A stretch of DNA of 64,000 bases from an uncultured Alphaproteobacteria bacterium (GTDB lineage: Bacteria; Pseudomonadota; Alphaproteobacteria; CAAHEQ01; UBA3637), in contig CALXWZ010000004.1 of NCBI GenBank assembly GCA_944392555.1, positions 26,525-90,524 on the forward strand, given 5' to 3'. Positions 1 through 64,000 of this stretch are shown piece by piece. Both the position numbers and the translations under genes were made by a program. Within the stretch, counting starts at the first letter, position 1. Every line of letters starts with the position of its first letter. The notes beneath the pieces are model-generated. The model did not search any database, was not told the DNA's origin, and was given only the letters and a program-made list of their open reading frames with translations.

Positions 1-10
1 TGATTTTGAT

Positions 11-784
11 ATGAATAAATGGAAAGAACTGTCAGATATAGAAACTGGCAGCCTTTGGATTATTGACAAACGTGATAATTCTGGCAAGCATAGTGGTTTT
101 TACCATGGTAATTTTGTTCCTCAAATACCGAGGCAATTAATCAAGCGTTATACAAAAAAAGATGAAATTGTTTTAGATGCGTTCATGGGTAGTGGCACGA
201 CTGCTTATGAATGTGAGACGCTTCATAGAAATTTTATTGGAATCGATATAAAACCAGAAATGGTAGATTATGTAAATAAACAACTTTTAGACAATACCAA
301 AAATTCTTTTTTTTGTATTACGGGTGATAGTAGTGAAGCTGCAGTCTATGAAAAAATTAACGATCACCTTCTATCCATTAATAAATCGAAGGTTCAATTA
401 GTTATTTTACACCCCCCTTACTTTGATATTTTAAAATTTAGCGATAAAAAGAACGATTTATCAAATGCGCCTAATCTATCAAAATTTTTAGAATTATTCG
501 GTAAAGTTGTCCAAAACACATCTTGCATCTTAGAACAAAATCGATATTTAGCTATCGTTATTGGTGATAAATATGCAAATAGTGAGTGGATTCCACTAGG
601 TTTTTATTGTATGCAAGAAGCAATGAAAGCGGGCTTAACACTCAAAAGTATTATTGTAAAAAATATGGAAGGTAATAGAGCCAAACAGGGGAAAAATGAT
701 ATTTGGCGTTATAGGGCACTGAACAGCGATTATTATATTTTTAAACACGAGTATATTCTATTATTTAAGAAAAAGGGGAAGTAG
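11..784 (+). CDS. DNA amino-methyltransferase (N4-C/N6-A type) with HPPY catalytic motif
   Basis: FVPQIPRQLIKRYT, SAM-binding motif I DAFMGSGTT and motif IV variant ILHPPY. Confidence 0.85.
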   Translation: MNKWKELSDIETGSLWIIDKRDNSGKHSGFYHGNFVPQIPRQLIKRYTKKDEIVLDAFMGSGTTAYECETLHRNFIGIDIKPEMVDYVNKQLLDNTKNSFFCITGDSSEAAVYEKINDHLLSINKSKVQLVILHPPYFDILKFSDKKNDLSNAPNLSKFLELFGKVVQNTSCILEQNRYLAIVIGDKYANSEWIPLGFYCMQEAMKAGLTLKSIIVKNMEGNRAKQGKNDIWRYRALNSDYYIFKHEYILLFKKKGK

Positions 785-785
785 T

Positions 786-1853
786 ATGAATTATATCGGA
801 AGTAAATTATCTTTATTACCATTTTTGGATGAAAGTATAAAAAAAGTTGTGAATTCTAATTCTTGCCACACTTTCTGTGATTTATTTGCAGGAACTGGTA
901 TTGTTGGTTCATATTTTAAACAAAAAGGTTATTCTATTATTGCAAATGATTTGCAATATTATAGTTATGTTCTAAATAAACATTATATTGAAAATCATAA
1001 ATATTTTGAATTTTCTGGTTTATTTAAGAGGATTCCAATATTAAAAAATTTACCAAAAGAAAAACGACATATTGAAGTTTGTAAATATTTATCGGATTTA
1101 CCTGGTAAAAAAGGATTTATTTATTGTAATTATGCACCAACTGGTTCAAAAGATTCAGATTTTGAAAGAATGTATTTTTCTGATGATAATGCTCAAAAAT
1201 GTGATAGTATTCGTTCTACAATAGAGGATTGGCGCAATAATAACGAAATTAATGATAAAGAATATTTTTTCTTAATTGCCAGTTTGTTGGAGGTTGTTGA
1301 TAAACATGCAAATACCGCCTCTGTTTATGGTGCATTTCTAAAAAACTTAAAATCTGCAGCTCAAAAAAAGTTTGATTTTGTGCCGGCTAAATTGATTATC
1401 AATGATCAAGAACACGCAGTTTATAATTCAAACGCAAATGAGTTGATTAAAAATATATCACCAGATATCTTATATTTGGATCCTCCTTATAATGAAAGAC
1501 AATATGCAAGCAATTATCATTTGTTAGAGACAATAGCAAAATATGATTCTCCAAAAATCAAAGGTAAAACTGGTTTAAGAGATTATAAAAATCAAAAATC
1601 AGATTATTGTTCGAAGGCTTCTGTAAAAAAAGCTTTTTCAGACTTAATTCAAAACGCACAATGTAAATACATATTCTTAAGTTATAACAACGAAGGATTA
1701 TTAAGTTTGGAGGATATAAAGGAAATTATGAGTAAAAAGGGAAAATATGGTTTTTTTACTCAAAGATATAACCGCTTTAAAGCAGATAAAAATAGAGACT
1801 ATTCTGCTGACAGCACGGTTGAATATCTGCATTATTGCGTTTGTCAGGCTTAG
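786..1853 (+). CDS. D12-class N6-adenine DNA methyltransferase (M.NlaIII/M.HpyI-like N-terminus)
   Basis: MNYIGSK start, DLFAGTG motif I, YLDPPY motif IV, LSYNNEG motif. Confidence 0.9.
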   Translation: MNYIGSKLSLLPFLDESIKKVVNSNSCHTFCDLFAGTGIVGSYFKQKGYSIIANDLQYYSYVLNKHYIENHKYFEFSGLFKRIPILKNLPKEKRHIEVCKYLSDLPGKKGFIYCNYAPTGSKDSDFERMYFSDDNAQKCDSIRSTIEDWRNNNEINDKEYFFLIASLLEVVDKHANTASVYGAFLKNLKSAAQKKFDFVPAKLIINDQEHAVYNSNANELIKNISPDILYLDPPYNERQYASNYHLLETIAKYDSPKIKGKTGLRDYKNQKSDYCSKASVKKAFSDLIQNAQCKYIFLSYNNEGLLSLEDIKEIMSKKGKYGFFTQRYNRFKADKNRDYSADSTVEYLHYCVCQA

Positions 1854-1971
1854 TTCTATAATTGTATCAGTTTTTAACCTCGGTTTTGATGAAATCGAGG
1901 TTATTTTTTACTTCTTGCCCTTGGGGCATGTTTTGAAAATACTGCAGTTCTTGATGAAATTTTTTATTTTC

Positions 1972-1999
1972 AGCCTTTGTATGTGTGTATGTAAAGGTT
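1972..1999 (+). repeat. 28-bp imperfect palindrome, copy 1 (AGCCTTTGTATGTGTGTATGTAAAGGTT)
   Basis: Matches the copies at 6496 and 10886 in both arms; the 6-bp core differs. Confidence 0.8.
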
Positions 2000-2165
2000 A
2001 AAATTGTCTTGAATTTCTACTTTTTACTAATAACTCTCTAATTTTTTGTAGAAAAAGGCTCAAAAAAGTAGAATTTTTCTAATTTTTTTGCGTTTGGGGG
2101 GCTCGCGAATGGCTAAAAACGCGATATAATATACCTATAACCAACGAAAAAGAAAGGATTTTATT

Positions 2166-2300
2166 ATGTATCAAATAAAAGTAAATGGAATTTTAATGCC
2201 AACAATTTATTGGTCTTTAAGAGAAGCAATAGAAGCTTGTCAACGTGAAGCCGAACGTGGTTGTGCAGTTATGACAGATATCATATCAGTTGAACAATAA
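2166..2300 (+). CDS. Small hypothetical protein, 44 aa (MYQIKVNGILMPTIYWSL...)
   Basis: Below the ORF-track cutoff. GAAAGGA ribosome-binding site upstream; first of a run of small co-oriented ORFs. Confidence 0.6.
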   Translation: MYQIKVNGILMPTIYWSLREAIEACQREAERGCAVMTDIISVEQ

Positions 2301-2323
2301 ATAAACAGAAAGGAGAAACGTTT

Positions 2324-2614
2324 ATGTTAAATCAATTTCAAGCTTACTTAGTCCAAAGAGGATATAGAGAATTTTCGATTAATGGCAATCCATCAACGGC
2401 TATTGATTATGCTTGGAGAGTTGCCAAAGTATGCGAAAAAGAAAATTATACTGTCAAGCAATTAGCTGATACTATCAACACTATTTTAGAACAATATGGT
2501 CATTGTGGTGATAAATGGACAATTGGCAGACGTAGCCATGAAAGCTATATCAATGCCTTAAAACAATTTAGAAAGTTTGCGTTAGTTCAACGTTTTGGAG
2601 GCGCCAATGCCTAA
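2324..2614 (+). CDS. Hypothetical protein (mobile-element type)
   Basis: GAAAGGAG RBS and 96-aa ORF overlapping the next gene. Confidence 0.7.
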   Translation: MLNQFQAYLVQRGYREFSINGNPSTAIDYAWRVAKVCEKENYTVKQLADTINTILEQYGHCGDKWTIGRRSHESYINALKQFRKFALVQRFGGANA

Positions 2615-2804
2615 ATATCCAGATATAATAGTTGAATTGATTGGTCAAGATTCAAATGCATTTAACATTCTTGGAATATGCAGACGGGCTATGATAAAAA
2701 ACAGATTGCCTCAATCTGAAATAGATACCTTTATGCAAGAAGCAACTTCCGGTTCTTATGATGATTTATTGGCAACTTGTATGAATTGGTTTAATGTGGA
2801 GTAG
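2607..2804 (+). CDS. Conserved small phage/mobile-element protein (LIGQDSNAFNILG...TSGSYDDLL type)
   Basis: GGAGG RBS before the ATG at 2607. The pattern resembles a widespread ~65-aa phage protein family. Confidence 0.75.
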   Translation: MPKYPDIIVELIGQDSNAFNILGICRRAMIKNRLPQSEIDTFMQEATSGSYDDLLATCMNWFNVE

Positions 2805-2813
2805 AATACGTCA

Positions 2814-3137
2814 ATGAATACAGAAAAAATAAAACAATTAAATGATACATTGCGTAAAACATTTATTGGTGGACGTGTTATGCTAACAACAGGCATTAGA
2901 GCCAAATCAGCAGAAGACCAAGCCGAAATATTGCAAAAAGTCCGTTCCTTTAATGAATTTACAAAAGCAAATGATCCATACGCTGAGCATGATTATGGAA
3001 GATTTACGCATAACGGTGAAGATATTATGTTTAAAATAGACTATTACAATAAAACTTATGACAGAATGTCTGATGATCCAAGCAATCCAGAAATAACAAA
3101 TAGAATTATGACAATCATGTGTTCTGATGAGTACTAA
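2814..3137 (+). CDS. DUF3768-like protein
   Basis: LNDTLR, NDPYAEHDYG, FKIDYY and RIMTIMCSDEY C-terminus typical of DUF3768. Confidence 0.85.
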   Translation: MNTEKIKQLNDTLRKTFIGGRVMLTTGIRAKSAEDQAEILQKVRSFNEFTKANDPYAEHDYGRFTHNGEDIMFKIDYYNKTYDRMSDDPSNPEITNRIMTIMCSDEY

Positions 3138-3150
3138 ATAAAATTTGAAA

Positions 3151-3179
3151 TTGATTTTTTATAAAAAATTGTCTATAAT
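3151..3179 (+). promoter_or_regulatory. Sigma70-type promoter of the ATPase-nuclease gene
   Basis: TTGATT-17 bp-TATAAT. Confidence 0.55.
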
Positions 3180-3216
3180 ACATTCTTATTGCAACAGTTT
3201 AAATGGAACAAGTATT

Positions 3217-5382
3217 ATGTCAACACATAAACAAATTATAGGAATTAACGATACATTTAATCTTATTAAAAAGTCAGTTGAGCCTCTTTCTCCACTAAAA
3301 GAAGCAATTACAAATTCATTAGATTCAATAAAAGAACGAAGAAAAATTGATTGTGATTTTAAAGCAAAAATCGATGTTGAATTCTTTTTTAAATCTGGAT
3401 TTGATTTAATAAATGAAAAGGAAGTTTGTCTAGATTCTATAAAAATAACGGATAATGGAAAGGGATTTTATAAAGAAGCCTTAGAGCGCTTTAAAAGTTT
3501 AGCTGATAGAGGCAAATGCTATAATAATCGAGGAACTGGAAAAATTCAAATTTTTCATAGATTTAAAGAAATTTTCGTGGATAGTTTTTTTTATGAAGAA
3601 ACCCAAAAAAAACGCTTAAAATTATCTTATGATATAACTGATCAATTGCAAGAAACCATAGAAAATGATTCTTCAACTGATTTTTTTACATCTGTTTATC
3701 TTAGAAAGTTTTATGGAGATATTAACGATATAACTTATTATAGTAGATTATATGAAAATAACTTATTGATAAAACAAGATTTGTTGAAAAGTTTAATTTT
3801 ATATTTGTTTTTAGAAAAAGAAACTGGATTAACCATAAATATAAAAGTATTTGATAACAAGAAAGAAATTTTTTCTGATTGTTTGTCATCAGACGATATT
3901 CCCGAACCAGATAAAGAAGAAAAAGTAAATATTAATGAAGTATCTCTAGCTGATATTAATAAAGATTCAAAAAAAGAAACAATAGAGTGGAAAACTATTG
4001 GACAAACAGAATTAACTTTACGTCGTTTTAAATTACCTTTATCATATTCAGATGAAAATGGCGTTTTTTTATGCAGTAAAAATATTTTAATTGAAAAATA
4101 CAAATTTCCAATTCTACGTAAAAATACAAATTTTAATGGATTTCGTTATTTAACTAGTGTTAGTGGAAGTATATTAGATGAACATGTAAAACATACGGTT
4201 GATGGTTTTACGTTTCCAAAGAAAAAAGATATTGAAGATAAAATAACACAACGAGATTTATTTAATAATTCGTATATTTTTATTGACGAGATCGAAGAAA
4301 AACTAAATCAGAAGTTAAATCATATGTATTCTGATTTACAAAATTTAAGCGAAGAAAAAGAACAAAATATTATCAATATTGCAAAACGATATGGAATTAA
4401 TACAGATTTGGCAAAAACTATAAATGCGGGGTTAAATGATTCAGATGATGAGATTACAAAAAAACTTTTTGAAGCTCAATCGAAGGTTTTTGCAAAAAAA
4501 AGCATAGAAATTCAAAAAACATATGATGAATTAGCAAAACTAGAGGGGGTTAATTTTGATCCGTCAGATAGCGAATACGAAAAAAAATTTTTTGAAACAT
4601 CCTCTAAATTAATGGAATTAATCCCAGAGCAGAATAAGGATGAATTAGCCAGATATGTAATTCGTCGTGATATGCTGGTACGGTTATTAAAATTAGCTCT
4701 AAAGAATGAACTAGAAAAACAAAAACAATGGAAAGAACGAAAAGAAAAAGGTGAAAAAGTTCGAGAGGAGCAAGAGGGGTTAATTCATGATTTAATTTTT
4801 AAACGAAAAGCAAAAAATACTTTAAATGATTTATGGATATTAAACGAAGAGTTTTCTCATTTTCAAGGTTTATCTGATTTGCCATTAAATGAACTTGAAG
4901 TGAATAGTAAAAAATTATTAAAAAAAGACATAGATATTGAACAAGCCATGACTTCTGTTGGGTTAAGTTTGGGCTCCCGTCTAGAAAAGAGACCTGATAT
5001 TTTTCTATACCCAGAGGAAGGAAAGTGCATCCTTATAGAGTTTAAAGCTCCAGAGGTTGATTTAACAAAGCATTTGGATCAAATTTCCAAGTATGCCAAA
5101 TTAATTGCTAATTATTCTGAAGAAAAAATAACCCAATTCTATGGCTTTTTGATTGGCGAAAATATAAATCAAATTGATGTTCCTGATAGATACAGAAAAT
5201 CATTCTATAATGGTTATTGGTTCTATCCTGATGAACCGATAGCTTCTGTTGTAGATGGTATATCTATAGCAAATATATATCAAGAAATAATCCCTCTTTC
5301 TACCATCGCAAAGCGAGCATTTATTCGAAATAAAAGTTTTTCAGATAAGTTAGGTATCACTATTGAAAATAACAATTTTTAA
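3217..5382 (+). CDS. GHKL (MORC/HATPase-like) ATPase fused to a C-terminal PD-(D/E)xK nuclease; candidate defence protein
   Basis: EAITNSLDS (N box), ITDNGKGF (G1 box), RGTGK (G2 box), central coiled region, and C-terminal RPDI...ILIEFK...QISKY. The ATG at 3217 is preferred over the TTG at 3145. Confidence 0.8.
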   Translation: MSTHKQIIGINDTFNLIKKSVEPLSPLKEAITNSLDSIKERRKIDCDFKAKIDVEFFFKSGFDLINEKEVCLDSIKITDNGKGFYKEALERFKSLADRGKCYNNRGTGKIQIFHRFKEIFVDSFFYEETQKKRLKLSYDITDQLQETIENDSSTDFFTSVYLRKFYGDINDITYYSRLYENNLLIKQDLLKSLILYLFLEKETGLTINIKVFDNKKEIFSDCLSSDDIPEPDKEEKVNINEVSLADINKDSKKETIEWKTIGQTELTLRRFKLPLSYSDENGVFLCSKNILIEKYKFPILRKNTNFNGFRYLTSVSGSILDEHVKHTVDGFTFPKKKDIEDKITQRDLFNNSYIFIDEIEEKLNQKLNHMYSDLQNLSEEKEQNIINIAKRYGINTDLAKTINAGLNDSDDEITKKLFEAQSKVFAKKSIEIQKTYDELAKLEGVNFDPSDSEYEKKFFETSSKLMELIPEQNKDELARYVIRRDMLVRLLKLALKNELEKQKQWKERKEKGEKVREEQEGLIHDLIFKRKAKNTLNDLWILNEEFSHFQGLSDLPLNELEVNSKKLLKKDIDIEQAMTSVGLSLGSRLEKRPDIFLYPEEGKCILIEFKAPEVDLTKHLDQISKYAKLIANYSEEKITQFYGFLIGENINQIDVPDRYRKSFYNGYWFYPDEPIASVVDGISIANIYQEIIPLSTIAKRAFIRNKSFSDKLGITIENNNF

Positions 5383-5398
5383 TACTATAAACTCACAT

Positions 5399-5476
5399 AA
5401 ATCGCCATACGTCAGCGTTTTTGTTTTAGTATAGGCAAGTTAGTCAAAGAGCTGTGTTGCTTGCGTATGGCGATTT
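5399..5476. repeat. Long hairpin with 13-bp perfect inverted repeat AAATCGCCATACG / CGTATGGCGATTT
   Basis: Arms at 5399-5411 and 5464-5476, between convergent genes. Confidence 0.75.
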
Positions 5477-5609
5477 GGGATAGCTTTATGCTTGTGTTAT
5501 GAAAAAGGCTTAGAATTATTTGCTCATCATTTACAGATAAAATGCTTTTTCGTCAGCTTTCTTCAAAAAATGGACTGATTACTATTTCTCTCATATAGTA
5601 AATAAAAAT

Positions 5610-6197
5610 TTATGGAGCAGATAAAAACCATTCACGTATGCATTCATGTTTATTATACTGATTAAAATGACGGATAGGTTTCTGAAAATCTTTGCTCGTA
5701 AATATTCTGCTGGGTCTAAAACGTCTGTCTTTTTCTGATTTCACAAACTCTTTATCACCATAACACCAGAGTTGCTTCATATCTAATGGCTGTCCGGTTA
5801 TATCTATTAAAGTTTTATCTCTTACATCGGATATGTAATAGTAATATAGCATTAAATGATTGAGCATAAACTCATAAAAGTATTGAACCTTGTCTTTAGG
5901 TAGGTCTATTAAAATATGTAAATGTGGTGTGCTTTCATCTATATCTCTGTTCTTGCTATGCTCTAAGAATACGATCATCTTATATTGTTTTTCAGGATGT
6001 TTGTTGTATCTTTTACCAAGAGTTTTGGAATAATATTTTCCCAGTCCTTCTTTAAAACGATATGCAAGATTCTGTTCAGAGATATTTGTTTGTCCAGGAT
6101 TAAAGGTAATGAACGTATTAGGTACAAAGCCATTTTCATATAACCGTTTAATTATCTTTTCTTGTTCTGGACTTGATATTTCAACAATATTGCGCAT
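5610..6197 (-). CDS. Putative HUH-superfamily endonuclease (rolling-circle Rep-like)
   Basis: FITF (motif I-like), FLE...PHLHILI (HUH) and downstream YGDKE (YxxK-like). Confidence 0.55.
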   Translation of the reverse strand: MRNIVEISSPEQEKIIKRLYENGFVPNTFITFNPGQTNISEQNLAYRFKEGLGKYYSKTLGKRYNKHPEKQYKMIVFLEHSKNRDIDESTPHLHILIDLPKDKVQYFYEFMLNHLMLYYYYISDVRDKTLIDITGQPLDMKQLWCYGDKEFVKSEKDRRFRPSRIFTSKDFQKPIRHFNQYNKHECIREWFLSAP

Positions 6198-6495
6198 TTC
6201 ATTGTCTCCTTTTTTAAGTGAAGAGAGGGTATACTTATGAATAGATAAAGGAGAAGTCTCGCTTTACCTGTACGCCTTTTTCAGAATCTAAACAGGAAGA
6301 AACCTTCAACTATTTTCAAGCAATTCTTCAAAATTCGATACCATTCATACTTTTTATAGAACATTTTGTTTTTAAAATTTAAAGCGATAGGAACTTACTT
6401 TTTACAATAATGCCTTGAAAACCGTTTTAACATGTCGTGAATCATCAGAAATGTAAAACCGTTTTTTGTGTTTGAGATGTTTTTTTTCATTTTCC

Positions 6496-6523
6496 AACCT
6501 TTGTACATACGTAGGTAAAGGTT
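6496..6523 (+). repeat. 28-bp imperfect palindrome, copy 2 (AACCTTTGTACATACGTAGGTAAAGGTT)
   Basis: Same arms and orientation as copies 1 and 3. Confidence 0.8.
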
Positions 6524-6570
6524 AATCATTGTATGCATTAAGTCAGAAGTTAAATAAAAAAAGAGGCGGC

Positions 6571-8676
6571 TTATGCCACCTCTTCATTCTCGTTTTTTTC
6601 TTCCTTTTGTTCAATTTTAATCAGATTTTTTCGATGAGGCAAAGGAATTGTTTCCATGATTCTTTCCAACATGCGAGGTAAAAAAATCTCTCCCATCACT
6701 GTCCAAATAAAGTTTTCATATTTCTTATCTTCAAACTTTTTAGGAATTGTGTAATCTTCGGGAAGAGTATTTAATAAAAATGTCTCTCGTAAAGTACAAC
6801 AACGAGGATCCGAATAGGTTCCATCTGGTTTAAGTCTTCCAGGATGGATGGTGCGTAAACCTAATGCTTGATTTGACCCACCTTCAATTGTGCTCCAAGG
6901 CTTATTCCAAGAATTTCTAGAACACTTCGCACCGAAAAAACCATAGCCGGGAATTTGATATTCTGGTGGATTATCAGCAACACAACAACCCGGGGCTGTA
7001 TGAATCAAAGCATTATAGATTTCGGCCGCTAATTCAGGATTTTTATTTGATAAAAGAGGTGCTTTATCATAACCAGTTCCCTCACCAGGTTCAAGTGACG
7101 GTAAATGACCAATCACTTGCCAAGGTAATACAGCATGATCATCTTTTTTAGGAAATGGCCATACCCCGGTTTGGGATGCTAACACAATGGATCTAACGCG
7201 CGATTGAGGGTAGCCATAAAAACAAGCGTCTTCATTTGCAAAATTAATATCATAATTTTCAGAAGTTAATTCATCTTTAATATATTGTCCAATGGTTTTA
7301 CCTTTTAATGCAATACGTAAATTTTTGGCTGGTTTTCCATCATTTTTTGTATTTTTTGGCATTGAGAAGTTTAAGAACTGTTTGGCATTTTCAATAACAA
7401 TATATTTGGGTTTGACCTCCTTAATAAACTTAATCAGCCAAACAATCAAATCCAATCTGGGATCCTTCAAAAAGCCTTTGCCTTTTTGTGCGCAGAAAAT
7501 TTGACAAGGTGGACAGGCCAAAATCAGTTGACAGTTTCTTTTTTTAAATTCATCAACCAGTTCATCAAAGTGATCTTGAAATTTGCCTTGAAACATTTTG
7601 CAGTCCTCCTCGCCCAATTCTTTCATTTTTAAAGAGAAGTATTCTGCCCGTTTTTCATCAGCTTCATTGGCTAAGACACATTTAAAACCGCGTGATTTTA
7701 AATAATATTCACCAGACCCAATGCAAGAAAAAATTGAACAATAAGGTATATCTTCTTCCGTAATTCTACCCAATAAGTCATCATGAGAAACTGCAGAAAA
7801 AGAAGTGTCCAGTTCAAATGCATCTTTACATTCTTTTTCAACTTTAGAACTTTCTTTGTTCAAAAATGATAATGCGTGTCGTCTGGAAGGAACTTCGTTG
7901 TTTGCAATTGCATAGTTCATTTCAAGTTCAATCACTTCATCACTTAAACGTACTAAGTCACGTGCTTGGTTATAAGTAAGCCCGTAATCTTCATCTAAAA
8001 TTTGTCTTTTAGTGCGAATTTCTTCAAAGACTTCTTTAAAAGGACGCTTTACCTTTTTTTTATCTTCATTTTTGTCCTTATCTTTACTTTTGTCAGCCTC
8101 TTTGCCCTTTTCTTTTTCTTTTAAATCGCTTCTAACACCTTCTTGTGTCGCAATTTTTTGGAGTTCTTTACCTAATCTCGCTTCTGCTTTAAGCCAGAGA
8201 TATGCATATAATTGAGCTTTTTGCAAAAAGAATTTCTGTGCAGTTGGTGGCAGTTTTTTCATTTTTGAGAAGCTCTCAGCAGTTTTTGAGATTCCTTGTT
8301 GACAACGAATAAATTGTTGTAATTTAATCGAATCAGTTGGAATATATACAGCTTTTGGATTGTTTTCACAAATCATTTCAAGCTGGTCTTTAGGTAAATC
8401 AAATTGATCAACAATAGCGTCAATATCGATAAACAATTCTTCTTGTGATGGAATTGGAACTACTGCACATTCATTTGGTTTGTTAGGATTGTCTGGGATA
8501 TTGTCATTCGCATGCTCCTGTACATCAATTTCCGAAGCCTTCATAACGTTAATTTCAGTATACTCGGCTTCAATAATTTCTTGATGTGTTTTAGTTTGAA
8601 CGGTTTCACCATTCACGACTTGTTTTGTATTTTCTGCCAAGACATTGTCATTGGCGATTTTTCTAATTTTTTTCAT
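6571..8676 (-). CDS. DNA (cytosine-5) methyltransferase with ~300-aa N-terminal extension
   Basis: SIFSCIG (motif I variant), ANE (motif II), PPCQ (catalytic motif IV), IENA (motif VI), PQSRVR (motif VIII), RCCTLRE (motif IX), MGE (motif X variant). Confidence 0.85.
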   Translation of the reverse strand: MKKIRKIANDNVLAENTKQVVNGETVQTKTHQEIIEAEYTEINVMKASEIDVQEHANDNIPDNPNKPNECAVVPIPSQEELFIDIDAIVDQFDLPKDQLEMICENNPKAVYIPTDSIKLQQFIRCQQGISKTAESFSKMKKLPPTAQKFFLQKAQLYAYLWLKAEARLGKELQKIATQEGVRSDLKEKEKGKEADKSKDKDKNEDKKKVKRPFKEVFEEIRTKRQILDEDYGLTYNQARDLVRLSDEVIELEMNYAIANNEVPSRRHALSFLNKESSKVEKECKDAFELDTSFSAVSHDDLLGRITEEDIPYCSIFSCIGSGEYYLKSRGFKCVLANEADEKRAEYFSLKMKELGEEDCKMFQGKFQDHFDELVDEFKKRNCQLILACPPCQIFCAQKGKGFLKDPRLDLIVWLIKFIKEVKPKYIVIENAKQFLNFSMPKNTKNDGKPAKNLRIALKGKTIGQYIKDELTSENYDINFANEDACFYGYPQSRVRSIVLASQTGVWPFPKKDDHAVLPWQVIGHLPSLEPGEGTGYDKAPLLSNKNPELAAEIYNALIHTAPGCCVADNPPEYQIPGYGFFGAKCSRNSWNKPWSTIEGGSNQALGLRTIHPGRLKPDGTYSDPRCCTLRETFLLNTLPEDYTIPKKFEDKKYENFIWTVMGEIFLPRMLERIMETIPLPHRKNLIKIEQKEEKNENEEVA

Positions 8677-8880
8677 GTTTTATTTTCCTTTATTTAAATT
8701 TGCGTTCCTTTCGAAACACAACTTTCCCAACTTGAGAAAGTGGAGTGAATATAGCACAGGATTAAAATTAGTCAAATTTATTGACGACATTTTGCGACAC
8801 ACAATAGTCATAATAACATATTGATAAATAAGTATTACTAATGGGTATTGATAAAGTATATATGTTTTATTCTTCTAGCT

Positions 8881-10035
8881 TTAAAGCTCAATTTTTTCGT
8901 TAAAGTATCCTACTTTTTTCTTAAAATACCGTGTTGTTGGAATTTTTTTTGCTCTTGCTGCGCGCTGAATAGTGCGATTCGTTTTGCCCGTGAGTTTTGA
9001 AATTTCTTTGCAAGTAGTCCAAGGCGATATTTTATTAAGCCCATAACTTTGATAATCGGACAATAACTTATTTATATATTTTAATATTTCTTTTTTGCGT
9101 TCTTGTTTTTTGTCATCAGATAAAGTCGGATTAATTCTTTTTAACTTTTCTGTACAATTTAATAATGCCGCATATGCATTTTCAATAAAATCTTCCTGTT
9201 TTGATGTAAAAATCACTCCATTTTTATTTTTTTGATACAATCCAGTATGTTTTGTTAAGAAATACGCATTTAAATCAGCGATGTTTACAGACTCCTTTCT
9301 ATGATGACAACTAGAAATCTTATTTTCTTTCAACATCTTCTTAATTGTTCTATGGTCGCATTTAAATATTTTTGTCAGAGCGCTGACAGGGATTCCAACT
9401 TGTCCAGCCCTAGCAATAATCATTGCAGGCGTTCTTTTTGTCGCCTCAATATACCCATATTTCCAAAAAACGCTATCATCATTTCTTAGTTCTTCTAATC
9501 TTTCTTCTATTTCTTCATACAGGGTCGAATAACCATCAAATTTTGTATCTTTCAAAAAATCATAAAACAGTTCTATGACTTTTTGATATTCATTACCCGA
9601 CTTTTTTCGACATAGATAAATTACCATTTTCTCAAATAAATCATCTTTAAACATTTGATGATGTGTAGTCCTCTGATCCTTAGAAACCCTGTGATGAAAA
9701 AAAACATTGGCTAGTAGCCGTATTTCTTCTGTTTTCAACATTTCATTTGGTTCTTTTAAAGATGTACACAAACAACAATACATCATAGAAGTTTCAATAT
9801 TATGTGCCAATTGAATCAATGCGTTTTCTTTTTGAAGCGATGCATCTTCTTTTTTAGCTGGAAAAAATTTATTACAAAAACGTGAAAGTCTCTCTGCATA
9901 AGCGATAGCAGTTCCTAGTCGATATTTCTTTAGGGTATCATCTTTTTTTTGTTGCACTAACCAATAAATAAAGTCTGTCCAATAAATAAAGTCTGTTTGG
10001 ATGGAACTTTTATATTTATAATTTTTTTTCTTCAT
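8881..10035 (-). CDS. Hypothetical protein with probable helix-turn-helix segments
   Basis: 384-aa ORF. VSALTKIFKCDHRTIKKM and CKEISKLTGKTNRTIQRAAR resemble excisionase/MerR-type HTH segments. Confidence 0.6.
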   Translation of the reverse strand: MKKKNYKYKSSIQTDFIYWTDFIYWLVQQKKDDTLKKYRLGTAIAYAERLSRFCNKFFPAKKEDASLQKENALIQLAHNIETSMMYCCLCTSLKEPNEMLKTEEIRLLANVFFHHRVSKDQRTTHHQMFKDDLFEKMVIYLCRKKSGNEYQKVIELFYDFLKDTKFDGYSTLYEEIEERLEELRNDDSVFWKYGYIEATKRTPAMIIARAGQVGIPVSALTKIFKCDHRTIKKMLKENKISSCHHRKESVNIADLNAYFLTKHTGLYQKNKNGVIFTSKQEDFIENAYAALLNCTEKLKRINPTLSDDKKQERKKEILKYINKLLSDYQSYGLNKISPWTTCKEISKLTGKTNRTIQRAARAKKIPTTRYFKKKVGYFNEKIEL

Positions 10036-10098
10036 TTTACGACTTCCTTTTTTTCATAATAACCTATTACTTTATAAAAGTAAAACCGAAAATTAAGA

Positions 10099-10746
10099 CT
10101 AACTAAAAAAAGAATTGGCTTTAATTGTATATAATAAATTTAAAAGAAAATCCCCCACAAAATAATCATCTATAATATCATTTTTTGTTAATGGCAGGGT
10201 TTTGTATTCAATAGTCTCTCTTGTCTCTTTATCTAAAATACGATGCTCTACTTTGATTTTAGGGATAGCATTATCTAAAAGACATATTAAGTCATCTACA
10301 TTTACTTTTACAATGGATTTTACTTCTTTATCTGAAACCAACATATTAAAATCCGGCAAGTCAAAATTGACTGGAATTCCATAAATGTGTTGAAACTCTC
10401 TTAATTTATATTTTACAGTTAAATCTTTATTTATTCTACGTATACCAATAAAATAGGCGTTATCCATAATTTCTTTATCTAACCCCAATTCTTCTTTTGC
10501 TTCCCGATATAAACCATCTAATGGCGTTTCATTGTCCTCTATATGACCTCCAACAGCAAAATCTATATAATCTGGTCTGTCAAAGCCATAGTTATCTTTT
10601 GGATAGATTGTTTGAAAGAAAATTATTTTTTTGGCAGGATTATACACAATCCCAGTAGCGACTTTATGCCAATAGCCTTTTATATGAGCTTCTTTTTTAT
10701 CAACAGGTCCAATATATACCATATTCTTGTCATATCTACTGATCAT
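10099..10746 (-). CDS. NUDIX hydrolase (IDI-like subfamily)
   Basis: GGHIEDNETPLDGLYREAKEELGL Nudix box; AHIKGYWH N-terminal motif. Confidence 0.85.
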   Translation of the reverse strand: MISRYDKNMVYIGPVDKKEAHIKGYWHKVATGIVYNPAKKIIFFQTIYPKDNYGFDRPDYIDFAVGGHIEDNETPLDGLYREAKEELGLDKEIMDNAYFIGIRRINKDLTVKYKLREFQHIYGIPVNFDLPDFNMLVSDKEVKSIVKVNVDDLICLLDNAIPKIKVEHRILDKETRETIEYKTLPLTKNDIIDDYFVGDFLLNLLYTIKANSFFS

Positions 10747-10885
10747 TGCTTACTTCCCCCAGTATTTTTATATATTTTCTGCAATGAATAAAGCAAGTAT
10801 AGTATAATTTTTATAAAAGTAAAACCATTTTGAAACCAAAAAGTTAAGATTTTGTATGGATATTTAAGATGTTGGCATTTGTTTC

Positions 10886-10913
10886 AACCTTTGTATACGT
10901 ATAGGCAAAGGTT
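10886..10913 (+). repeat. 28-bp imperfect palindrome, copy 3 (AACCTTTGTATACGTATAGGCAAAGGTT)
   Basis: Best dyad symmetry, extending to TTTCAACCTTTG/CAAAGGTTGAAA at 10882-10917. Confidence 0.8.
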
Positions 10914-11238
10914 GAAATGAGCAATCATACTGAATAAGCATAGCCTCTCATTGGCTCTCGCATGTAAAGGCCTTGTCTAAAAATGAGCCAATTAACGATG
11001 TTGCATTTAATTTTGATGACTGGGATGTGCCGGTCGGGCTCCCAAGGTCCTCTAGATTGCAGATAGGGCTCCCGAGATGGTGGCGGTGTGGATGGTCTAA
11101 TTCAACTTCCGGCCCTAAGGGCAGGTTTAGATAGCTTGCTCAAGTTGTAATTGAAAAGAAAGGCTTTCAATTAAACGATACAAATCATCAATTTCTTTGA
11201 TATTATTAGCTCGGTATTCGCTAAGCACGTTGTACCAA

Positions 11239-11277
11239 AACCCCTTCAACGCAAATCGCATTGAGGGGGTTATTTTT
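11239..11277 (+). terminator. Intrinsic terminator-like hairpin at the island boundary
   Basis: AACCCCTTCAACGC / GCATTGAGGGGGTT followed by ATTTTT. Confidence 0.6.
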
Positions 11278-11353
11278 ATATTCTATAAGAAAAAACTTGT
11301 TTCAGAAAGCGGCTACTCATTTATTTTTGTTTTAAGCTCAGAGAATTTTTTGG

Positions 11354-11382
11354 TTGCAAATTAAAAATATTTTGTTTAGAAT
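11354..11382 (+). promoter_or_regulatory. Sigma70 promoter, unit 1
   Basis: TTGCAA-17 bp-TAGAAT, conserved in all three units. Confidence 0.75.
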
Positions 11383-11387
11383 AAGCG

Positions 11388-11442
11388 AGCCTGGTTGTTT
11401 ATGCCCGCCAGGCTAGGATTTGACAGTCCGAGAAGTAGTAAG
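11388..11442 (+). promoter_or_regulatory. C4 a1/b1-like cis target region, unit 1
   Basis: Hairpin AGCCTGG/CCAGGCT, then GGA-TTTGACAG-TCC loop and AAGTAGTAAG, complementary to 11565-11571 and 11551-11560. Confidence 0.65.
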
Positions 11443-11487
11443 GGCAGAAAATATCTGCCGGCATCTGCCACGGGTGATGCGTTATGC

Positions 11488-11591
11488 GTCGGGCTGGGGG
11501 TGGATGCCTGCCAAATAGAGGTATTCACCTGAATAAGCAGGGCTATTTTGCTTACTACTTATAGCTGTCAACATCCACCCGCCTTTACGAC
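11488..11591 (+). ncRNA. C4/CI-like antisense RNA, unit 1
   Basis: Closing stem GGGTGGATG/CATCCACCC, arm CCTGC/GCAGG, and arm GCTAT/ATAGC displaying a variable loop followed by a variable single-stranded segment. Confidence 0.7.
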
Positions 11592-11636
11592 ACAGGTGGG
11601 TTTCGTGTTTTAAAAGAGGCAGAGAAAGGTGGGAAA

Positions 11637-11825
11637 ATGAAAGAGAATAACGACACACTCAATCAAGTAATGCTTAAATGTGCATGGGAATTAAGCGCGA
11701 GTAATCCACCCGAAATTACGGATGAAGAAATGCCCGCGTTGATTAAAGATTATCGCCGAAAAATTTTAATTGAACAAATTAAATATGTATGGCGAAAAAT
11801 TGCATTTTATTTGTTCCCGTTTTAA
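11637..11825 (+). CDS. Small 62-aa protein downstream of C4-like RNA 1
   Basis: GAAAGG RBS; paralog at 12455 with mostly silent nucleotide differences in the shared part. Confidence 0.75.
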   Translation: MKENNDTLNQVMLKCAWELSASNPPEITDEEMPALIKDYRRKILIEQIKYVWRKIAFYLFPF

Positions 11826-11843
11826 GTGCGGTGAATTTTTTAG

Positions 11844-11872
11844 TTGCAAATAAAAATTATTTCGTTTAGAAT
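11844..11872 (+). promoter_or_regulatory. Sigma70 promoter, unit 2
   Basis: TTGCAA-17 bp-TAGAAT. Confidence 0.75.
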
Positions 11873-11977
11873 AAATACGCTTGGTTGATTATGCCCGCCA
11901 AGCTAGGATTTAGTAGTCCGAGCGTCTATGAGGGCAGAAAATATCTGTCGGCATCCGCCACAGGGCGACGTTTATGC

Positions 11978-12080
11978 GTCAAGCTGAGGGTGGATGCCTG
12001 CCAAATAGAGGTGTCCGCCTGAATAAGCAGGGCTATTTTTCTCATAGACGATAGCTACTAACATCCACCCGCCTTACGAC
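11978..12080 (+). ncRNA. C4/CI-like antisense RNA, unit 2
   Basis: Same scaffold. CTCATAGACG (12041-12050) and CTACTAA (12055-12061) are complementary to upstream CGTCTATGAG (11923-11932) and TTAGTAG (11910-11916). Confidence 0.7.
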
Positions 12081-12126
12081 ACAGGTGGGTTTTGCGTTTT
12101 TAAAGGTGGCAGAGAAAGGTGGGAAA

Positions 12127-12171
12127 ATGAAAAAGAATGACGACACATTGAATAACGCATCATTTTTTTAG
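12127..12171 (+). pseudogene. Truncated copy of the small ORF (MKKNDDTLNNASFF*)
   Basis: Same RBS and similar first codons to 11637 and 12455, then interrupted by the start of unit 3. Confidence 0.7.
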
Positions 12172-12200
12172 TTGCAATTTTAAAATGTTTCGTTTAAAGT
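12172..12200 (+). promoter_or_regulatory. Sigma70 promoter, unit 3
   Basis: TTGCAA-17 bp-TAAAGT. Confidence 0.7.
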
Positions 12201-12305
12201 AAACGGGCTTGGTTGTTCATGCCCGCCAAGCTAGGACGTAACAATCTGATAATCAGCAAGGGCAGTGAAGACTGTCGGCATCCGCCACAGAGCGACGCTT
12301 TATGC

Positions 12306-12409
12306 GTTAGGCAAAGGGTGGATGCCTGCTAAATAGGGATATCCGCCCGAATAGGCAGGGCTATTTTTCTTGCTGATTATAGTTGTTAACATCCACCCGC
12401 CTTTACGAC
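12306..12409 (+). ncRNA. C4/CI-like antisense RNA, unit 3
   Basis: Same scaffold. CTTGCTGATTAT (12369-12380) and TTGTTA (12383-12388) are complementary to upstream ATAATCAGCAAG (12249-12260) and TAACAA (12239-12244). Confidence 0.7.
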
Positions 12410-12454
12410 ACAGGTGGGTTTCGTATTTTAAAAGAGGCAGAGAAAGGTGGGAAA

Positions 12455-12643
12455 ATGAAAGAGAATAACGACACACTCAATCAAGTAATGCTTAAATGTG
12501 CATGGGAGTTAAGTGCGAGCAATCCGCCCGAAATTACGGATGAAGAAATGCCCGCGTTGGTTAAAGACTATCGCCGAAAAATTTTGCTTGCCAAAATTAA
12601 GTATGGCATAAATAAATTGCTGGTTGCTTTATTTGGGAGCTAA
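12455..12643 (+). CDS. Small 62-aa protein downstream of C4-like RNA 3
   Basis: Paralog of 11637-11825; the true start is the ATG at 12455 after the GAAAGG RBS. Confidence 0.75.
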   Translation: MKENNDTLNQVMLKCAWELSASNPPEITDEEMPALVKDYRRKILLAKIKYGINKLLVALFGS

Positions 12644-12731
12644 CTTAAGAATCGTTATGCAAAGCCACACGCGCGGTCAGTGCGAACAGCCCACGTTGCA
12701 GGTAAATATACTCAAAGATAAAGAATAAATT

Positions 12732-14534
12732 TTATTCGTCCCCGATTTTAAGGGCTTGAATAAAAGCGCTTTGCGGAATTTCTACATTCCCGAATTGACG
12801 CATTTTCTTCTTTCCCTCTTTTTGTTTTTCAAGCAACTTACGCTTACGGGTAATATCACCGCCATAGCATTTTGCCGTTACATCTTTCCGATAAGCCGAA
12901 ATATCTTCCCGCGCGATAATTTTACCGCCGATACTGGCTTGAATCGGAATTTTAAATTGATGACGCGGAATCAGTGTTTTAAGGCGTTCGCAAATTTGTC
13001 GACCGCGACGCTCGGCTTGCGAACGGTGCACTAAAAAGGCCATTGCATCCACTTGTTCACCGTTGACCATAATATTGACGCGAACTAAATCGCTCTTTTC
13101 ATAGTCGGACACCTCATAATCAAAACTGGCATACCCGCGCGAAATGGATTTTAACCTATCATAAAAATCAAACACAATTTCATTAAGCGGTAAGTGATAG
13201 ACTACCATTGCCCGATTGCCGACGTAGGTTAAATCTTTTTGCACACCGCGACGTTCCGTGCAGAGTTGCAAAATACTGCCCAAGTATTCATCCGGCGTCA
13301 TAATCGTTGCTTTGACCCATGGCTCCTCAATGAACTGAATGGTGCTGGGATCCGGCATATCGGCAGGATTATGCATCGTCATCACATCACCGTTAGTCAG
13401 GTGAACTTGATACGCAACCGAGGGCGCCGTTGTAATTAAATCCAGATTAAATTCACGGCTTAATCGCTCTTGAATGATTTCCATGTGCAACAAGCCTAAA
13501 AATCCGCATCGGAATCCTTGTCCGAGCGCCATGGATTTATCAGGCGTAAATTGAAAGGAGGCATCATTTAATTGCAATTTCCCGAGTGATTCTTTTAAAT
13601 TTTCATAGTCGCTCATATCCACGGGGAATAAAGAGCAAAACACTACCGATAAACTGGGTTTAAATCCGGGGAGGGGGCTTGGCGTTGGGTTTTTATCATC
13701 GGTAATCGTATCGCCCACGCGCGTTTCGCCGATGGATTTAATGCCACAAATAATAAAGCCGAGTTCCCCTGTGCCGATTTGTTCGGAATCCGTCATTTTG
13801 GGCGTAAAATACCCCAATCGCTCCACCTTATACACGGCATCGGTTGCCATCATCCGAATGCTCATCCCTTTTTTCAATGTGCCGTCAATAACGCGCACAA
13901 GAACAATAATTCCCAAATATGCATCATACCAAGAATCAACCAGCATGGCTTTTAACGGGGCGGTTGCATCGCCTGTCGGTGCAGGCAGTTGCGTAACAAT
14001 TGTTTCCAGCACTTCATCAATCCCAATGCCTGTTTTGGCAGAAATCAACGGCGCTTCCGAGGCATCAATACCGATAACATCTTCTATTTGCGCTTTCACC
14101 CGTTCCGGATCGGCAGCCGGTAAATCAATTTTATTGATAACGGGCACAATTTCATGATTGGCATCCAACGCTTTATAAACATTTGCCAACGTTTGCGCCT
14201 CAACGCCTTGCGACGCATCAACAACCAACAGCGAACCTTCGCACGCAGCCAAAGATCGGCTGACTTCATACCCAAAATCTACATGCCCCGGCGTATCAAT
14301 TAAATTCAGAATGTATTTTTCGCCGTCCTCGGCTTGATAATTTAAGCGAACGGTTTGGGCTTTAATCGTAATACCACGTTCGCGCTCAATATCCATATTA
14401 TCCAGCAACTGTTCTTTCATTTCACGATCGGAAACGGCACCGCATTTTTGAATTAATCTGTCTGCCAAGGTGGATTTGCCGTGGTCAATATGGGCAACAA
14501 TGGAAAAATTGCGAATATGTGATAAATCTGTCAT
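12732..14534 (-). CDS. lepA: Translation elongation factor 4 (LepA)
   Basis: [56 protein letters not shown]. Confidence 0.98.
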
Positions 14535-14729
14535 TTCGGTAAAGTCCTTATATTTTGAGGCACTGCAATCAGGCTTAATCATTATTTTTATGCAGAGCCT
14601 TGTGTGTTAATATCCGTTTAAATGTGCGCCGATTATACCCGAAATGTTTTTAAAATGCAAGCACCTTTTCAAAGCAACTTATCACGTGCCGTATTCGTAA
14701 ATATGGCGAGGCGATGACGTTCGGTTTTG

Positions 14730-15629
14730 TTATTTAGAGGTGGATTCGGGAGTTTTACGTTTTAAGAAGTGGTTTTTAATTTCCGTGCCGATGGTATCAA
14801 ACCGATTCAAAACAATCATACCGGCCGAGGCGCAAATTTCTTTCTTTCGGCGAGCCGTTTCGGCAGAAGTTTGCGTATCGCTTCCTAAAAGCGGTTTAAT
14901 GTTTTTTTTGTGCGGTCGTCCGGCCAGATAGATGAAAACGGGTTTCTTTGTTTTTTTCTTTTTGAGATAGACAGCCAATTCCGTTTCAAACTGACTGTTA
15001 ATTTTGCCGACGATTAAAATCGCCTTTGTTTTCGGATCGGCAATCATTGTTTCCATAACGGGCACAAACGAGGTACATAATATGGCAGCCGAGCCGATGC
15101 CGACGCAAGTAGATACACCCAATCCGTTGGCACCGAGTTGTTGCACAAATTCATACGTGAGTGAACTGGAGCGTGAAATAATGCCGATGTTCCCTTTCGG
15201 AAATAAATGTGCCGGCATATTTCCGGCCAATACCTGCTCGGGCACAACAATGCCGGGCGATGAGGGGCCTAAAACGCAAACTTTATATTGTTGCGCCAAT
15301 TCGCGCATTTTTAAAGCATCGTGATAAGGCACGTCTGTGGTTGTGCAAATCACCATCGGCACACGCGCTTTAACGGCTTCTTCAACATCGGCATAGACCC
15401 GATTCGGGTTGGAGAAAATAACGCTGATATCCGGTTTTGTTTTGCGCACCGCTTCTTTGACCGTGGGAAATACGGGTAAATCCAGAAATTTTTTGACGCC
15501 CTTATCGCGTGAAACACCGCCCACGATATGACTGCCGTAAGCAATGGCACGTTCTGTATGTGCGCCACCCGTTGTGCCCGTAATGCCTTGACAGATAATG
15601 TTTGTTTCTTTCGTCGGGAATTTAATCAT
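14730..15629 (-). CDS. sucD: Succinyl-CoA synthetase alpha subunit homolog (degenerate active site)
   Basis: ICQGITG, YGSHIVGGV, LPVFPTVKEAV, GPSSPG, SRSSSLTYE, KPV. The GHAGA motif is absent. Confidence 0.75.
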   Translation of the reverse strand: MIKFPTKETNIICQGITGTTGGAHTERAIAYGSHIVGGVSRDKGVKKFLDLPVFPTVKEAVRKTKPDISVIFSNPNRVYADVEEAVKARVPMVICTTTDVPYHDALKMRELAQQYKVCVLGPSSPGIVVPEQVLAGNMPAHLFPKGNIGIISRSSSLTYEFVQQLGANGLGVSTCVGIGSAAILCTSFVPVMETMIADPKTKAILIVGKINSQFETELAVYLKKKKTKKPVFIYLAGRPHKKNIKPLLGSDTQTSAETARRKKEICASAGMIVLNRFDTIGTEIKNHFLKRKTPESTSK

Positions 15630-16786
15630 AATTGCGATTCCTCCACGGCTTGAACGATAGCCCGAACGGCTTGTTCGGGTTGCTTGATAACCACAAACGG
15701 CAATCGGCTTTCAAAAATTAACCGTTCGCCCACGTTGGCATTCGTGCCGTCCATTCGCACGACGAGCGGAATGCCTACGGATATTTCTTTTGATGCGTCA
15801 ATTAACCCCTGCGCAATGGTATCGCAACGGGTTAATCCGCCGAAGATATTGATAAAAATGCCTTCAACGTTCGGCTCCGAAAGAGCTAATTTAAAGGCGC
15901 GTGTGACGGCGTTTCCCGTCGGCTCCGTGCCGACATCCAATAAGCAGGCGGGTCGGCCGTTATGCGCCTCCAACAATTCCACGGTTGCCGCGCCCAATCC
16001 CGAGCCGTTGACAAGACACGCAATATTGCCGTTAAACGGTGTATATTTAAAATGATAACGCTCTGCCAAGGCTTCACGCTCACGCCCCGTCGGCACTTCT
16101 TTTAGTGACATAATATCCGGAAACCGTTCAATCGCTTCATCATCAAAAGCAATGCGACATTCGCCGATAACCCACTTATGGCGCGGTGTTAAAATAAGGG
16201 GATTGATTTCCACACCGATGGCATCATACGTTTTAAAGATGTTAAACATCTGTCGCAAAATGTTCAGCAGTGTTGTTTGGGGCAAGCCCTTAACGCCGAA
16301 TGCCTGAATCACCCGATACCAATATAAAAGCGTCGGGCGCATGTGAGATATTTCAAATTCTTCTGTTCGATTGTTGGCCAATACGGTGAAAATATAGCAG
16401 TTTCGTGCTAAATCCAACCGAAGAGATATGCCGAATGATTGTTCAATTTCTACCGTTTCTTCAATATAGACGCGATTAACGACTTGCCCGGCATAATTCA
16501 TCGTCGGCGATAAAAATAAATGCGTTAACATACTTTCGGTTATTTCCCGCACCTCCTCGGGTGAGGTTGCAATTTGAACACCGCCACGTTTGTCTTCCGG
16601 AGCATCTACAAAATTACCGGTTGCACGATTAGGATCATAAATTTGCGCCTTTACCTGCCATGACGTGCCACCGATTTCGGTTGCAATTTGTTGCGCCTCT
16701 TCAGGCGTATAAGCCACTCTTCCTTTTAAAACGGGCAGATTATATGATTTAAAAATACGTTTGTTTTGATACTCGTGAATTTCCAT
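15626..16786 (-). CDS. sucC: Succinyl-CoA synthetase beta subunit homolog (divergent)
   Basis: MEIHEYQ, VKAQI, EINPL, GNIACLVNGSGL, NIFGGLTRCD, PLVVRMDGTN. Confidence 0.8.
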   Translation of the reverse strand: MEIHEYQNKRIFKSYNLPVLKGRVAYTPEEAQQIATEIGGTSWQVKAQIYDPNRATGNFVDAPEDKRGGVQIATSPEEVREITESMLTHLFLSPTMNYAGQVVNRVYIEETVEIEQSFGISLRLDLARNCYIFTVLANNRTEEFEISHMRPTLLYWYRVIQAFGVKGLPQTTLLNILRQMFNIFKTYDAIGVEINPLILTPRHKWVIGECRIAFDDEAIERFPDIMSLKEVPTGREREALAERYHFKYTPFNGNIACLVNGSGLGAATVELLEAHNGRPACLLDVGTEPTGNAVTRAFKLALSEPNVEGIFINIFGGLTRCDTIAQGLIDASKEISVGIPLVVRMDGTNANVGERLIFESRLPFVVIKQPEQAVRAIVQAVEESQL

Positions 16787-16906
16787 GGTATTCCGTTTCA
16801 TCATCAAGAAAATCAATTCTGTTTGCAGTTTGGCATAAAATAAAGGCGATGTCCAGCGCTTTTTCGTTTATGACGTGTTTTCGTGAGGAATTTCAATAAA
16901 AAGCTG

Positions 16907-16935
16907 TTGACAAATCGGTAAAATCCGTATATAGA
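16907..16935 (+). promoter_or_regulatory. Sigma70 promoter of rho
   Basis: TTGACA-17 bp-TATAGA. Confidence 0.6.
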
Positions 16936-17048
16936 AAAAAGCAAGGGCGTCCTGCCCGCGTGCGGTTTCTGGGCCGGTGTAAAAACGGCAAGTTATGATA
17001 GCGGAACGCACAAAGAACTTTCCGATACATTTTTGATGAGGTGATTGA

Positions 17049-18314
17049 ATGCAATTACAGGATTTAAAAAAGAAAACGCCGGCAGAATTATTGATGTATG
17101 CCGAAGATTTGGGTGTAGAAAACGCAACGTCTTTGCGCACACAGGATTTAATGTATGCCATATTGAAAAAACTCTCGGAATCCGAAACAACGTTATACGG
17201 TGAGGGTGTATTGGAAGTTATGCAGGACGGATTTGGATTTTTGCGCTCGCCCGAGGCGAATTACTTGGCCGGGCCGGATGATATTTATGTGGCTCCGCAC
17301 CATATTAAAAAATGGGGATTAAGAACGGGAGATACGGTATCGGGCGAGATTGATGCACCGAAAAACGGGGAGCGGTATTTTTCCCTTGCCAAAATCAATA
17401 CCGTTAATTTTGAAGACCCCGAAGAATTGCGGTATCGCGTGAATTTTGATGATTTAACACCGCTTTATCCCGATAAACCGATTGTGATGGAATATGGTGA
17501 CGGCAGTCCCGAAAGCATGAAGGATTTAACGCCACGGATTATTGATTTGGTTTGTCCGCAAGGAAAAGGGCAACGGTGTTTGATTGTTGCTCCGCCTCGG
17601 ACGGGTAAAACAGTGATGCTGAAAAACATTGCTCATTCCATTGAGCATAATCATCCCGAAGCACACTTGATTATGTTGTTAATTGATGAACGCCCCGAGG
17701 AAGTGACGGATATGATTCGCTCCATTAAGGGGGAAGTGATTAGTTCCACGTTTGATGAGCCGGCCGCACGCCATGTTCAAGTTGCCGAAATGGTAATTGA
17801 GAAAGCAAAACGGTTGGTGGAACATAAAAAAGACGTGATTATTTTATTGGATTCCATTACGCGTTTATCCAGAGCCTATAATACGGTGATTCCGAGTTCG
17901 GGAAAGGTGTTGACGGGTGGTGTGGATGCCAATGCATTGCAACGGCCGAAACGGTTTTTCGGTGCGGCTCGGAATGTGGAAGAGGGTGGCTCGCTCACAA
18001 TTTTCGGAACGGCATTGATTGAAACGGGTTCGCGTATGGATGAAGTGATTTTTGAAGAGTTTAAAGGAACGGGTAATTCCGAAATTATTTTAGACCGTAA
18101 AGTATCGGATAAACGAATATTCCCCGCGATTGACATTATTAAATCGGGCACACGAAACGAAGAACTTTTGGTGGATAAAAACAAATTGCCGAAAATGTGG
18201 ATTTTGCGCCGTATTTTGATGCCGATGGGGGTAACGGATTCCATGGAATTTTTAATGGATAAATTGCGCCAGAGCAAAACAAATGCCGAATTTTTTGAAA
18301 GTATGAATCAATAA
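17049..18314 (+). CDS. rho: Transcription termination factor Rho
   Basis: [42 protein letters not shown]. Confidence 0.98.
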
Positions 18315-18641
18315 TATGCACAATGCGTGAGGGGCATTGCTCTGCTTGCGAGTGGTTGTAATTTACGGATTACGAGTCGCTTATTGCCGTTAGGGTAAGT
18401 ATTAGGGTAAATATGCTGTCGGCGCTTATGAGGCATCGGCACTGATTGAGTAATAATGTAAAGATAACAGCGGAGTGTGTATCCGTATCAAATCGGATAT
18501 ATAGCCAAACACGAGCGGTTGCGCCCAACGTGGCGAATACAGATGATATCAGATAGATTTTACCGACTGATATGAATAACGGAGAGGATGTGAAATAACT
18601 GCACGAACAATTATAAAATTTGATTTTTGTGCGTTTTTTAC

Positions 18642-18670
18642 TTGACTTAACAGATTCTTAATGATATAAA
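18642..18670 (+). promoter_or_regulatory. Sigma70 promoter of the rpsP operon
   Basis: TTGACT-17 bp-TATAAA. Confidence 0.6.
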
Positions 18671-18809
18671 GAGACATCTTTCATAAACTGAAATGCGTTT
18701 TTCAGTCTCCAAGGAGATACATCAATCCGCGATGGTTCGTGCATTGGTGCGAAACGTGTATTTTGGTTTTTGAACGGTAAATAAGACAAGAAAGAAAGGA
18801 AAAAAATAA

Positions 18810-19226
18810 ATGTCAGTACGTATTCGTTTAGCCCGTGGGGGTTCTAAAAAACGTCCGGTTCATAAAATCGTTGTTGCCGATAAACGGGCACCGCGTGACG
18901 GTCGTTTCATTGAAGCTTTGGGATTTTATAATCCGTTGTTGCCGAAAGATCATGCCGATGCATTGCGCGTGAACGCCGAAGCCGCCAAAAAATGGATGGC
19001 TCAAGGGGCAGAATTAACAGAACGTGTGCAAAAATTGTTTGCCATTCTCGGATTGGCAGAAAAACCGGCCATTCGTGAACAGCCGAAAAAATCGGCTCCG
19101 AAAGCCAAAGCACAAGAACGTATGAAAGAAGCTCAAGAAAAAGCTGAAGCCGCTCGCGCAGCTGCCGAAGCCGAAGCAGCCGCAGCTGCCGAATCTGCTT
19201 CTTCCGAAACAGCGTCGGCCGAATAG
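18810..19226 (+). CDS. rpsP: 30S ribosomal protein S16
   Basis: [21 protein letters not shown]; Ala/Glu-rich tail. Confidence 0.97.
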
Positions 19227-19236
19227 GAGATAAGAA

Positions 19237-19752
19237 ATGTCCCAACTCGTCTGCGTCGGTCAAATCATCAATGTTCACGGAATTAAAGGTGCGATTAAGA
19301 TAAAATCGTATCTGACGAATCCGATGGATATTGATTCATTCGGACCTGTCACGGATAAGCAGGAAAAACAAACATTTCATTTAAAAGCACATAGCCAAAA
19401 ACAAGGGATTGTGTTGGCGTCTATTAAAGGTGTGAACGATAGAACAACCGCCGAGGCTTTAAAAGGGATGTATTTATACGTCAATCGGGCGCAGTTGCCG
19501 GAATCTAAATCAGACGAATATTACTACTGTGATTTAGTCGGGTTAACGGTGATGCGTGGCGATAAAGTTTTCGGAACGGTGGAATCGGTTGAAAATTTCG
19601 GTGCCGGAGATATTGTGAATATCAAATTAACAAACGGCAAAATTTATCCGTTTGATTTTTCGGATGCAACGTTTCCCGTTGTGTCAATCGCGGAAAAGAA
19701 AATGGAAATTTGTTTGCCGGCGGGAATGGAGGAAGTGATACATGAAGATTAA
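19237..19752 (+). CDS. rimM: Ribosome maturation factor RimM
   Basis: HGIKG, EYYYCDLVG, NFGAGD; synteny. Confidence 0.95.
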   Translation: MSQLVCVGQIINVHGIKGAIKIKSYLTNPMDIDSFGPVTDKQEKQTFHLKAHSQKQGIVLASIKGVNDRTTAEALKGMYLYVNRAQLPESKSDEYYYCDLVGLTVMRGDKVFGTVESVENFGAGDIVNIKLTNGKIYPFDFSDATFPVVSIAEKKMEICLPAGMEEVIHED

Positions 19753-20431
19753 TGTGTTAACACTTTATCCCGAAATGTTTCCCGGATTTTTGGGGTATTC
19801 ATTAGCCGGCAAAGCATTAGCCGAACAGAAGTATCAGCTGAATGTTGTGAATATTCGTGATTTTGCAACGGATAACTATAAATCGGTGGATGATACGCCG
19901 TTTGGCGGTGGTGCGGGAATGATTATGAAGCCCGATGTATTGGATTCGGCGATTAAAGCCACTTATACACAGGGCGATATTTATTATTTATCACCGCGCG
20001 GAGAAGTTTTTAATCAAAAAACGGCACACGCTTTTGCACAAAAAGATGAAATGACGTTTATTTGCGGACGATTCGAGGGGATTGACGAACGTATTCTTGA
20101 AAAATGGCAGATAAAAGAGATTAGTATCGGAGATTTCGTGCTTTCGGGCGGAGAGCCTGCTCTTTTAACCATGTTGGATGCGGTCATTCGGTTATTACCG
20201 TCAGTAATGGGGAACAAACAATCCATGAGTGAGGAAAGTTTTGAAAACGGATTATTGGAATATCCGCAATATACAAAGCCTCAAAATTGGGAGGGACGTT
20301 TGGTTCCCGATGTTCTTGTATCCGGGCATCATGCCAAAATCAATGCATGGCGTTTGGAACAATCAATCGCATTAACCAAAACAAGAAGACCAGACTTGTG
20401 GACAAGTTATCTGGCTCAAAAAAAAGATTAA
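19742..20431 (+). CDS. trmD: tRNA (guanine-37-N1)-methyltransferase
   Basis: VDDTPFGGGAGM, CGRFEGIDER, SIGDFVLSGGE. Confidence 0.97.
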   Translation: MKINVLTLYPEMFPGFLGYSLAGKALAEQKYQLNVVNIRDFATDNYKSVDDTPFGGGAGMIMKPDVLDSAIKATYTQGDIYYLSPRGEVFNQKTAHAFAQKDEMTFICGRFEGIDERILEKWQIKEISIGDFVLSGGEPALLTMLDAVIRLLPSVMGNKQSMSEESFENGLLEYPQYTKPQNWEGRLVPDVLVSGHHAKINAWRLEQSIALTKTRRPDLWTSYLAQKKD

Positions 20432-20445
20432 GAAAGGAATAAAAA

Positions 20446-20817
20446 ATGAACTTAATTAAAGAATTAGAAAACGAACAAATTGCCAAACTCGGCAAAACGG
20501 TTCCTGATTTCAAAGCCGGCGATACAGTGCGGGTTATGTATAAAATCGTTGAAGATAAAGGCCGTGAACGGTTGCAAGCGTATGAAGGCGTTTGCATCGC
20601 TCGTCACAACGATGGATTAAATTCTTCTTGCGTTATCCGCAAAATTTCATTCGGCGAAGGGGTGGAAAGAATTTTCCCGATTTATTCTCCGAATGTTGCC
20701 AGCATTGAAGTGGTGCGTCGCGGTAAAGTTGTGCGCTCCAAAATCTATTACTTGCGCAACCTGTTTGGTAAAAAAGCCCGTATTGCGGAAGATAAAGCAA
20801 TGGATAACGAAGATTAA
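20446..20817 (+). CDS. rplS: 50S ribosomal protein L19
   Basis: [25 protein letters not shown]. Confidence 0.97.
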
Positions 20818-20833
20818 TTCGTATTTACCGTTC

Positions 20834-20868
20834 AAAAACACCTGCTTTTTTAGGCGGGTGTTTTTTTT
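20834..20868 (+). terminator. Intrinsic terminator after rplS
   Basis: CACCTGCTT / AGGCGGGTG stem plus T8. Confidence 0.8.
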
Positions 20869-20979
20869 GCTTTCTGTTTTAATAACTTGGTTTGGTTTAG
20901 GGATTAGGGTTTATCTTATAATGCATCAGCGGAAAGAATAATGCGCTATAATGTGAATAGTTTGTTTATTGAAAAATGA

Positions 20980-21008
20980 TTGACAATAAAATGAATGTGT
21001 GATAGTAT
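20980..21008 (+). promoter_or_regulatory. Sigma70 promoter with extended -10
   Basis: TTGACA-17 bp-TAGTAT preceded by TG. Confidence 0.6.
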
Positions 21009-21059
21009 CACATCAAAATCACGCAAGGGAGTATCACAAAATATAAGACAGGAGAAAAT

Positions 21060-21722
21060 ATGCAAAAGCCATTTAATTTATCCGAAGCCGAAAAGCGGAT
21101 GAAAAATGAAGAAAATGTTATTGATGTAGAAGTTCAAGTGTTAGATACACCGCCTGTTTCGCGGGAAGAAATAGAACGAAAGGTTCAGAAAATACGAGAG
21201 GGAATTGCATTCCAAGAATATTATTATAAACATATTGTGCATGATGTAATGCGTGCGGCCTATCAGTATGATGATGTGCGCTTGGCTCGGATTTGTTATG
21301 CGTGCGAGCCCAAATCTTTGTATTTTACTTATACTAAAAACGGCAAAGATCAATCTATTCTTTTTGCAGCCTTAGAGGGGAAAAAAGAAAAATTGTATAA
21401 TTATATTTTGTCCCGCACGGATTGGACGGTTGCTTCTTACAGAGCAGAGTTTATCAAAAACATATATCCCAATAAAAAAATGGGGACACCTGCCATGCGT
21501 GCCAAAACAAAAAGTGTTCAATCCGAAATTTTCCGGTTGGAAAGAATGGCTCGCCAGACGGAACGTCTTTTGAATGCAAGCGCAAGAAACAAGCAAGCGG
21601 TAGAATTGAAGCAATTACGTGCTGAATTTGCAACACAGCGGGCAAAAGCCGTTTGTCCGGATGTTAAGCAACGGTTAAGTTGGCGTAAAGCAATTTTGGA
21701 GCATTTTAAAAGGCAAAGATAA
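21060..21722 (+). CDS. Hypothetical basic protein
   Basis: AGGAG RBS, own promoter and terminator, 220 aa; no recognised motif. Confidence 0.75.
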   Translation: MQKPFNLSEAEKRMKNEENVIDVEVQVLDTPPVSREEIERKVQKIREGIAFQEYYYKHIVHDVMRAAYQYDDVRLARICYACEPKSLYFTYTKNGKDQSILFAALEGKKEKLYNYILSRTDWTVASYRAEFIKNIYPNKKMGTPAMRAKTKSVQSEIFRLERMARQTERLLNASARNKQAVELKQLRAEFATQRAKAVCPDVKQRLSWRKAILEHFKRQR

Positions 21723-21772
21723 ATTGCTTCTCTGAGTGATGAGCTCTGAGATGCCGAAAACAATATGGAACT

Positions 21773-21804
21773 AAAACGCCGAGGAGTTTTTTTCGGCGTT
21801 TTTT
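21773..21804 (+). terminator. Intrinsic terminator
   Basis: AAAACGCCGA / TCGGCGTTTTTT. Confidence 0.75.
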
Positions 21805-22269
21805 ATGATTGTTTATTTTTATAAAATGTGATTTCTAAATCTAACCGATGCGTGAACATAATATCACAAAGCGGAATTGAAACCAACGGTTTTGAATACA
21901 ACTGTATTCAGGCGAAAGCTGAAAATAAAAAGTTAGCAAAACGTATGATGCAAGTTATAAAAATGATGAGTTGCACCACATATAAAATTGCAATTCCGAG
22001 CATATTTAAATATCCGTTTGAAGTGATAAGGAAAAGTCAAACAAAATGATATTGCTTTTGATTTTGTGTAAGCGTAACGAACAAGGCGATTCCGGTTTAT
22101 CCGATTTTAATGGTATCAAGGAGCGTGTTTTATGAAAAATAACGGCGTGTATGGCAGAATGAAATTCTAAAAAGAGGAGAATAAAAATGTCGGAGCTTAA
22201 AACCCCGACATTTGTTCATTCATTTCACTATAAACACTCATTTTCATAAAGATATATGAAAGTTTCCGA

Positions 22270-23181
22270 TTAGTATCCTTCCAATTTTTCCTCAATCGTA
22301 TTGCCGGATAGATATTCAATAATCGGGCGTTCAATAAAGGTATAGACACCATATTCCTCTTTATTATAGGCACTCATACATGCCCGTGCGGAGGCAACCA
22401 TAATGTTTGCCGTAAATTCGGGATTGATACCCTCAACCGTATAGAGTTGATTCACTTCCATACCCGTGCGTTCAATCGTTGCCGAGTGATGCAATGTATT
22501 ATAAGGTTGAATACTTTTCACGGGCAGAATTTCCGTCGGGTCCATTTTAAAATACGGATCAGCCAAAATGGCTTTTTTGATTTCTTCTAAATCAGCATCC
22601 TTTTCAAGTTCAATATAGACGCGCCGTTTTTGCTTTCCGCGTCCGTTTGCAAGCGTCAACGCCACGGCATCTTTAACGCCTTTAAAGGATTTGACTTGCA
22701 CCGTGTGACCCATACTGCGACCGCCTTTTTCGCCCCCGAAAGTTGTTGTGGTGTGTCCCGTTAATGAAACAACTTTCATCAATGCTCGCACGAGCGAGTC
22801 GGTGCCCGGATCCCAACCGGCCGACATAATGGAAACAACTTTTTTCACTTTGGCCGTAACATCTAATTCTCGGCGTAATCCGACAATACGTTGGTGTTCG
22901 TCAAAACTGTCAACCGTGCAAATACCGAGTGCGTGATACTCTTTAATTCGTTGCGGGACTTCCCGTGACGGAATACAAAGCAATGCAACATCTACATTTT
23001 TGAGTTTTGTAATATCAGAAACCACAATCGTATTTTCCAAATCGGGATCGTCCCCGTGTGCAATGGATGAGGCACGCCGAACAACGCCTGCCAAAACCAT
23101 ATCCGAACACTCGGATATTGCGCGTTTACACGCTCTGCCGATATTTCCCCACCCCACGATTGCCACTGATATTTTTTGCAT
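22270..23181 (-). CDS. ddh: meso-Diaminopimelate dehydrogenase
   Basis: VGWGNIG, TVDSFD, AGWDPG, SMGH, NPEFTA. Confidence 0.92.
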   Translation of the reverse strand: MQKISVAIVGWGNIGRACKRAISECSDMVLAGVVRRASSIAHGDDPDLENTIVVSDITKLKNVDVALLCIPSREVPQRIKEYHALGICTVDSFDEHQRIVGLRRELDVTAKVKKVVSIMSAGWDPGTDSLVRALMKVVSLTGHTTTTFGGEKGGRSMGHTVQVKSFKGVKDAVALTLANGRGKQKRRVYIELEKDADLEEIKKAILADPYFKMDPTEILPVKSIQPYNTLHHSATIERTGMEVNQLYTVEGINPEFTANIMVASARACMSAYNKEEYGVYTFIERPIIEYLSGNTIEEKLEGY

Positions 23182-24662
23182 TAGTATACTCCTGCCATTT
23201 TGCTATATAAGTTTTTATAATCCATGGAGGATTTATTCCATGAATAGTTTTGCTTCATTGCCATTTTCCGCATCATGCGGATATGTTCGGGACGGTCAAA
23301 ATACGTTGCGTTTGCCCACCCGATTGTGTTATACAGTGCCCGAGACGAAATGTCGTGAAATTTAAATCCCGTTCCGACACCGTATTGTTCGTTATAATTC
23401 AAAATCGTATCTTCCAAACCGCCCGTTGCGCGTCCGACGGGTAAAGCGCCATACGTTTGGCTGACCATCTGTTTTAACCCGCACGGCTCATAAATAGACG
23501 GAACAAGCGAAAAATCGGCCCCTGCATCCATCAAATGCTCCGTTTCACCCTCAAAACCGATATGAACGCCGATTTTGCCGGGATATTTCTTCGGGAGCGA
23601 GTCAAAATAATCTTGTATCCAACCATCACCGTTGCCCATAATCACGAATTGGCATTCCATCGTGTTCAATACCGGCTCAATACAGTCGGAAAGCATTTTA
23701 ACGCCTTTTTGCTCTGTTAGTCGCACGGCCATGGAGAAAATCGGTTTTTCCGTTGATGCTAAATGAAACCGGTTGACTAATTCTTTTTTATTTTGGGCTT
23801 TGCCTTCGTCCGAACTATCCCATGTGTATTGATGCGGAATTACAATATCTTTTTGCGGATTCCACATCTGTGTATCAATGCCGTTTAAAATACCGACTAA
23901 ATCACCTTGCCGTTCACGCAACATAAAATCCAAACCGGCACCGTATTCGGGTGTGAGAATTTCCCTTGCATAATTCGGTGAAACCGTATTGAGTTTATCG
24001 GCGAAACGAATACCGCCTTTAAGCAAGTTAATTCTACCGTAATCTTCAAATGCGCCGGCATTAAAATCCGCCCAATCAACTTTGGCATAAGGCACAACGT
24101 CGGCTCCGTATTTCCCTTGGTAAGGTAAGTTATGAAGCGTTAATAAACTTCTGGTATTTGCGAAAAACGGATCGTGGTCATGCTTTAAATAATAGGGAGC
24201 CAAAGCTGTTTGCCAATCGTGCACGTGGACAACGTCCGGCCGGAAATTTAAATCTTTGGCCGTTTGAAGGGCTGCCCGCGTAAAGAATGAATAGCGGTAA
24301 GCATTATCCCAGTATTCCGTATGTGTATTGCAATCATCATACAAGCCGTGTTGGCGATAAATCGGGCGTCCGAAGTATTTATTAAACTCGATGAAATATG
24401 TTTCAACCCCCGCCACAAAGTTTGATTGGTGAACGCTGAAAAATTCCTGACAGTTGCCCATATTAACGCAATTTCCCTGCATGCGCGGGAAAAGACCGTA
24501 TTTTTGATAATCAATGGATGAATAAAGCGGAATAATAACCTTAACGTTTACTCCGTGTTCAGATGCCAACGATTTTGGCAAAGCCCCCACAACATCACCC
24601 AAACCGCCGGTTTTAATAAACGGTGTCATCTCACTTGCGATAAACAAAATATTTTGTGCCAT
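23181..24662 (-). CDS. glgA: Glycogen synthase
   Basis: KTGGLGDV, HVHDWQT, TVSPNYA, GILNGID, EPCGL, TGGLEDT. Confidence 0.95.
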   Translation of the reverse strand: MAQNILFIASEMTPFIKTGGLGDVVGALPKSLASEHGVNVKVIIPLYSSIDYQKYGLFPRMQGNCVNMGNCQEFFSVHQSNFVAGVETYFIEFNKYFGRPIYRQHGLYDDCNTHTEYWDNAYRYSFFTRAALQTAKDLNFRPDVVHVHDWQTALAPYYLKHDHDPFFANTRSLLTLHNLPYQGKYGADVVPYAKVDWADFNAGAFEDYGRINLLKGGIRFADKLNTVSPNYAREILTPEYGAGLDFMLRERQGDLVGILNGIDTQMWNPQKDIVIPHQYTWDSSDEGKAQNKKELVNRFHLASTEKPIFSMAVRLTEQKGVKMLSDCIEPVLNTMECQFVIMGNGDGWIQDYFDSLPKKYPGKIGVHIGFEGETEHLMDAGADFSLVPSIYEPCGLKQMVSQTYGALPVGRATGGLEDTILNYNEQYGVGTGFKFHDISSRALYNTIGWANATYFDRPEHIRMMRKMAMKQNYSWNKSSMDYKNLYSKMAGVY

Positions 24663-24809
24663 ATAGCCCCCCTTGGTTTAATCTGTGAGTATCTTATCTG
24701 AAAAAAAAGTGTGATGCAAGTATTATTTTATTTTTTTTCACTTGCTTTCGATATCAAAAAAAGGTATGCTGGATCCGAATAAGAAATAAATTAAGGTTGT
24801 GAAGAAAAG

Positions 24810-26576
24810 ATGCGCGTGTTGGATGTGGAGCAGTCTGTTAACGGCTGCCGATGGATATATAAAGAGGGTGATTCGAGATTGGCTTTAACGATTCAACAAC
24901 GATACGGGTTGCCCGAAATCGTTGCGCGGATTTTGGCATCTCGTTCGATTTCATTAGAAAATGTTGAAGCGTTTTTATATCCGACATTGAAACAACACCT
25001 CCCGAATCCTTTTACGTTGAAAGATATGGAAAAAGCAGCCGAGCGAATGGCGCTGGCCGTAATAAATGGCGAACCCATCGGCTTGATGGGGGATTATGAT
25101 GTGGATGGTGCAACTTCAACGGCTCTTTTAAAAATGTTTTTGGAATCCTGTGGGATTACAACATATTGCTTTATCCCCGATCGTGAAGACGGCTATGGCC
25201 CGAACGGGAAGAAAATGAAGGAGTTTTATGATAAAGGGTGTCGTGTGGTTGCAACGCTGGATTGCGGAACGACGGCATTTGAGCCGATTGCCGAGGGGAC
25301 GGCCTTAGGCTTGGATGTGATTGTTTTGGATCACCATGATGCCGATGAAAAAAGATTGCCGAATGCGTATGCCGTTGTTAATCCGAAGCGATTGGATGAA
25401 GATATCAATCATCCGTGTCATTATATGGCAGCGGTGGGCGTTGTGTTCCTGTTCAGTGTTGCCTTGAATGCCGTGTTGCGGCGCAAAGGATTTTACCAAA
25501 CGCGACAAGAACCGAATTTGATTGAGTATTTGGATTTGGTGGCATTTGGCACGGTGTGCGATGTCGTAAAATTACGTGGTGTGAATCGGCTGTTTGTAAA
25601 ATCAGGTTTGAAACAAATGCAAAAAAGGCGCAATATGGGTCTTAGTGCATTGGCGGATATGGTTAATTTAACGGAAGCGCCGACGGCGTATCATCTCGGA
25701 TATGTTTTTGGCCCGCGCATTAACGCTTGCGGGCGTGTGGGTAAATCGGATATCGGTATGCGATTGCTTTCATCGGATAACATGATAACGGCGTCACAGT
25801 TGGCGCAAGAATTGGAAACTTTGAATGGAACGCGTCGGGAAATAGAAATGGCTGTTTTGGCAGAAGCCATAGAGCAGGTGGAATCGCGCCCGATAGATAC
25901 GCCCTTTTTGGTTGTGCAAGGAAAGAATTGGCATCAGGGTGTTGTCGGAATTGTGGCGGGTCGGTTAAAAGATAAATATAATCTGCCCGTATTTGCGCTG
26001 AGCATTGAAAACGGTGAGGTCAAAGGCTCTTCGCGCTCGGTTCAGGGTGTTGATTTGGGAACACTGGTTATGAATGCCATCCAGCGCGGTATACTATCAC
26101 GAGGCGGTGGGCACCCGATGGCTGCCGGTTTTTCGCTGAGTGAAGATAAATTAGATGCCTTTAAAGCTTATCTGAAAGAGCAAATTAAGCCTGAAATGAT
26201 TTCGGCTGATTTGTCGGCAGAGGCGGTTGACGGTATTTTAACGCTTGGAGGAGTTAATGATTCGCTGATGGATGCTTTGGCGATGTTGGCGCCATTCGGA
26301 GAATCGAATCCGGAACCGCGATTTGTGTTGACGGATGTATTGGTCACGCGCGCCAATTTGCTTCGGAACGGACACGTGGCCTGCACGTTATCGGCTCGTG
26401 GCGGTAAATCAATCAATGCAATCGCTTTTCGGGCGGCGGATACGGAGTTGGGGGTACAGTTACTCAATGAACATCGTCGGTATATGCACGTGTTGGGCGT
26501 GTTAAAGCGAGATGTATGGCGTGGTCGCTCAAAAATTCAATTTCAGATAGAAGATGCAGCATTTGCCGATTCATGA
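24810..26576 (+). CDS. recJ: Single-stranded-DNA exonuclease RecJ
   Basis: GDYDVDG, DCG, DHH, GPRINACGR, GGHPMAAG, PFGESNPEP. Confidence 0.97.
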   Translation: MRVLDVEQSVNGCRWIYKEGDSRLALTIQQRYGLPEIVARILASRSISLENVEAFLYPTLKQHLPNPFTLKDMEKAAERMALAVINGEPIGLMGDYDVDGATSTALLKMFLESCGITTYCFIPDREDGYGPNGKKMKEFYDKGCRVVATLDCGTTAFEPIAEGTALGLDVIVLDHHDADEKRLPNAYAVVNPKRLDEDINHPCHYMAAVGVVFLFSVALNAVLRRKGFYQTRQEPNLIEYLDLVAFGTVCDVVKLRGVNRLFVKSGLKQMQKRRNMGLSALADMVNLTEAPTAYHLGYVFGPRINACGRVGKSDIGMRLLSSDNMITASQLAQELETLNGTRREIEMAVLAEAIEQVESRPIDTPFLVVQGKNWHQGVVGIVAGRLKDKYNLPVFALSIENGEVKGSSRSVQGVDLGTLVMNAIQRGILSRGGGHPMAAGFSLSEDKLDAFKAYLKEQIKPEMISADLSAEAVDGILTLGGVNDSLMDALAMLAPFGESNPEPRFVLTDVLVTRANLLRNGHVACTLSARGGKSINAIAFRAADTELGVQLLNEHRRYMHVLGVLKRDVWRGRSKIQFQIEDAAFADS

Positions 26577-26772
26577 TTTATCGTATCGGTAAATCGGCAA
26601 AGCCGATACAATATTTAATAATGAATTAATTTCTAAATTTATTTTCATTAAAAAAAATATAATATAAGTTTAAAAAACAAATCAGAAATAAAGCTTTCTG
26701 ATTTTTTTGTTGACAGATGAAGTCCTTTCGCCTACTCTGCGGAAGATGATGTATCTGTTTGTAAAGGGGTAA

Positions 26773-27948
26773 ATGATTATGAAGATACGCTATTTTGGAA
26801 GGGGGCTTGGCGCTTTTATCGGTTTTTTTGCTTTGCTCGGGTTTGTTTGCTCGGCATCGGCGCAACACTTACGTCCTATTATCGGAGACTATGAATGCAC
26901 GTCAACGGCAGATTGTGAAAATGGAATATGCGATATTGATACGCATACGTGTCGCACATGTCCTAGTTGCCCGGAATTGCCGGAGTGCGGTGATAAGAAC
27001 GAGGTAAACGGCAGATGTGTTGAATGTACTTCAAATGCGGAGTGTACGGAATCTGGTCGACCGTATTGCAATACGGCTACGTTTACTTGTCAAACATGTC
27101 CGGGTGACAAGCCTTTCTGGAACGGTAATGAATGCGAGGCTTGCCCTGCGGGGACAACCTTAGTGGATGGCGTTTGCGCGTGTCCAAGTGATAAACCGTA
27201 TCGGTTGGCAATGTGTATCGGTTGTGAATCAAATAAGATTTTTGTTTCAGAACATAATGCTTGTGAATGCCCAAGTGATTTGCCAAATTGGAATACGGCA
27301 ACAAATATGTGTGTTGAACCATGCGAGAATGATTGGAAATGGAAAGAAACGGAATGCGTTGAATGTTTAGTGAATACGGATTGTAAAGAGGGAGAAAATC
27401 CGTTGTGTGATACGGATAATACCTGTATCCCATGCCCTGATGCGACTCCGGTTTGGAACGGTTCGACGAAGATGTGTGAGGCGTGCCCGGATGACAAGCC
27501 TTATTGGAACAAAACAGAGAAAATGTGCGAGCCATGTCCGGACGGTGGCACATATGATGCAACGAAGAAAACATGTGTGATTATGATATTTAATGATAAC
27601 TGGAATATGTGCCCTTGGACGCCGGCTCCTGGTTGCTGGACTCTCTTGGATAAATTTGGGCCATATACGCGTAATTATGGTGTATATGTAAGTGGATCCA
27701 CAGATGATGAGGTGAGATTCTACATTGACTCAACAAATATGATGCCAACGGGCCAGAATGTGTATAATACTTGGTGCAATGGATACACGGGTTATTCCTC
27801 TAAGTTTGCTAACTATGGTGGGTATACAGCTCGTTCTAAATTAGGTGATCTGCCGAAAGGTTCTTACGGAAGCGCCTTATTATACTCATCCGGTGGCTGT
27901 ATTTACTTTAAGAACGGCGCAAAAATCTGGCTGGAACTTGAAGAATAA
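26773..27948 (+). CDS. Exported cysteine-rich repeat protein
   Basis: Signal peptide ending ASA-Q, tandem CxxCPxxxPxW units, C-terminal Gly/Tyr/Trp-rich domain. Confidence 0.8.
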   Translation: MIMKIRYFGRGLGAFIGFFALLGFVCSASAQHLRPIIGDYECTSTADCENGICDIDTHTCRTCPSCPELPECGDKNEVNGRCVECTSNAECTESGRPYCNTATFTCQTCPGDKPFWNGNECEACPAGTTLVDGVCACPSDKPYRLAMCIGCESNKIFVSEHNACECPSDLPNWNTATNMCVEPCENDWKWKETECVECLVNTDCKEGENPLCDTDNTCIPCPDATPVWNGSTKMCEACPDDKPYWNKTEKMCEPCPDGGTYDATKKTCVIMIFNDNWNMCPWTPAPGCWTLLDKFGPYTRNYGVYVSGSTDDEVRFYIDSTNMMPTGQNVYNTWCNGYTGYSSKFANYGGYTARSKLGDLPKGSYGSALLYSSGGCIYFKNGAKIWLELEE

Positions 27949-27959
27949 TATTATCTGTA

Positions 27960-27993
27960 AAAAACGCTCCGACGTCAAAATCGGAGCGTTTTT
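27960..27993 (+). terminator. Intrinsic terminator
   Basis: AAAAACGCTCCGA / TCGGAGCGTTTTT. Confidence 0.8.
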
Positions 27994-28203
27994 GATTCAA
28001 ATAAACGGTTAGATATATTTGTCCATCAGCACTACGGCAACACAGTTTCCTTACGAAGAGAAAAATAGTATTTTCACCAAATTTATTGCGTATCACCTGT
28101 TTGATTCCATTAGAGCGTAAATTGTGATGAATTGAGCAGTATTGCAAATGTGTGTTATTCCCCGAAACGAGTTGTTTTTCTTTAAAAAGAATCAAAAAAA
28201 GGC

Positions 28204-28232
28204 TTGACATTTTGTTTTAAATACAGTAGAAT
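28204..28232 (+). promoter_or_regulatory. Sigma70 promoter of the str operon
   Basis: TTGACA-17 bp-TAGAAT. Confidence 0.75.
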
Positions 28233-28419
28233 AAATCCACTTTGATGCTGGATTTAACAATGTTTTTCGACTCGGAGAGCATGTTATTGAATGCAGAGGT
28301 TTTCAATGAAAATCAAGGGATTACTCTTGCTTTTACTGTTGAAATATGAGTGCTTTTATCTGCCCGAAACGGGTCGGTAAAAGATGTGTATAATTAGGTA
28401 GAATAAAGGAAAAATTTAA

Positions 28420-28791
28420 ATGCCTACAATTAACCAATTAATCCGGAAACCCCGGAAATCAAAAAAGGCCCACAATAAAGTGCCGGCCATGCAAGCGTGT
28501 CCTCAAAAAAGAGGCGTTTGCACACGTGTTTATACAACAACACCGAAGAAACCGAACTCGGCTTTGCGTAAAGTTGCTCGTGTTCGTTTAACGAACGGAT
28601 TTGAAGTGACATGTTACATTCCGGGTGAAGGCCACAACTTGCAAGAACACTCCGTCGTTATGATTCGGGGCGGACGTGTAAAGGACTTGCCTGGTGTTCG
28701 TTATCATATTATCCGCGGTACACTCGATACACAGGGTGTTGCTAAACGTAAACAAGCCCGTTCGTTATACGGTGCAAAACGGCCGAAATAA
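28420..28791 (+). CDS. rpsL: 30S ribosomal protein S12
   Basis: [28 protein letters not shown]. Confidence 0.99.
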
Positions 28792-28807
28792 GTAAGGAGA
28801 AGGAAAT

Positions 28808-29278
28808 ATGTCTCGTAGACACGCAGCAGTAAAACGCGAAGTAACTCCCGATGCGAAATATAACAACACGGTAGTTACAAAATTTATGAACAGTTTGATG
28901 TATGACGGTAAAAAAGGCGTTGCCGAAGAAATCGTCTATGGCGCTATGACAGAGTTGGAATCAAAAATCAAAAAGCCGGCTTTGGAAGTGTTTTTGGAAG
29001 CATTGAACAATGTGAAGCCGACATTGGAAGTTCGTTCTCGTCGTGTAGGCGGTGCAACGTATCAAGTGCCGGTTGAAGTTCGTCCGGATCGCCAACAAGC
29101 TTTGGCAATTCGCTGGGTTATCAATGCCGCACGCGGTCGTTCCGAAAAAACAATGATTGAACGTTTGTTCGGTGAATTGCAAGATGCTTACAACAATCGT
29201 GGTGCCGCAATCCGTAAACGTGAAGATACTCACCGTATGGCAGATGCAAACAAAGCGTTTGCACACTTTAAATGGTAG
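28808..29278 (+). CDS. rpsG: 30S ribosomal protein S7
   Basis: [22 protein letters not shown]. Confidence 0.99.
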
Positions 29279-29287
29279 GAGGTTTTC

Positions 29288-31366
29288 ATGGCACGGACTA
29301 CACCGATTGAAAGATACAGAAACATTGGTATTATGGCGCACATCGATGCCGGTAAAACAACAACAACGGAACGTATTTTGTTCTATACCGGAAAATCCCA
29401 TAAAATCGGGGAAGTGCATGACGGTGCTGCCACGATGGACTGGATGGAACAAGAACAAGAACGCGGTATTACGATTACATCAGCTGCTACAACGGCTTTC
29501 TGGAAAGATCACCGTATTAACATCATTGATACACCGGGACACGTTGACTTCACGGTTGAAGTGGAACGTTGTTTGCGTGTATTAGATGGTGCAATTACGG
29601 TTTTTGACGGTGTTGCCGGCGTTGAACCGCAATCCGAAACCGTGTGGCGTCAAGCAGATAAATACGGTGTTCCCCGTATTTGCTTTGCTAACAAGATGGA
29701 CCGTATCGGAGCCAATTTTGACCGTTGTGTTGAAATGATTAAAACACGTTTGGGCGCTCGCCCGATGGTTATGGCATTGCCGATTGGTGCCGAATCCGAA
29801 TTTAAAGGAATCGTTGATATTTTGGAACAAAAAGCGATTATCTGGCATTCGGAAGACTTGGGTGCAACGTATGAATATCAAGAAATTCCGGCTGACTTAA
29901 AAGAGAAGGCTGAAAAATGCTATCACGAAATGGTGGAAATGGCTGTTGAAATGGATGATGATGCCATGGAAGCTTATTTGGAAGGCAAAGAACCGGATAA
30001 AGCAAAGTTGAAAGAATGTATTCGTAAGGGTACGATTTCGCAATCATTTATTCCGGTATTCTGCGGTTCTGCATTTAAAAACAAGGGTATTCAACCGTTG
30101 TTGGATGCGGTTGTGGATTATTTGCCGTCGCCGATTGATATTCCGCAAGCTAAGGGCGTTGTTGCCGGAACAGAGCAAGAATATGTTTGTGCATCGGTTG
30201 ATGATAAACCGTTTGCCGGATTGGCATTTAAGATTATGACAGACCCGTTCGTCGGTTCGCTCACATTCTTACGTGTATATCAAGGAACATTGATGAGCGG
30301 TAGTTATGTAACAAATACGGTTAAGGATAAAAAAGAACGTATCGGCCGTATGTTGTTGATGCACGCGAATCACCGTGAGGAAATCAAAGAAGCGCATGCC
30401 GGTGACATTATTGCATTGGTAGGCTTAAAAGATACAACGACGGGTGACACGTTGTGTGGCGATGGATTAAAAGTTATTCTTGAGAAGATGGACTTCCCTG
30501 ATCCGGTTATTGAAATTGCCGTTGAACCGAAGACAAAAGCCGATATTGAAAAAATGGGCTTGGCTTTGAACCGCTTGGCAATGGAAGATCCTTCCTTCCG
30601 CGTTGCTTCCAATACGGAAACAGGTCAAACAATCATTAAGGGTATGGGTGAACTTCACTTGGAAATCATTGTTGATCGTTTGAAACGTGAATTTAAAGTT
30701 GAAGCAAACGTCGGTGCACCGCAAGTGGCTTATCGTGAAACAATCTCTCGTGAATACGATGAAGACTACACGCATAAGAAACAATCCGGTGGTTCGGGTC
30801 AATTTGCACGTGTTCGGATTAAGTTCTCTCCGTTAGAACCGGGTTCGGGATTCGTCTTTGAAAACACGGTTGTCGGCGGTGCTGTTCCGAAAGAATACAT
30901 TCCGGGCGTTGAAAAAGGTTTACGTGCCTCTTTGGAAACAGGTGTGTTAGCCGGTTTCCCGTGCACGGACTTTAAAGCAAACTTATATGATGGTGCTTAC
31001 CATGATGTCGACTCGAGCACAATGGCGTTTGAAATTGCCGCTCGTGCCGCTTTCCGTGAAGGTATGGCAAAGGCCGGTCCGAAATTACTTGAACCGATTA
31101 TGAAGATTGAAGTTGTCACACCGGAAGATTACATGGGTGATATTATCGGCGACTTGAATTCTCGTCGCGGACAAGTCTCGGGCATGGATCAACGTGGAAA
31201 TGCGCGTGTGATTGATGCAACAGTTCCTTTGGCGAATATGTTCGGTTATGTGAATAACTTACGTTCCATGAGTCAAGGTCGTGCACAATACACGATGGTG
31301 TTCTCGCACTATGCGGAAGTGCCTCAAATGGTAGCAGATGAAATCAAGGCAAAAGTTGCCGGTTAA
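29288..31366 (+). CDS. fusA: Elongation factor G
   Basis: [32 protein letters not shown]. Confidence 0.99.
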
Positions 31367-31380
31367 GAAAGGTTAGAAAA

Positions 31381-31692
31381 ATGTTGGAAAACCAAAATAT
31401 CAGAATTCGTTTAAGAGCGTTCGATCATAGGTTGTTGGATCAATCAACCCGTGAGATCGTCAATACAGCCAAACGGACAGGTGCCGAAGTTGTCGGTCCG
31501 ATTCCGTTGCCGACTCGTATTGAAAAATTTACAGTGAACCGTTCCGTACACGTTGATAAAAAATCACGGGAACAGTTTGAAATTCGTACCCACAAGCGGG
31601 TGCTCGACATTATTGATCCGACACCACAAACAGTTGATGCTCTGATGAAATTAGACTTAGCTGCCGGTGTAGATGTTGAGATTAAAGTATAA
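31381..31692 (+). CDS. rpsJ: 30S ribosomal protein S10
   Basis: [28 protein letters not shown]. Confidence 0.99.
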
Positions 31693-31704
31693 GGAAGAAA
31701 GACT

Positions 31705-32418
31705 ATGCGTTCAGGAGTAATTGCAGAAAAAGTCGGCATGATGAGCTTGTTCCAAGAAAACGGGACACAAATTCCCGTGACTGTTTTGAAAATTGACAGC
31801 ACGGTAGTTGATGTTCGTACAATGGAACGGGACGGATATGTCGCTGTTCAGTTGGGATCCGGCAAAGCAAAAGCGAAAAACGTTGCTAAGCCGCAACTCG
31901 GACATTTCGCCAAAGCAAACGTAGAACCGAAGAAAACATTGATTGAATTCCGTGTTTCGGAAGACTGCGTATTGCCGATTGGTGCAGAAATCAGTGCGAA
32001 CCATTTTGTTGTCGGCCAGAAAGTTGATGTGACAGGCACATCAATCGGTAAAGGCTTTGCCGGTGTGATGAAAAAATATCACTTCGGCGGTGATAACGCC
32101 ACACACGGTGTTTCAAGAACACACCGTTCGGGGGGTTCAACAGGTCAACGTGAATGGCCGGGCAAAGTTTTCAAAAACGTTAAAATGCCGGGTCAAATGG
32201 GTAATAAGCAAGTGACGGCTCAAAATTTGGAAGTTGTTTCCATTGACGAAGCTCGTAACCTGATTATGGTGAAAGGTAGCGTCCCGGGATTTGATTCGTC
32301 AATTGTTACAATTAAAGATTCAGTAAAGATTTCAAAGCAACCGACGTTACCGGTTCCTGCCGGATTGAAAGCGAAAGCTGCCGTTGAAACATCTGCTGAA
32401 ACAGAGGTAAAGGAATAG
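31705..32418 (+). CDS. rplC: 50S ribosomal protein L3
   Basis: [25 protein letters not shown]. Confidence 0.98.
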
Positions 32419-32421
32419 GCC

Positions 32422-33042
32422 ATGAAATATGATGTAATCAAATTAGGCGGTGAATCCGCAGGGTCAATTGACTTGGCAGATTCCGTATTTGGTGTTGAAG
32501 TGCGTGAAGATATTTTGGCTCGCGTAATTCAATGGCAATTAGACAAACGTCGTGCCGGCACACACAAAACCAAAGATGTCGGCGAAGTGAGTGGTTCGGG
32601 CGTCAAACCGTTCAAGCAAAAAGGAACGGGTCGTGCTCGTCAAGGTTTGGACAGAGCTCCGCAAATGCGCCATGGTGGTGTTGTTTTCGGACCGGTTGTC
32701 CGTTCACATGCCTATGGCTTGACAAAGAAAATCCGCGCGCTCGGTATGCGTGTTGCATTGTCAATGAAAGCCAAAAACGGCAAACTCGTCATTGTTGACG
32801 AATTAACGGCCGAAAAACCGAACACGAAAGCATTGCAAAACATTTTCAATCAACACGGTTGGAAATCCGTTTTGTTTGTTTCGGGCGAAACGGTTGACAG
32901 CAACTTTGCTTTATCGGCTCGCAACATTATCAATACGGATGTGTTGCCGTCGCAAGGAGCAAATGTTTATGATATCATCCGCCGCGATATTTTGGTATTA
33001 TCCAAAGATGCCGTGGCCAATTTGGAAGGTCGGTTGAAATGA
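32422..33042 (+). CDS. rplD: 50S ribosomal protein L4
   Basis: [19 protein letters not shown]. Confidence 0.98.
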
Positions 33043-33353
33043 TTAAGAAAAACACAACAGTAGCAACGGCCGAAACATACGATGTTATCCGCCGTCCCGT
33101 AATTACGGAAAAGGCAATGAAGAGTTCCGAACACAATCAAGTTGTATTTTTGGTTGACTTAAATGCAACGAAACCGCAAATCAAACAAGCGGTTGAGAGC
33201 GTATTCGGCGTGAAAGTGACAGCAGTGAACACATTACGTCAAGAAGGAAAAACAAAAACATTCCGTGGCATTAAAGGTGTTCGCAACGAAACAAAGAAAG
33301 CAATCGTGACTTTGGCAGAAGGTCAAAGCATTGATGTGACAGCGGGGATTTAG
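33039..33353 (+). CDS. rplW: 50S ribosomal protein L23
   Basis: PVITEKA, ATKPQIK, KKAIVTL. Confidence 0.98.
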
Positions 33354-33355
33354 TT

Positions 33356-34183
33356 ATGGCTTTAAAAACATATAAACCTACAACCTCAACAGTCAGACAT
33401 TTGGTCGGTATTGATCGTTCTGACTTGCACAAAGGGGCGCCTGTTAAAACATTGACGGAAGGTCAATCACGCACGGGCGGAAGAAACAATCACGGTCATA
33501 TTACCTCACGTCGTCGTGGTGGTGGGCATAAGCAAGCATACCGTATTATTGATTTCAAGCGGAAGAAACTTGATATGCCGGCAACGGTAGAACGTTTGGA
33601 ATATGATCCGAACAGAACAGCGTTCATCGCATTGGTCAAATATGAAGATGGTGAATTGGCTTACATTTTGGCACCGCAACGTTTAGGTGTCGGTGATACG
33701 GTTGTTGCCGCGCAACACGCGGATATTAAACCGGGTAATGCCATGCCGTTGAAGAATATGCCGGTCGGAACAATTGTTCACAACATTGAACTCAATCCGG
33801 GAAAAGGCGGACAAATTGCTCGCTCGGCGGGTTGTTATGCCCAATTAATCGGTAAAGATTCTGGTTATGCGCAAATTCGTTTAAATTCAGGCGAATTACG
33901 TTTGGTTCGCGGTGAATGTTTTGCATCGGTCGGAGCGGTTTCCAATCCGGACAATCAAAACACGGTGATGGCGAAAGCCGGTCGTGCTCGTTGGAACGAT
34001 CGTCGTCCATCCGTTCGCGGTATTGCCATGAACCCTGTTGATCACCCGCACGGTGGTCGTACAAATGGCGGTCGTCAGCCGGTATCACCTTGGGGATGGC
34101 AGACCAAAGGTTTGAAAACGCGTAATAACAAGCGGACGGATTCGATGATTATTCGTTCACGTCACGCAGTAAAGAAATCCTAA
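33356..34183 (+). CDS. rplB: 50S ribosomal protein L2
   Basis: [23 protein letters not shown]. Confidence 0.99.
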
Positions 34184-34193
34184 GGAGGCATAA

Positions 34194-34481
34194 ATGACAA
34201 GATCCGTATGGAAAGGACCATTTGTTGACGGTTATCTGTTGGATAAAGCAGAAAAGGTCAGAGCATCAGGTCGTCATGAGGTCATTAAGACCTGGTCACG
34301 CCGGTCAACAATACTTCCTCAATTTGTGGGCTTGACTTTTGGCGTATATAATGGTAAAAAGTTTATCCCGGTGTCAGTGAACGAGAATATGATTGGGCAC
34401 AAGTTCGGTGAATTTTCACCGACGCGGACATTCCCCGGTCATACCGCAAATGACGCAAAAGCAAAGAAAGCAGGTAAATAA
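34194..34481 (+). CDS. rpsS: 30S ribosomal protein S19
   Basis: [22 protein letters not shown]. Confidence 0.99.
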
Positions 34482-34906
34482 TGACAACAAATGAAGTGAA
34501 AAAAGCAAAAGCGAAAGCACGCACGTTACGTATTTCTCCGCGCAAATTAAATTTGGTGGCGGAATCGATTCGCGGGCTGAAAGCTGACAAAGCACTCGCT
34601 CAACTGACATTCTCGACAAAACGTATTGCCGAAGAAGTCAAGAAAGTATTAATGTCCGCTATTGCAAACGCTGAAAACAATCATAATATGGATGTAGATC
34701 GCTTGGTTGTATCCGAAGCATACGTCGGAAAAGCCATGGTTATGAAAAGATTTCAAGCCGGTGCAAAAGGGCGCGCAAACCGCATCATTAAGCCTTTCTC
34801 AAATTTAACGATTGTCGTTGCAGAGAAAGAAGTTGAGCCGAAAGCCGAAAAGAAACCGGCAAAGAAGGCAACAACAAAGGTTTCTAAGAAAGAGGAGAAT
34901 ATCTAA
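34481..34906 (+). CDS. rplV: 50S ribosomal protein L22
   Basis: [17 protein letters not shown]; Lys-rich tail. Confidence 0.97.
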
Positions 34907-35577
34907 TGGGTCAAAAAGTTAATCCAACAGGTTTACGTCTCGGCATTAACCGCACATGGGATTCTCGCTGGTTTGCGGATGCTAATTATGCAGATTTATT
35001 GCATGAAGACATTAAAATTCGTTCATTTTTGACGAAGAAATTGGCAGCGGCGGGAATCAGTCACATTGTGATTGAACGTCCGGCCAAAAAGGCAATCGTA
35101 ACGATTTATTGCGCCCGTCCGGGTGTAATTATCGGCAAAAAAGGTCAAGATATTGATTCTTTGAAAAAAGAATTGTCGGCATTATCTAAAAACAATGATG
35201 TCAGCGTCAATATCGTTGAAATTCGCAAGCCGGAAATTGATGCAAAACTCGTTGCGGACAGTATTGCACAACAATTGGAAAAACGTATTTCATTCCGTCG
35301 GGCAATGAAGCGTGCCGTTCAATCGGCATTGCGTCAAGGCGCAGAAGGTATTCGTATCAACTGCGGCGGCCGTTTGGGCGGAGCGGAAATTGCACGTGTC
35401 GAATGGTATCGTGAAGGGCGTGTTCCTTTGCATACATTGCGTGCAGACGTTGATTACGGTGTGTCAACGGCTCATACGGCTTATGGCACATGCGGTGTTA
35501 AAGTCTGGATTTACAAAGGCGATATCATGGCTCATGATCCCATGGCACAAGATAAACGCCTTTCAGAACAACGTTAA
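34906..35577 (+). CDS. rpsC: 30S ribosomal protein S3
   Basis: [27 protein letters not shown]. Confidence 0.99.
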
Positions 35578-35593
35578 GTAAAGGATTAAAGAA

Positions 35594-36016
35594 ATGTTAA
35601 GTCCAAAGAAAACAAAATTTCGTAAAGCATTTAAGGGTCGCATTCATGGCGACGCTAAATCAGCTACGACATTAGACTTCGGCAGCTTTGGTCTGAAAGC
35701 GCTGGAACCGGAACGGGTGACGGCGCGTCAGATTGAAGCGGCACGTCGGGCAATTTCACGTGCGATGAAGAGACAAGGACGTCTCTGGATCAGAATTTTC
35801 CCGGATGTTCCCGTTTCAAAGAAGCCGCCTGAAGTTCGTCAAGGTAAAGGTAAGGGCGCACCGGAATTCTGGATTGCCCGTGTGAAACCGGGTCGGATTA
35901 TGTTTGAGGCCGATGGTGTTTCAGAAGAAGTTGCACGCGAAGCGTTCCGTTTGGCATCCATGAAGTTGCCGATTAAGACACGTTTCGTTGTCAGAACAGC
36001 CGATGAAGAGGTATAA
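35594..36016 (+). CDS. rplP: 50S ribosomal protein L16
   Basis: RQIEAAR, WIRIFPD, GKGKG. Confidence 0.99.
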
Positions 36017-36216
36017 TGATGGAAAAGTTCAAAACAATAGTGGCTAAAAGCGAACAAGAGTTATCCGAAATGGAAGCTCAGTTAAGAAAAGAAGCCTTGA
36101 ACTTGCGATTCCAACAGGCAAGCGGTGCGTTGAAAAACACCGCTCGCCGTCGGCAAGTCCGTCGTGAAATCGCAAAGATTAAAACAGCCGTTGCTCAAAA
36201 AAAAGCAACGAAGTAG
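36016..36216 (+). CDS. rpmC: 50S ribosomal protein L29
   Basis: [14 protein letters not shown]; synteny. Confidence 0.95.
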
Positions 36217-36234
36217 TGCATAAGGAGAAGAAAT

Positions 36235-36471
36235 ATGCCGAAGAGAATATTACAAGGTGTGGTCGTGAGCGACAAGATGGATAAATCCGTTGTCGTAAAA
36301 GTCGAACGGCGTGTTATGCACCCTGTTTATAAGAAATACATCAAGCGCAGTGCAAAATACACAGCGCATGATGAGAACAATTTGTGCAAAGTCGGTGACG
36401 TTGTGCAAATTATTGAGAGCCGTCCGCTATCCAAGACAAAGACATGGGTAGTTGTGTCGGAAAGTAAGTAA
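36235..36471 (+). CDS. rpsQ: 30S ribosomal protein S17
   Basis: [23 protein letters not shown]. Confidence 0.98.
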
Positions 36472-36499
36472 AATTGGATTCTGAAGGAAGGAAATACCA

Positions 36500-36868
36500 A
36501 TGATTCAAGTAGAAACAAACCTTGATGTTGCAGATAACTCAGGTGCATTGAAAGTTCAATGTATTAAAGTTATCGGCGGCTCGAAACGTAAGGTTGCTTC
36601 CGTCGGAGACGTAATTATTGTTTCCGTGAAAAAAGCAAAACCACGTGGAAAAGTCAAAAAAGGTGATGTCCAACGCGCTTTAATCGTTCGGACGTCAAAA
36701 GAAATTCACAGACAAGACGGTACAGCCATTCGCTTTGATTCCAACGCAGTCGTTTTGGTCAATAAAGACGGAGAACCGATCGGAACCCGTATTTTCGGAC
36801 CGGTGACTCGTGAATTACGCGCGAAGAACTATACGAAGATTATGTCATTAGCACCGGAGGTATTATAA
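36500..36868 (+). CDS. rplN: 50S ribosomal protein L14
   Basis: [22 protein letters not shown]. Confidence 0.99.
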
Positions 36869-36869
36869 G

Positions 36870-37184
36870 ATGGCTATGAAGATTAAAAAAGGCGATCAAG
36901 TAATCGTTATTACCGGTCGTGATAAAGGAAAAACAGGCGAAGTCGTAAAAGCGATGCCGAAAGAGAACAAAGTTGTTGTTCAAGGGATCAATCTGGTGAA
37001 ACGCCATACGAAACCATCACAAGAATCAGCCGGTGGCATTATTTCGAAAGAAAGCCCGATTCATGTGTCAAACGTTGCGTTAATTGATCCGAAATCAGGC
37101 AAAGCGACTCGTGTCGGATTTAAAGTTGAAAACGGTCAAAAAGTCCGCGTTGCGAAACGTTCGGGCGAAGTGATCAGCAAATAA
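36870..37184 (+). CDS. rplX: 50S ribosomal protein L24
   Basis: [22 protein letters not shown]. Confidence 0.98.
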
Positions 37185-37195
37185 GGGATTACATC

Positions 37196-37738
37196 ATGGT
37201 AGCAAGATTAAAAAAGAAATATGATGAAGAAATCGCTCCCGCCTTGTTAGCTCAATTCGGCTACAAGAATAAGATGGAAACACCGAAATTGGACAAGATT
37301 GTGTTGAATATGGGTGTTGGTGAAGCAACGGAAGACCGCAAAGCCCTTGAAGGCGCATTGAAAGATATGGAAGCCATTGCCGGACAAAAACCGGTGTTGA
37401 CGCATTCCAAAAAATCCATTGCGACATTCAAATTGCGTGAAGGTATGCCGATTGGTTGTAAAGTAACACTTCGCCGCGATAAAATGTATGAATTTTTGGA
37501 TCGGTTAATTACAACCGCCTTACCGCGTGTTCGTGACTTCCGCGGTGTGTCGGGCAAGAGCTTTGACGGACACGGAAACTATGCGCTCGGATTAAAAGAA
37601 CAAATCGTCTTTTTGGAAATCAATTATGACGCCGTTGATAAAATCCGTGGTATGGATATCGTTATTGCAACTACGGCAAAAACAGATGCCGAAGCCAAAG
37701 CACTTTTGGCCGGTTTCGGAATGCCGTTTATGAAATAA
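37196..37738 (+). CDS. rplE: 50S ribosomal protein L5
   Basis: [23 protein letters not shown]. Confidence 0.99.
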
Positions 37739-37749
37739 GGGAAGCGAAC

Positions 37750-38055
37750 ATGTCAAAGAAATGTTTAATTAACAGAAACTTAAAACGCGAGAAGTTGGTA
37801 AAAAAATATGCCAACAAGCGTGCTGCTTTAAAAGCCATTATTACGGACGCAAATTCAACGCCCGAACAAGTTTTTGAAGCAACGTTGAAATTGGCAAAAT
37901 TGCCGCGTAACTCGGCTCAGGTTCGTGTCCATCATCGGTGCGAGTTAACAGGTCGTTCACACGGTAACTATCGTAAATTAAGAATGAGTCGTATCCAATT
38001 ACGGAAACTGGCAAATGAAGGACAGATTCCGGGTATGACAAAATCCAGTTGGTAA
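37750..38055 (+). CDS. rpsN: 30S ribosomal protein S14 (long, non-zinc form)
   Basis: [21 protein letters not shown]. Confidence 0.98.
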
Positions 38056-38068
38056 GGAGGAAGACAGA

Positions 38069-38467
38069 ATGTCTATGACAGATCCTTTGAGCGATATGCT
38101 CACACGTATCAGAAACGGTGGCATGGCTCATAAAAGTTTTGTGACTGCTCCGGCTTCAAACTTGCGTGCAAACGTATTGGAAGTTTTGAAACGGGAAGGT
38201 TATATTCGCAATTTTGAAAAGGTAGAAGTCCGTCCGGGCGTTCACGAATTCAAAATTGAATTGAAGTATCACGAAGACAAACCGGTTATTAAGGAAATCC
38301 AACGTGTTTCAACACCGGGTCGTCGTGTTTATTCCAAGATTAAAGATTTACCGCGCGTATATAACGGGTTAGGTATTTATGTATTGTCAACGCCGTCGGG
38401 TGTTATGTCCGACCATGAAGCTCGTCAAGCCAATTTGGGTGGCGAAGTTTTGTGCAAAGTATTTTAG
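38069..38467 (+). CDS. rpsH: 30S ribosomal protein S8
   Basis: [21 protein letters not shown]. Confidence 0.99.
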
Positions 38468-38479
38468 GAGGATATTGCA

Positions 38480-39013
38480 ATGTCACGTATTGGAAAACAT
38501 CCTGTTAAATTACCGGCCGGCGTAACGGCAACGATTACAGATGCCGAAATTATCGTTAAAGGTAAATTAGGTGAATTGAAAACACACATTCCGCACGGTG
38601 TTACCGTCAAAGAAGAAAACGGGGAACTCGTTGTTCGTCCGGTTTCTGATGACAAAGAACATCGTATGTTGTGGGGAACGGTTCGCGCCAATGTGCATAA
38701 CTTGGTCACGGGCGTTTCCGAAGGATTCAAGAAGAAATTGGAATTGGTTGGCGTTGGTTATAAGGCCCAAGCACAAGGTCAGAATTTGAAATTGTCATTT
38801 GGATACAGCCACGATATCGATTACAAGTTGCCGCAAGGCGTTCAGTGTGCAACACCGCAACCGACAACGATCGAGTTGTCATGTGCCGACAAGCAATTGT
38901 TGGGTCAAGTTGCTTCTGAAATTCGTTCTTATCGTTCACCTGAACCGTATAAAGGCAAAGGGGTTAAGTATGAAAACGAAACCATTTTGCGTAAAGTCGG
39001 TAAGAAGAAATAA
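38480..39013 (+). CDS. rplF: 50S ribosomal protein L6
   Basis: [14 protein letters not shown]. Confidence 0.99.
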
Positions 39014-39024
39014 GGGGTATTAAG

Positions 39025-39375
39025 ATGAAAGAAATTACAAAACTTGCCCGTCGTAAAGCGCGCGTTCGCTACGCTTTAAAGACAAAATCAGGCAATCGCC
39101 CTCGTTTATCCGTCTATCGTTCGGATAAAAACATTTACGCGCAGGTAATTGATGACAAGAAAGGCGTTACACTTGTTTCGGCTTCTTCAAAAGATGCGGA
39201 AATCACAGCCAAAGGGTCAACGGTTGCCGGAGCAACGGCAGTCGGCAAATTGGTTGCCGAAAGAGCATTAAAAGCCGGAGTAAAAGAAGTTGTATTTGAT
39301 CGTAGCGGTTATTTATACCACGGACGTATCAAAGCGATCGCAGACGCAGCGCGTGAAGCTGGTTTATCATTCTAG
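39025..39375 (+). CDS. rplR: 50S ribosomal protein L18
   Basis: [20 protein letters not shown]. Confidence 0.98.
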
Positions 39376-39384
39376 GAGAGCAAA

Positions 39385-39981
39385 ATGGCAGAAAATGAAA
39401 TTCAAGAAAAGAAACAACGCCGTCCCCGCAAGGACCGCGATGATGCCAAAGTAGAAAAAGTAAGTGATGAATTCACCGATCGTGTTGTGCATGTTAATCG
39501 TGTTTCAAAAACGGTTAAAGGTGGTAAAAGATTTGCTTTTGCTGCATTGGTAGTTGTTGGTGATCAAAAGGGTCGTGTCGGATTTGCGCACGCAAAGGCT
39601 AAAGAAGTTCCCGATGCGATTAAGAAGGCAACGGAACAAGCTCGTCGCAAGATTATGCGCGTTCCTTTACGCGAAGGCAGAACATTGCATCACGATGTTT
39701 TGGGCCATTTTGGCGCCGGTCACGTTACATTGAGAACGGCTCCGGCCGGTACCGGTATCATTGCCGGCGGTCCGATGCGTGCTATCTTTGAAGTGATGGG
39801 TATTCAAGACGTTGTTGCAAAATGCACGGGGTCTTCAAATCCGCACAACATGGTTCGGGCAACATTTGATGCGTTGACATCTTTATATTCTCCGCGCTTA
39901 ATTGCTGCAAAACGCGGTAAGAAAGTTGGAGATATTGTGTCGCGTCGTGATGGTGCAGTCGCTAACAAAGATGCAGAATAA
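39385..39981 (+). CDS. rpsE: 30S ribosomal protein S5
   Basis: [17 protein letters not shown]. Confidence 0.98.
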
Positions 39982-39992
39982 GGAAGAAGACA

Positions 39993-40532
39993 ATGAAATT
40001 AAATCAAATTCGCGATAATAAAGGCGCTCGCAAACAATCAATGCGCGTTGCTCGTGGCGTTAGCTCGGGCAAAGGTCGCACGGGCGGTCGTGGTTTCAAA
40101 GGACAAAAGGCTCGCACAGGCGTTCGTTTGAACGGCTTTGAGGGTGGACAAATGCCGGTTTATCGTCGTTTACCGAAACGCGGTTTTAACAACATCTTCC
40201 GGTTATCTTTTGCCGAAATCAATTTGGATACGATTCAAAAAGCAATTGATGCAAAAGTATTGGATGCTTCAAAAGAAATCAACGGTGTTTCCTTAATGGA
40301 AGCAGGTTTGATTAAAAATGTCAAAGACGGTGTTCGTTTGCTTGGCAACGGCACGTTGACAAGCAAGGCAATCATTCGCGTTGCCGGAGCAACCAAATCA
40401 GCACAAGCAGCCGTTGAAAAAGTCGGCGGAGAATTGATTTTGGAACCGAAAAAAGAAACTGTTTTAGTCAAAGGTCAAAAAACATCAAAAAAAGAACCGG
40501 CGAAAAAAGCAGTGTCTAAAAAAGCAAAATAA
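39993..40532 (+). CDS. rplO: 50S ribosomal protein L15
   Basis: KGQKAR, FEGGQMP, RLPKRGF. Confidence 0.98.
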   Translation: MKLNQIRDNKGARKQSMRVARGVSSGKGRTGGRGFKGQKARTGVRLNGFEGGQMPVYRRLPKRGFNNIFRLSFAEINLDTIQKAIDAKVLDASKEINGVSLMEAGLIKNVKDGVRLLGNGTLTSKAIIRVAGATKSAQAAVEKVGGELILEPKKETVLVKGQKTSKKEPAKKAVSKKAK

Positions 40533-40563
40533 AGTGATATAAAGCAAACAGGAGAAAACAGCA

Positions 40564-41895
40564 ATGGCATCGTTATCGGATAAATTAACATCAAATATGG
40601 ATTTTTCGGCTTTTTCAAAAGCGAAAGATTTACAAAAGCGGTTGCTGTTTACCCTGTTTGCTTTAATCGTTTTTCGTTTGGGAACCTATATTCCCTTTCC
40701 CGGAATCAATCCGGGATTTTTAACGGAGTTTTTCTCTGAAAATTCGGGCGGATTGCTCGGTATGTTTAACGCCTTTACGGGGGGCGCATTATCCCGTATG
40801 TCGATTTTAGCATTAAATATTATGCCGTATATCTCGGCCTCCATTATCGTTCAGTTGGGGGCAAGCATTATCCCGTCGCTCATGATGTTGAAGAAAGAGG
40901 GCGAGTCGGGATTAAGAAAAATCAATCAATATACGCGTTATTTAACCGTTTTAATTACGGTTGTTCAAGCCTTTTTTATGGCCAAAGCATTAGAGAGTGC
41001 AGGTGCCGTCATTATGCCGTCCAGTGCTATGTTTGAATTATCAACGGTTGTTTCGTTGTTGGGCGGAACGATGTTTGTTGTGTGGCTCGGTGAACAAATC
41101 ACGGCCCGCGGAGTAGGTAACGGTGCATCGTTAATTATTATGACCGGTATTGTTGCCGGTATTCCGGATGCGTTGGTGCGCTTGTTGGAAGAAAATAAAA
41201 CCGGTGCAATGTCAACGGGTGTTTTATTGGCATTACTTTTGATGACATTCGCCATCATTTACATTGTTGTGTTTGTTGAAATGGCTCAACGGCGGATTCC
41301 CGTTCAATATCCGAAACGCCAAGTCGGGAATCGCTTAATGCAAGGAGCCAATTCTCACTTGCCGTTGAAAATTAATCCGACGGGTGTTATGCCCCCGATT
41401 TTCGCTAGTGCGATTTTGGCTATTCCGGTTGCCATCGTGCAATTCTCATCAAAAACAAATCAATCGGATTGGGTATCGCAGTTGGCCGTGTTATTAACAC
41501 CGGGACAATGGCTTTATATTGTGTTATTTGCATTTTTAATTATGTTCTTTACGTTCTTCTATACGGGCATTCAATCCAACCCGACGGAGACGGCAGACAA
41601 TTTGAAAAAACAAGGTGGATTCATTGCCGGTATTCGGCCGGGTAAAAATACGGCGGAGTATTTGGATTATGTGATTACGCGCTTAACGGTGCTCGGTGCC
41701 GTTTACTTGACGGCTTTATGTATTTTGCCGGAATTCTTGATTGCAACATGGGGTGTTCCGTTCTTTTTGGGTGGCACAACATTGCTCATCGTTGTTTCCG
41801 TTATCATGGATACGGTTTCGCAAATTCAATCGCACTTAATTGCGCATCAATACGAAGGGCTAATTAAGAAAGCAAAACTTAAAGGACATTTTTAA
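40564..41895 (+). CDS. secY: Preprotein translocase subunit SecY
   Basis: IMPYISASII, WLGEQIT, GNGAS, GIRPG. Confidence 0.98.
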   Translation: MASLSDKLTSNMDFSAFSKAKDLQKRLLFTLFALIVFRLGTYIPFPGINPGFLTEFFSENSGGLLGMFNAFTGGALSRMSILALNIMPYISASIIVQLGASIIPSLMMLKKEGESGLRKINQYTRYLTVLITVVQAFFMAKALESAGAVIMPSSAMFELSTVVSLLGGTMFVVWLGEQITARGVGNGASLIIMTGIVAGIPDALVRLLEENKTGAMSTGVLLALLLMTFAIIYIVVFVEMAQRRIPVQYPKRQVGNRLMQGANSHLPLKINPTGVMPPIFASAILAIPVAIVQFSSKTNQSDWVSQLAVLLTPGQWLYIVLFAFLIMFFTFFYTGIQSNPTETADNLKKQGGFIAGIRPGKNTAEYLDYVITRLTVLGAVYLTALCILPEFLIATWGVPFFLGGTTLLIVVSVIMDTVSQIQSHLIAHQYEGLIKKAKLKGHF

Positions 41896-41926
41896 TCTAT
41901 ACAAGTGAAAGTTAGGAGAAGAAGCA

Positions 41927-42607
41927 ATGCCGGAAATGTTGAGACGAAATATAGTCATGATGGGAGCCCCGGGAAGCGGGAAAGGAACGCAAAGTGCGAT
42001 TCTTTCAGAGAAACTTGGGATAAACGCATTTTCCATGGGCGATATTTTACGCGGTGTTGCAAAAGGAGATTCGGAAGAAGCGAAGTTAGTGAAATCGCTG
42101 ATTGAGAAGGGGAATATGGTTCCCGATCAGCTGGCCATTCGCTTAATGGAAAACGAATTGTTTAAGCCGGAAAATGAAAAAGGATATATATTAGACGGCT
42201 TTCCGCGCGAGCTTTCGCAGGCAGAGGCATTAGATACCGCTCTGAATAGCGAAAAATACGCGCAATATCACATGAACATTGATTTAGTCTTGCTCTTGCA
42301 GGTACCGGATGATTACGTAATTGATCGGATTATCGGACGGTATCAATGTGCGCATTGCAAGACGCTTTATCATGAAAAGTTTAAGCAACCACATGTATAC
42401 GGTGTGTGTGATGTATGTGGTGGCAAAGAATTCACGCGACGGGCTGACGATACCTATGAAACGGTTGTATCTAGACTCCGGACGTTTCGTCGTGTGACGG
42501 CTCCGGTTATACCTTACTACGAAATGAAGGGGCTCTTAGTGTGCGTTGATGGGACGGGACCCATTGACGTTGTGAGTGAAAAAATAAGAAAAATAGTCGG
42601 CTATTAA
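41927..42607 (+). CDS. adk: Adenylate kinase (Zn-binding LID)
   Basis: GAPGSGKGT, LDGFPR, CxxC...CxxC LID, RADD. Confidence 0.95.
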   Translation: MPEMLRRNIVMMGAPGSGKGTQSAILSEKLGINAFSMGDILRGVAKGDSEEAKLVKSLIEKGNMVPDQLAIRLMENELFKPENEKGYILDGFPRELSQAEALDTALNSEKYAQYHMNIDLVLLLQVPDDYVIDRIIGRYQCAHCKTLYHEKFKQPHVYGVCDVCGGKEFTRRADDTYETVVSRLRTFRRVTAPVIPYYEMKGLLVCVDGTGPIDVVSEKIRKIVGY

Positions 42608-42615
42608 AATAGGAC

Positions 42616-42644
42616 TTGACACGAAACGAAAAATAGATTATAAT
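42616..42644 (+). promoter_or_regulatory. Consensus sigma70 promoter of the alpha operon
   Basis: TTGACA-17 bp-TATAAT. Confidence 0.85.
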
Positions 42645-42723
42645 TCCCACTCGTTTAAGTGTCTTGTTTGCAAAAGCAGGACGAATAGTCGTTATTTTTT
42701 ATTATGTTAATGGAGAAAGTACC

Positions 42724-43101
42724 TTGGCACGTATTGCAGGTGTAAACATTCCGACATCAAAAATCGTCGTTATCGGTTTAACGTACATTTATGGAATCGG
42801 TCGGAAAAAAGCTGAAGAAATTTGCAGCAAATTGAATATTGATTCGCACAAGCGTGTGAATGATTTAACAGACGAAGAAACCTTAAAAATCCGCGAATTG
42901 ATTGATAGTTCGTATCGGGTGGAAGGTGATTTACGTCGTGAAGTATCCCTGAACATCAAGAGATTGATGGATCTTGGTTGCTATCGTGGGTTGCGTCATC
43001 GGAAAGGATTGCCGGTGCGCGGACAACGGACACACACAAATGCCCGGACACGTAAAGGTAAAGCAATTGCTATTGCCGGTAAGAAGAAAGTGACGAAGTA
43101 A
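42724..43101 (+). CDS. rpsM: 30S ribosomal protein S13 (TTG start)
   Basis: [26 protein letters not shown]; GGAG RBS before the TTG at 42724. Confidence 0.97.
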
Positions 43102-43115
43102 GGAAGGGATAAAAA

Positions 43116-43511
43116 ATGGCAGAAAAGAAAGTTGCTACGCGGACAAAGAATCGCGATAAGAAAAACATTTCCGTGGGTGTGGCTCACGTCAATTCATCGT
43201 TCAACAATACGATGGTAACGATTACGGACGTTCAAGGAAACACGATTTCATGGTCATCGGCCGGATTGAAAGGTTTTAAGGGCTCACGTAAATCAACACC
43301 GTATGCAGCGCAAGTCGCCGCTGATGATGCTGCTCGCAAAGCACAAGAACACGGATTAAAATCAATTGATGTTTTGGTAGAAGGTCCGGGTTCGGGTCGT
43401 GAATCGGCCTTACGGGCATTCCAAGCCGCCGGTTTGATTGTTACGTCAATTAAGGATATTACGGCTATTCCGCATAATGGTTGCCGTGCGCGTAAACGCC
43501 GCCGCGTGTAA
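43116..43511 (+). CDS. rpsK: 30S ribosomal protein S11
   Basis: [24 protein letters not shown]. Confidence 0.99.
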
Positions 43512-43574
43512 TGCGTTTGATGTGGGGCAATGAATTGCCCCGATGTAAAACTCTATGAATAAGGGAGCCTTATT

Positions 43575-44588
43575 ATGATACAAAAGAATTGGCAAGACTT
43601 GATTAAACCGTCAACGTTGTCCGTTAATCAGTCAGTACCCGGATTTAAAGCGACGATGGTTATTGAACCGTTGGAACGCGGATTTGGGATTACGCTCGGA
43701 AATGCTTTGCGCCGGGTGTTATTGTCGTCATTACAGGGCGGAGCCGTCACAGCAATTAAAATTGATGGTGTGTTGCATGAATTCTCATCCATTCCGGGTG
43801 TTCGGGAAGATGTAACGGAAATCATTTTAAACATCAAAGATTTGGCATTAAAAGTGGATTCGGAATTGCCACAACGCATTTATTTGAATGCGACGGGTCC
43901 GGCCGTTGTGACAGCCGGTCAAATCACAACGAATCAAAGCGTTGAAGTGATGAATCCGGATTTGGTTATTTGCACGTTGGATGCAGGCGCTTCCATCAAT
44001 ATGGAAATGATTGTTTCAACGGGTAAAGGCTATGTAACAGCAGCAGCAAATCGTCCGGAAGATTGCCCGATCGGGTTGATTCCGATTGATTCCATTTACT
44101 CACCCGTTAAATCGGTTGTGTACAAAACGGTAAATGCTCGTGTCGGTCAACAAACAGACTATGACAAGTTGTATTTAACGGTTGAAACAAACGGAACGGT
44201 ATCGCCGGAAGATGCGGTTGCATTGGCTGCTCGCATTTTACAAGAACAACTGAAAGCGTTTATTAACTTTGAAGAACCGGAAGAAGCAACGCTTGAAGAT
44301 AAGATTGCCGAATTGCCGTTCAACAAGAACTTGTTATTGAAGGTAGATGAACTTGAATTATCCGTTCGTTCGGCAAATTGCTTGAAGAATGATAACATCA
44401 TTTACATTGGTGACTTGGTCCAAAAAACGGAATCTGAAATGTTGCGGACACCGAATTTCGGTCGGAAGTCTTTGAACGAAATCAAAGAATTGTTGGGCAA
44501 TATGGACTTGCATCTCGGTATGCAGGTTGAGGGTTGGCCTCCGGAAGATTTGGAAGCATTATCCGCCACGGTTGATGCCGAAAATTAA
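43575..44588 (+). CDS. rpoA: RNA polymerase subunit alpha
   Basis: [39 protein letters not shown]. Confidence 0.99.
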
Positions 44589-44713
44589 AAAGAAAATCGC
44601 CGAAATGGTTTCGGCGTCCGATCTTTACATTGCTTGCCAAGGAGTGTGGAGGAATCGGTTAGTATTATCAGCTTTGCGCGTCAAGGCTTTATGATGAAGA
44701 AAGGAAAGAAAAA

Positions 44714-45190
44714 ATGCGTCACGGATTTAAGAAAAGAACGCTGAATAAGAAAATTGCACATCGTCGTTCAATGTTTGCGAATATGGCAGTATCGTTGATT
44801 AAACATGAACAAATTAAAACAACGTTGCCGAAAGCAAAAGAATTGCGTCCGATTATTGAAAAATTGATTACAAAAGGAAAGACAAACACATTGCACGTTC
44901 GTCGTCAATTGATTTCCTTTTTGCGTGATGAAGCAATGACGGAGAAATTGCTCTCTGTTGTTTCGCCGCGTTATCAATCACGTCCGGGCGGATATGTGCG
45001 TGTATTAAAAGCCGGTTTCCGCTATGGCGACTGCGCTCCGATGGCGATTATTGAACTCGTTGATCGGGATGTGACAGCCAAAGGGAAAGATTCCGGACAG
45101 GTTGTAGAAGTGGAAGCAGAAGCACCGGTTGCCGAAAAAGCAAAGAAGAGTGCGAAGAAAGAAGAAGCAACGGAAGAGAAAAAAGCTTAA
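44714..45190 (+). CDS. rplQ: 50S ribosomal protein L17
   Basis: [19 protein letters not shown]. Confidence 0.98.
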
Positions 45191-45216
45191 CTGATAAACT
45201 TCTTTTTCCATTAAAG

Positions 45217-45245
45217 AAAAGCGATGCGAAAGCGTCGCTTTTTTT
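45217..45245 (+). terminator. Intrinsic terminator after rplQ
   Basis: GCGATGC-GAAA-GCGTCGC plus T7. Confidence 0.85.
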
Positions 45246-45646
45246 GCATGTCGGAACAGCGGTATGAGAGGTTGCCAGCTGTGTTTGCTGGGAAAAGATA
45301 AAGATGTGTTGATGAAGTCGTGTATTGAATGCCCTAGACAGTATTTGATAATTTTTTGATGTAATAAGGTGGCAAGAAAATGTTTGTATATCCGACTGAA
45401 TAAAAGCAGTGAAGCATTAATTTATCCGTTATTCGGATACAAAAAAACGGACTCTACAAAAAGGTCCGTCTAGATGATATAGCATAAAGAGGATTATAAG
45501 GGTATTTTTAAAATAATCAAGCAAAAATTTAGATATGATTATCTGATTGTAAAATAACAATTTTTTATAACTTCTTTTTGCGGGGCGATTTTGCATTGTA
45601 TCCCCTCTACATAAACGGACGTTTATGTAGAATGGGGAGAAAGAAA

Positions 45647-47776
45647 ATGAATATAAAACAAATAGTTAAATTGGCTTCTTTTTATGCAAAAAAAGTAAAA
45701 AACGGGGAATTTAAAGCGAATCGCGCAAAACAAGGGATAAAATCAGCGAATCAAAATAGCTTCACGCGCTTGAAAAATAATCAAAAAGCAAGATTTTTAA
45801 CAGACTCACAAACGCAAGGTGGATTGAATGGATTTTGCGGGTTGCGCGGATTAAGTGGCGTGCGAACAAGGGGAGTGCGCCTTACCGAATACGGGCGGAG
45901 TATGGTAGAAATGCTGGGCGTGTTGGCGGTGATTGGCGTGTTATCGGTTGCGGGAATAATGGGCTATCGGTATGCGATGACGATGTATCGGGCGAATGAA
46001 ACGGTTCATGAAATTAATTTACGGGCGTATGCAATCGCCCCGATTGCAGATAATAACACAACCGATCCCGAGAATCCCGAAATCGTGATGGAAATGGGCA
46101 ACACAACGAATCTCGGGTATCCGATAACAGCATATTGGTTGGAAGACCCGAAATATTTTGAAATAGAAGTGCAGAATGTGCCGGTAGCTGAATGCAAGAT
46201 GATATTGCGGACAGAATGGGCGTTGCCGATTATTATGAAAGTGGGCGATTTGGCATACGACGGGAACACCAGTATCTGCGACGGATTAACGGAGGCAGGG
46301 GAGCCGACAACAACGGCCGTGATGATCTTCCAATACGGGGCGCACTTGGAAGACGATATGTTGCCCTATCAAGAATGCCATAATGATGACGATTGTGCGA
46401 GCAAATGTGCAAGATGTTCGGCAGAGGGTGTATGTGTGTCAATCTGCGGGAGTAATGAACGGTGCAGGCAAGATATTTTAACGGGGAGTCAAGTCTGTTG
46501 CACGAGCGACAGGTGGGCAGGGCCTTATTGTTGCCCATCCACAATGAACGGCTATTGTTGCAACGTGTCAGGCGATCAATGTTGCCCCTGGTTTAAACCG
46601 CTCATAGATAAAAACGGCAACTGCTACACATGCGAGGAAGAAAATGGAATTGATGTAACAGGTGTCAATGAAAACTGCAACGCTTGCCCCAATAGAGAAG
46701 TGTGGAATAATAAATGCGTCTTGCCGTGTGGAGAAAATGAAATCCGCGGAACAAATGGAAAGTGTTATAGTTGTGATGAAAGCGACCCAATTTATTTGTA
46801 TTCTATGAAAAGTGAATGTTCAAAATGTTTAAATCGAATCTTGACGGGAAATGGGAGCGCATTTTGTTCATTGCCTTGCAAAGAAGGTACTTTTACAGGA
46901 AAAGATGGAAAATGCTATGAATGCTCCATCGAAAGAAACGTTAGTGTTCAAGGAGTAGTTAATAGTGGATGCGAACGTTGTGAGGGAAGGACACAAATCG
47001 GCAATATCTGCATGCTTGATTGTCCGGCGCAAGGAGAATTTCAATTCCGTGGTGACAATGGAAAATGCTATTCTTGCAATGAAGAAAATCCCGTCAATCT
47101 TGGAGGTGATTCATCTGCCTGTAACGCAATTTGTAAGAATCGTATTGCAAATGGATATGATAATGGATATTGCTCCTTGCCGTGTTTGGAAGGAACATTT
47201 ACAGATAGTGGGGGTAAGTGTCATAGTTGTAACACGCCGAAAAGTATCAGAGTATACGCAGTAAAGCATAGTGGTTGTGAACAGTGTAGTAATCGTCGAA
47301 AGGTTGGAAGTGCCTGTGTGTTAGATTGTCCAGAAAAGGGATATTTTCGCGGAAATGATGGAATATGTTATGCTTGTGATGAAGTTAACACCGTATTAAG
47401 TGATTCGGTGCTATGTACCGAGAGTTGCCCTAACCGTACGGCAAGTGGATATGATAATGGATACTGCTCATTACCGTGTGCAGATGGAGAATTTACTGGG
47501 CAAAGAGGGGAATGTCATTCATGTACGGAGGACAAAAATATTTCTACTTATGCCGTATATCACGATGGCTGTGAACGTTGTCCCGATACACGCAATCAAT
47601 ATAATAGCTATTGTGTTCCGAAATGTCCGGCGGATGCGCCACTCCGAGGTTGGGATAATAAATGTTATCCCTGTGATACAACAGAACGTGTGAATGTTCA
47701 GAATATAACCGATGCTTGTATGGAATGCTATGAAGAGCGCACATTAGATGGAAATTACTGTGTCTTAAAAGAATAA
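45647..47776 (+). CDS. Prepilin-type (class III signal) protein with long cysteine-rich repeat region
   Basis: G|RSMVEMLGVLAVIGVLSV pilin helix with E5 at 45893 onward, then repeated GxDGKCYSC...CxxCxNR units; GGAG RBS before the ATG at 45647. Confidence 0.85.
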   Translation: MNIKQIVKLASFYAKKVKNGEFKANRAKQGIKSANQNSFTRLKNNQKARFLTDSQTQGGLNGFCGLRGLSGVRTRGVRLTEYGRSMVEMLGVLAVIGVLSVAGIMGYRYAMTMYRANETVHEINLRAYAIAPIADNNTTDPENPEIVMEMGNTTNLGYPITAYWLEDPKYFEIEVQNVPVAECKMILRTEWALPIIMKVGDLAYDGNTSICDGLTEAGEPTTTAVMIFQYGAHLEDDMLPYQECHNDDDCASKCARCSAEGVCVSICGSNERCRQDILTGSQVCCTSDRWAGPYCCPSTMNGYCCNVSGDQCCPWFKPLIDKNGNCYTCEEENGIDVTGVNENCNACPNREVWNNKCVLPCGENEIRGTNGKCYSCDESDPIYLYSMKSECSKCLNRILTGNGSAFCSLPCKEGTFTGKDGKCYECSIERNVSVQGVVNSGCERCEGRTQIGNICMLDCPAQGEFQFRGDNGKCYSCNEENPVNLGGDSSACNAICKNRIANGYDNGYCSLPCLEGTFTDSGGKCHSCNTPKSIRVYAVKHSGCEQCSNRRKVGSACVLDCPEKGYFRGNDGICYACDEVNTVLSDSVLCTESCPNRTASGYDNGYCSLPCADGEFTGQRGECHSCTEDKNISTYAVYHDGCERCPDTRNQYNSYCVPKCPADAPLRGWDNKCYPCDTTERVNVQNITDACMECYEERTLDGNYCVLKE

Positions 47777-48066
47777 GGTGCACGCGTAAGAAATAAGGAA
47801 AATGGGTTAAAAGTTCCTCCTTTATGTATGTTTTTCTGGCGGAATGATGCCTCAAATTACGCACGATAATTTGAACTTTATCTGTGGGGTTTAAGTTGCT
47901 ATGTTTTTTGAGCGACTGCTGAGCCATGGTAATTTGCAAGTATGTTTGATGAAAAAGTCTTCGGGAAATCAAAAATAAAATTCCTTACTTTTCAGATGCT
48001 GTTATGTAAAATTTTGACATAAAGGATTTGTTTTGTTGGGTAAATCGGAAAGAATATAAAAAAAAC

Positions 48067-48095
48067 TTGCAATATCGGGGAAATGCGTGTAAAAT
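48067..48095 (+). promoter_or_regulatory. Sigma70 promoter of the secretion-system operon
   Basis: TTGCAA-17 bp-TAAAAT. Confidence 0.55.
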
Positions 48096-48132
48096 TAAAG
48101 AAAAGGTCTTATACGCATTTGCGGAGGGTGTT

Positions 48133-49020
48133 ATGGTACATTTTAATAAATACTTCTTTTTTTGTTTGATAAATGCAATCCTTGCTGTAAATGTGGGCGT
48201 TTTTTCGCAAGCGCAGGCAACCCTCCAAACGAAAACTATTTCCGAAGTTTTACAAGATGCGACCGTTCAGGTTAAACGGGCCGATAAGGCTGTGAATGAT
48301 ACGTCAACAGCTGTTGTGACAACTATTGAAGCCAAAACAAATGGCTTTAAAGAGCTTGTTAACGAAAATATTACCGATGTGAGTGGATATATCGGTGAGC
48401 AGTATCAAAATGTTACAGGATATGTGGATAGTCAAATTCAGGCCGGTGGTGAGTATATTGCAGATCAAGCACAAGATGTCGGTGAATATGTTGCCGATAG
48501 TGTCGGCCTCTCGGGAGAAGCCGGCGAGGGTTTCTCTTTGACACAAGATTTAGGGTGTTTAAAAGAAGCTGTTTCAAAGTATAGCAAATATATCAAACCG
48601 GCTGCTCAGTTGGTTTCCGGCGATATATTCGGAGCGGTTTCGGGTGTGCGTGATTCTTTCTACACGAAAACATCCGATAAATTATCCGGTTATTCCGTTT
48701 CGCAGGTGCAAAAGAATTTAAAAAAATTCGTGCAGGATGCAACGCAGACAGCTATTGGCGATTCAACACAGGTGATGAACGGCACGTCGCAGTTTGAGAA
48801 AGTGCAAGAGTCGGCACAGGATAATAAGAATGCAACTGCATCGTGTAAGCCGACAAATGTTAAAGAAGATATTAATAAAACAAATAGTGCCGGTATGACG
48901 ATGAACGTGATGGCAAACACGTTGCTTTCATTGGATATTACGGAACTTTCAATTCAAAGTGCGACAATTTATGATAACATTAACTCCGTTTCAATTAACG
49001 GCTTGCTGATGAAGAATTAA
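48133..49020 (+). CDS. Exported helical protein (possible VirB5-like) with 11-aa repeats
   Basis: GGAGG RBS, signal peptide ending AQA, GYIGEQYQNVT-type repeats. Confidence 0.6.
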   Translation: MVHFNKYFFFCLINAILAVNVGVFSQAQATLQTKTISEVLQDATVQVKRADKAVNDTSTAVVTTIEAKTNGFKELVNENITDVSGYIGEQYQNVTGYVDSQIQAGGEYIADQAQDVGEYVADSVGLSGEAGEGFSLTQDLGCLKEAVSKYSKYIKPAAQLVSGDIFGAVSGVRDSFYTKTSDKLSGYSVSQVQKNLKKFVQDATQTAIGDSTQVMNGTSQFEKVQESAQDNKNATASCKPTNVKEDINKTNSAGMTMNVMANTLLSLDITELSIQSATIYDNINSVSINGLLMKN

Positions 49021-49032
49021 GGGAGAGAAACC

Positions 49033-49917
49033 ATGAAGAAGTCTTTTAAATTTTTCGGATTGATTTTAGCAGGGGTGATTCTCTTCCCTACGGTTTTGTC
49101 GGCCCAAGTGATTACAAAAGACGATAAGGAACTTTTGAATTTAGGGAAACAAGTTTATAATGAGGGAGAAAGCTTGATTCAATCTGTTCAATCTCTGCAA
49201 CAGAGCGTAACGCGCGCGATTGATTTGGGCGCATATATGGACACAATTTTTGATGTGAGCTTTCTAATTCCGAAACCGGAACTTTCTTCCGATGTTGTTG
49301 ATTCTGTGCCGAAAACAGAAGGTGATTCGGCATCTGGAGCGGGAGATATTGCTTCATCTGCCACATCAGCCGTCGGAGGCGGTGATGGTGCTTCGCAACA
49401 ATTTGAAAGCTCTTCCAAGGTTAAAGCCTCCGTAAGTAATAACATGCAAGTGCGTGATACAAGTCAGGAATCCTCAACGGGTAATGCCGATGTAGATAAT
49501 GTGGTTTCGGCTATGACGGGTGGAGAGGTGTCTTCCGGATCTCGATCGGATGAAATAAGCCGTAAAAAAGCGCAACTTGCAAAATCAAAACAAGCGTTTG
49601 CACGGTATGCGTTGGCAACGGCACTTGTTCATCGCACGCTTGCACACAGAACGTTTGAGGATAACAAAGAAATTGCTCAGGAACAGGCCGCCAAAACAAC
49701 AACCATTCGTGAAACGCATACGGGCAAATCTGTTGGAAACATGGCTTTGGCAGATACGTTTAACAGATTATTGATGTCGCAAGCGGCGGCAAACGGATTA
49801 AGTGCCTTTTCCGCTATGGATGATATGGAAGGCAAAATTGATTTTAATCTGCGCGGGATTACCGATAAAGCCACAGGCGGAGTATTGGGAAATGTCGGTG
49901 GTATTTTGGGGCAATAG
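49033..49917 (+). CDS. Exported helical protein (possible VirB5-like)
   Basis: Signal peptide ending LSA-Q; operonic; helical C-terminal half. Confidence 0.6.
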   Translation: MKKSFKFFGLILAGVILFPTVLSAQVITKDDKELLNLGKQVYNEGESLIQSVQSLQQSVTRAIDLGAYMDTIFDVSFLIPKPELSSDVVDSVPKTEGDSASGAGDIASSATSAVGGGDGASQQFESSSKVKASVSNNMQVRDTSQESSTGNADVDNVVSAMTGGEVSSGSRSDEISRKKAQLAKSKQAFARYALATALVHRTLAHRTFEDNKEIAQEQAAKTTTIRETHTGKSVGNMALADTFNRLLMSQAAANGLSAFSAMDDMEGKIDFNLRGITDKATGGVLGNVGGILGQ

Positions 49918-49928
49918 AGGAGGCGGTT

Positions 49929-50696
49929 ATGATGAATAAAATTATTTTATATACAGTGGGAGCTATATTTTTATCAAATACCGCAGTGGCGCAGATTCAA
50001 ATTTTAACGCCTTATCCGGTGAGTGAAAATTTGGCATATCCCGAGAAGATATTGCAAACGGTGTATGCACAACTATCCGGCGAGGATGATAAAGAAAAAA
50101 ATGAGCAAGATAAGAAAAAAATAGAAATGCGCGATCCGAAAAAAGATTCGGCCGAGGTTAAGACAAATCAAGGAAATCCGGAAAGTTCTGAATTTCCGCC
50201 CTATGGTGACGAGAAATTAAGAGCCGCATTAGCCAAGAAAGAACCCTCAATTCCGGAAGTGGAAGGCGTAATTAAAGAAACATTCGTTTATCAATCGGAG
50301 ACATTGAACGAAACAGGCAATGTGGAAGTCGATAAGAAATCATCCGATACATCGGCCGAAGCGGAAGACGGCACATTGGAAAAATTACAGATGCAAACGA
50401 TTTTAACATACGAAAACGGACGGGCATTGGCGCGACGTGCATTAGATTTAATTGAAAAAGCACAAAAAGATGCCGAAGAAATAAAAGCTGAAAACGATGC
50501 TCGCACCACAACCGGCTCGATACAAAAAGGTATGCCCTCATCCGTTATGTTCCGCACACAGCAGTTGCTGAATGAAATTGCAACTTTGCGGAATAGTTAT
50601 ATTGAGATTAATGCAATTAACACCATTCAAGGAACGGAAGTTTCAAAGTCGGGTGGTCTTGTTGAGGATGTGTTAAATACGGTAACGGGAGGGTAA
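49929..50696 (+). CDS. Exported helical protein (possible VirB5-like)
   Basis: Signal peptide ending AVA-Q; operonic. Confidence 0.6.
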   Translation: MMNKIILYTVGAIFLSNTAVAQIQILTPYPVSENLAYPEKILQTVYAQLSGEDDKEKNEQDKKKIEMRDPKKDSAEVKTNQGNPESSEFPPYGDEKLRAALAKKEPSIPEVEGVIKETFVYQSETLNETGNVEVDKKSSDTSAEAEDGTLEKLQMQTILTYENGRALARRALDLIEKAQKDAEEIKAENDARTTTGSIQKGMPSSVMFRTQQLLNEIATLRNSYIEINAINTIQGTEVSKSGGLVEDVLNTVTGG

Positions 50697-50697
50697 G

Positions 50698-51510
50698 ATG
50701 ACAGGAAAGAAAGTGCTTATATATGGCTTTTTATCCGGTATGATTATATTGTCGGCAAGTGCTTGCTTTGCGGCGGGAACACCGGTGACCGACCCTGAAC
50801 GGGACGCAAAAGGTGTTTTGCAACAAGCTGAATCGCTTGCTGATAAAGCACAACAGGAAATCATCAAAGCAGAGGAGAAAAAATCCGAAGTTGCCGAACA
50901 TGGAAATGCAAATTGCAGTGCAAATCCGCAAAATACAAAAGAAAACGGCGCTATTAAAACAGAAGTGTTTGAATACTTATATGATGAAGTGTTAGATTCC
51001 GGTTTTGAAGATGAAGCGGATGAGATTATTAAGCCCGCCGAAACATATGCTGAAAATCTTAAAAAGGTTAAGGAAACCTTTTTTGCGCAACCGAATGAGG
51101 ATAGTGGATTAACGGAGTTGGGTGAAAAAGTTAATAAGGTAACATCGGCTGCCGGTTTAGATATGAGTAAGGCAGGATTAAGTACGGAAGAAATCAAAAA
51201 AATCAGAGAGATTCGTGAAGAGTATGCCAGTCAGGTAGCTGCAAAAAATCTTAAAATTTCACTGGACTTACGCGAAAAAATGGCTGAAGATTTTGAGTCA
51301 ATACAAAAAACGCAGACAGCCGGATGTAATCAGTTACAAGGTTTGATGATGGATAACAGAAATTTAGTGGCGCTGATTAAGGAAACATCATCGGATATTA
51401 TGATTCAGATTTTAACGCTGGAATCAATGGGTGCCAAAATGCTTTTAAAAGAAGATGCGGAATTGTTGAGTGTTCCTAAAAAAGTATCGGATGAGGAGGA
51501 AAAATCATGA
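50698..51510 (+). CDS. Exported helical protein (possible VirB5-like)
   Basis: Signal peptide followed by GTPVTDP, similar to the G-x-P-V-x-D mature N-terminus of VirB5/TrbJ proteins. Confidence 0.6.
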   Translation: MTGKKVLIYGFLSGMIILSASACFAAGTPVTDPERDAKGVLQQAESLADKAQQEIIKAEEKKSEVAEHGNANCSANPQNTKENGAIKTEVFEYLYDEVLDSGFEDEADEIIKPAETYAENLKKVKETFFAQPNEDSGLTELGEKVNKVTSAAGLDMSKAGLSTEEIKKIREIREEYASQVAAKNLKISLDLREKMAEDFESIQKTQTAGCNQLQGLMMDNRNLVALIKETSSDIMIQILTLESMGAKMLLKEDAELLSVPKKVSDEEEKS

Positions 51511-52379
51511 AGAAGGTAATGGGTATCGGTGTTGTGATTTTATTCCTGATGTGTGTTGGGTTGAGCGGGGAAGCACTTTCTTCCGAGTGTTGCCCATCTC
51601 CACCCTCATGTGTGCCGACATTGGCTTGCCCACTAGAAAAAGTCGGCGGGCAAACTTTTCAGGAAACGAATAAGGTTATTCAAAAAGTTTCAACCGCCTA
51701 TGAAAGCGTTTCGCAGGCTTATCGGAAAGTCACAAAAACAATTTCAAAAACGCGTAAGGCCATTGTTTCAGCAGTTGATAACGTGAAGGATGCCGTATCC
51801 GATGCAGCGAAATGGCCGCTGGAATATGTGGGCGAACAAGCGGGCCTTTTGAAAGAGGAGGAAGAGGATAAGGAAGGCGTTACGCAAGATAATTCGCATA
51901 GCGATACAACAAAAGTGAGCGAACGGATTACGAAGAATTTAGAAACGTATGAAGAAGAAATAAAAAGCGACTATGCCAGCGAGTATTTTACGGTTGAACG
52001 CCGGCGTTATATTCGTCAACAAGCAACGATTACTCTTATGGCTCGGATGTTGACAATAAAAGCCAAGTTAAAAGATTTAAAAGAATTGGTTGATGAGGTT
52101 TCCGGAGATGTAGAAAAAAGTGAAGAACAGGCGAGTGCTGCTTCGGACGGTTCAATGGATACGGCTAAAAATAATGAAACGGTTATATTGAAAGCCAATC
52201 AGCAGTTAAGATTAATCTGGTTTAAATTGTTGGCCTATCAGCGCACGATTGAAGCAATTAAATTGGAGTTTGCTGCAAATCAATCCATTTCGGGAATGAA
52301 AATTGTAAAGAAAGTTCCGGAAATACAGTCATCCGGTTCTGATGGCGGTGGAACAATTAAAACAGCGGGGGATAAATAA
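51507..52379 (+). CDS. Exported helical protein (possible VirB5-like)
   Basis: Signal peptide, short Cys/Pro segment, helical remainder; overlapping start/stop. Confidence 0.6.
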   Translation: MKKVMGIGVVILFLMCVGLSGEALSSECCPSPPSCVPTLACPLEKVGGQTFQETNKVIQKVSTAYESVSQAYRKVTKTISKTRKAIVSAVDNVKDAVSDAAKWPLEYVGEQAGLLKEEEEDKEGVTQDNSHSDTTKVSERITKNLETYEEEIKSDYASEYFTVERRRYIRQQATITLMARMLTIKAKLKDLKELVDEVSGDVEKSEEQASAASDGSMDTAKNNETVILKANQQLRLIWFKLLAYQRTIEAIKLEFAANQSISGMKIVKKVPEIQSSGSDGGGTIKTAGDK

Positions 52380-53944
52380 TGAATCAAAAGAAAACAAGAT
52401 GCGTGCAGCACTTGCTTTGCGGGGTGATGACGGGAGCAATCATTTTCGCAGGTTTTTCGGTCGGGCAGGCGATGGCGCAGTTTGCACAAGTTCAGCCTTA
52501 TATTTCTCCTAAAAAAGAAATAACGGTGCCTGAAAATTATCAAACGTATTTATTAGAAGCCATGCGTATTCATGCAACTCAATATCAGATGAATACATTA
52601 TTGTCCACAACACATGCAAATGTTTTGGCAACGGATGCACAAGTGGCTGTGTTGGATGAGCAGGTGACGGCTTTGAATACGTGTAATGAAGAAAGATTAT
52701 CCGATGTTTATCAAAATCCGAAAGAGGCATGGGATAAAATGACAAGCGAGTATACGAATCGTGTGAATAATTTAAAAATTTACATAAACGCTTCCGAGCC
52801 GAGTCAAGCCGAAGATAATGCAGAGCAAGCGTTTCCGACATGGCGTGTCGGCAGAGAAGTGTTGATAGATGTATATGCCGAGCCTGAAAAATACGGAACA
52901 TTGCGTTCGCCCGACAGCGGATTTAAGCGCTGGAAAGATCAAGATTATATTTATGCCGAACAAGTGAATAATTTTTTGGTTGATGTTGTGCAAAAATTGG
53001 GTGTTTCTGCTGTGCCGGGTGTTTCTCGTGAAAATACATACTCTCAAAATGCTCAGGCGTATCAAGCATTTCTTGCCGATATGCGCAAAAATAATACGCA
53101 ACGGTATAATCGGTTAAGCAAGGAGCAACTTTCGTTCCCGTTACCGCCGGATCCATTGCCACCGGCAAATGAAATTATTAAGTTGACAGAGGATTCTTCA
53201 CAAGGCCAACTTTTCCCCGCCATGCCGGATCCGTGGGCGTATTATATGAAAAATCCAAATGTCAAACGATTGCCGAACGGGGAAATGAATGAGTATTATC
53301 AGCCGGATTCTTTGCGTTTGCGAATGGATGTGGCTTCCAAGAACATAGATAATCGGTTTGAAGTGTTTCAGCGCAAGAAAACAAGTTTGGCAACAACAAA
53401 AGAAACGGCTCGCTTGCATCGATTGGCGCAAGATAACGAAAAGGTGGCAGTTGAGAACAGTTTGAAACAATTAGGTATTCAAATGCCGTTTGATATTGAG
53501 CGCCCCGAAGCGCTTAAAGACGAATTGCTGAAACGCAAACGCGCTGCCATAGGAAAAGCGCGCACTTTATTGGCCGAGAAAGCAACGTATGATGCTTCCG
53601 GCATGAGTGATAACCTTGTGAAATTCCAATCATTAACATTGCAGGATAAATTAAAAGCATTGGATGAAATTGATCGTAATTCAGAGGACTATGCAACGGC
53701 AATTACACTTTTAAATTCGGATCAAAAAGTGCAAGATGAAATCTTTTTGGATGCTATGGAAAAAGATATAAACGGTGAAGCAATGTTGACGCAAGTGAAT
53801 GCAAAAGATGCGGAGCAATTAGTAAAGGCCGCACGAGCACAAGGCGCTCTTGTGCGCACCATTCAGGAAGAGCAACGCAAATATTTGGAAAAAGAACGCG
53901 CTAAAAAACTGAATGCCGATTGTTTTTTTGACGGTGATTTATAA
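52379..53944 (+). CDS. Exported hypothetical protein in the T4SS operon
   Basis: Signal peptide ending AMA-Q; 521 aa; translationally coupled. Confidence 0.7.
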   Translation: MNQKKTRCVQHLLCGVMTGAIIFAGFSVGQAMAQFAQVQPYISPKKEITVPENYQTYLLEAMRIHATQYQMNTLLSTTHANVLATDAQVAVLDEQVTALNTCNEERLSDVYQNPKEAWDKMTSEYTNRVNNLKIYINASEPSQAEDNAEQAFPTWRVGREVLIDVYAEPEKYGTLRSPDSGFKRWKDQDYIYAEQVNNFLVDVVQKLGVSAVPGVSRENTYSQNAQAYQAFLADMRKNNTQRYNRLSKEQLSFPLPPDPLPPANEIIKLTEDSSQGQLFPAMPDPWAYYMKNPNVKRLPNGEMNEYYQPDSLRLRMDVASKNIDNRFEVFQRKKTSLATTKETARLHRLAQDNEKVAVENSLKQLGIQMPFDIERPEALKDELLKRKRAAIGKARTLLAEKATYDASGMSDNLVKFQSLTLQDKLKALDEIDRNSEDYATAITLLNSDQKVQDEIFLDAMEKDINGEAMLTQVNAKDAEQLVKAARAQGALVRTIQEEQRKYLEKERAKKLNADCFFDGDL

Positions 53945-53960
53945 CGGAGATTGAAAAAAG

Positions 53961-54599
53961 ATGTTTTCAAAATTACGCACACAAAATCTCGTTTACGGTA
54001 TGGGAGAGGGATTAGCCAAATTCTGGATGGTAATTGCCTCCATCATCATCGGTATTAACTTGTTTTTGATTTTAACATTGATACAAATGGCGCCGAAATT
54101 ACAAGTGATTGCGCAGATATTAACAACATCGCCCATGCAGTCAAACCAGCTATTGCAAACGGAACCCTTTTCATATAATGCGGGAGATAAAAAATTAATT
54201 GATGAAACGCTGATACGTTATTATATGGATGCGCGGTATACCTCATTTCAAGATAAAGACGAAATGCAACGACGCTGGGGCGGGGCAGGACCGGTGGCAA
54301 GGCTTTCAACACAGGATGTCTATCGTAAATTCGCAGGCGATTTAAAGGAAAAATTAACGGCGGTAAATAACTCAAATACCACGACGAATGTTGATATTAT
54401 TTCAATATCGCGATTAGATAATATTTTTACGATTGAATTTGATGTATATACATACGGACGGGGAAATGTGCGTTCGCAAAGGAAGGTTGCCGTTGTGACT
54501 GTCGGATACAATCCGGGACGGCGCTTTTTCAATGCTTCTTACTCAAATCCGTTCGGGATGTTTGTAAAATCATATCAAGAATCAGTGAAAAAAGGGTAG
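53961..54599 (+). CDS. virB8: Type IV secretion VirB8-family protein (copy a)
   Basis: Single N-terminal TM, IRYYMDARY, C-terminal NPFGMFVKSY motif. Confidence 0.75.
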   Translation: MFSKLRTQNLVYGMGEGLAKFWMVIASIIIGINLFLILTLIQMAPKLQVIAQILTTSPMQSNQLLQTEPFSYNAGDKKLIDETLIRYYMDARYTSFQDKDEMQRRWGGAGPVARLSTQDVYRKFAGDLKEKLTAVNNSNTTTNVDIISISRLDNIFTIEFDVYTYGRGNVRSQRKVAVVTVGYNPGRRFFNASYSNPFGMFVKSYQESVKKG

Positions 54600-54675
54600 A
54601 AGATTGCTTTTTTTGTTTGATTCTTTTTTTTTCTGTGATAAGGTAGAGAGGCAAAACTGATTGAGAGAGGGTAAA

Positions 54676-54855
54676 ATGAAAAAGAAATTATTTGTTTTGT
54701 TATTCTTGGGAATGGTTGCATTTGTGGCGGCTTGCGGGTCGGTTTATGAAAAAGAACCGGTCGGTATCGGTGCGGATTATTCGGAACTGAAAAAATCGCC
54801 GTGTGCCTGTTTGCAAATTGAACAAATGCCACAAGTACCGTCTTGGTTCTTATAA
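54676..54855 (+). CDS. virB7: Small lipoprotein, VirB7-like
   Basis: Lipobox VAAC, LKKSPCAC motif as in rickettsial VirB7, position between two virB8 genes. Confidence 0.65.
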   Translation: MKKKLFVLLFLGMVAFVAACGSVYEKEPVGIGADYSELKKSPCACLQIEQMPQVPSWFL

Positions 54856-54886
54856 CGTTAACGGGTGAAAAAATAAGGCGGGTTGA

Positions 54887-55576
54887 ATGGCGAATCAGGA
54901 ATACGGAAGTCCCATAGGGGAGGATATCTCCGAAGAGGGGATGCGTGAACGGCGGTATTTATGGATGGCGCGCACATTTGCGTTGGTGGCCGTTGTTTCG
55001 TTTTTAAGCACAATTATGTTAATTATGGCTTTATATTCCTTGTTGCCGATTGTGCGTGTTCAACCGTTTTATTTAACAACGCTGAATAAGGATCAACAAG
55101 TTATCAGTGTTGTGCGACCGAATTTTCGTCAAATCAACATGCAGTTGTTAAGTGAATCGTTTATTCGGCAATATATTTTGGCGCGTCTGACCGTTGGCTC
55201 AAATATTGCCGAACTGGAACGGCGCTGGGGGATTGATGGAATTATTAACTGGATGAGTTCGGCCGTTGTGTATGAGGAATTCAGTAAAACAGCCGACATT
55301 GCCCTAAATCAAGCACGAAATGACGGGTTAACGCGCAATGTTAAGATACTGAATATTGTCCCGTTAAGAGCGGAGCAAAGTGGTGGAAACGTTTGGCGGG
55401 CAGAGATTGAATTGACTGATATGAAATACGGTGACTCCGCGCCTGTCAGAACGCGTTGGCTTGTGACGATGAAGGTTGAATTTCAAACCACCAGAAAGGG
55501 TTTAACGTGGGAAAAGCGTCTTAAAAATCCGCTGGGTTTTACGGTTGTCAGATTTGGTATTCAAAAACTTGATTAA
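54887..55576 (+). CDS. virB8: Type IV secretion VirB8-family protein (copy b)
   Basis: TM helix, VQPF, FIRQYILAR, C-terminal KNPLGFTV. Confidence 0.8.
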   Translation: MANQEYGSPIGEDISEEGMRERRYLWMARTFALVAVVSFLSTIMLIMALYSLLPIVRVQPFYLTTLNKDQQVISVVRPNFRQINMQLLSESFIRQYILARLTVGSNIAELERRWGIDGIINWMSSAVVYEEFSKTADIALNQARNDGLTRNVKILNIVPLRAEQSGGNVWRAEIELTDMKYGDSAPVRTRWLVTMKVEFQTTRKGLTWEKRLKNPLGFTVVRFGIQKLD

Positions 55577-56178
55577 CGGTCTCAGAAATTTGTTATATGG
55601 TTGTTGGGTGCAGGGATAAAGCCTTTTGTATGCCGAATAATTGAAAGCGCTCCTGTTTGGGTAGCGCTTTTGCTTACTTATGAGTGCGAGCAAGCGCAAA
55701 CGATGGGCGCAAGCGGGTTGAACGATTTGGAGCCGATTATATTTATTTTGTTTTTTTGTATGGAATGCGTTGTTGAACGGCATGAAAATTAAAAAATCAT
55801 CTGCCCGTCAAAGAAAGTCAAGAAAAAAAGTAATTGTCGGGTTGATTTAAAGTCGGTGCATAAGAAGTCGCTTTACGTAAAAAAATAACAAGATAGTGCC
55901 GGTATTGTAAAACTTTTTAATTTTTTTAAGGAAGAAATAATGAATCGCAAATATTCCATCCTTATCGGAGCAACTTGAAAATAAATGTTGGAATCGATTG
56001 ATAACTTGCTGAATTTTAAGCGGTGAAAGGCAGGTATTTTTGTTGCGATAAGGTGTTATTACCCAAAAATGAATAAAAACATAAAAAAAATCTGTTTTCC
56101 GTGCATTTTTTGCTAGACTTTTAGGGCTTTTTGGGTCTATTCTATGCACAGGATTGTAAATTTCAGAGGAGAAGGTTA

Positions 56179-57912
56179 ATGTCAAAACAAAAATCACACA
56201 GAAGAATTTGGCTTGCAACCGTTGCGATGGCATTGGTTGTATCCGTAAGTGCAACGGCACAATCCATTTTGCCGGCAAATGTGGAAACGGAACAAATGAT
56301 GGATGCCATTGCGCAAACGAACGGAGAATTTGATTCGGTGAATATGAATTACATGCATTCGCTCGGTATGCAACAAAAAGCGTGGAACGATCCGCTTTCG
56401 CATATGGGAGAAGGGCAATCCAAACCGGGATATTCAAAATATACGTGGACGCCAGATGTTATCTTGCCGATTCGTTTACGGGAAGGGATGATGACATTAA
56501 TTAATCTGCCGACATGGGAGTTGATTGAAAAAGTGCATATCGGTTCGCCCGAATCGTTTGGTGGCGAAATTGCGGCTCCGAACTCATTGCTTGTTTATGC
56601 CGATCCGTCGTATTTGGGGGTTGACAGCAATATGATTATTTTCGGCCGTTCGGGGAATCGCTATGTGTTCTATTTGCGCTCTGAAACATACAATACGGAA
56701 AAGATAACGCAATCGGTTGTGGATGTGCTTGTCGGTCCGCGGTATACGCCTGTTGAATACGGGGGAAAACTCGGAAATTTTAACGGAGCCACGACAACGG
56801 CAGGTTCGGGGACATTAACGGGATCCGGCTCTCCGGCATGGGCAAGCGGTCGTGGCAGCGGACAAAATCCGCAAATCGGTTTAAATACGGCTTCAACGGG
56901 TCCGAAAGATTGGTTAAAGAACATACCGGTTGATCCCGAGAGCTTTCACTTTGATATAGATATGTATTTGCCGAATCCGGCAGATGTTGATATTGCACCG
57001 GATAATGTTTGGCGCGATAACATTTTTACCTATATTGATTTCGGACCGAAGGCTTTAACAATGACACAACGCCCGATTGTGAATTTAATCGTGCAAGATA
57101 CGGAAGTGCCGGTCGGTTTCCGCACAAGCGGTCCGAACAGTCGGTTAATTGTCGTTGAAGGTATCGGGGATATGGTTTTACGGAATGGGCAAAAAATTAT
57201 TTGTTTAAAATTACGGCGTGATCCTTCTTCCGGATTAGAATATACGGATTACAGCGGATCGCAGAGTAATTCTATTACAAAGCCCTCAACGATTAGTCGC
57301 GAACCGGTTGATTTGATGCCGAAAGCGCAAAATGCGCCCGAAGCACCGACGGCGGAAGAGACAAGTGTTGCGCAAAATAATGCGCGTCAGATAGAAGCGT
57401 ATATGAATAATTTGCCGGCAAGCGGAACAACGGCTTCGGCAACGGCGCAACAACAGACAACAGCACAGGCAACAACGATTACCATTCCGCAACAAGCAGC
57501 CGTTATTTACGAACAAAATATGGCTCCGTTGCCGGCCATTCCGGCGCAGGTAATGAATTCACCGTCGGCATCGGCCAACATTGTCGGGGTTATTAATGAT
57601 GTTGTATCTACATCACCCGCAACGGCCTCAACGAATCGAGCCATGGTTGATCGGGAAACGATTTCGGTTGAGTTAGGCACGAATGCAGATATTTCGGCGC
57701 TTGAATCGATATGGGAAACAATCTACACACAAAATCAAGATACGTTGAAAGGATACGAACCGTATTATTCCGTTGATACAACGGCAGACGGCGGTGTGCG
57801 CGAGTTGTTCCGTTTGCGTGTCGGACCGGTGAAAGATGTGGATACGGCGGACAAGTTGTGTAAAAAACTCGGACGCAGAGGATTTTCTTGCTCGGTTATT
57901 CGCGTTCAATAG
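56179..57912 (+). CDS. virB9: Type IV secretion VirB9/TrbG-family protein with low-complexity linker and C-terminal SPOR domain
   Basis: Signal peptide, NRYVFYL, IAPDNVWRDNIFTYIDFG, LRNGQKIIC, and C-terminal FRLRVGPV...ADKLCKKL...C. Confidence 0.8.
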   Translation: MSKQKSHRRIWLATVAMALVVSVSATAQSILPANVETEQMMDAIAQTNGEFDSVNMNYMHSLGMQQKAWNDPLSHMGEGQSKPGYSKYTWTPDVILPIRLREGMMTLINLPTWELIEKVHIGSPESFGGEIAAPNSLLVYADPSYLGVDSNMIIFGRSGNRYVFYLRSETYNTEKITQSVVDVLVGPRYTPVEYGGKLGNFNGATTTAGSGTLTGSGSPAWASGRGSGQNPQIGLNTASTGPKDWLKNIPVDPESFHFDIDMYLPNPADVDIAPDNVWRDNIFTYIDFGPKALTMTQRPIVNLIVQDTEVPVGFRTSGPNSRLIVVEGIGDMVLRNGQKIICLKLRRDPSSGLEYTDYSGSQSNSITKPSTISREPVDLMPKAQNAPEAPTAEETSVAQNNARQIEAYMNNLPASGTTASATAQQQTTAQATTITIPQQAAVIYEQNMAPLPAIPAQVMNSPSASANIVGVINDVVSTSPATASTNRAMVDRETISVELGTNADISALESIWETIYTQNQDTLKGYEPYYSVDTTADGGVRELFRLRVGPVKDVDTADKLCKKLGRRGFSCSVIRVQ

Positions 57913-57995
57913 AAGAGCGGCATCGGGACTATCCCGATGCGCGCGCTTTGCGCAAAATATGATGGTATTGTATTATTGAAAGAAGTAGGGTTAAT

Positions 57996-60900
57996 ATGCC
58001 AGAAAATAGAAGACAAAGCACCTCAGAACAATATATTAAAAAAAGCAATCGGAAACTGCTGTTCGGTGGGATATTGCTTTTATTTGTTTTTCTTATCGCA
58101 TTAGCGTTTATGTCTGAATCCAGGCGGCGCGGAGGTGAGGAATCTTCTATTAACTATGTGATAGAGCCGATTGAAAGCACGCCGACCAATACGGTTGAAG
58201 GTGATTTGTTTGCGCGCGGAGATGCTAAATTGAAGTTGGATCCGGCGCAAATTGATATGGATAATGTGGTTATCGGTTCGCAAGTGGAGGCTATTTTAAC
58301 TTTGACGGCTGAAAATACGCCGATACAATTTTTAGGCATGGATTTGGCGGAGGAGCAAACCGATGGATTTAGATTGGAAACAACATGTTCGCCCGATAAT
58401 CCGATTGAAGTCGGTAATACATGCATTATTAAGGTATTATGGAATCCGGTATCGTTGCGTCAGTTGCAAAATAATTTAACGATTCGGTGGAAAGAATATT
58501 CGCAAACGGCATTTCGCGAACAAACATCGGTTGTGCAGATTAAGGCGCAATCAACCGATTCGAAAGACTGTGTGATTTGCGAAAATGTGAATGCCCAAGA
58601 AGTCAAAGAACCGCGCATGGCGATGGGCCTGAACGGTGAGTTATACGAGGTAGACGGTGAAGGCTATATCACATTGCCGGATGGCACGCGGTTAAAAGTG
58701 ACGGAGAACGGCGTTGTTACTGATGATCAAGGAAACATCGTTGCGGTTGTTGAACCGGAATATATTGCGTTGAATATGAATAACGATTTAATGGGCAGTA
58801 TATCCGATACGAACGAAGTTATCGGTGCAAACGGTGAAAAATTCGGCAGAATGCTGGGAGATAAAACGATTGTTGATCCGAAATTAAATGTATTGGGGGC
58901 TGGAATTCCCGTTGTGTCGGTCATCAACGCACAAGGCAATGTTATCGGCAAAATGACGAAAGACGGCACGGTGGTTGACGGACAGAATAAAGTTGTCGGT
59001 AAAGTTTGGGTAGACGGGCAAGTTTTCTCGCTGGAAGGACAGCCGATGGGTTATGTGCGCCCATGGGGATTGGTTTCTGATTTTACGGGGAAAGTTATCG
59101 GCGCAATTATTCCGGACGGAACGGTGATTGACGGTAAAAACAATACGTTAGGACGAATTATGCCTAACGGGTTTGCCATCGGCAATCAAGGTGATCTTAT
59201 CGGTGCAACGATTCCGACAGGGGTTGGTATTGGATCGGGCTGCCAATTGGCAGGGAAAGTATTGTTGAATGGCGATGTAAAAGATTCATATGATCAGACG
59301 ATGGGAAAAGTGATGCCGGACGGGGCGATCGTTAACACAGACGGAGAAGAACAAGGTGCTGTTATTCCGCAGGGGCTGGTTATTAATGAAAAAGGCAAAG
59401 TTGTCGGTTTTATCAATTCCGAAGGGAAGGCTGTGAACGGAAAAGGAGCTATTATCGGGTGTGTTAATCCGGACGGGACGGTTGTTGCCGGCAAGAAATC
59501 AGTTGGGGCTGTTATGGCACGCGGACATGTCATCGGTTATGGATGTCAAGCTGTCGGTTCGGTATTTCCGAATGGTGAAGTTTATGATAATACCTTGAAA
59601 TCGTTGGGTCGAGTGATGCCGGATCGATTTGTGAGAAATAATGAAAATAAAATTATCGGTATTGTTGCAGCGCGTGGAGCAGCGGTGGCAGATGGTTGTC
59701 GCTTATTAGGATTGGTTTCATTGACGGGACAAGTCTTGGATATGCAAAATCAGCCTGTCGGTTGTATGACGCCTGAAAAAACAGTTATTAACAGTTCGGG
59801 TGAAACAATCGGAAGTGTTGCGCCGAAAGGAAGTGTTTATGACCAAAACGGTGCTTTGCTCGGTCGTGTCGGTTTTGACGGAAAAGTGCGTGATAAAGGC
59901 GGGAATGTTATCGGATGCGTGAATCCGGACGGAACGGTGACGGATACAAGCGGTAAGTTAATCGGTGAAGTATCGCAACATGCGCCCGGTGTTATTGTTG
60001 ACGGTTCGGGTAATCCGACGGGTTGGAGTAAAGTTGGAAATAAAATTTTTGATATTAACGGGAATGAAGTCGGTATTTTAAATAAGGACGGAGTTATTGT
60101 ATCCGAAACGGGTAAATATGTCGGATTTATTCCGAAAGACGGACACATCTTTTCGCCTGACGGATTGATTTTGGGTCGCTATTCCTCTAAAGTGGGGTAT
60201 GCCGTTAATCAAAATAATGAACGATTTGCAAAAATTTTATTTGATATGACGGCTATCAGCGGTGATACGGGAGCAATCGTTGGAGCATTAATTCCTGATA
60301 ACACGGGGTTTGTTGATAAAAACAGTGGCTTTCTGGGGCAAGTCCAAATGGATGGGACGTTGCGAAATAAAGACGGGTCGGTTATCGGCGCTATTCGCGC
60401 AGATGGAACCGTGATTGATAAAGACGGAAATGTTATCGGCTTCAAAGTAGTTGAGGGCAATGTTGCGACGGGTAATGGAGTTGTCGTTGGGACGGTAGAT
60501 GCAACAGGTGCTGTTTTATCGGAGGCTAAAACAGAAATCGGACATATTTTAGGGAATGGGCTTGCTGTTTCATCTGACGGAAAGAAGTTAATCGGCGGAG
60601 TGGTTCCGCAATCGGCTTTGGCAATGGATGCCCGCGGATTGGTCGGCTATTTAAATGCCAAAGGCGAAGTGCAAGGGCTTTCGGGTGAATATGTCGGTAA
60701 AGCAACGCCGTTCGGACTTGTTCTTGCCGATGACGGGACGGTTGTTGCTCAATTGGTGCGCTTGGGTGTTTTTGTTGATGAAAACGGTAAGACGGTCGGT
60801 TGGACTTCACTGGAAGGCACGCTGACGGGAACGGATAATAAGCCTGCCGGAAAGATAAACGTGAACGGATTAGCGTTTGATCGAATGAATAATTTATTGG

Positions 60901-63900
60901 GAAGTATGGTTAAACGCGGTATGATTATCGGCAAAAACGGTGAATTTATCTCTTCCGTTGCTGCAAATAATCGCGTTTTGCAAAAAGATCGTTTGCTGGG
61001 AAGCGCAACGGCGTCACCCTATATCTATACAACGGATAATGTATTATTGGGCCGCTTGTTGCCGGCCGGCGTTGCTGTCGGAAATGATGGGCGGTTGCTG
61101 GGTTGGACACGTGGTGACGGCTCTATCGGTACGCAAAGTGAAACAGTCGGCGCTGTCTTACTTGATAACAGAGTTGTGAACACACGTGGCAATATTTTAG
61201 GATATTATATTCCGCTCGGTAGTGCCGCGTATGATAATGAGGGTAAAACCGTTGGAATTATGAGCATTAACGGAACAATTATTTCGGCTGCCGGACAGGC
61301 GCGTGGTGAATTGCGCGGAGGTAATTATGTGGCGCGTAACGGTGAAATAATTGGTCGCTTGGTATCTGATATGCCATATGTCAGCAATAATTTGTTGGGA
61401 AAAACAAACGGATTGGCTCAGATGACGGGTGACGTTGTGACGGCCAGTAACGGTAAGTCGGTCGGCAATATGATGACGAACGGAACGGTTATCAATTTAG
61501 CGCGTCAGATTATCGGAAAAATGACGATATACGGAGTTCCCGCGACGAATGCGCTTTCACCGATCGGGCAAGCATATTTGAACGGTGAAGTTGTCTCACG
61601 GGCAAAGACGGAAGGAGTTATCAGTGGAACGCAAGCCATTTATAACACCGAAAACAGAATTATCGGTAGTGTGTTGCCGTTGGAAACGGTTATCGGCAAA
61701 ACAGGGAATATTATCGGTCGGCCGACGGGAACGCGCCAAATTGCCGATAGAACAGGCAAGCAAGTTGCTGTTCAAATGACGTTTGGTACGGTATTGATGA
61801 CGGATAACAGTTGGGTCGGCGGTATTATGCCGAACGGAACTGCCGTAAACGATGACGGTGAATTGATTGGAACGATTGCCGGAGACGGTGTTGTATTAGA
61901 TAAAGAAGAATTGTTCGCCGGACGGGTATTGGGCGACGGATCGGTTGCAACTGTTGCCGATCGTGAGTTGTATAATACCATGCCGTATGGCGGTGCGGTA
62001 ACGGCACAAGGTTTGCCGTTCAGCTATCGTAATCGTGTTTTGGGAACAACCTCTATCAACGGTGATGTGGTAGATTATGCCGGAGCAAAAACGAATCGGA
62101 TTTTGGACGATGGAACAATCCTTGGAAAAAGTGAACCGCTAGATGGTGTTGTTTTACCAATCGTTCCGGCCGTTAATTACAATGGTGATTTGCTTGGCAC
62201 GTTGAACGGTAAGGGGCAAATCGTGTTGCCGAATGGCGAAGTAAGTGGCAAGGTTGCCGTGAATGAAACGGTTAAAGGGGCCGGTGAATATGAAATTATC
62301 GGGACCTTGATACCGAACAAAACAATTACGAACGATTGTAAAGTTGTGGGTGTTCCGGCATTAAACGGTCAGGTGATTGATGCGCGCGGAACGGTCATCG
62401 GACGCGTAACTCCCGATAAATGGGCCGTGAATGCTGCGGGCGAACGAATCGGACGCGTAACGCGAGTTGGTATTGTGGTTTCTCCGGATGGAACATACCT
62501 CGGTCGGACGTTGCCTGACTCAACCGTGGTAGATACGGAAGGCATTTCGCTCGGTTGTGCCAGAAATGACGGAACCGTTGTGGATAATACAGGCAATATT
62601 ATCGGCGGAGTGATTGAAAGAGGGCCTGTTCTGGGTAAAGATGGTAAACCGCTCGGACGGGTGAAAGCGAACGGAACCGTGGTTGATGCCAGAGGAAATG
62701 AAATCGGAAAAGTGCGGGCAGACGGTATGGTTATTGATGCTGCCGGTAATGTGATCGGACATGTTGTTCCGAGAGACAGAGAGATTATATACGATGAAAA
62801 CGGCAATATCAAAGGAACGTTCGGTGCGGACGGCACATTCTATGATCCGAAAACGGGAAAACCCGTATTCCGAATTGATAAAGACGGGAATGTGTATGAT
62901 GCCGAAAATAATTTAATCGGCAGATATAAAAACGGTGAATTTGTGGATACAAAAGGCAACGCATTAGACGGCATGACGGTGTTGCTTGATAAAAATGGTA
63001 AAGCTTTCGGAATTGTGTCGGGGTGCGATGTCTTAAATTCCTACGGTGAAAAAATCGGCACGATTTTGGCAAACGGTAACGTTGTGGATTTAAACGGCAG
63101 TGTGTTTGCCAGAATATTGGGTGACGGCACGATTTTACAAGACGGAAAAGTGTTAGGAAAAGTTGCCGGCACAAATCCGCGCCTGGATAGATGCGGTATT
63201 CAAACGCAAGATACACCTTCTGTTAAACAAGTCGGGCGACTCGGCGCAGACGGTTATATTTATGATGAGAACGGTAATCAGATCGGCCGTGTTGACGAGG
63301 ACGGAAATATTTACGATAAAGACGGCAATTTAATCGGTCGTGTCGGCGAGGATGGCGTTATTTACGATGCAAACAACAATCCGATCGGTTACATTGATGA
63401 AAACGGTAATGTGCACTTGTATAATGGAAAAGAGTTGGGTGATTTATCCGGCGGAGCAGGTGACTCGGGGATTGCCGGGCGCGCTATCTATATAGGAAAT
63501 CAAAAGTATGCCGTTTCGGATAAGGGCTCTATTGTAAACAGCGATGGAACGATTATCGGTTATATGGGTGAGGACGGAAAGCCGTATACGCTGGACAATC
63601 GTGTGTTGACGGCCAGTGGTGATGTGACGGGTCGTTCACGCCCGAATGTCTATCGGCGGCCGAAAGTTTCGCAAGAACAGGTTGAAGAGATGAAAAACCT
63701 CTTAACGCAAAAGCGCCAGAGTATGCGTGCCGGTATTAAAAATGTTATTAAGCCGGACGGACGGATTTTGGCCAAAGGAAAACGTCAACAGGCTTCTGAT
63801 TGGGGCGATGAATTTAAGACGGTATCATCATGGCCGGTAGATATGTCGCGGATGATTTTGCAAGATAAAGCCATTCCGGCAGTTATTGTGCGGTCCATTG

Positions 63901-64000
63901 ATTCGCGCTATAAAGATGTTCCTGTGACGGCGATTGTGGAAAGAAACATCTACTCTGAGCAAGGACGAAATATTTTGATACCGGCGGGTAGTCGTGTAAT
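57996..64000 (+). CDS. virB10: Giant VirB10/TrbI-family protein (over 2000 aa, partial at window end) with Ig-like domain and long Gly-rich beta repeats
   Basis: ATG at 57996 (MPENRRQ...), TM helix, many DGTVxDxxGxVIG units. In the same frame at 63843 onward: MSRMILQDKAIPAVIVRSIDS...VERNIYSEQGRNILIPAGSRV (TrbI domain). Absent from the ORF track, consistent with no stop before the window end. Confidence 0.85.
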   Translation, partial: MPENRRQSTSEQYIKKSNRKLLFGGILLLFVFLIALAFMSESRRRGGEESSINYVIEPIESTPTNTVEGDLFARGDAKLKLDPAQIDMDNVVIGSQVEAILTLTAENTPIQFLGMDLAEEQTDGFRLETTCSPDNPIEVGNTCIIKVLWNPVSLRQLQNNLTIRWKEYSQTAFREQTSVVQIKAQSTDSKDCVICENVNAQEVKEPRMAMGLNGELYEVDGEGYITLPDGTRLKVTENGVVTDDQGNIVAVVEPEYIALNMNNDLMGSISDTNEVIGANGEKFGRMLGDKTIVDPKLNVLGAGIPVVSVINAQGNVIGKMTKDGTVVDGQNKVVGKVWVDGQVFSLEGQPMGYVRPWGLVSDFTGKVIGAIIPDGTVIDGKNNTLGRIMPNGFAIGNQGDLIGATIPTGVGIGSGCQLAGKVLLNGDVKDSYDQTMGKVMPDGAIVNTDGEEQGAVIPQGLVINEKGKVVGFINSEGKAVNGKGAIIGCVNPDGTVVAGKKSVGAVMARGHVIGYGCQAVGSVFPNGEVYDNTLKSLGRVMPDRFVRNNENKIIGIVAARGAAVADGCRLLGLVSLTGQVLDMQNQPVGCMTPEKTVINSSGETIGSVAPKGSVYDQNGALLGRVGFDGKVRDKGGNVIGCVNPDGTVTDTSGKLIGEVSQHAPGVIVDGSGNPTGWSKVGNKIFDINGNEVGILNKDGVIVSETGKYVGFIPKDGHIFSPDGLILGRYSSKVGYAVNQNNERFAKILFDMTAISGDTGAIVGALIPDNTGFVDKNSGFLGQVQMDGTLRNKDGSVIGAIRADGTVIDKDGNVIGFKVVEGNVATGNGVVVGTVDATGAVLSEAKTEIGHILGNGLAVSSDGKKLIGGVVPQSALAMDARGLVGYLNAKGEVQGLSGEYVGKATPFGLVLADDGTVVAQLVRLGVFVDENGKTVGWTSLEGTLTGTDNKPAGKINVNGLAFDRMNNLLGSMVKRGMIIGKNGEFISSVAANNRVLQKDRLLGSATASPYIYTTDNVLLGRLLPAGVAVGNDGRLLGWTRGDGSIGTQSETVGAVLLDNRVVNTRGNILGYYIPLGSAAYDNEGKTVGIMSINGTIISAAGQARGELRGGNYVARNGEIIGRLVSDMPYVSNNLLGKTNGLAQMTGDVVTASNGKSVGNMMTNGTVINLARQIIGKMTIYGVPATNALSPIGQAYLNGEVVSRAKTEGVISGTQAIYNTENRIIGSVLPLETVIGKTGNIIGRPTGTRQIADRTGKQVAVQMTFGTVLMTDNSWVGGIMPNGTAVNDDGELIGTIAGDGVVLDKEELFAGRVLGDGSVATVADRELYNTMPYGGAVTAQGLPFSYRNRVLGTTSINGDVVDYAGAKTNRILDDGTILGKSEPLDGVVLPIVPAVNYNGDLLGTLNGKGQIVLPNGEVSGKVAVNETVKGAGEYEIIGTLIPNKTITNDCKVVGVPALNGQVIDARGTVIGRVTPDKWAVNAAGERIGRVTRVGIVVSPDGTYLGRTLPDSTVVDTEGISLGCARNDGTVVDNTGNIIGGVIERGPVLGKDGKPLGRVKANGTVVDARGNEIGKVRADGMVIDAAGNVIGHVVPRDREIIYDENGNIKGTFGADGTFYDPKTGKPVFRIDKDGNVYDAENNLIGRYKNGEFVDTKGNALDGMTVLLDKNGKAFGIVSGCDVLNSYGEKIGTILANGNVVDLNGSVFARILGDGTILQDGKVLGKVAGTNPRLDRCGIQTQDTPSVKQVGRLGADGYIYDENGNQIGRVDEDGNIYDKDGNLIGRVGEDGVIYDANNNPIGYIDENGNVHLYNGKELGDLSGGAGDSGIAGRAIYIGNQKYAVSDKGSIVNSDGTIIGYMGEDGKPYTLDNRVLTASGDVTGRSRPNVYRRPKVSQEQVEEMKNLLTQKRQSMRAGIKNVIKPDGRILAKGKRQQASDWGDEFKTVSSWPVDMSRMILQDKAIPAVIVRSIDSRYKDVPVTAIVERNIYSEQGRNILIPAGSRV

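What the first reader, a model, noticed from the sequence alone, without database searches (positions are those of the whole stretch)
11341..12643. Tandem array of three C4-like antisense RNA cassettes, each with a different programmed specificity
Seen: three co-oriented units, each with its own TTGCAA-17-TAGAAT/TAAAGT promoter and a conserved RNA scaffold. Two short segments differ strongly between units yet stay perfectly complementary to partners about 120-145 nt downstream in the same unit. Unit 1: TTGACAG/CTGTCAA and AAGTAGTAAG/CTTACTACTT. Unit 2: TTAGTAG/CTACTAA and CGTCTATGAG/CTCATAGACG. Unit 3: TAACAA/TTGTTA and ATAATCAGCAAG/CTTGCTGATTAT. Established: this layout (upstream hairpin plus a1/b1 targets, then a branched RNA exposing a'/b') is that of the P1/P7 C4 and P4 CI immunity RNAs, where the a'/b' sequence sets immunity type. 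Inference: an array of three specificities with no antirepressor or phage genes behind it, beside lepA, could be a host-held library of antisense immunity RNAs. It could alternatively be a set of sensors for incoming phage/satellite RNAs, i.e. a fixed scaffold with swappable bipartite guides.
Basis: partly seen in the sequence, partly recalled or inferred. Interest (0 to 1): 0.88.

Follow-up and report, generated by a model that had tools for sequence, protein, structure and literature searches.

The report
Tandem C4-like leader RNA cassettes
Three neighbouring gene cassettes each make a folded RNA, built like the phage P1 C4 antisense RNA, that carries its own private pair of matching recognition sequences and sits in front of a small gene; it belongs to a large, so far uncatalogued RNA family of uncultured gut bacteria.

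Summary
Window 11341-12643 holds three co-oriented units. Each has a TTGCAA-17-TAGAAT/TAAAGT promoter, a ~230-nt structured RNA, a terminator hairpin and a ribosome site with a 62-aa ORF, which is cut to 14 aa in unit 2. In every unit two 5' segments (a1, b1) are exactly complementary to two 3' segments (b', a'). These segments are 51% alike between units; the rest of the RNA is 86.5% alike.

The 3' 86 nt fold with the topology of phage P1 C4: a closing stem, two hairpins, b' in the second loop, a' single-stranded, and an RCC tail. The order a1-b1...b'-a' is also that of P1. No Rfam model hits the window. Relatives of the same family score below threshold on sRNA-Xcc1 (RF02221) and C4 (RF01695).

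My own covariance model finds the family in 71 of 80 genomes of this gut alphaproteobacterial family, with up to 35 copies in 1.1 Mb. Nearly every copy lies in front of an ORF, in housekeeping surroundings. There is no downstream a2/b2 target, no trans target in the genome, and no copy in viral contigs.

The "immunity library" reading is therefore not supported. A unit-specific, self-addressed C4-type leader RNA that controls its own cassette fits better. It is a new variant of a known kind.

The parts
11354..11382 (+). Unit 1 promoter-like site, TTGCAA-17-TAGAAT
   Evidence: Consensus scan. The same position is kept in units 2 and 3 and in relatives.
11389..11413 (+). Unit 1 5' hairpin at the start of the RNA
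   Evidence: Predicted. One compensatory pair (UA to CG) among the three units.
11420..11426 (+). Unit 1 a1 (TTGACAG), shown in the loop of a small GGA/UCC hairpin
   Evidence: Exact complement of a'. The a1 segment sits in a closed loop in 46 of 47 units tested.
11433..11442 (+). Unit 1 b1 (AAGTAGTAAG)
   Evidence: Exact complement of b'.
11460..11469 (+). Unit 1 segment X (GGCATCTGCC), the alternative partner of the 5' strand of the closing stem
   Evidence: A 10-bp helix with 11499-11508 in the MFE fold. It is conserved and covaries across 56 units.
11498..11583 (+). Unit 1 C4-like core: closing stem 11498-11506/11572-11580, hairpin P2, hairpin P3 with b' (11551-11560) in its loop, a' (11565-11571) single-stranded, GCC tail 11581-11583
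   Evidence: Own models R1 and R2 score 97.3 and 89 bits. Fold. Covariation.
11577..11611 (+). Unit 1 terminator-like hairpin (ACCCGCCT/AGGTGGGT) with a U-rich tail; it overlaps the last 4 nt of the closing stem
   Evidence: Folds. The equivalent site in unit 2 is called by the scan at 12067-12090. GC-rich hairpins with T runs stand at this place in relatives.
11637..11825 (+). Unit 1 ORF, 62 aa, behind GAGAAAGGTGGG
   Evidence: ORF list. Eight homologues of exactly 62 aa. 10 synonymous against 7 non-synonymous codon differences to the G005 orthologue. No Pfam, PHROG or NCBIfam family.
11844..11872 (+). Unit 2 promoter-like site, TTGCAA-17-TAGAAT
11879..12100 (+). Unit 2 RNA: a1 11910-11916, b1 11923-11932, core 11988-12073 with b' 12041-12050 and a' 12055-12061, terminator 12067-12100
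12127..12171 (+). Unit 2 ORF remnant (14 codons, then a stop); the rest is lost at the junction with unit 3
   Evidence: Sequence. The G005 array has the same junction.
12172..12200 (+). Unit 3 promoter-like site, TTGCAA-17-TAAAGT
   Evidence: Read from the sequence and aligned with units 1 and 2. It falls below the scan's threshold.
12207..12430 (+). Unit 3 RNA: a1 12239-12244, b1 12249-12260, core 12316-12401 with b' 12369-12380 and a' 12383-12388, then the terminator hairpin
   Evidence: Contigs of RNA libraries cover 12221-12418 and 12192-12385.
12455..12643 (+). Unit 3 ORF, 62 aa, with a different C-terminal tail from unit 1
   Evidence: 13 synonymous against 10 non-synonymous differences to G005c.

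Best explanation
Each unit is a self-contained cassette. A sigma-70-type promoter drives a ~230-nt leader RNA that ends in an intrinsic terminator. A ribosome site and a small ORF follow.

The last ~86 nt of the leader form a C4 / sRNA-Xcc1-type RNA. It has a 9-bp closing stem with an RCC tail, which in P1 C4 is the RNase P recognition form. It has two hairpins, with b' exposed in the second loop and a' single-stranded. The 5' part of the same leader carries the matching sites: a1 in a small hairpin loop and b1 single-stranded.

Inferred mechanism, as in P1 C4 and P4 CI: the core is cut out and acts as an antisense RNA. Its partner is its own leader, by loop-to-strand pairing at a1/b1, and not a downstream or foreign message. 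In the primary transcript a1/b1 hold a'/b' closed, X holds the closing stem open, and the terminator forms, so the cargo ORF stays off. Processing or pairing in trans shifts this balance, so each cassette sets the expression of its own ORF.

The a/b code is a private address. It keeps the many paralogous cassettes in one cell from cross-talking, which would explain why it diversifies while the scaffold stays fixed. The tandem array arose by duplication of such a cassette.

Shown: the anatomy, the covariation, the family and its contexts.
Inferred: processing, action in trans, and the direction of control.
For: Anatomy and topology equal to P1 C4
-.

Covariation of the core fold
- 9 of 23 pairs carry compensatory changes in 33 sequences, 94.5% of cells paired.
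- 16 of 23 pairs in 77 distinct sequences, 95.8% paired. That alignment was fitted to the model.

Private a/b codes
- In 26 units from 16 genomes, each unit's own 5' part holds a perfect complement of its own b' (mean 9.2 nt) and a' (mean 6.4 nt). Foreign units give 5.0 and 4.2 nt (596 pairs).
- In one genome, G080, 30 units score 14.1 nt against themselves and 6.5 nt across units (870 pairs; 4 reach 14 or more).
- The variable segments are 51% alike against 86.5% for the scaffold.
- G005a combines the a of unit 1 with the b of unit 2, with both partners matched.

Presentation of the sites
- a1 lies in a closed loop in 46 of 47 units.
- b' lies in the P3 loop.
- The tail is RCC in 47 of 77 distinct sequences and RCT in 29 of 77.

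Alternative helices
- The X:X' helix is conserved and covaries. Own units average 8.44 bp (n=56) and controls 5.82 bp (n=918); 1.1% of controls reach the own median.
- The terminator overlaps the closing stem.

Leader role
- An ORF of at least 40 aa starts within 260 nt in 35 of 38 units.
- An SD site plus an ORF follows 25 of 30 G080 units.
- The ORF here is conserved, with synonymous changes outnumbering non-synonymous ones.

Link to known RNAs
- RF01695 gives 26-29 bits in 5 of 80 genomes.
- RF02221 gives up to 48.9 bits in 48 of 80 genomes.
- All six RF01695 loci tested carry an R2 hit at the same place, and several RF02221 places coincide with R1 hits. The 14 control genomes give 0 hits for either model.

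Weak hint of expression
- Contigs of three RNA libraries from two studies cover just the RNA parts: 11397-11654, 12221-12418 and 12192-12385, at depths of 10.3, 16.7 and 4.3.
- The neighbouring lepA end has depth 2.7-3.7.
Against: - No Rfam model reaches even E = 10 on the window's units.
- My models do not find P1 c4 significantly: 7.5 and 8.7 bits, E about 0.8. Homology to C4 therefore rests on sub-threshold, transitive hits.
- The defining C4 target (a2/b2 over the next gene's ribosome site) is missing. Downstream own-versus-foreign matches are equal, 5.35 against 5.18 nt and 4.15 against 4.35 nt.
- The thermodynamic test of the switch failed. The MFE of the full transcript has X:X' plus the terminator in 23 of 26 units and the closing stem in 0 of 26. 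Blocking a1/b1 moves 0 of 26 to the closing-stem state.
- Processing, transcript ends and strand cannot be read from contigs, and DNA may be present in those RNA libraries.
- The promoter and terminator scans are not enriched over shuffles: 4 found against 3.6 expected, and 2 against 1.7.
- A purely intramolecular helix would give the same own-versus-foreign statistics.
Confidence: 0.5

Rival explanations
1. A purely cis-acting structured leader, such as an attenuator, a stabilising 5' structure or a ligand- or temperature-sensing element. Here a1:a' and b1:b' would be ordinary long-range helices, and nothing would act in trans. The apparent 'specificities' would come from fast compensatory drift plus gene conversion between paralogues.
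For: - The MFE of the whole transcript always contains the a1:a' and b1:b' helices together with X:X' and the terminator. Blocking a1/b1 does not change the terminator state in silico.
- No trans target exists in the genome.
- The nested order a1[b1...b']a' lets one conversion tract swap both partners at once, as in G005a.
- The RNA always precedes an ORF.
Against: - The helices are the fastest-changing part of the RNA (51% against 86.5% identity). The other helices are nearly fixed. That is the opposite of what purely structural helices do.
- a1 sits in a closed loop (46 of 47 units) and b' in a loop. This is the form used for fast intermolecular recognition, and it matches P1, where these sites do pair between molecules (annotation).
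- The closing stem with its RCC tail covaries although it is absent from the MFE of the full transcript. A second, processed form is therefore under selection.
Confidence: 0.25
2. A toxin-antitoxin-like module. The C4-type RNA would be the antitoxin or repressor of a harmful small protein encoded just downstream, as with c4-icd in P1 or sRNA-Xcc1-symE in Xanthomonas integron cassettes. The array would then be three addiction or defence modules beside a restriction-modification island.
For: - P1 c4 precedes icd, annotated as an inhibitor of cell division.
- sRNA-Xcc1 lies upstream of symE in the most widespread Xanthomonas cassette (passages of 10.1101/2025.06.18.660453).
- The commonest cargo in relatives (17 of 38 units) gives weak YpsA/SLOG matches: 17.2 and 25.3 bits against a cut-off of 27.7, and 3 of 19 proteins.
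- The 62-aa ORF has a hydrophobic tail and no known family.
- Methylase and nuclease genes lie upstream.
Against: - The a'/b' segments do not match the ORF's leader or ribosome site.
- The cargo is very varied. It includes endonuclease I, ~60-aa lipoprotein-like ORFs and 370-450-aa secreted-looking proteins, which are not typical toxins.
- No toxicity data exist.
- I did not scan PADLOC, so a defence role was not tested.
Confidence: 0.12
3. One reading: a host-held library of antisense immunity RNAs, or sensors, aimed at the transcripts of incoming phages, satellites or plasmids that carry matching a/b sites.
For: - The a/b codes are hypervariable and reassort.
- C4 sets immunity type in P1/P7 (passages of PMC5320573).
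- The array lies at the edge of a methylase/nuclease island.
- The same idea was raised for the multi-copy C4-like sRNAs of A. baumannii.
Against: - Every unit carries its own perfect target.
- IMG/VR holds no family member, by two patterns.
- The a..b patterns of the three units hit viral contigs only at about the rate I estimated by hand, not from a control, for 17-19 fixed bases and a 28-30-nt gap window (at least 120, 22 and 40 stretches).
- Units number up to 35 per 1.1-Mb genome, lie in front of ordinary chromosomal genes, and have mostly housekeeping neighbours. Only 2 of 85 neighbouring ORFs match Phage_integrase.
- Viruses and plasmids of these uncultured bacteria are poorly sampled, so this absence is weak evidence.
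Confidence: 0.08
4. The decayed immunity region of an adjacent prophage.
For: The C4-type layout is best known from the immI region of P1.
Against: - The same three-unit array, with intact ORFs and matched codes, stands beside lepA in another species, G005.
- No phage gene families appear among the neighbours, apart from weak NUDIX PHROGs.
- The family is present in 71 of 80 genomes.
Confidence: 0.02

Closest known systems
C4 antisense RNA of phages P1/P7 (Rfam RF01695) with its a1/b1 sites (the 'c4-a1b1' motif listed by Weinberg et al. 2010, PMC2864571)
   Same: - The order is 5' hairpin, a1, ~6-7 nt, b1, ~55-90 nt, then the core.
- The core has a closing stem, a first hairpin, a second hairpin with b' in its loop, a' single-stranded, and an RCC tail.
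- The a/b segments differ between variants while the scaffold is kept.
- Unit 1 even has the same a1/a' letters as P1, TTGACAG/CTGTCAA. I take this as chance or convergence.
   Different: - No a2/b2 target lies downstream, and no icd-ant operon or phage context is present.
- The core has its own terminator that overlaps the closing stem, and an extra anti-closing-stem segment X.
- The closing stem is 9 bp against 17 bp in P1.
- The Rfam model does not hit the window, and my models do not hit P1 significantly.
- The definition of c4-a1b1 is in a supplement that I could not read.
sRNA-Xcc1 (Rfam RF02221) of Xanthomonas/Xylella, including the tandem sXF1-5 array of Xylella fastidiosa Temecula1
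   Same: - It is the best-scoring Rfam family on relatives of this RNA: up to 48.9 bits, full length 1-87, with the same closing stem / AAUA-hairpin / second hairpin / ACC layout.
- It occurs in several copies per genome and in a tandem array of five with ~381-386-nt spacing (table passage of PMC12189769).
- It lies upstream of a small gene, symE, in integron cassettes.
   Different: - None of the 80 genomes reaches the 53-bit cut-off, and neither the window nor G000 has any hit.
- The hosts here are gut Alphaproteobacteria, not Xanthomonadaceae.
- I did not look for integron features.
- Whether sRNA-Xcc1 loci carry cis a1/b1 partners was not examined here and is not stated in the passages I read.
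Group 1 'C4-like' sRNAs of Acinetobacter baumannii AB5075 (Weiss et al. 2016, PMC5320573)
   Same: - Many chromosomal copies in one genome.
- They are variable in the a' region.
- RNA-seq suggests processing from a longer transcript at a GG(W) start.
- The authors also discuss phage exclusion against host gene control (passages).
   Different: - Those RNAs are recognised by the Rfam C4 motif; these are not.
- The passages I read report no self-matching a1/b1 for them.
- The copy density here is higher (35 in 1.1 Mb).
CI immunity RNA of satellite phage P4 (recalled; no call)
   Same: A processed, RNase P-dependent small RNA that pairs with sequences of the same leader transcript and controls termination. 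This is the closest analogue for autogenous action on an upstream site.
   Different: - P4 has targets on both sides (seqA and seqC), while here there is only the upstream one.
- No sequence comparison was made. Everything said about P4 here is from memory.

Membership tests
Rfam C4 antisense RNA (RF01695) | Scores at or above the family's gathering score (45 bits) on the covariance model | tested here: not met
   - No match at gathering in the window.
- None up to E = 10 in 10700-12800 or in the whole genome.
- Other members of the family in 5 of 80 related genomes reach 26-29 bits, and 0 of 80 pass the cut-off.
Rfam C4 antisense RNA (RF01695) | Fold: closing stem, two hairpins, b' in the loop of the second, a' single-stranded before the 3' strand, 3' RCC tail | tested here: met
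   Folds of the three cores beside P1 c4. Covariation. Tail counts: RCC in 47 of 77 and RCT in 29 of 77.
Rfam C4 antisense RNA (RF01695) | a1 and b1 upstream in the same transcript, complementary to a' and b' | tested here: met
   P1 annotation. Three of 3 units here. 26 of 26 and 30 of 30 units in relatives match better to themselves than to other units on average.
Rfam C4 antisense RNA (RF01695) | a2/b2 target downstream, with b2 over the ribosome site of the next gene (icd), followed by the antirepressor | tested here: not met
   Downstream own matches equal foreign ones in the 26 units. The downstream ORFs have no icd or ant family.
Rfam C4 antisense RNA (RF01695) | Excised from a longer transcript by RNase P into a ~77-nt RNA | not testable with these tools
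   Only assembled contigs of RNA libraries were available. They cover 194-258 nt spans and cannot show transcript ends.
Rfam sRNA-Xcc1 (RF02221) | Scores at or above the gathering score (53 bits) | tested here: not met
   - No match up to E = 10 in the window region, and none in G000.
- 48 of 80 related genomes have matches at E of 0.01 or less, the best at 48.9 bits, and 0 pass the cut-off.
- 0 of 14 control genomes match.
Rfam sRNA-Xcc1 (RF02221) | Located in integron gene cassettes, on transposons or on plasmids | not tested
   No search for attC sites or IntI was made. Only 2 of the 85 ORFs neighbouring 10 loci match Phage_integrase.
c4-a1b1 motif (Weinberg et al. 2010) | Consensus as defined by its authors | not testable with these tools
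   The motif is only named in the table of PMC2864571, without an Rfam accession.
P4 CI RNA type of immunity | Complementary sites on both sides of the RNA in the leader (seqA, seqC) | tested here: not met
   Only upstream sites exist. The P4 features are recalled, not fetched.

The most novel reading that the evidence does not exclude
The family could be a set of orthogonal, self-addressed RNA switches. Each cassette would carry a private two-part lock (a1/b1) and key (a'/b') on a fixed C4-type scaffold. The excised key RNA would feed back on its own leader only. A 1-Mb genome could then run dozens of independent, possibly bistable (phase-variation-like), on/off decisions for secreted and surface proteins, SLOG proteins and small ORFs, with no protein regulator. 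That would be a natural, programmable system of many insulated RNA-RNA pairs.
Probability: 0.15. Interest if true: 0.8.

Novelty: new variant of a known kind. Interest (0 to 1): 0.6.

Why it matters
C4-type RNAs are understood only in P1/P7. Their many chromosomal relatives (A. baumannii group 1 sRNAs, sRNA-Xcc1) have no established function. This locus belongs to a branch that Rfam 15 does not detect in the window. That branch is present in 71 of 80 sampled genomes of a family of uncultured gut Alphaproteobacteria, at up to 35 copies per 1.1 Mb.

The family offers an unusually clean natural experiment. Dozens of paralogues share a fixed scaffold, each has its own matched bipartite code, and three mutually exclusive helices all covary. 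This makes the open question directly testable by swapping codes: what are a1/b1 for, and do host C4-like RNAs act on themselves or on others?

The family also supplies a ready set of candidate orthogonal RNA pairs, and a new covariance model for annotating these MAGs.

Tried and rejected
1. Rfam on the window, on 20 related loci at gathering and RF01695 on the genome: nothing. I then built my own models.

2. blastn of unit 1 against 50,697 phage records: no match.

3. Trans targets.
- A script scan of the whole genome for a..b with up to 1+2 mismatches gave only scattered mismatched hits. The exact bipartite matches were the units themselves.
I judged this to be about the chance rate for 17-19 fixed bases with a 28-30-nt gap window. 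That estimate is my own and was not computed from a control. I did not inspect the loci.

4. Two family patterns in IMG/VR: 0 stretches. These are exact patterns, so divergent members would be missed.

5. In-silico switch test. Blocking a1/b1 never moved the MFE to the closing-stem state, 0 of 26 units. The simple thermodynamic antitermination model is therefore not supported. A kinetic or processing-driven model stays open.

6. Homology to P1 c4 by my models: not significant. R2's alignment does end exactly at the annotated c4 ends, 48343-48419.

7. Function of the 62-aa ORF. Pfam, PHROGs, NCBIfam and the ESM Atlas gave nothing. Homologues are all 62 aa, without names.

8. My impression that the 370-450-aa cargo proteins of G080 begin with a prepilin-type motif, and that the ~60-aa ones are lipoproteins, is recalled from their N-termini. 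Pfam and NCBIfam did not confirm it.

9. I first took the organism for a Pasteurellaceae because of an AAGTGCGGT word at 11826. The record titles show gut Alphaproteobacteria MAGs: 42 of 44 stretches, plus 1 'Ruminococcus' and 1 'Proteobacteria'.

10. Parts of the stretch without cover in the RNA libraries are not used as evidence.

11. A retron, guide-RNA or transposon RNA reading was considered and dropped. No reverse transcriptase, transposase or nuclease partner is among the neighbours scanned, and the variable segments pair with each other.

Supplements of PMC2864571 and PMC5320573, which may hold the c4-a1b1 consensus and the A. baumannii alignments, could not be seen.

Full report
**What is there**

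Window 11341-12643 contains three co-oriented repeats with start-to-start spacings of 490 and 328 nt. Aligned over 313 columns they have 90% mean column identity.

Each unit has the following parts.
- A promoter-like TTGCAA-17-TAGAAT. Units 1 and 2 are called by the scan. Unit 3 has TAAAGT, read by eye.
- A 5' hairpin.
- Two short segments, a1 and b1.
- Two internal hairpins.
- An 86-nt 3' core that holds b' and a'.
- A GC-rich hairpin with a U-rich tail.
- GAGAAAGGTGGG and an ATG.

The ORF is 62 aa in units 1 and 3 (11637-11825, 12455-12643). In unit 2 it stops after 14 codons, where unit 3 begins.

**Is it more than chance?**

- RNAalifold predicts 74 pairs for the three RNAs. Thirteen have compensatory changes: 12 in the a1:a' and b1:b' helices and 1 in the 5' hairpin.
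- Unit 1 folds at -102.1 kcal/mol, z = -5.78, and 0 of 200 shuffles fold as well.
- The four variable segments are 51.0% alike between units (52/102). The rest of the RNA is 86.5% alike (530/613).

**The organism and the family**

The window is contig C4 of a 1.5-Mb, 13-contig genome that is 98.3% complete. An exact pattern for the core's closing stem found 44 stretches in the species collection. Forty-two are titled as uncultured Alphaproteobacteria MAGs from animal and human guts, one as 'Ruminococcus' and one as 'Proteobacteria'. My first guess of Pasteurellaceae was wrong.

blastn with unit 1 found matches in 16 of 61 related genomes, counting G000. One is a second species, G005, with the same three-unit array. 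That array also lies beside lepA: the downstream flank is 92% identical, while the upstream flank gave no match in the ~1.5 kb of G005 sequence held upstream.

I built a covariance model of the 86-nt core from 33 sequences (R1).
- It finds the RNA in 71 of 80 genomes of the family. That is 49 of 54 good-quality genomes and 13 of 16 genera.
- Many genomes hold many copies.
- One 1.1-Mb genome has 35 copies, several of them at contig ends.
- G000 has five: the array plus two divergent units at C5:1492-1571 and C2:55192-55271.

A second model from 92 matches (R2) finds the RNA in 12 of 151 genomes sampled across the class, counting G000.

Tandem pairs or triplets also occur in other genomes, for example G002, G073 and G082 (coordinates).

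**The fold of the core**

Folded alone, each core gives four features.
- A 9-bp closing stem, GGGUGGAUG/CAUCCACCC.
- A hairpin P2.
- A hairpin P3, closed by CUAU/AUAG, with b' in its loop.
- a' single-stranded, and a GCC tail.

The structure is supported by covariation.
- In 33 sequences, 94.5% of cells are paired and 9 of 23 pairs have compensatory changes. No shuffle reaches this, and slid controls give 36.6-44.7% paired.
- In 77 distinct sequences, 95.8% are paired and 16 of 23 pairs are compensatory. That alignment was fitted to the model, which favours the structure.
- The 3' tail is RCC in 47 of 77 and RCT in 29 of 77.

**Comparison with P1 C4**

I fetched the annotated P1 record. It has promoter P1c4, a1 at 48255-48261, b1 at 48269-48276, c4 RNA at 48343-48419, a2 and b2 downstream, then icd and ant.

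P1 c4 folds into a closing stem, a first hairpin, a second hairpin with b' in its loop, a' single-stranded and an ACC tail. A 5' hairpin precedes a1. Order and topology are therefore the same as here. By coincidence, a1/a' of unit 1 have the same letters as in P1.

Similarity by model is weak.
- RF01695 finds nothing in the window or the genome.
- R1 and R2 score P1 c4 at 7.5 and 8.7 bits, E about 0.8.
- In relatives, RF01695 gives full-length matches of 26-29 bits in 5 of 80 genomes. All six such loci tested carry an R2 hit of 55-63 bits at the same place.
- cmscan of those loci shows sRNA-Xcc1 (RF02221) scoring higher, at 30.9-35.2 bits.
- RF02221 matches 48 of 80 genomes at E of 0.01 or less. 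The best is 48.9 bits against a cut-off of 53. None passes the cut-off, none is in G000, and 0 of 14 control genomes match.
- Several RF02221 places coincide with R1 hits.

I conclude that the family is a distant, uncurated branch of the C4 / sRNA-Xcc1 kind.

**The a/b code**

- In 26 units from 16 genomes, the unit's own 5' part contains a perfect complement of its b' (mean 9.2 nt, minimum 6) and its a' (mean 6.4 nt). Comparison with units of different code gives 5.0 and 4.2 nt over 596 pairs. The a1-b1 spacer is 4-9 nt.
- In G080, 30 units score 14.1 nt against themselves and 6.5 nt against each other over 870 pairs. Four cross pairs reach 14 or more, because they share one module.
- Modules reassort. 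G005a has the a of unit 1 and the b of unit 2, both with matched partners.
- a1 lies in the loop of a 3-7-bp hairpin in 46 of 47 units. Random positions reach this in 41.5% of trials.

**What is missing**

- No second copy of a/b lies in the 170 nt downstream of the core. Own matches are 5.35 and 4.15 nt, foreign ones 5.18 and 4.35 nt.
- The genome has no other exact bipartite site.
- No family member was found in IMG/VR by two patterns or among 50,697 phage records by blastn.

**Alternative helices**

The 5' strand of the closing stem (X') can also pair with an upstream segment X (GGCAUCYGCC). This helix is conserved and covaries between subfamilies. Own units average 8.44 bp (n=56) and controls 5.82 bp (n=918); 1.1% of controls reach the own median.

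The 3' strand of the closing stem overlaps the terminator hairpin by about 4 nt. The arrangement 1:2, 2:3, 3:4 looks like an attenuator.

The MFE of the full transcript has 1:2 plus 3:4 in 23 of 26 units and 2:3 in none. Blocking a1/b1 flips none of the 26. The simple equilibrium switch is therefore not supported. The closing-stem form, which is clearly under selection, must arise by processing or kinetics.

**Context and cargo**

Upstream of the array lie DNA methylases, an HSDR_N-like protein, an HTH protein and a NUDIX hydrolase. Downstream, lepA converges on the array.

Across relatives the RNA precedes an ORF.
- 35 of 38 regex-defined units have an ORF of at least 40 aa starting within 260 nt.
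- 25 of 30 G080 units have an SD site plus an ORF.

The commonest cargo (17 of 38 units) is a 145-165-aa protein starting MGK-C-FFGH. It gives sub-threshold YpsA/SLOG matches. Other cargo includes endonuclease I, ~60-aa and 370-450-aa proteins with hydrophobic N-termini and no family, and the 62-aa ORF found here.

The 62-aa ORF looks like a real gene. All eight homologues are 62 aa. Codon differences to the G005 orthologues are 10 synonymous to 7 non-synonymous, and 13 to 10.

Of 85 ORFs around 10 loci, only 2 match Phage_integrase. DNA polymerase I, GcrA, L19 and TrmD are among the neighbours.

**Expression**

Only assembled contigs were available. In three RNA libraries from two studies of gut samples, contigs cover 11397-11654 (depth 10.3), 12221-12418 (depth 16.7) and 12192-12385 (depth 4.3). 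These are the RNA parts of units 1 and 3. The lepA end has depth 2.7-3.7. This is a weak hint. Contigs show no ends or strand, and DNA may be present in the libraries.

**Literature (what I saw)**

- PMC2864571, passages: lists the c4 antisense RNA (RF01695) and a c4-a1b1 motif in gamma-Proteobacteria and phages. The details are in a supplement I could not read.
- PMC5320573, passages: describes many chromosomal C4-like sRNAs in A. baumannii that vary in a' and appear processed. It cites Weinberg for C4 motifs in several orders.
- PMC12189769, passages and table: lists seven sRNA-Xcc1 homologues in Xylella fastidiosa Temecula1, five of them in tandem at ~381-386-nt spacing.
- Preprint 10.1101/2025.06.18.660453, passages: places sRNA-Xcc1 upstream of symE in the most widespread Xanthomonas integron cassette.
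- Searches for 'c4-a1b1', for C4-like sRNAs since 2016 and for 'sRNA-Xcc1' showed nothing in their listings on this alphaproteobacterial family. These searches cover only the held library.
- The primary P1 and P4 papers were not held. What I say about RNase P processing of C4 comes from the passages of PMC5320573. What I say about P4 is from memory.

**Verdict**

The functional reading as an immunity library is not supported.

The best reading is a C4 / sRNA-Xcc1-type leader RNA that carries its own matched a1/b1 partner and controls its own downstream ORF. The a/b code serves as a private address among many paralogues.

It is a new variant of a known kind. Multi-copy and tandem C4-like or sRNA-Xcc1 RNAs are already in print. 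What is new is the branch, its host group, its density, the strictly upstream self-target, and the three covarying alternative helices.

Noticed in passing
G000 contigs C5:1492-1571 and C2:55192-55271 (outside the window; loci L075, L076): Two further, divergent units of the same RNA family with another closing stem (GGCAGGAAG/CTTCCTGCT-ACC). Each has its own promoter-like site, an a1 loop and a terminator. Each is followed by a short ORF: about 59 aa with a repeated ...VYDEKG..LFSK motif in one, and about 25 aa in the other.
   Followed up: partly
window 1-10750: The array borders a stretch rich in DNA-modification genes. These are an N6/N4 methylase fragment (2-784), a D12 adenine methylase (786-1853), a 745-aa protein with an HSDR_N-like nuclease end (3145-5382), a 701-aa C5 cytosine methylase (6571-8676, minus strand), a 384-aa protein with weak HTH matches (8881-10035, minus strand) and a NUDIX hydrolase (10099-10746, minus strand). 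The corresponding upstream flank is not found next to the G005 array in the ~1.5 kb held there, so this looks like a variable island.
   Followed up: partly
window 10750-11340: A ~590-nt stretch without a long ORF lies between the NUDIX gene and unit 1. It includes a GC-rich part (about 10973-11134) and a hairpin with T/A runs at about 11237-11275. Neither Rfam nor my models match it. I did not fold it.
   Followed up: no
loci of G080, e.g. L259, L264, L270, L277, L284 (just downstream of the RNA units): A second dispersed repeat (...CCGCTGGATCCTCGGGTTCAGCTGACGCTGCCCCAAGGATGACAGAG... and relatives) lies between the leader RNA and the body of several cargo genes. It is often inside the predicted reading frame, which makes the true start codons there uncertain.
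   Followed up: no
G080 cargo ORFs (alignment A6): Two of the 19 cargo proteins behind the RNA units give strong matches to Teneurin-type EGF domains (best E = 2.7e-39), which is unusual for a bacterium with a 1.1-Mb genome.
   Followed up: no
L027 (phage P1) 49862-49964: My model R2 gives its best score on the P1 stretch (16.1 bits, E = 0.022) at the start of kilA, where the record annotates an antisense promoter (PaskilA), and not on c4. It is probably chance.
   Followed up: no
window 11826-11834: The word AAGTGCGGT, which I recall as the Haemophilus-type uptake signal, occurs at the unit 1/2 junction and again in G005. It misled me about the organism and is most likely a coincidence.
   Followed up: partly

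Follow-up and report, generated by a model that had tools for sequence, protein, structure and literature searches.

A giant VirB10 with an array of three-hairpin modules in a secretion system of uncultured Alphaproteobacteria

VirB10 is regarded as a single chain that extends from the cytoplasm as far as the outer membrane and coordinates the type IV machine (available part of PMC12624023). Canonical VirB10, TrbI and TrwE have an N-terminal anchor and a C-terminal TrbI domain, and the gene order is virB8-B9-B10-B11. In our sample of the class, the frames were mostly 350-620 aa. A longer VirB10 homologue is CagY, with 1927 aa and a long helical repeat region between the anchor and the TrbI domain (extract of PMC10706595). 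Its repeats are short alpha-helical motifs and form the most polymorphic part of CagY. This repeat region also bears cysteines. DotG/IcmE likewise has a long repeat region ahead of the TrbI domain, which in Legionella DotG (1000-1500 aa) consists of pentapeptide repeats (extract of PMC6761968). The Rickettsia rvh system is described as chromosomal, vertically inherited and scattered in islets, with a duplicated virB8, several virB6 and no recognisable virB5 (available part of PMC2653234), and the VirB10 of Rickettsia typhi has 481 aa. The beta-flower families PF21784, PF21785 and DUF3659 (PF12396) have short antiparallel strands; each beta-flower described so far is one shallow barrel made of four, five or six hairpins.

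In the present study, we analysed a window of 64,000 nucleotides from an uncultured alphaproteobacterium containing a virB10 gene (Table 1), together with its genome and related genomes. The product shares the anchor, the TrbI domain and the gene order with canonical VirB10. However, its length is 2266 aa, the linker gives way to an ASH-type Ig domain and to some 30 modules predicted to be folded, and families related to this one have the gene split in two. Neither the conservation of the giant VirB10 across the order nor the split two-gene form is visible from the window alone. A search of the openly accessible literature gave no earlier description of the giant VirB10.

The virB10 gene, its domains and its repeats

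The reading frame is open from the ATG at 57996 up to the end of the window (2001 aa) and continues in the genome to G000:C4:91320 with zero internal stops. Thus, the initial annotation was right in claiming one frame of more than 2000 aa, and there is no in-frame stop between the repeats and the TrbI domain; extension of the contig, the check it had suggested, left the frame intact. A frameshift or misassembly was ruled out by this continuous frame and by independent assemblies: in two DNA assemblies of other studies, the gene is spanned end to end by a single contig at about 95% identity, gap-free in one and with only frame-preserving gaps in the other. Contigs from RNA libraries also include much of virB10, and DNA carry-over in those libraries is possible. 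The gene product is the sole TrbI match genome-wide. It is about five times the usual length because of the long repeat array, and its size by itself is not new because CagY, overlooked in the initial annotation, is nearly as long.

Table 1. Features of the virB10 locus, with positions in the window
Feature	Position	Strand	Remarks
Five co-oriented genes, 255-295 aa, with signal-peptide-like starts	48133..52379	+	Frame list and homologue comparison
521-aa protein with signal-peptide-like start	52379..53944	+	Immediately upstream of virB8; conserved in the order
virB8, copy 1	53961..54599	+	PF04335, E 4e-14
virB8, copy 2	54887..55576	+	PF04335, E 2e-15
virB9 with C-terminal SPOR domain	56179..57912	+	PF03524, E 2e-12; PF05036, E 4e-6
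virB10	57996..64000	+	2266 aa; 796 bases further lie outside the window; G000:C4:84520-91320
Short N-terminal stretch in the cytoplasm (aa 1-20), then inner-membrane helix (aa 21-39)	57996..58112	+	Hydropathy; putative topology
ASH/PapD-like Ig domain, aa 72-189	58209..58580	+	Structural match; weak PF22544 and PF15780 matches
Repeat array, aa ~206-1870	58611..63605	+	Beta-hairpin units of 17 aa, three to each 51-aa module; ~30 modules
Helical linker ahead of TrbI, aa 1893-1928	63672..63779	+	Predicted helices H793-813 and H822-828 (second model)
Start of TrbI/VirB10 outer-membrane core, aa 1950-2147	63843..64000	+	Profile and structure; remainder outside the window

The domains outside the repeats had been recognised correctly from the letters. 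The membrane anchor corresponds to a hydropathy peak of 2.93 at aa 21, the start of the sole 19-residue segment above 1.6 in the protein, and the N-terminal motif is kept in relatives. The beta-sandwich-like segment proved to have an ASH/PapD-like fold, since VIA-align matched it to the ASH domain of CEP192 (Z 13.2, rmsd 2.7 A, 118 residues) and to the Ig domain of VesB (Z 12.2). Cys131 and Cys143 in this domain and the CxxC motif after it (192, 195) are conserved in 99-100% of 162 sequences. The TrbI core had been placed near 63843, and the NCBIfam VirB10 match indeed begins at aa 1950, that is, at 63843; PF03743 matches aa 1954-2147 (E 5e-31; 108 bits, cut-off 35). In the fold search, each of the best seven matches was a VirB10 homologue (Z 9.9-14.0, falling to 6.1 for the eighth), including Xanthomonas VirB10 (14.0), TrwE (13.8) and CagY (13.7); the likeness to canonical VirB10 (Z 14.0) covers 170 residues with an rmsd of 4.2 A. 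The cut-off of the NCBIfam equivalog NF038091 was missed (107 bits against 220), and the giant VirB10 is apparently a divergent VirB10 subfamily.

The Gly autocorrelation of the array peaks at lags 17, 34 and 51 and reaches 0.39 at lag 17 (maximum among 200 shuffles, 0.10), and 67 units were detected with a repeat profile, compared with 2.2 on average in 30 shuffles. Thus, the dozens of Gly-rich beta units noticed at the outset are beyond chance, but they extend over about 1650 aa, not about 1700. The array contains about 95 hairpin units. In the alignment of 162 sequences, its core (aa 248-1640) is regular, length-conserved and nearly free of indels, and its end (aa 1700-1850) is variable in length. 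The GC dipeptides, previously described as scattered, are instead halves of four cysteine pairs, each spaced by 73 residues. Cys568/641 and Cys1448/1521 are invariant. Among the 162 sequences, both cysteines of the pair 416/489 are present in 147 and absent in 15, with no discordant case, and those of the pair 517/590 are present in 135 and absent in 26, with one discordant. This pattern would fit disulfides linking neighbouring modules in an oxidising compartment. The dN/dS values, from the four of six pairs with unsaturated dS, were 0.025-0.10 for the repeats and 0.013-0.040 for TrbI; the repeats, like the TrbI domain, are under purifying selection. In these respects, the length-conserved core of beta-hairpin modules differs from the polymorphic helical repeats of CagY; no Pfam match to the CagY or CagY_M family was found in the giant VirB10, and the repeats are predicted to be all-beta. 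Among families, the summed repeat length ranges from 1273 to more than 3000 aa; therefore, the array is no fixed ruler clade-wide.

Secretion-system genes and occurrence in related genomes

The genome contains virB2, virB4, virB6, two virB8, virB9, virB11 and two virD4, which are chromosomal and scattered over four contigs. VirB2, VirB6, VirB8 and VirB9 were matched, VirB6 marginally (27.8 against 25.9 bits), and VirB4, VirB11 and VirD4 scored above the Pfam cut-offs and under the NCBIfam whole-protein cut-offs. The type IVA assignment made initially is supported at the sequence level, as the downstream VirB11 matches TIGR02788 at 1e-38 and DotB at 5e-5, and the DotG/IcmE model NF033900 does not match the giant VirB10 at E 0.01; in contrast to DotG, the protein is accompanied by VirB11, VirB4 and VirD4 of type IVA. 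DotA was found neither in this genome nor in the control genomes. The chromosomal, scattered layout with two virB8 is similar to that of rvh, although here there are one virB9, one virB4, two virD4 and an upstream cluster of secreted orphan genes, and VirB10 is far longer than in Rickettsia.

The upstream cluster comprises five genes, at least four of which are weakly interrelated. Their place and size would suit VirB5-like subunits; searches gave no tie to VirB5, and PF07996 had no match in the genome, the control genomes being also below the cut-off. A cytochrome c match of one of these genes covers only 40 residues and was taken as chance. The 521-aa protein has homologues in 59 fetched loci and no convincing match in Pfam, NCBIfam or PDB.

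The module of the array is not confined to this family. The same three-hairpin module occurs in 4-8 copies, with a spacing of about 54 aa, in DotG/IcmE-like proteins of uncultured bacteria, at least 15 in number; one member of the cluster is named icmE of a Gammaproteobacterium. The module is also found in some CpaB proteins, and in both kinds of protein its position matches that in the giant VirB10. The analogy with DotG drawn in the initial annotation thus holds more strongly than proposed.

A giant virB10 was found in 75 of the 80 genomes of the order, with frames of at least 2000 aa in 68 of the 75, and giant forms occur in ten families with small genomes, which together make up one clade. 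The order with the unsplit giant VirB10 consists of gut-dwelling bacteria with small genomes. An ATP/ADP translocase was found in none of the 80 genomes; the control likewise gave none. In family f56, of a related order, virB10 is split at all 43 loci examined, as it is at one locus each in families f104, f150 and f54. The N-terminal half stops at a module crossover, and the C-terminal half restarts a few bases on. One half is anchored; the other, which carries TrbI and is without the N-terminal inner-membrane helix, has a signal-peptide-like leader, although the leaders were assessed by eye and may be uncleaved anchors. Read-through of the stop codon was rejected because the 46 split loci vary in both stop codon and frame. 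A common origin of all split forms was neither established nor rejected by the tree test (p-AU 0.174).

Predicted fold of the array and of the split halves

The shape and size given here derive from the scores and contact lists of the models and from a calculation by volume. AlphaFold2 gave a pLDDT of 88 and a pTM of 0.82 for aa 61-1150, and a pLDDT of 82 and a pTM of 0.62 for aa 1101-2170; the former segment is predicted to behave as a single rigid body. The covariation alignment was shallow (162 sequences, about 95 effective) and single pairs were too noisy, and module-averaged values alone were used. In the mean of 27 modules, contacts clustered within a module and between modules at offsets of 1 and 4. 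At offset 4, the peak was 6.4 and the eighth-best value 5.1, whereas 300 sets of distant module pairs drawn at random reached at most 5.72 and 3.44, respectively. Together with the paired cysteines, these results point to a compact rigid superhelix with modules n, n+1 and n+4 packed together, rather than a long extended stalk. A solid rod of 172 kDa would be 17, 11 or 7 nm long at a diameter of 4, 5 or 6 nm, and the superhelix may thus have a length of roughly 7-17 nm.

Foldseek and VIA-align, run with models that included the Ig and TrbI domains alongside the repeats, found no global match of the repeats to solved folds: the best Foldseek rows (Rhs, teneurin and clostridial CROP repeats) had TM-scores of at most 0.11, and the VIA-align rows for the VirB10 models were occupied by the Ig and TrbI domains. 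A profile search of the repeats against PDB sequences gave none at E 1, and a query of the ESM Atlas with a partial homologue yielded clusters of the family itself, of plain TrbI and of the CagY type, and no others. In these whole-model searches the predicted fold was without a solved counterpart, and it may be new.

For one f56 pair, the two ends are predicted to bind each other with a score of 0.84, against 0.00 for the best of three controls. This score is the model's own confidence; of 157 solved complexes, 116 attained the binding mark, as did 2 of 215 mismatched pairs, a calibration roughly valid for the alignments used. The predicted interface has about 240 contacts, agrees between runs at 85% or more, has a partner pLDDT of at least 85 and spans about 250 residues per side. 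Its best contacts are in the n+1 and n+4 registers, as is the covariation in the unsplit order. Thus, the split halves are predicted to lock together.

Possible roles of the module array

We consider it fairly probable that the giant protein is the VirB10 of a type IVA system whose module superhelix serves as a periplasmic strut, the copies together forming a large collar around the channel, which would require lateral contacts from copy to copy. The roughly 30 modules that separate the anchor from the outer-membrane domain would pack, each on the next and on the fourth along, into a rigid, compact rod with a predicted width of about 5 nm and a length of about 10 nm. VirB10 is usually present in 14-16 copies, and 14-16 such rods may encircle the stalk region of VirB5/VirB6, where they would support the outer-membrane complex against the inner membrane. 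If the rod is held by module stacking, the chain could be two polypeptides with the link kept, as in the related order. More tentatively, the machine might deliver proteins into host or neighbouring cells and not serve conjugation.

Of the envelope arrangements first envisaged, the large periplasmic collar is favoured, whereas a greatly extended stalk with which VirB10 would cross an unusually wide periplasm now seems quite improbable. Some 95 hairpin units end to end could reach far, and the core length is conserved within the order. However, a pTM of 0.82 over 1090 residues, the n+4 covariation and a split interface of about 250 residues per side all need a back-folded coil, and a weak hint of compactness comes from the Foldseek rmsd, about 30 A to the compact Rhs shells and 64-88 A to several long viral proteins. 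That the array is instead a string of independent beta-flower barrels, binding lipid or the cell wall, is hardly to be expected, even though PF21785 (311 bits) and PF21784 (116 bits) exceed their cut-offs, the [DNEQ]xxG motif of the hairpin tips (extract of PMC10584680) is found in the array, and the SPOR domain of VirB9 makes cell-wall contact plausible. Each period here comprises three hairpins (51 aa) instead of four, five or six, covariation closes inside these 51 aa and joins modules n, n+1 and n+4, and AlphaFold2 predicts a single rigid body, a stacked superhelix in place of the single barrels described.

A role of the repeats at the surface or pilus in host contact, as proposed for those of CagY and DotG, is very unlikely as well. 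CagY repeats recombine and are reported to be surface-associated (extracts of PMC6761968 and PMC12624023), and the array end at aa 1700-1850 is variable in length; the dN/dS of the repeats and the indel-free core are, however, unlike those of a diversifying surface antigen, and the array, between the inner-membrane anchor and TrbI, would therefore be periplasmic by the standard VirB10 layout (PMC12624023, same extract). The strut may also hold in a machine that moves DNA, by ComB-like uptake or by transfer with an unrecognised relaxase, and exports no effectors. A chromosomal, near-universal system would suit competence, and the TrbI domain scores 100 bits with ComB10 and 107 bits with VirB10, each far under its cut-off. 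Nevertheless, we regard this as unlikely: the genome encodes VirB11 together with two coupling proteins of the VirD4 type, whereas the Helicobacter ComB system is not known to have either. Furthermore, relaxases of the families PF03432, PF03389 and PF08751 were not found in the 98% complete genome (controls were positive), and the scattered layout, duplicated virB8 and several virB6-like genes resemble Rickettsia (PMC2653234, available part).

With the strut and collar as the preferred reading, we tentatively suggest an undescribed type IVA class, with a multi-megadalton periplasmic collar of a new superhelical fold, a VirB10 that in one large order consists of two non-covalently joined halves, and a module shared with type IVB and Tad machines. 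If so, this module would have been taken up to serve as a brace in the periplasm by three kinds of machine, type IVA, type IVB and the Tad pilus, and host-associated Alphaproteobacteria with small genomes would depend on such a machine throughout their clade. The predicted structure, of more than 1000 residues at high confidence and with no solved match, hints at what envelope proteins labelled as beta-flower or DUF3659 may truly look like. The split scaffold would bridge both membranes without being one chain. If the inner-membrane and secreted halves dock through the coil, the ATPase-sensing link would cross a non-covalent joint; since a naturally split VirB10 is conserved order-wide, the need for a covalent link in assembly and ATPase sensing becomes testable. 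The system is retained in nearly every genome of two uncultured orders despite their small genomes, and its substrates, once found, should reveal the lifestyle of these bacteria.

Giant VirB10 and its gene setting

The initial annotation had read the gene starting at window position 57996 as a single giant VirB10 with a TrbI core at its C-terminus. The frame is open to the window end and closes beyond it, and the TrbI domain lies in the C-terminal part of the same chain (see the table). The observation is real: the whole frame, the longest of its genome (1.5 Mb, 98% complete), is also intact on a single contig in two assemblies of other studies. Its first 20 residues are presumably cytoplasmic. 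A single hydrophobic helix and an Ig domain come next, then about 1650 aa of Gly-rich repeats, followed by a helical linker, the TrbI domain and finally about 115 aa of acidic tail. The protein belongs to the VirB10 family by its domain, fold and gene context, though it scores under the curated equivalog cut-off. The closest sequencing runs are labelled as chicken gut and other gut metagenomes, and the named relatives are uncultured Alphaproteobacteria, several of them, by their titles, from animal gut or human samples. No link between this lineage and the lifestyle clues in PMC11257099 was found.

Two virB8 genes and virB9 lie 5' of the giant virB10, and virB11 lies 3'. Three other contigs carry virB4, virB2, a virB6-like gene and two virD4 genes, mostly among housekeeping genes; none of three relaxase families was found in the genome. 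These genes form a type IVA system dispersed over the chromosome, with a layout similar to that described for Rickettsia (PMC2653234). Genes of no known identity beside each virD4 could be candidate substrates. Homologues of four of the six orphan genes occur in 41-59 fetched loci, and at least four of the six are weak paralogues of each other; in other families their place is taken by one far larger gene of 750 to >1000 aa (loci L070, L072 and L079). The pilin-like gene had no match in Pfam/NCBIfam. The low GC content at the start of the window suggests a foreign island.

Features in the window, the source genome (G000; contigs C1, C2, C4) and related loci (L-numbers)
Feature	Location	Strand	Length (aa)	Observation
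Low-GC segment	window 1-12000			GC 29-35% vs 39-47% across rest of window
Pilin-like gene	window 45578-47776	+	~714-732	between rplQ and secretion cluster; type IV pilin-like N-terminal helix, then cysteine-rich repeats
Six orphan genes	window 48133-53944	+		secreted-looking; 5' of virB8
virB9	window 56179-57912	+		long low-complexity linker, C-terminal SPOR (cell-wall binding) domain; unusual for VirB9
Giant virB10	window 57996 to G000:C4:91320	+	2266	TrbI at aa 1954-2147
Two separate virD4 genes	G000:C2:177969-180152; C1:352013-354247
Putative cas9 and cas1 genes (by their start sequences)	G000:C2:183939-188361	-	1179 (cas9)	near one virD4
Tandem membrane-protein genes	G000:C1:198858-203917	-	692, 443, 528	only the first matches VirB6/TrbL; other two are similar-looking neighbours
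Shorter frame (G057, order member)	L162:2312-7045		1578-1605	mid long contig; matches aa 611 onward
Repeat-free VirB10	L083:4963-7419; L084:4734-7229		820	0.9-Mb genomes; anchor, Ig domain, 16 cysteines
Short VirB10, four other families	L086:11655-13358; L087:11334-13046; L088:11593-13302; L089:11986-13503			lipoprotein-like signal, not membrane helix, at start; pilin-like gene cluster before virB10 in L089

The repeat array

Each repeat unit spans 17 residues: a strand of five, a turn, a strand of three and then a DxxG turn. In every third unit the tight turn is absent and the chain passes on into the module that follows, so that three hairpins make up a module of 51 aa. The module profile found 27 copies in giant VirB10, a count that is partly circular because the profile was built from those copies, and 11-37 in other families, with no copy in a shuffled region and one in a reversed region. 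Purifying selection acts on the repeats. AlphaFold2, given alignments of 65 sequences, predicted a single rigid body for aa 61-1150 (pLDDT 88, pTM 0.82). Four cysteine pairs are spaced by exactly 73 residues and are gained and lost jointly. Module-averaged covariation recovered the hairpin contacts inside the module and two further clusters: one to the next module (n+1), with the cysteine pair among its contacts, and one to the fourth (n+4), which exceeds all 300 random sets; the n+5 signal was weaker (5.2) and inside the range of random maxima. Together, the rigid-body prediction, the cysteine pairs and the n+1 and n+4 covariation point to a coil with about four modules in each turn. The array, searched together with adjoining domains, had no global match among solved structures.

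CagY and DotG likewise carry extended repeats in their periplasmic portion. However, giant VirB10 is neither: the repeats of CagY (1927 aa) are helical and polymorphic (PMC10706595), and those of Legionella DotG are pentapeptides (PMC6761968). The beta-flower labels of Pfam fit the hairpin motif (PMC10584680) but miss the period of three hairpins. When 1.84 billion representatives were searched with a profile, 1537 matched; the best 150 include members of the giant VirB10 family alongside DotG/IcmE-like and CpaB proteins and a protein with an OmpA domain. Among 31 matches scanned, 16 hit the DotG model, every one under its cut-off, and two passed that of CpaB. DotG-like proteins have 4-8 modules at about 54-aa spacing (15 proteins counted). 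The protein types among these best matches all belong to the envelope, in keeping with a general use of the module as a periplasmic brace. Another giant TrbI protein, P0166 (1973 aa), has 14 modules flanked on both sides by several Ig-like segments.

Distribution, history and the split form

Within the order, the C-terminal part was matched in 75 of 80 genomes (16/16 genera), and 68 of these 75 have frames of 2049-2612 aa. Three of seven shorter frames were seen to end at a contig edge; that in L162 is possibly an independent split or frameshift. Across the class, TrbI matched in 141 of 401 sampled genomes. Among the 150 matches listed (33 more lie beyond), at least 17 are in frames >1000 aa, from at least nine families, whose genomes among these matches are all of 1.1-2.5 Mb. 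A tenth family came from a separate search.

A tree built from 56 TrbI domains puts all giant forms in a single clade (99/97), together with one family of the 820-aa repeat-free form, which is nested there on a long branch. VirB10 proteins of 500-570 aa with a lipoprotein-like start lie near it. The one short form scanned (L086) lacks repeats and shares the ASH-type Ig domain. Judging by their starts, the L086-L089 proteins may lack the standard inner-membrane anchor. The Ig-plus-TrbI form likely came first, with the repeats inserted once, an order of events inferred under midpoint rooting only.

In a related order (that of family f56), virB10 is present in 150 of 151 genomes and split in two at all 43 loci examined (40 picked across the ranking, mostly plus-strand, and three earlier ones). 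The first gene encodes the anchor, Ig domain and repeats, ending in a conserved motif; the second starts within a few bases and encodes a signal-peptide-like leader, repeats and TrbI. The same split occurs at one locus each of families f104, f150 and f54, the latter two also with assembly gaps or further breaks. The cut point is a module crossover. For one genome, the two ends are predicted to bind, with a score, not a measurement, of 0.84 against 0.00 for the best control; the mark for this score was reached by 116 of 157 solved complexes and 2 of 215 mismatched pairs. Contacts agreed by at least 85% between runs, with a partner pLDDT of at least 85. A search of solved structures found no similar complex, which makes it less likely that the model reproduced a known one. 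These predicted contacts fall in the n+1 and n+4 registers that covariation gave for the unsplit order, an independent sequence set.

We found no description of the present VirB10 or of any split form in the open-access literature, to which our search was confined. Automatic clusters with the same domain combination are already present in the ESM Atlas.

Possible role in the envelope

The order of parts, the repeat periods, the conservation and the split are observed directly, and the repeat array is predicted to form a compact superhelix that continues across the split. With the usual 14-16 VirB10 copies (PMC12624023), the rods would contribute about 2.4-2.8 MDa of mass around the channel, probably as a collar supporting the outer-membrane complex from the inner membrane. 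The Ig domain is probably at the meeting point of VirB10 and VirB8. On balance, we consider it reasonably probable that this is a VirB10 with a compact superhelical repeat strut, forming a collar around the channel of a protein-exporting machine. Export is the weaker part of this reading: the two coupling proteins, the lack of a match to three relaxase families and the near-universal retention hint that the machine may export protein to a host cell or a neighbour.
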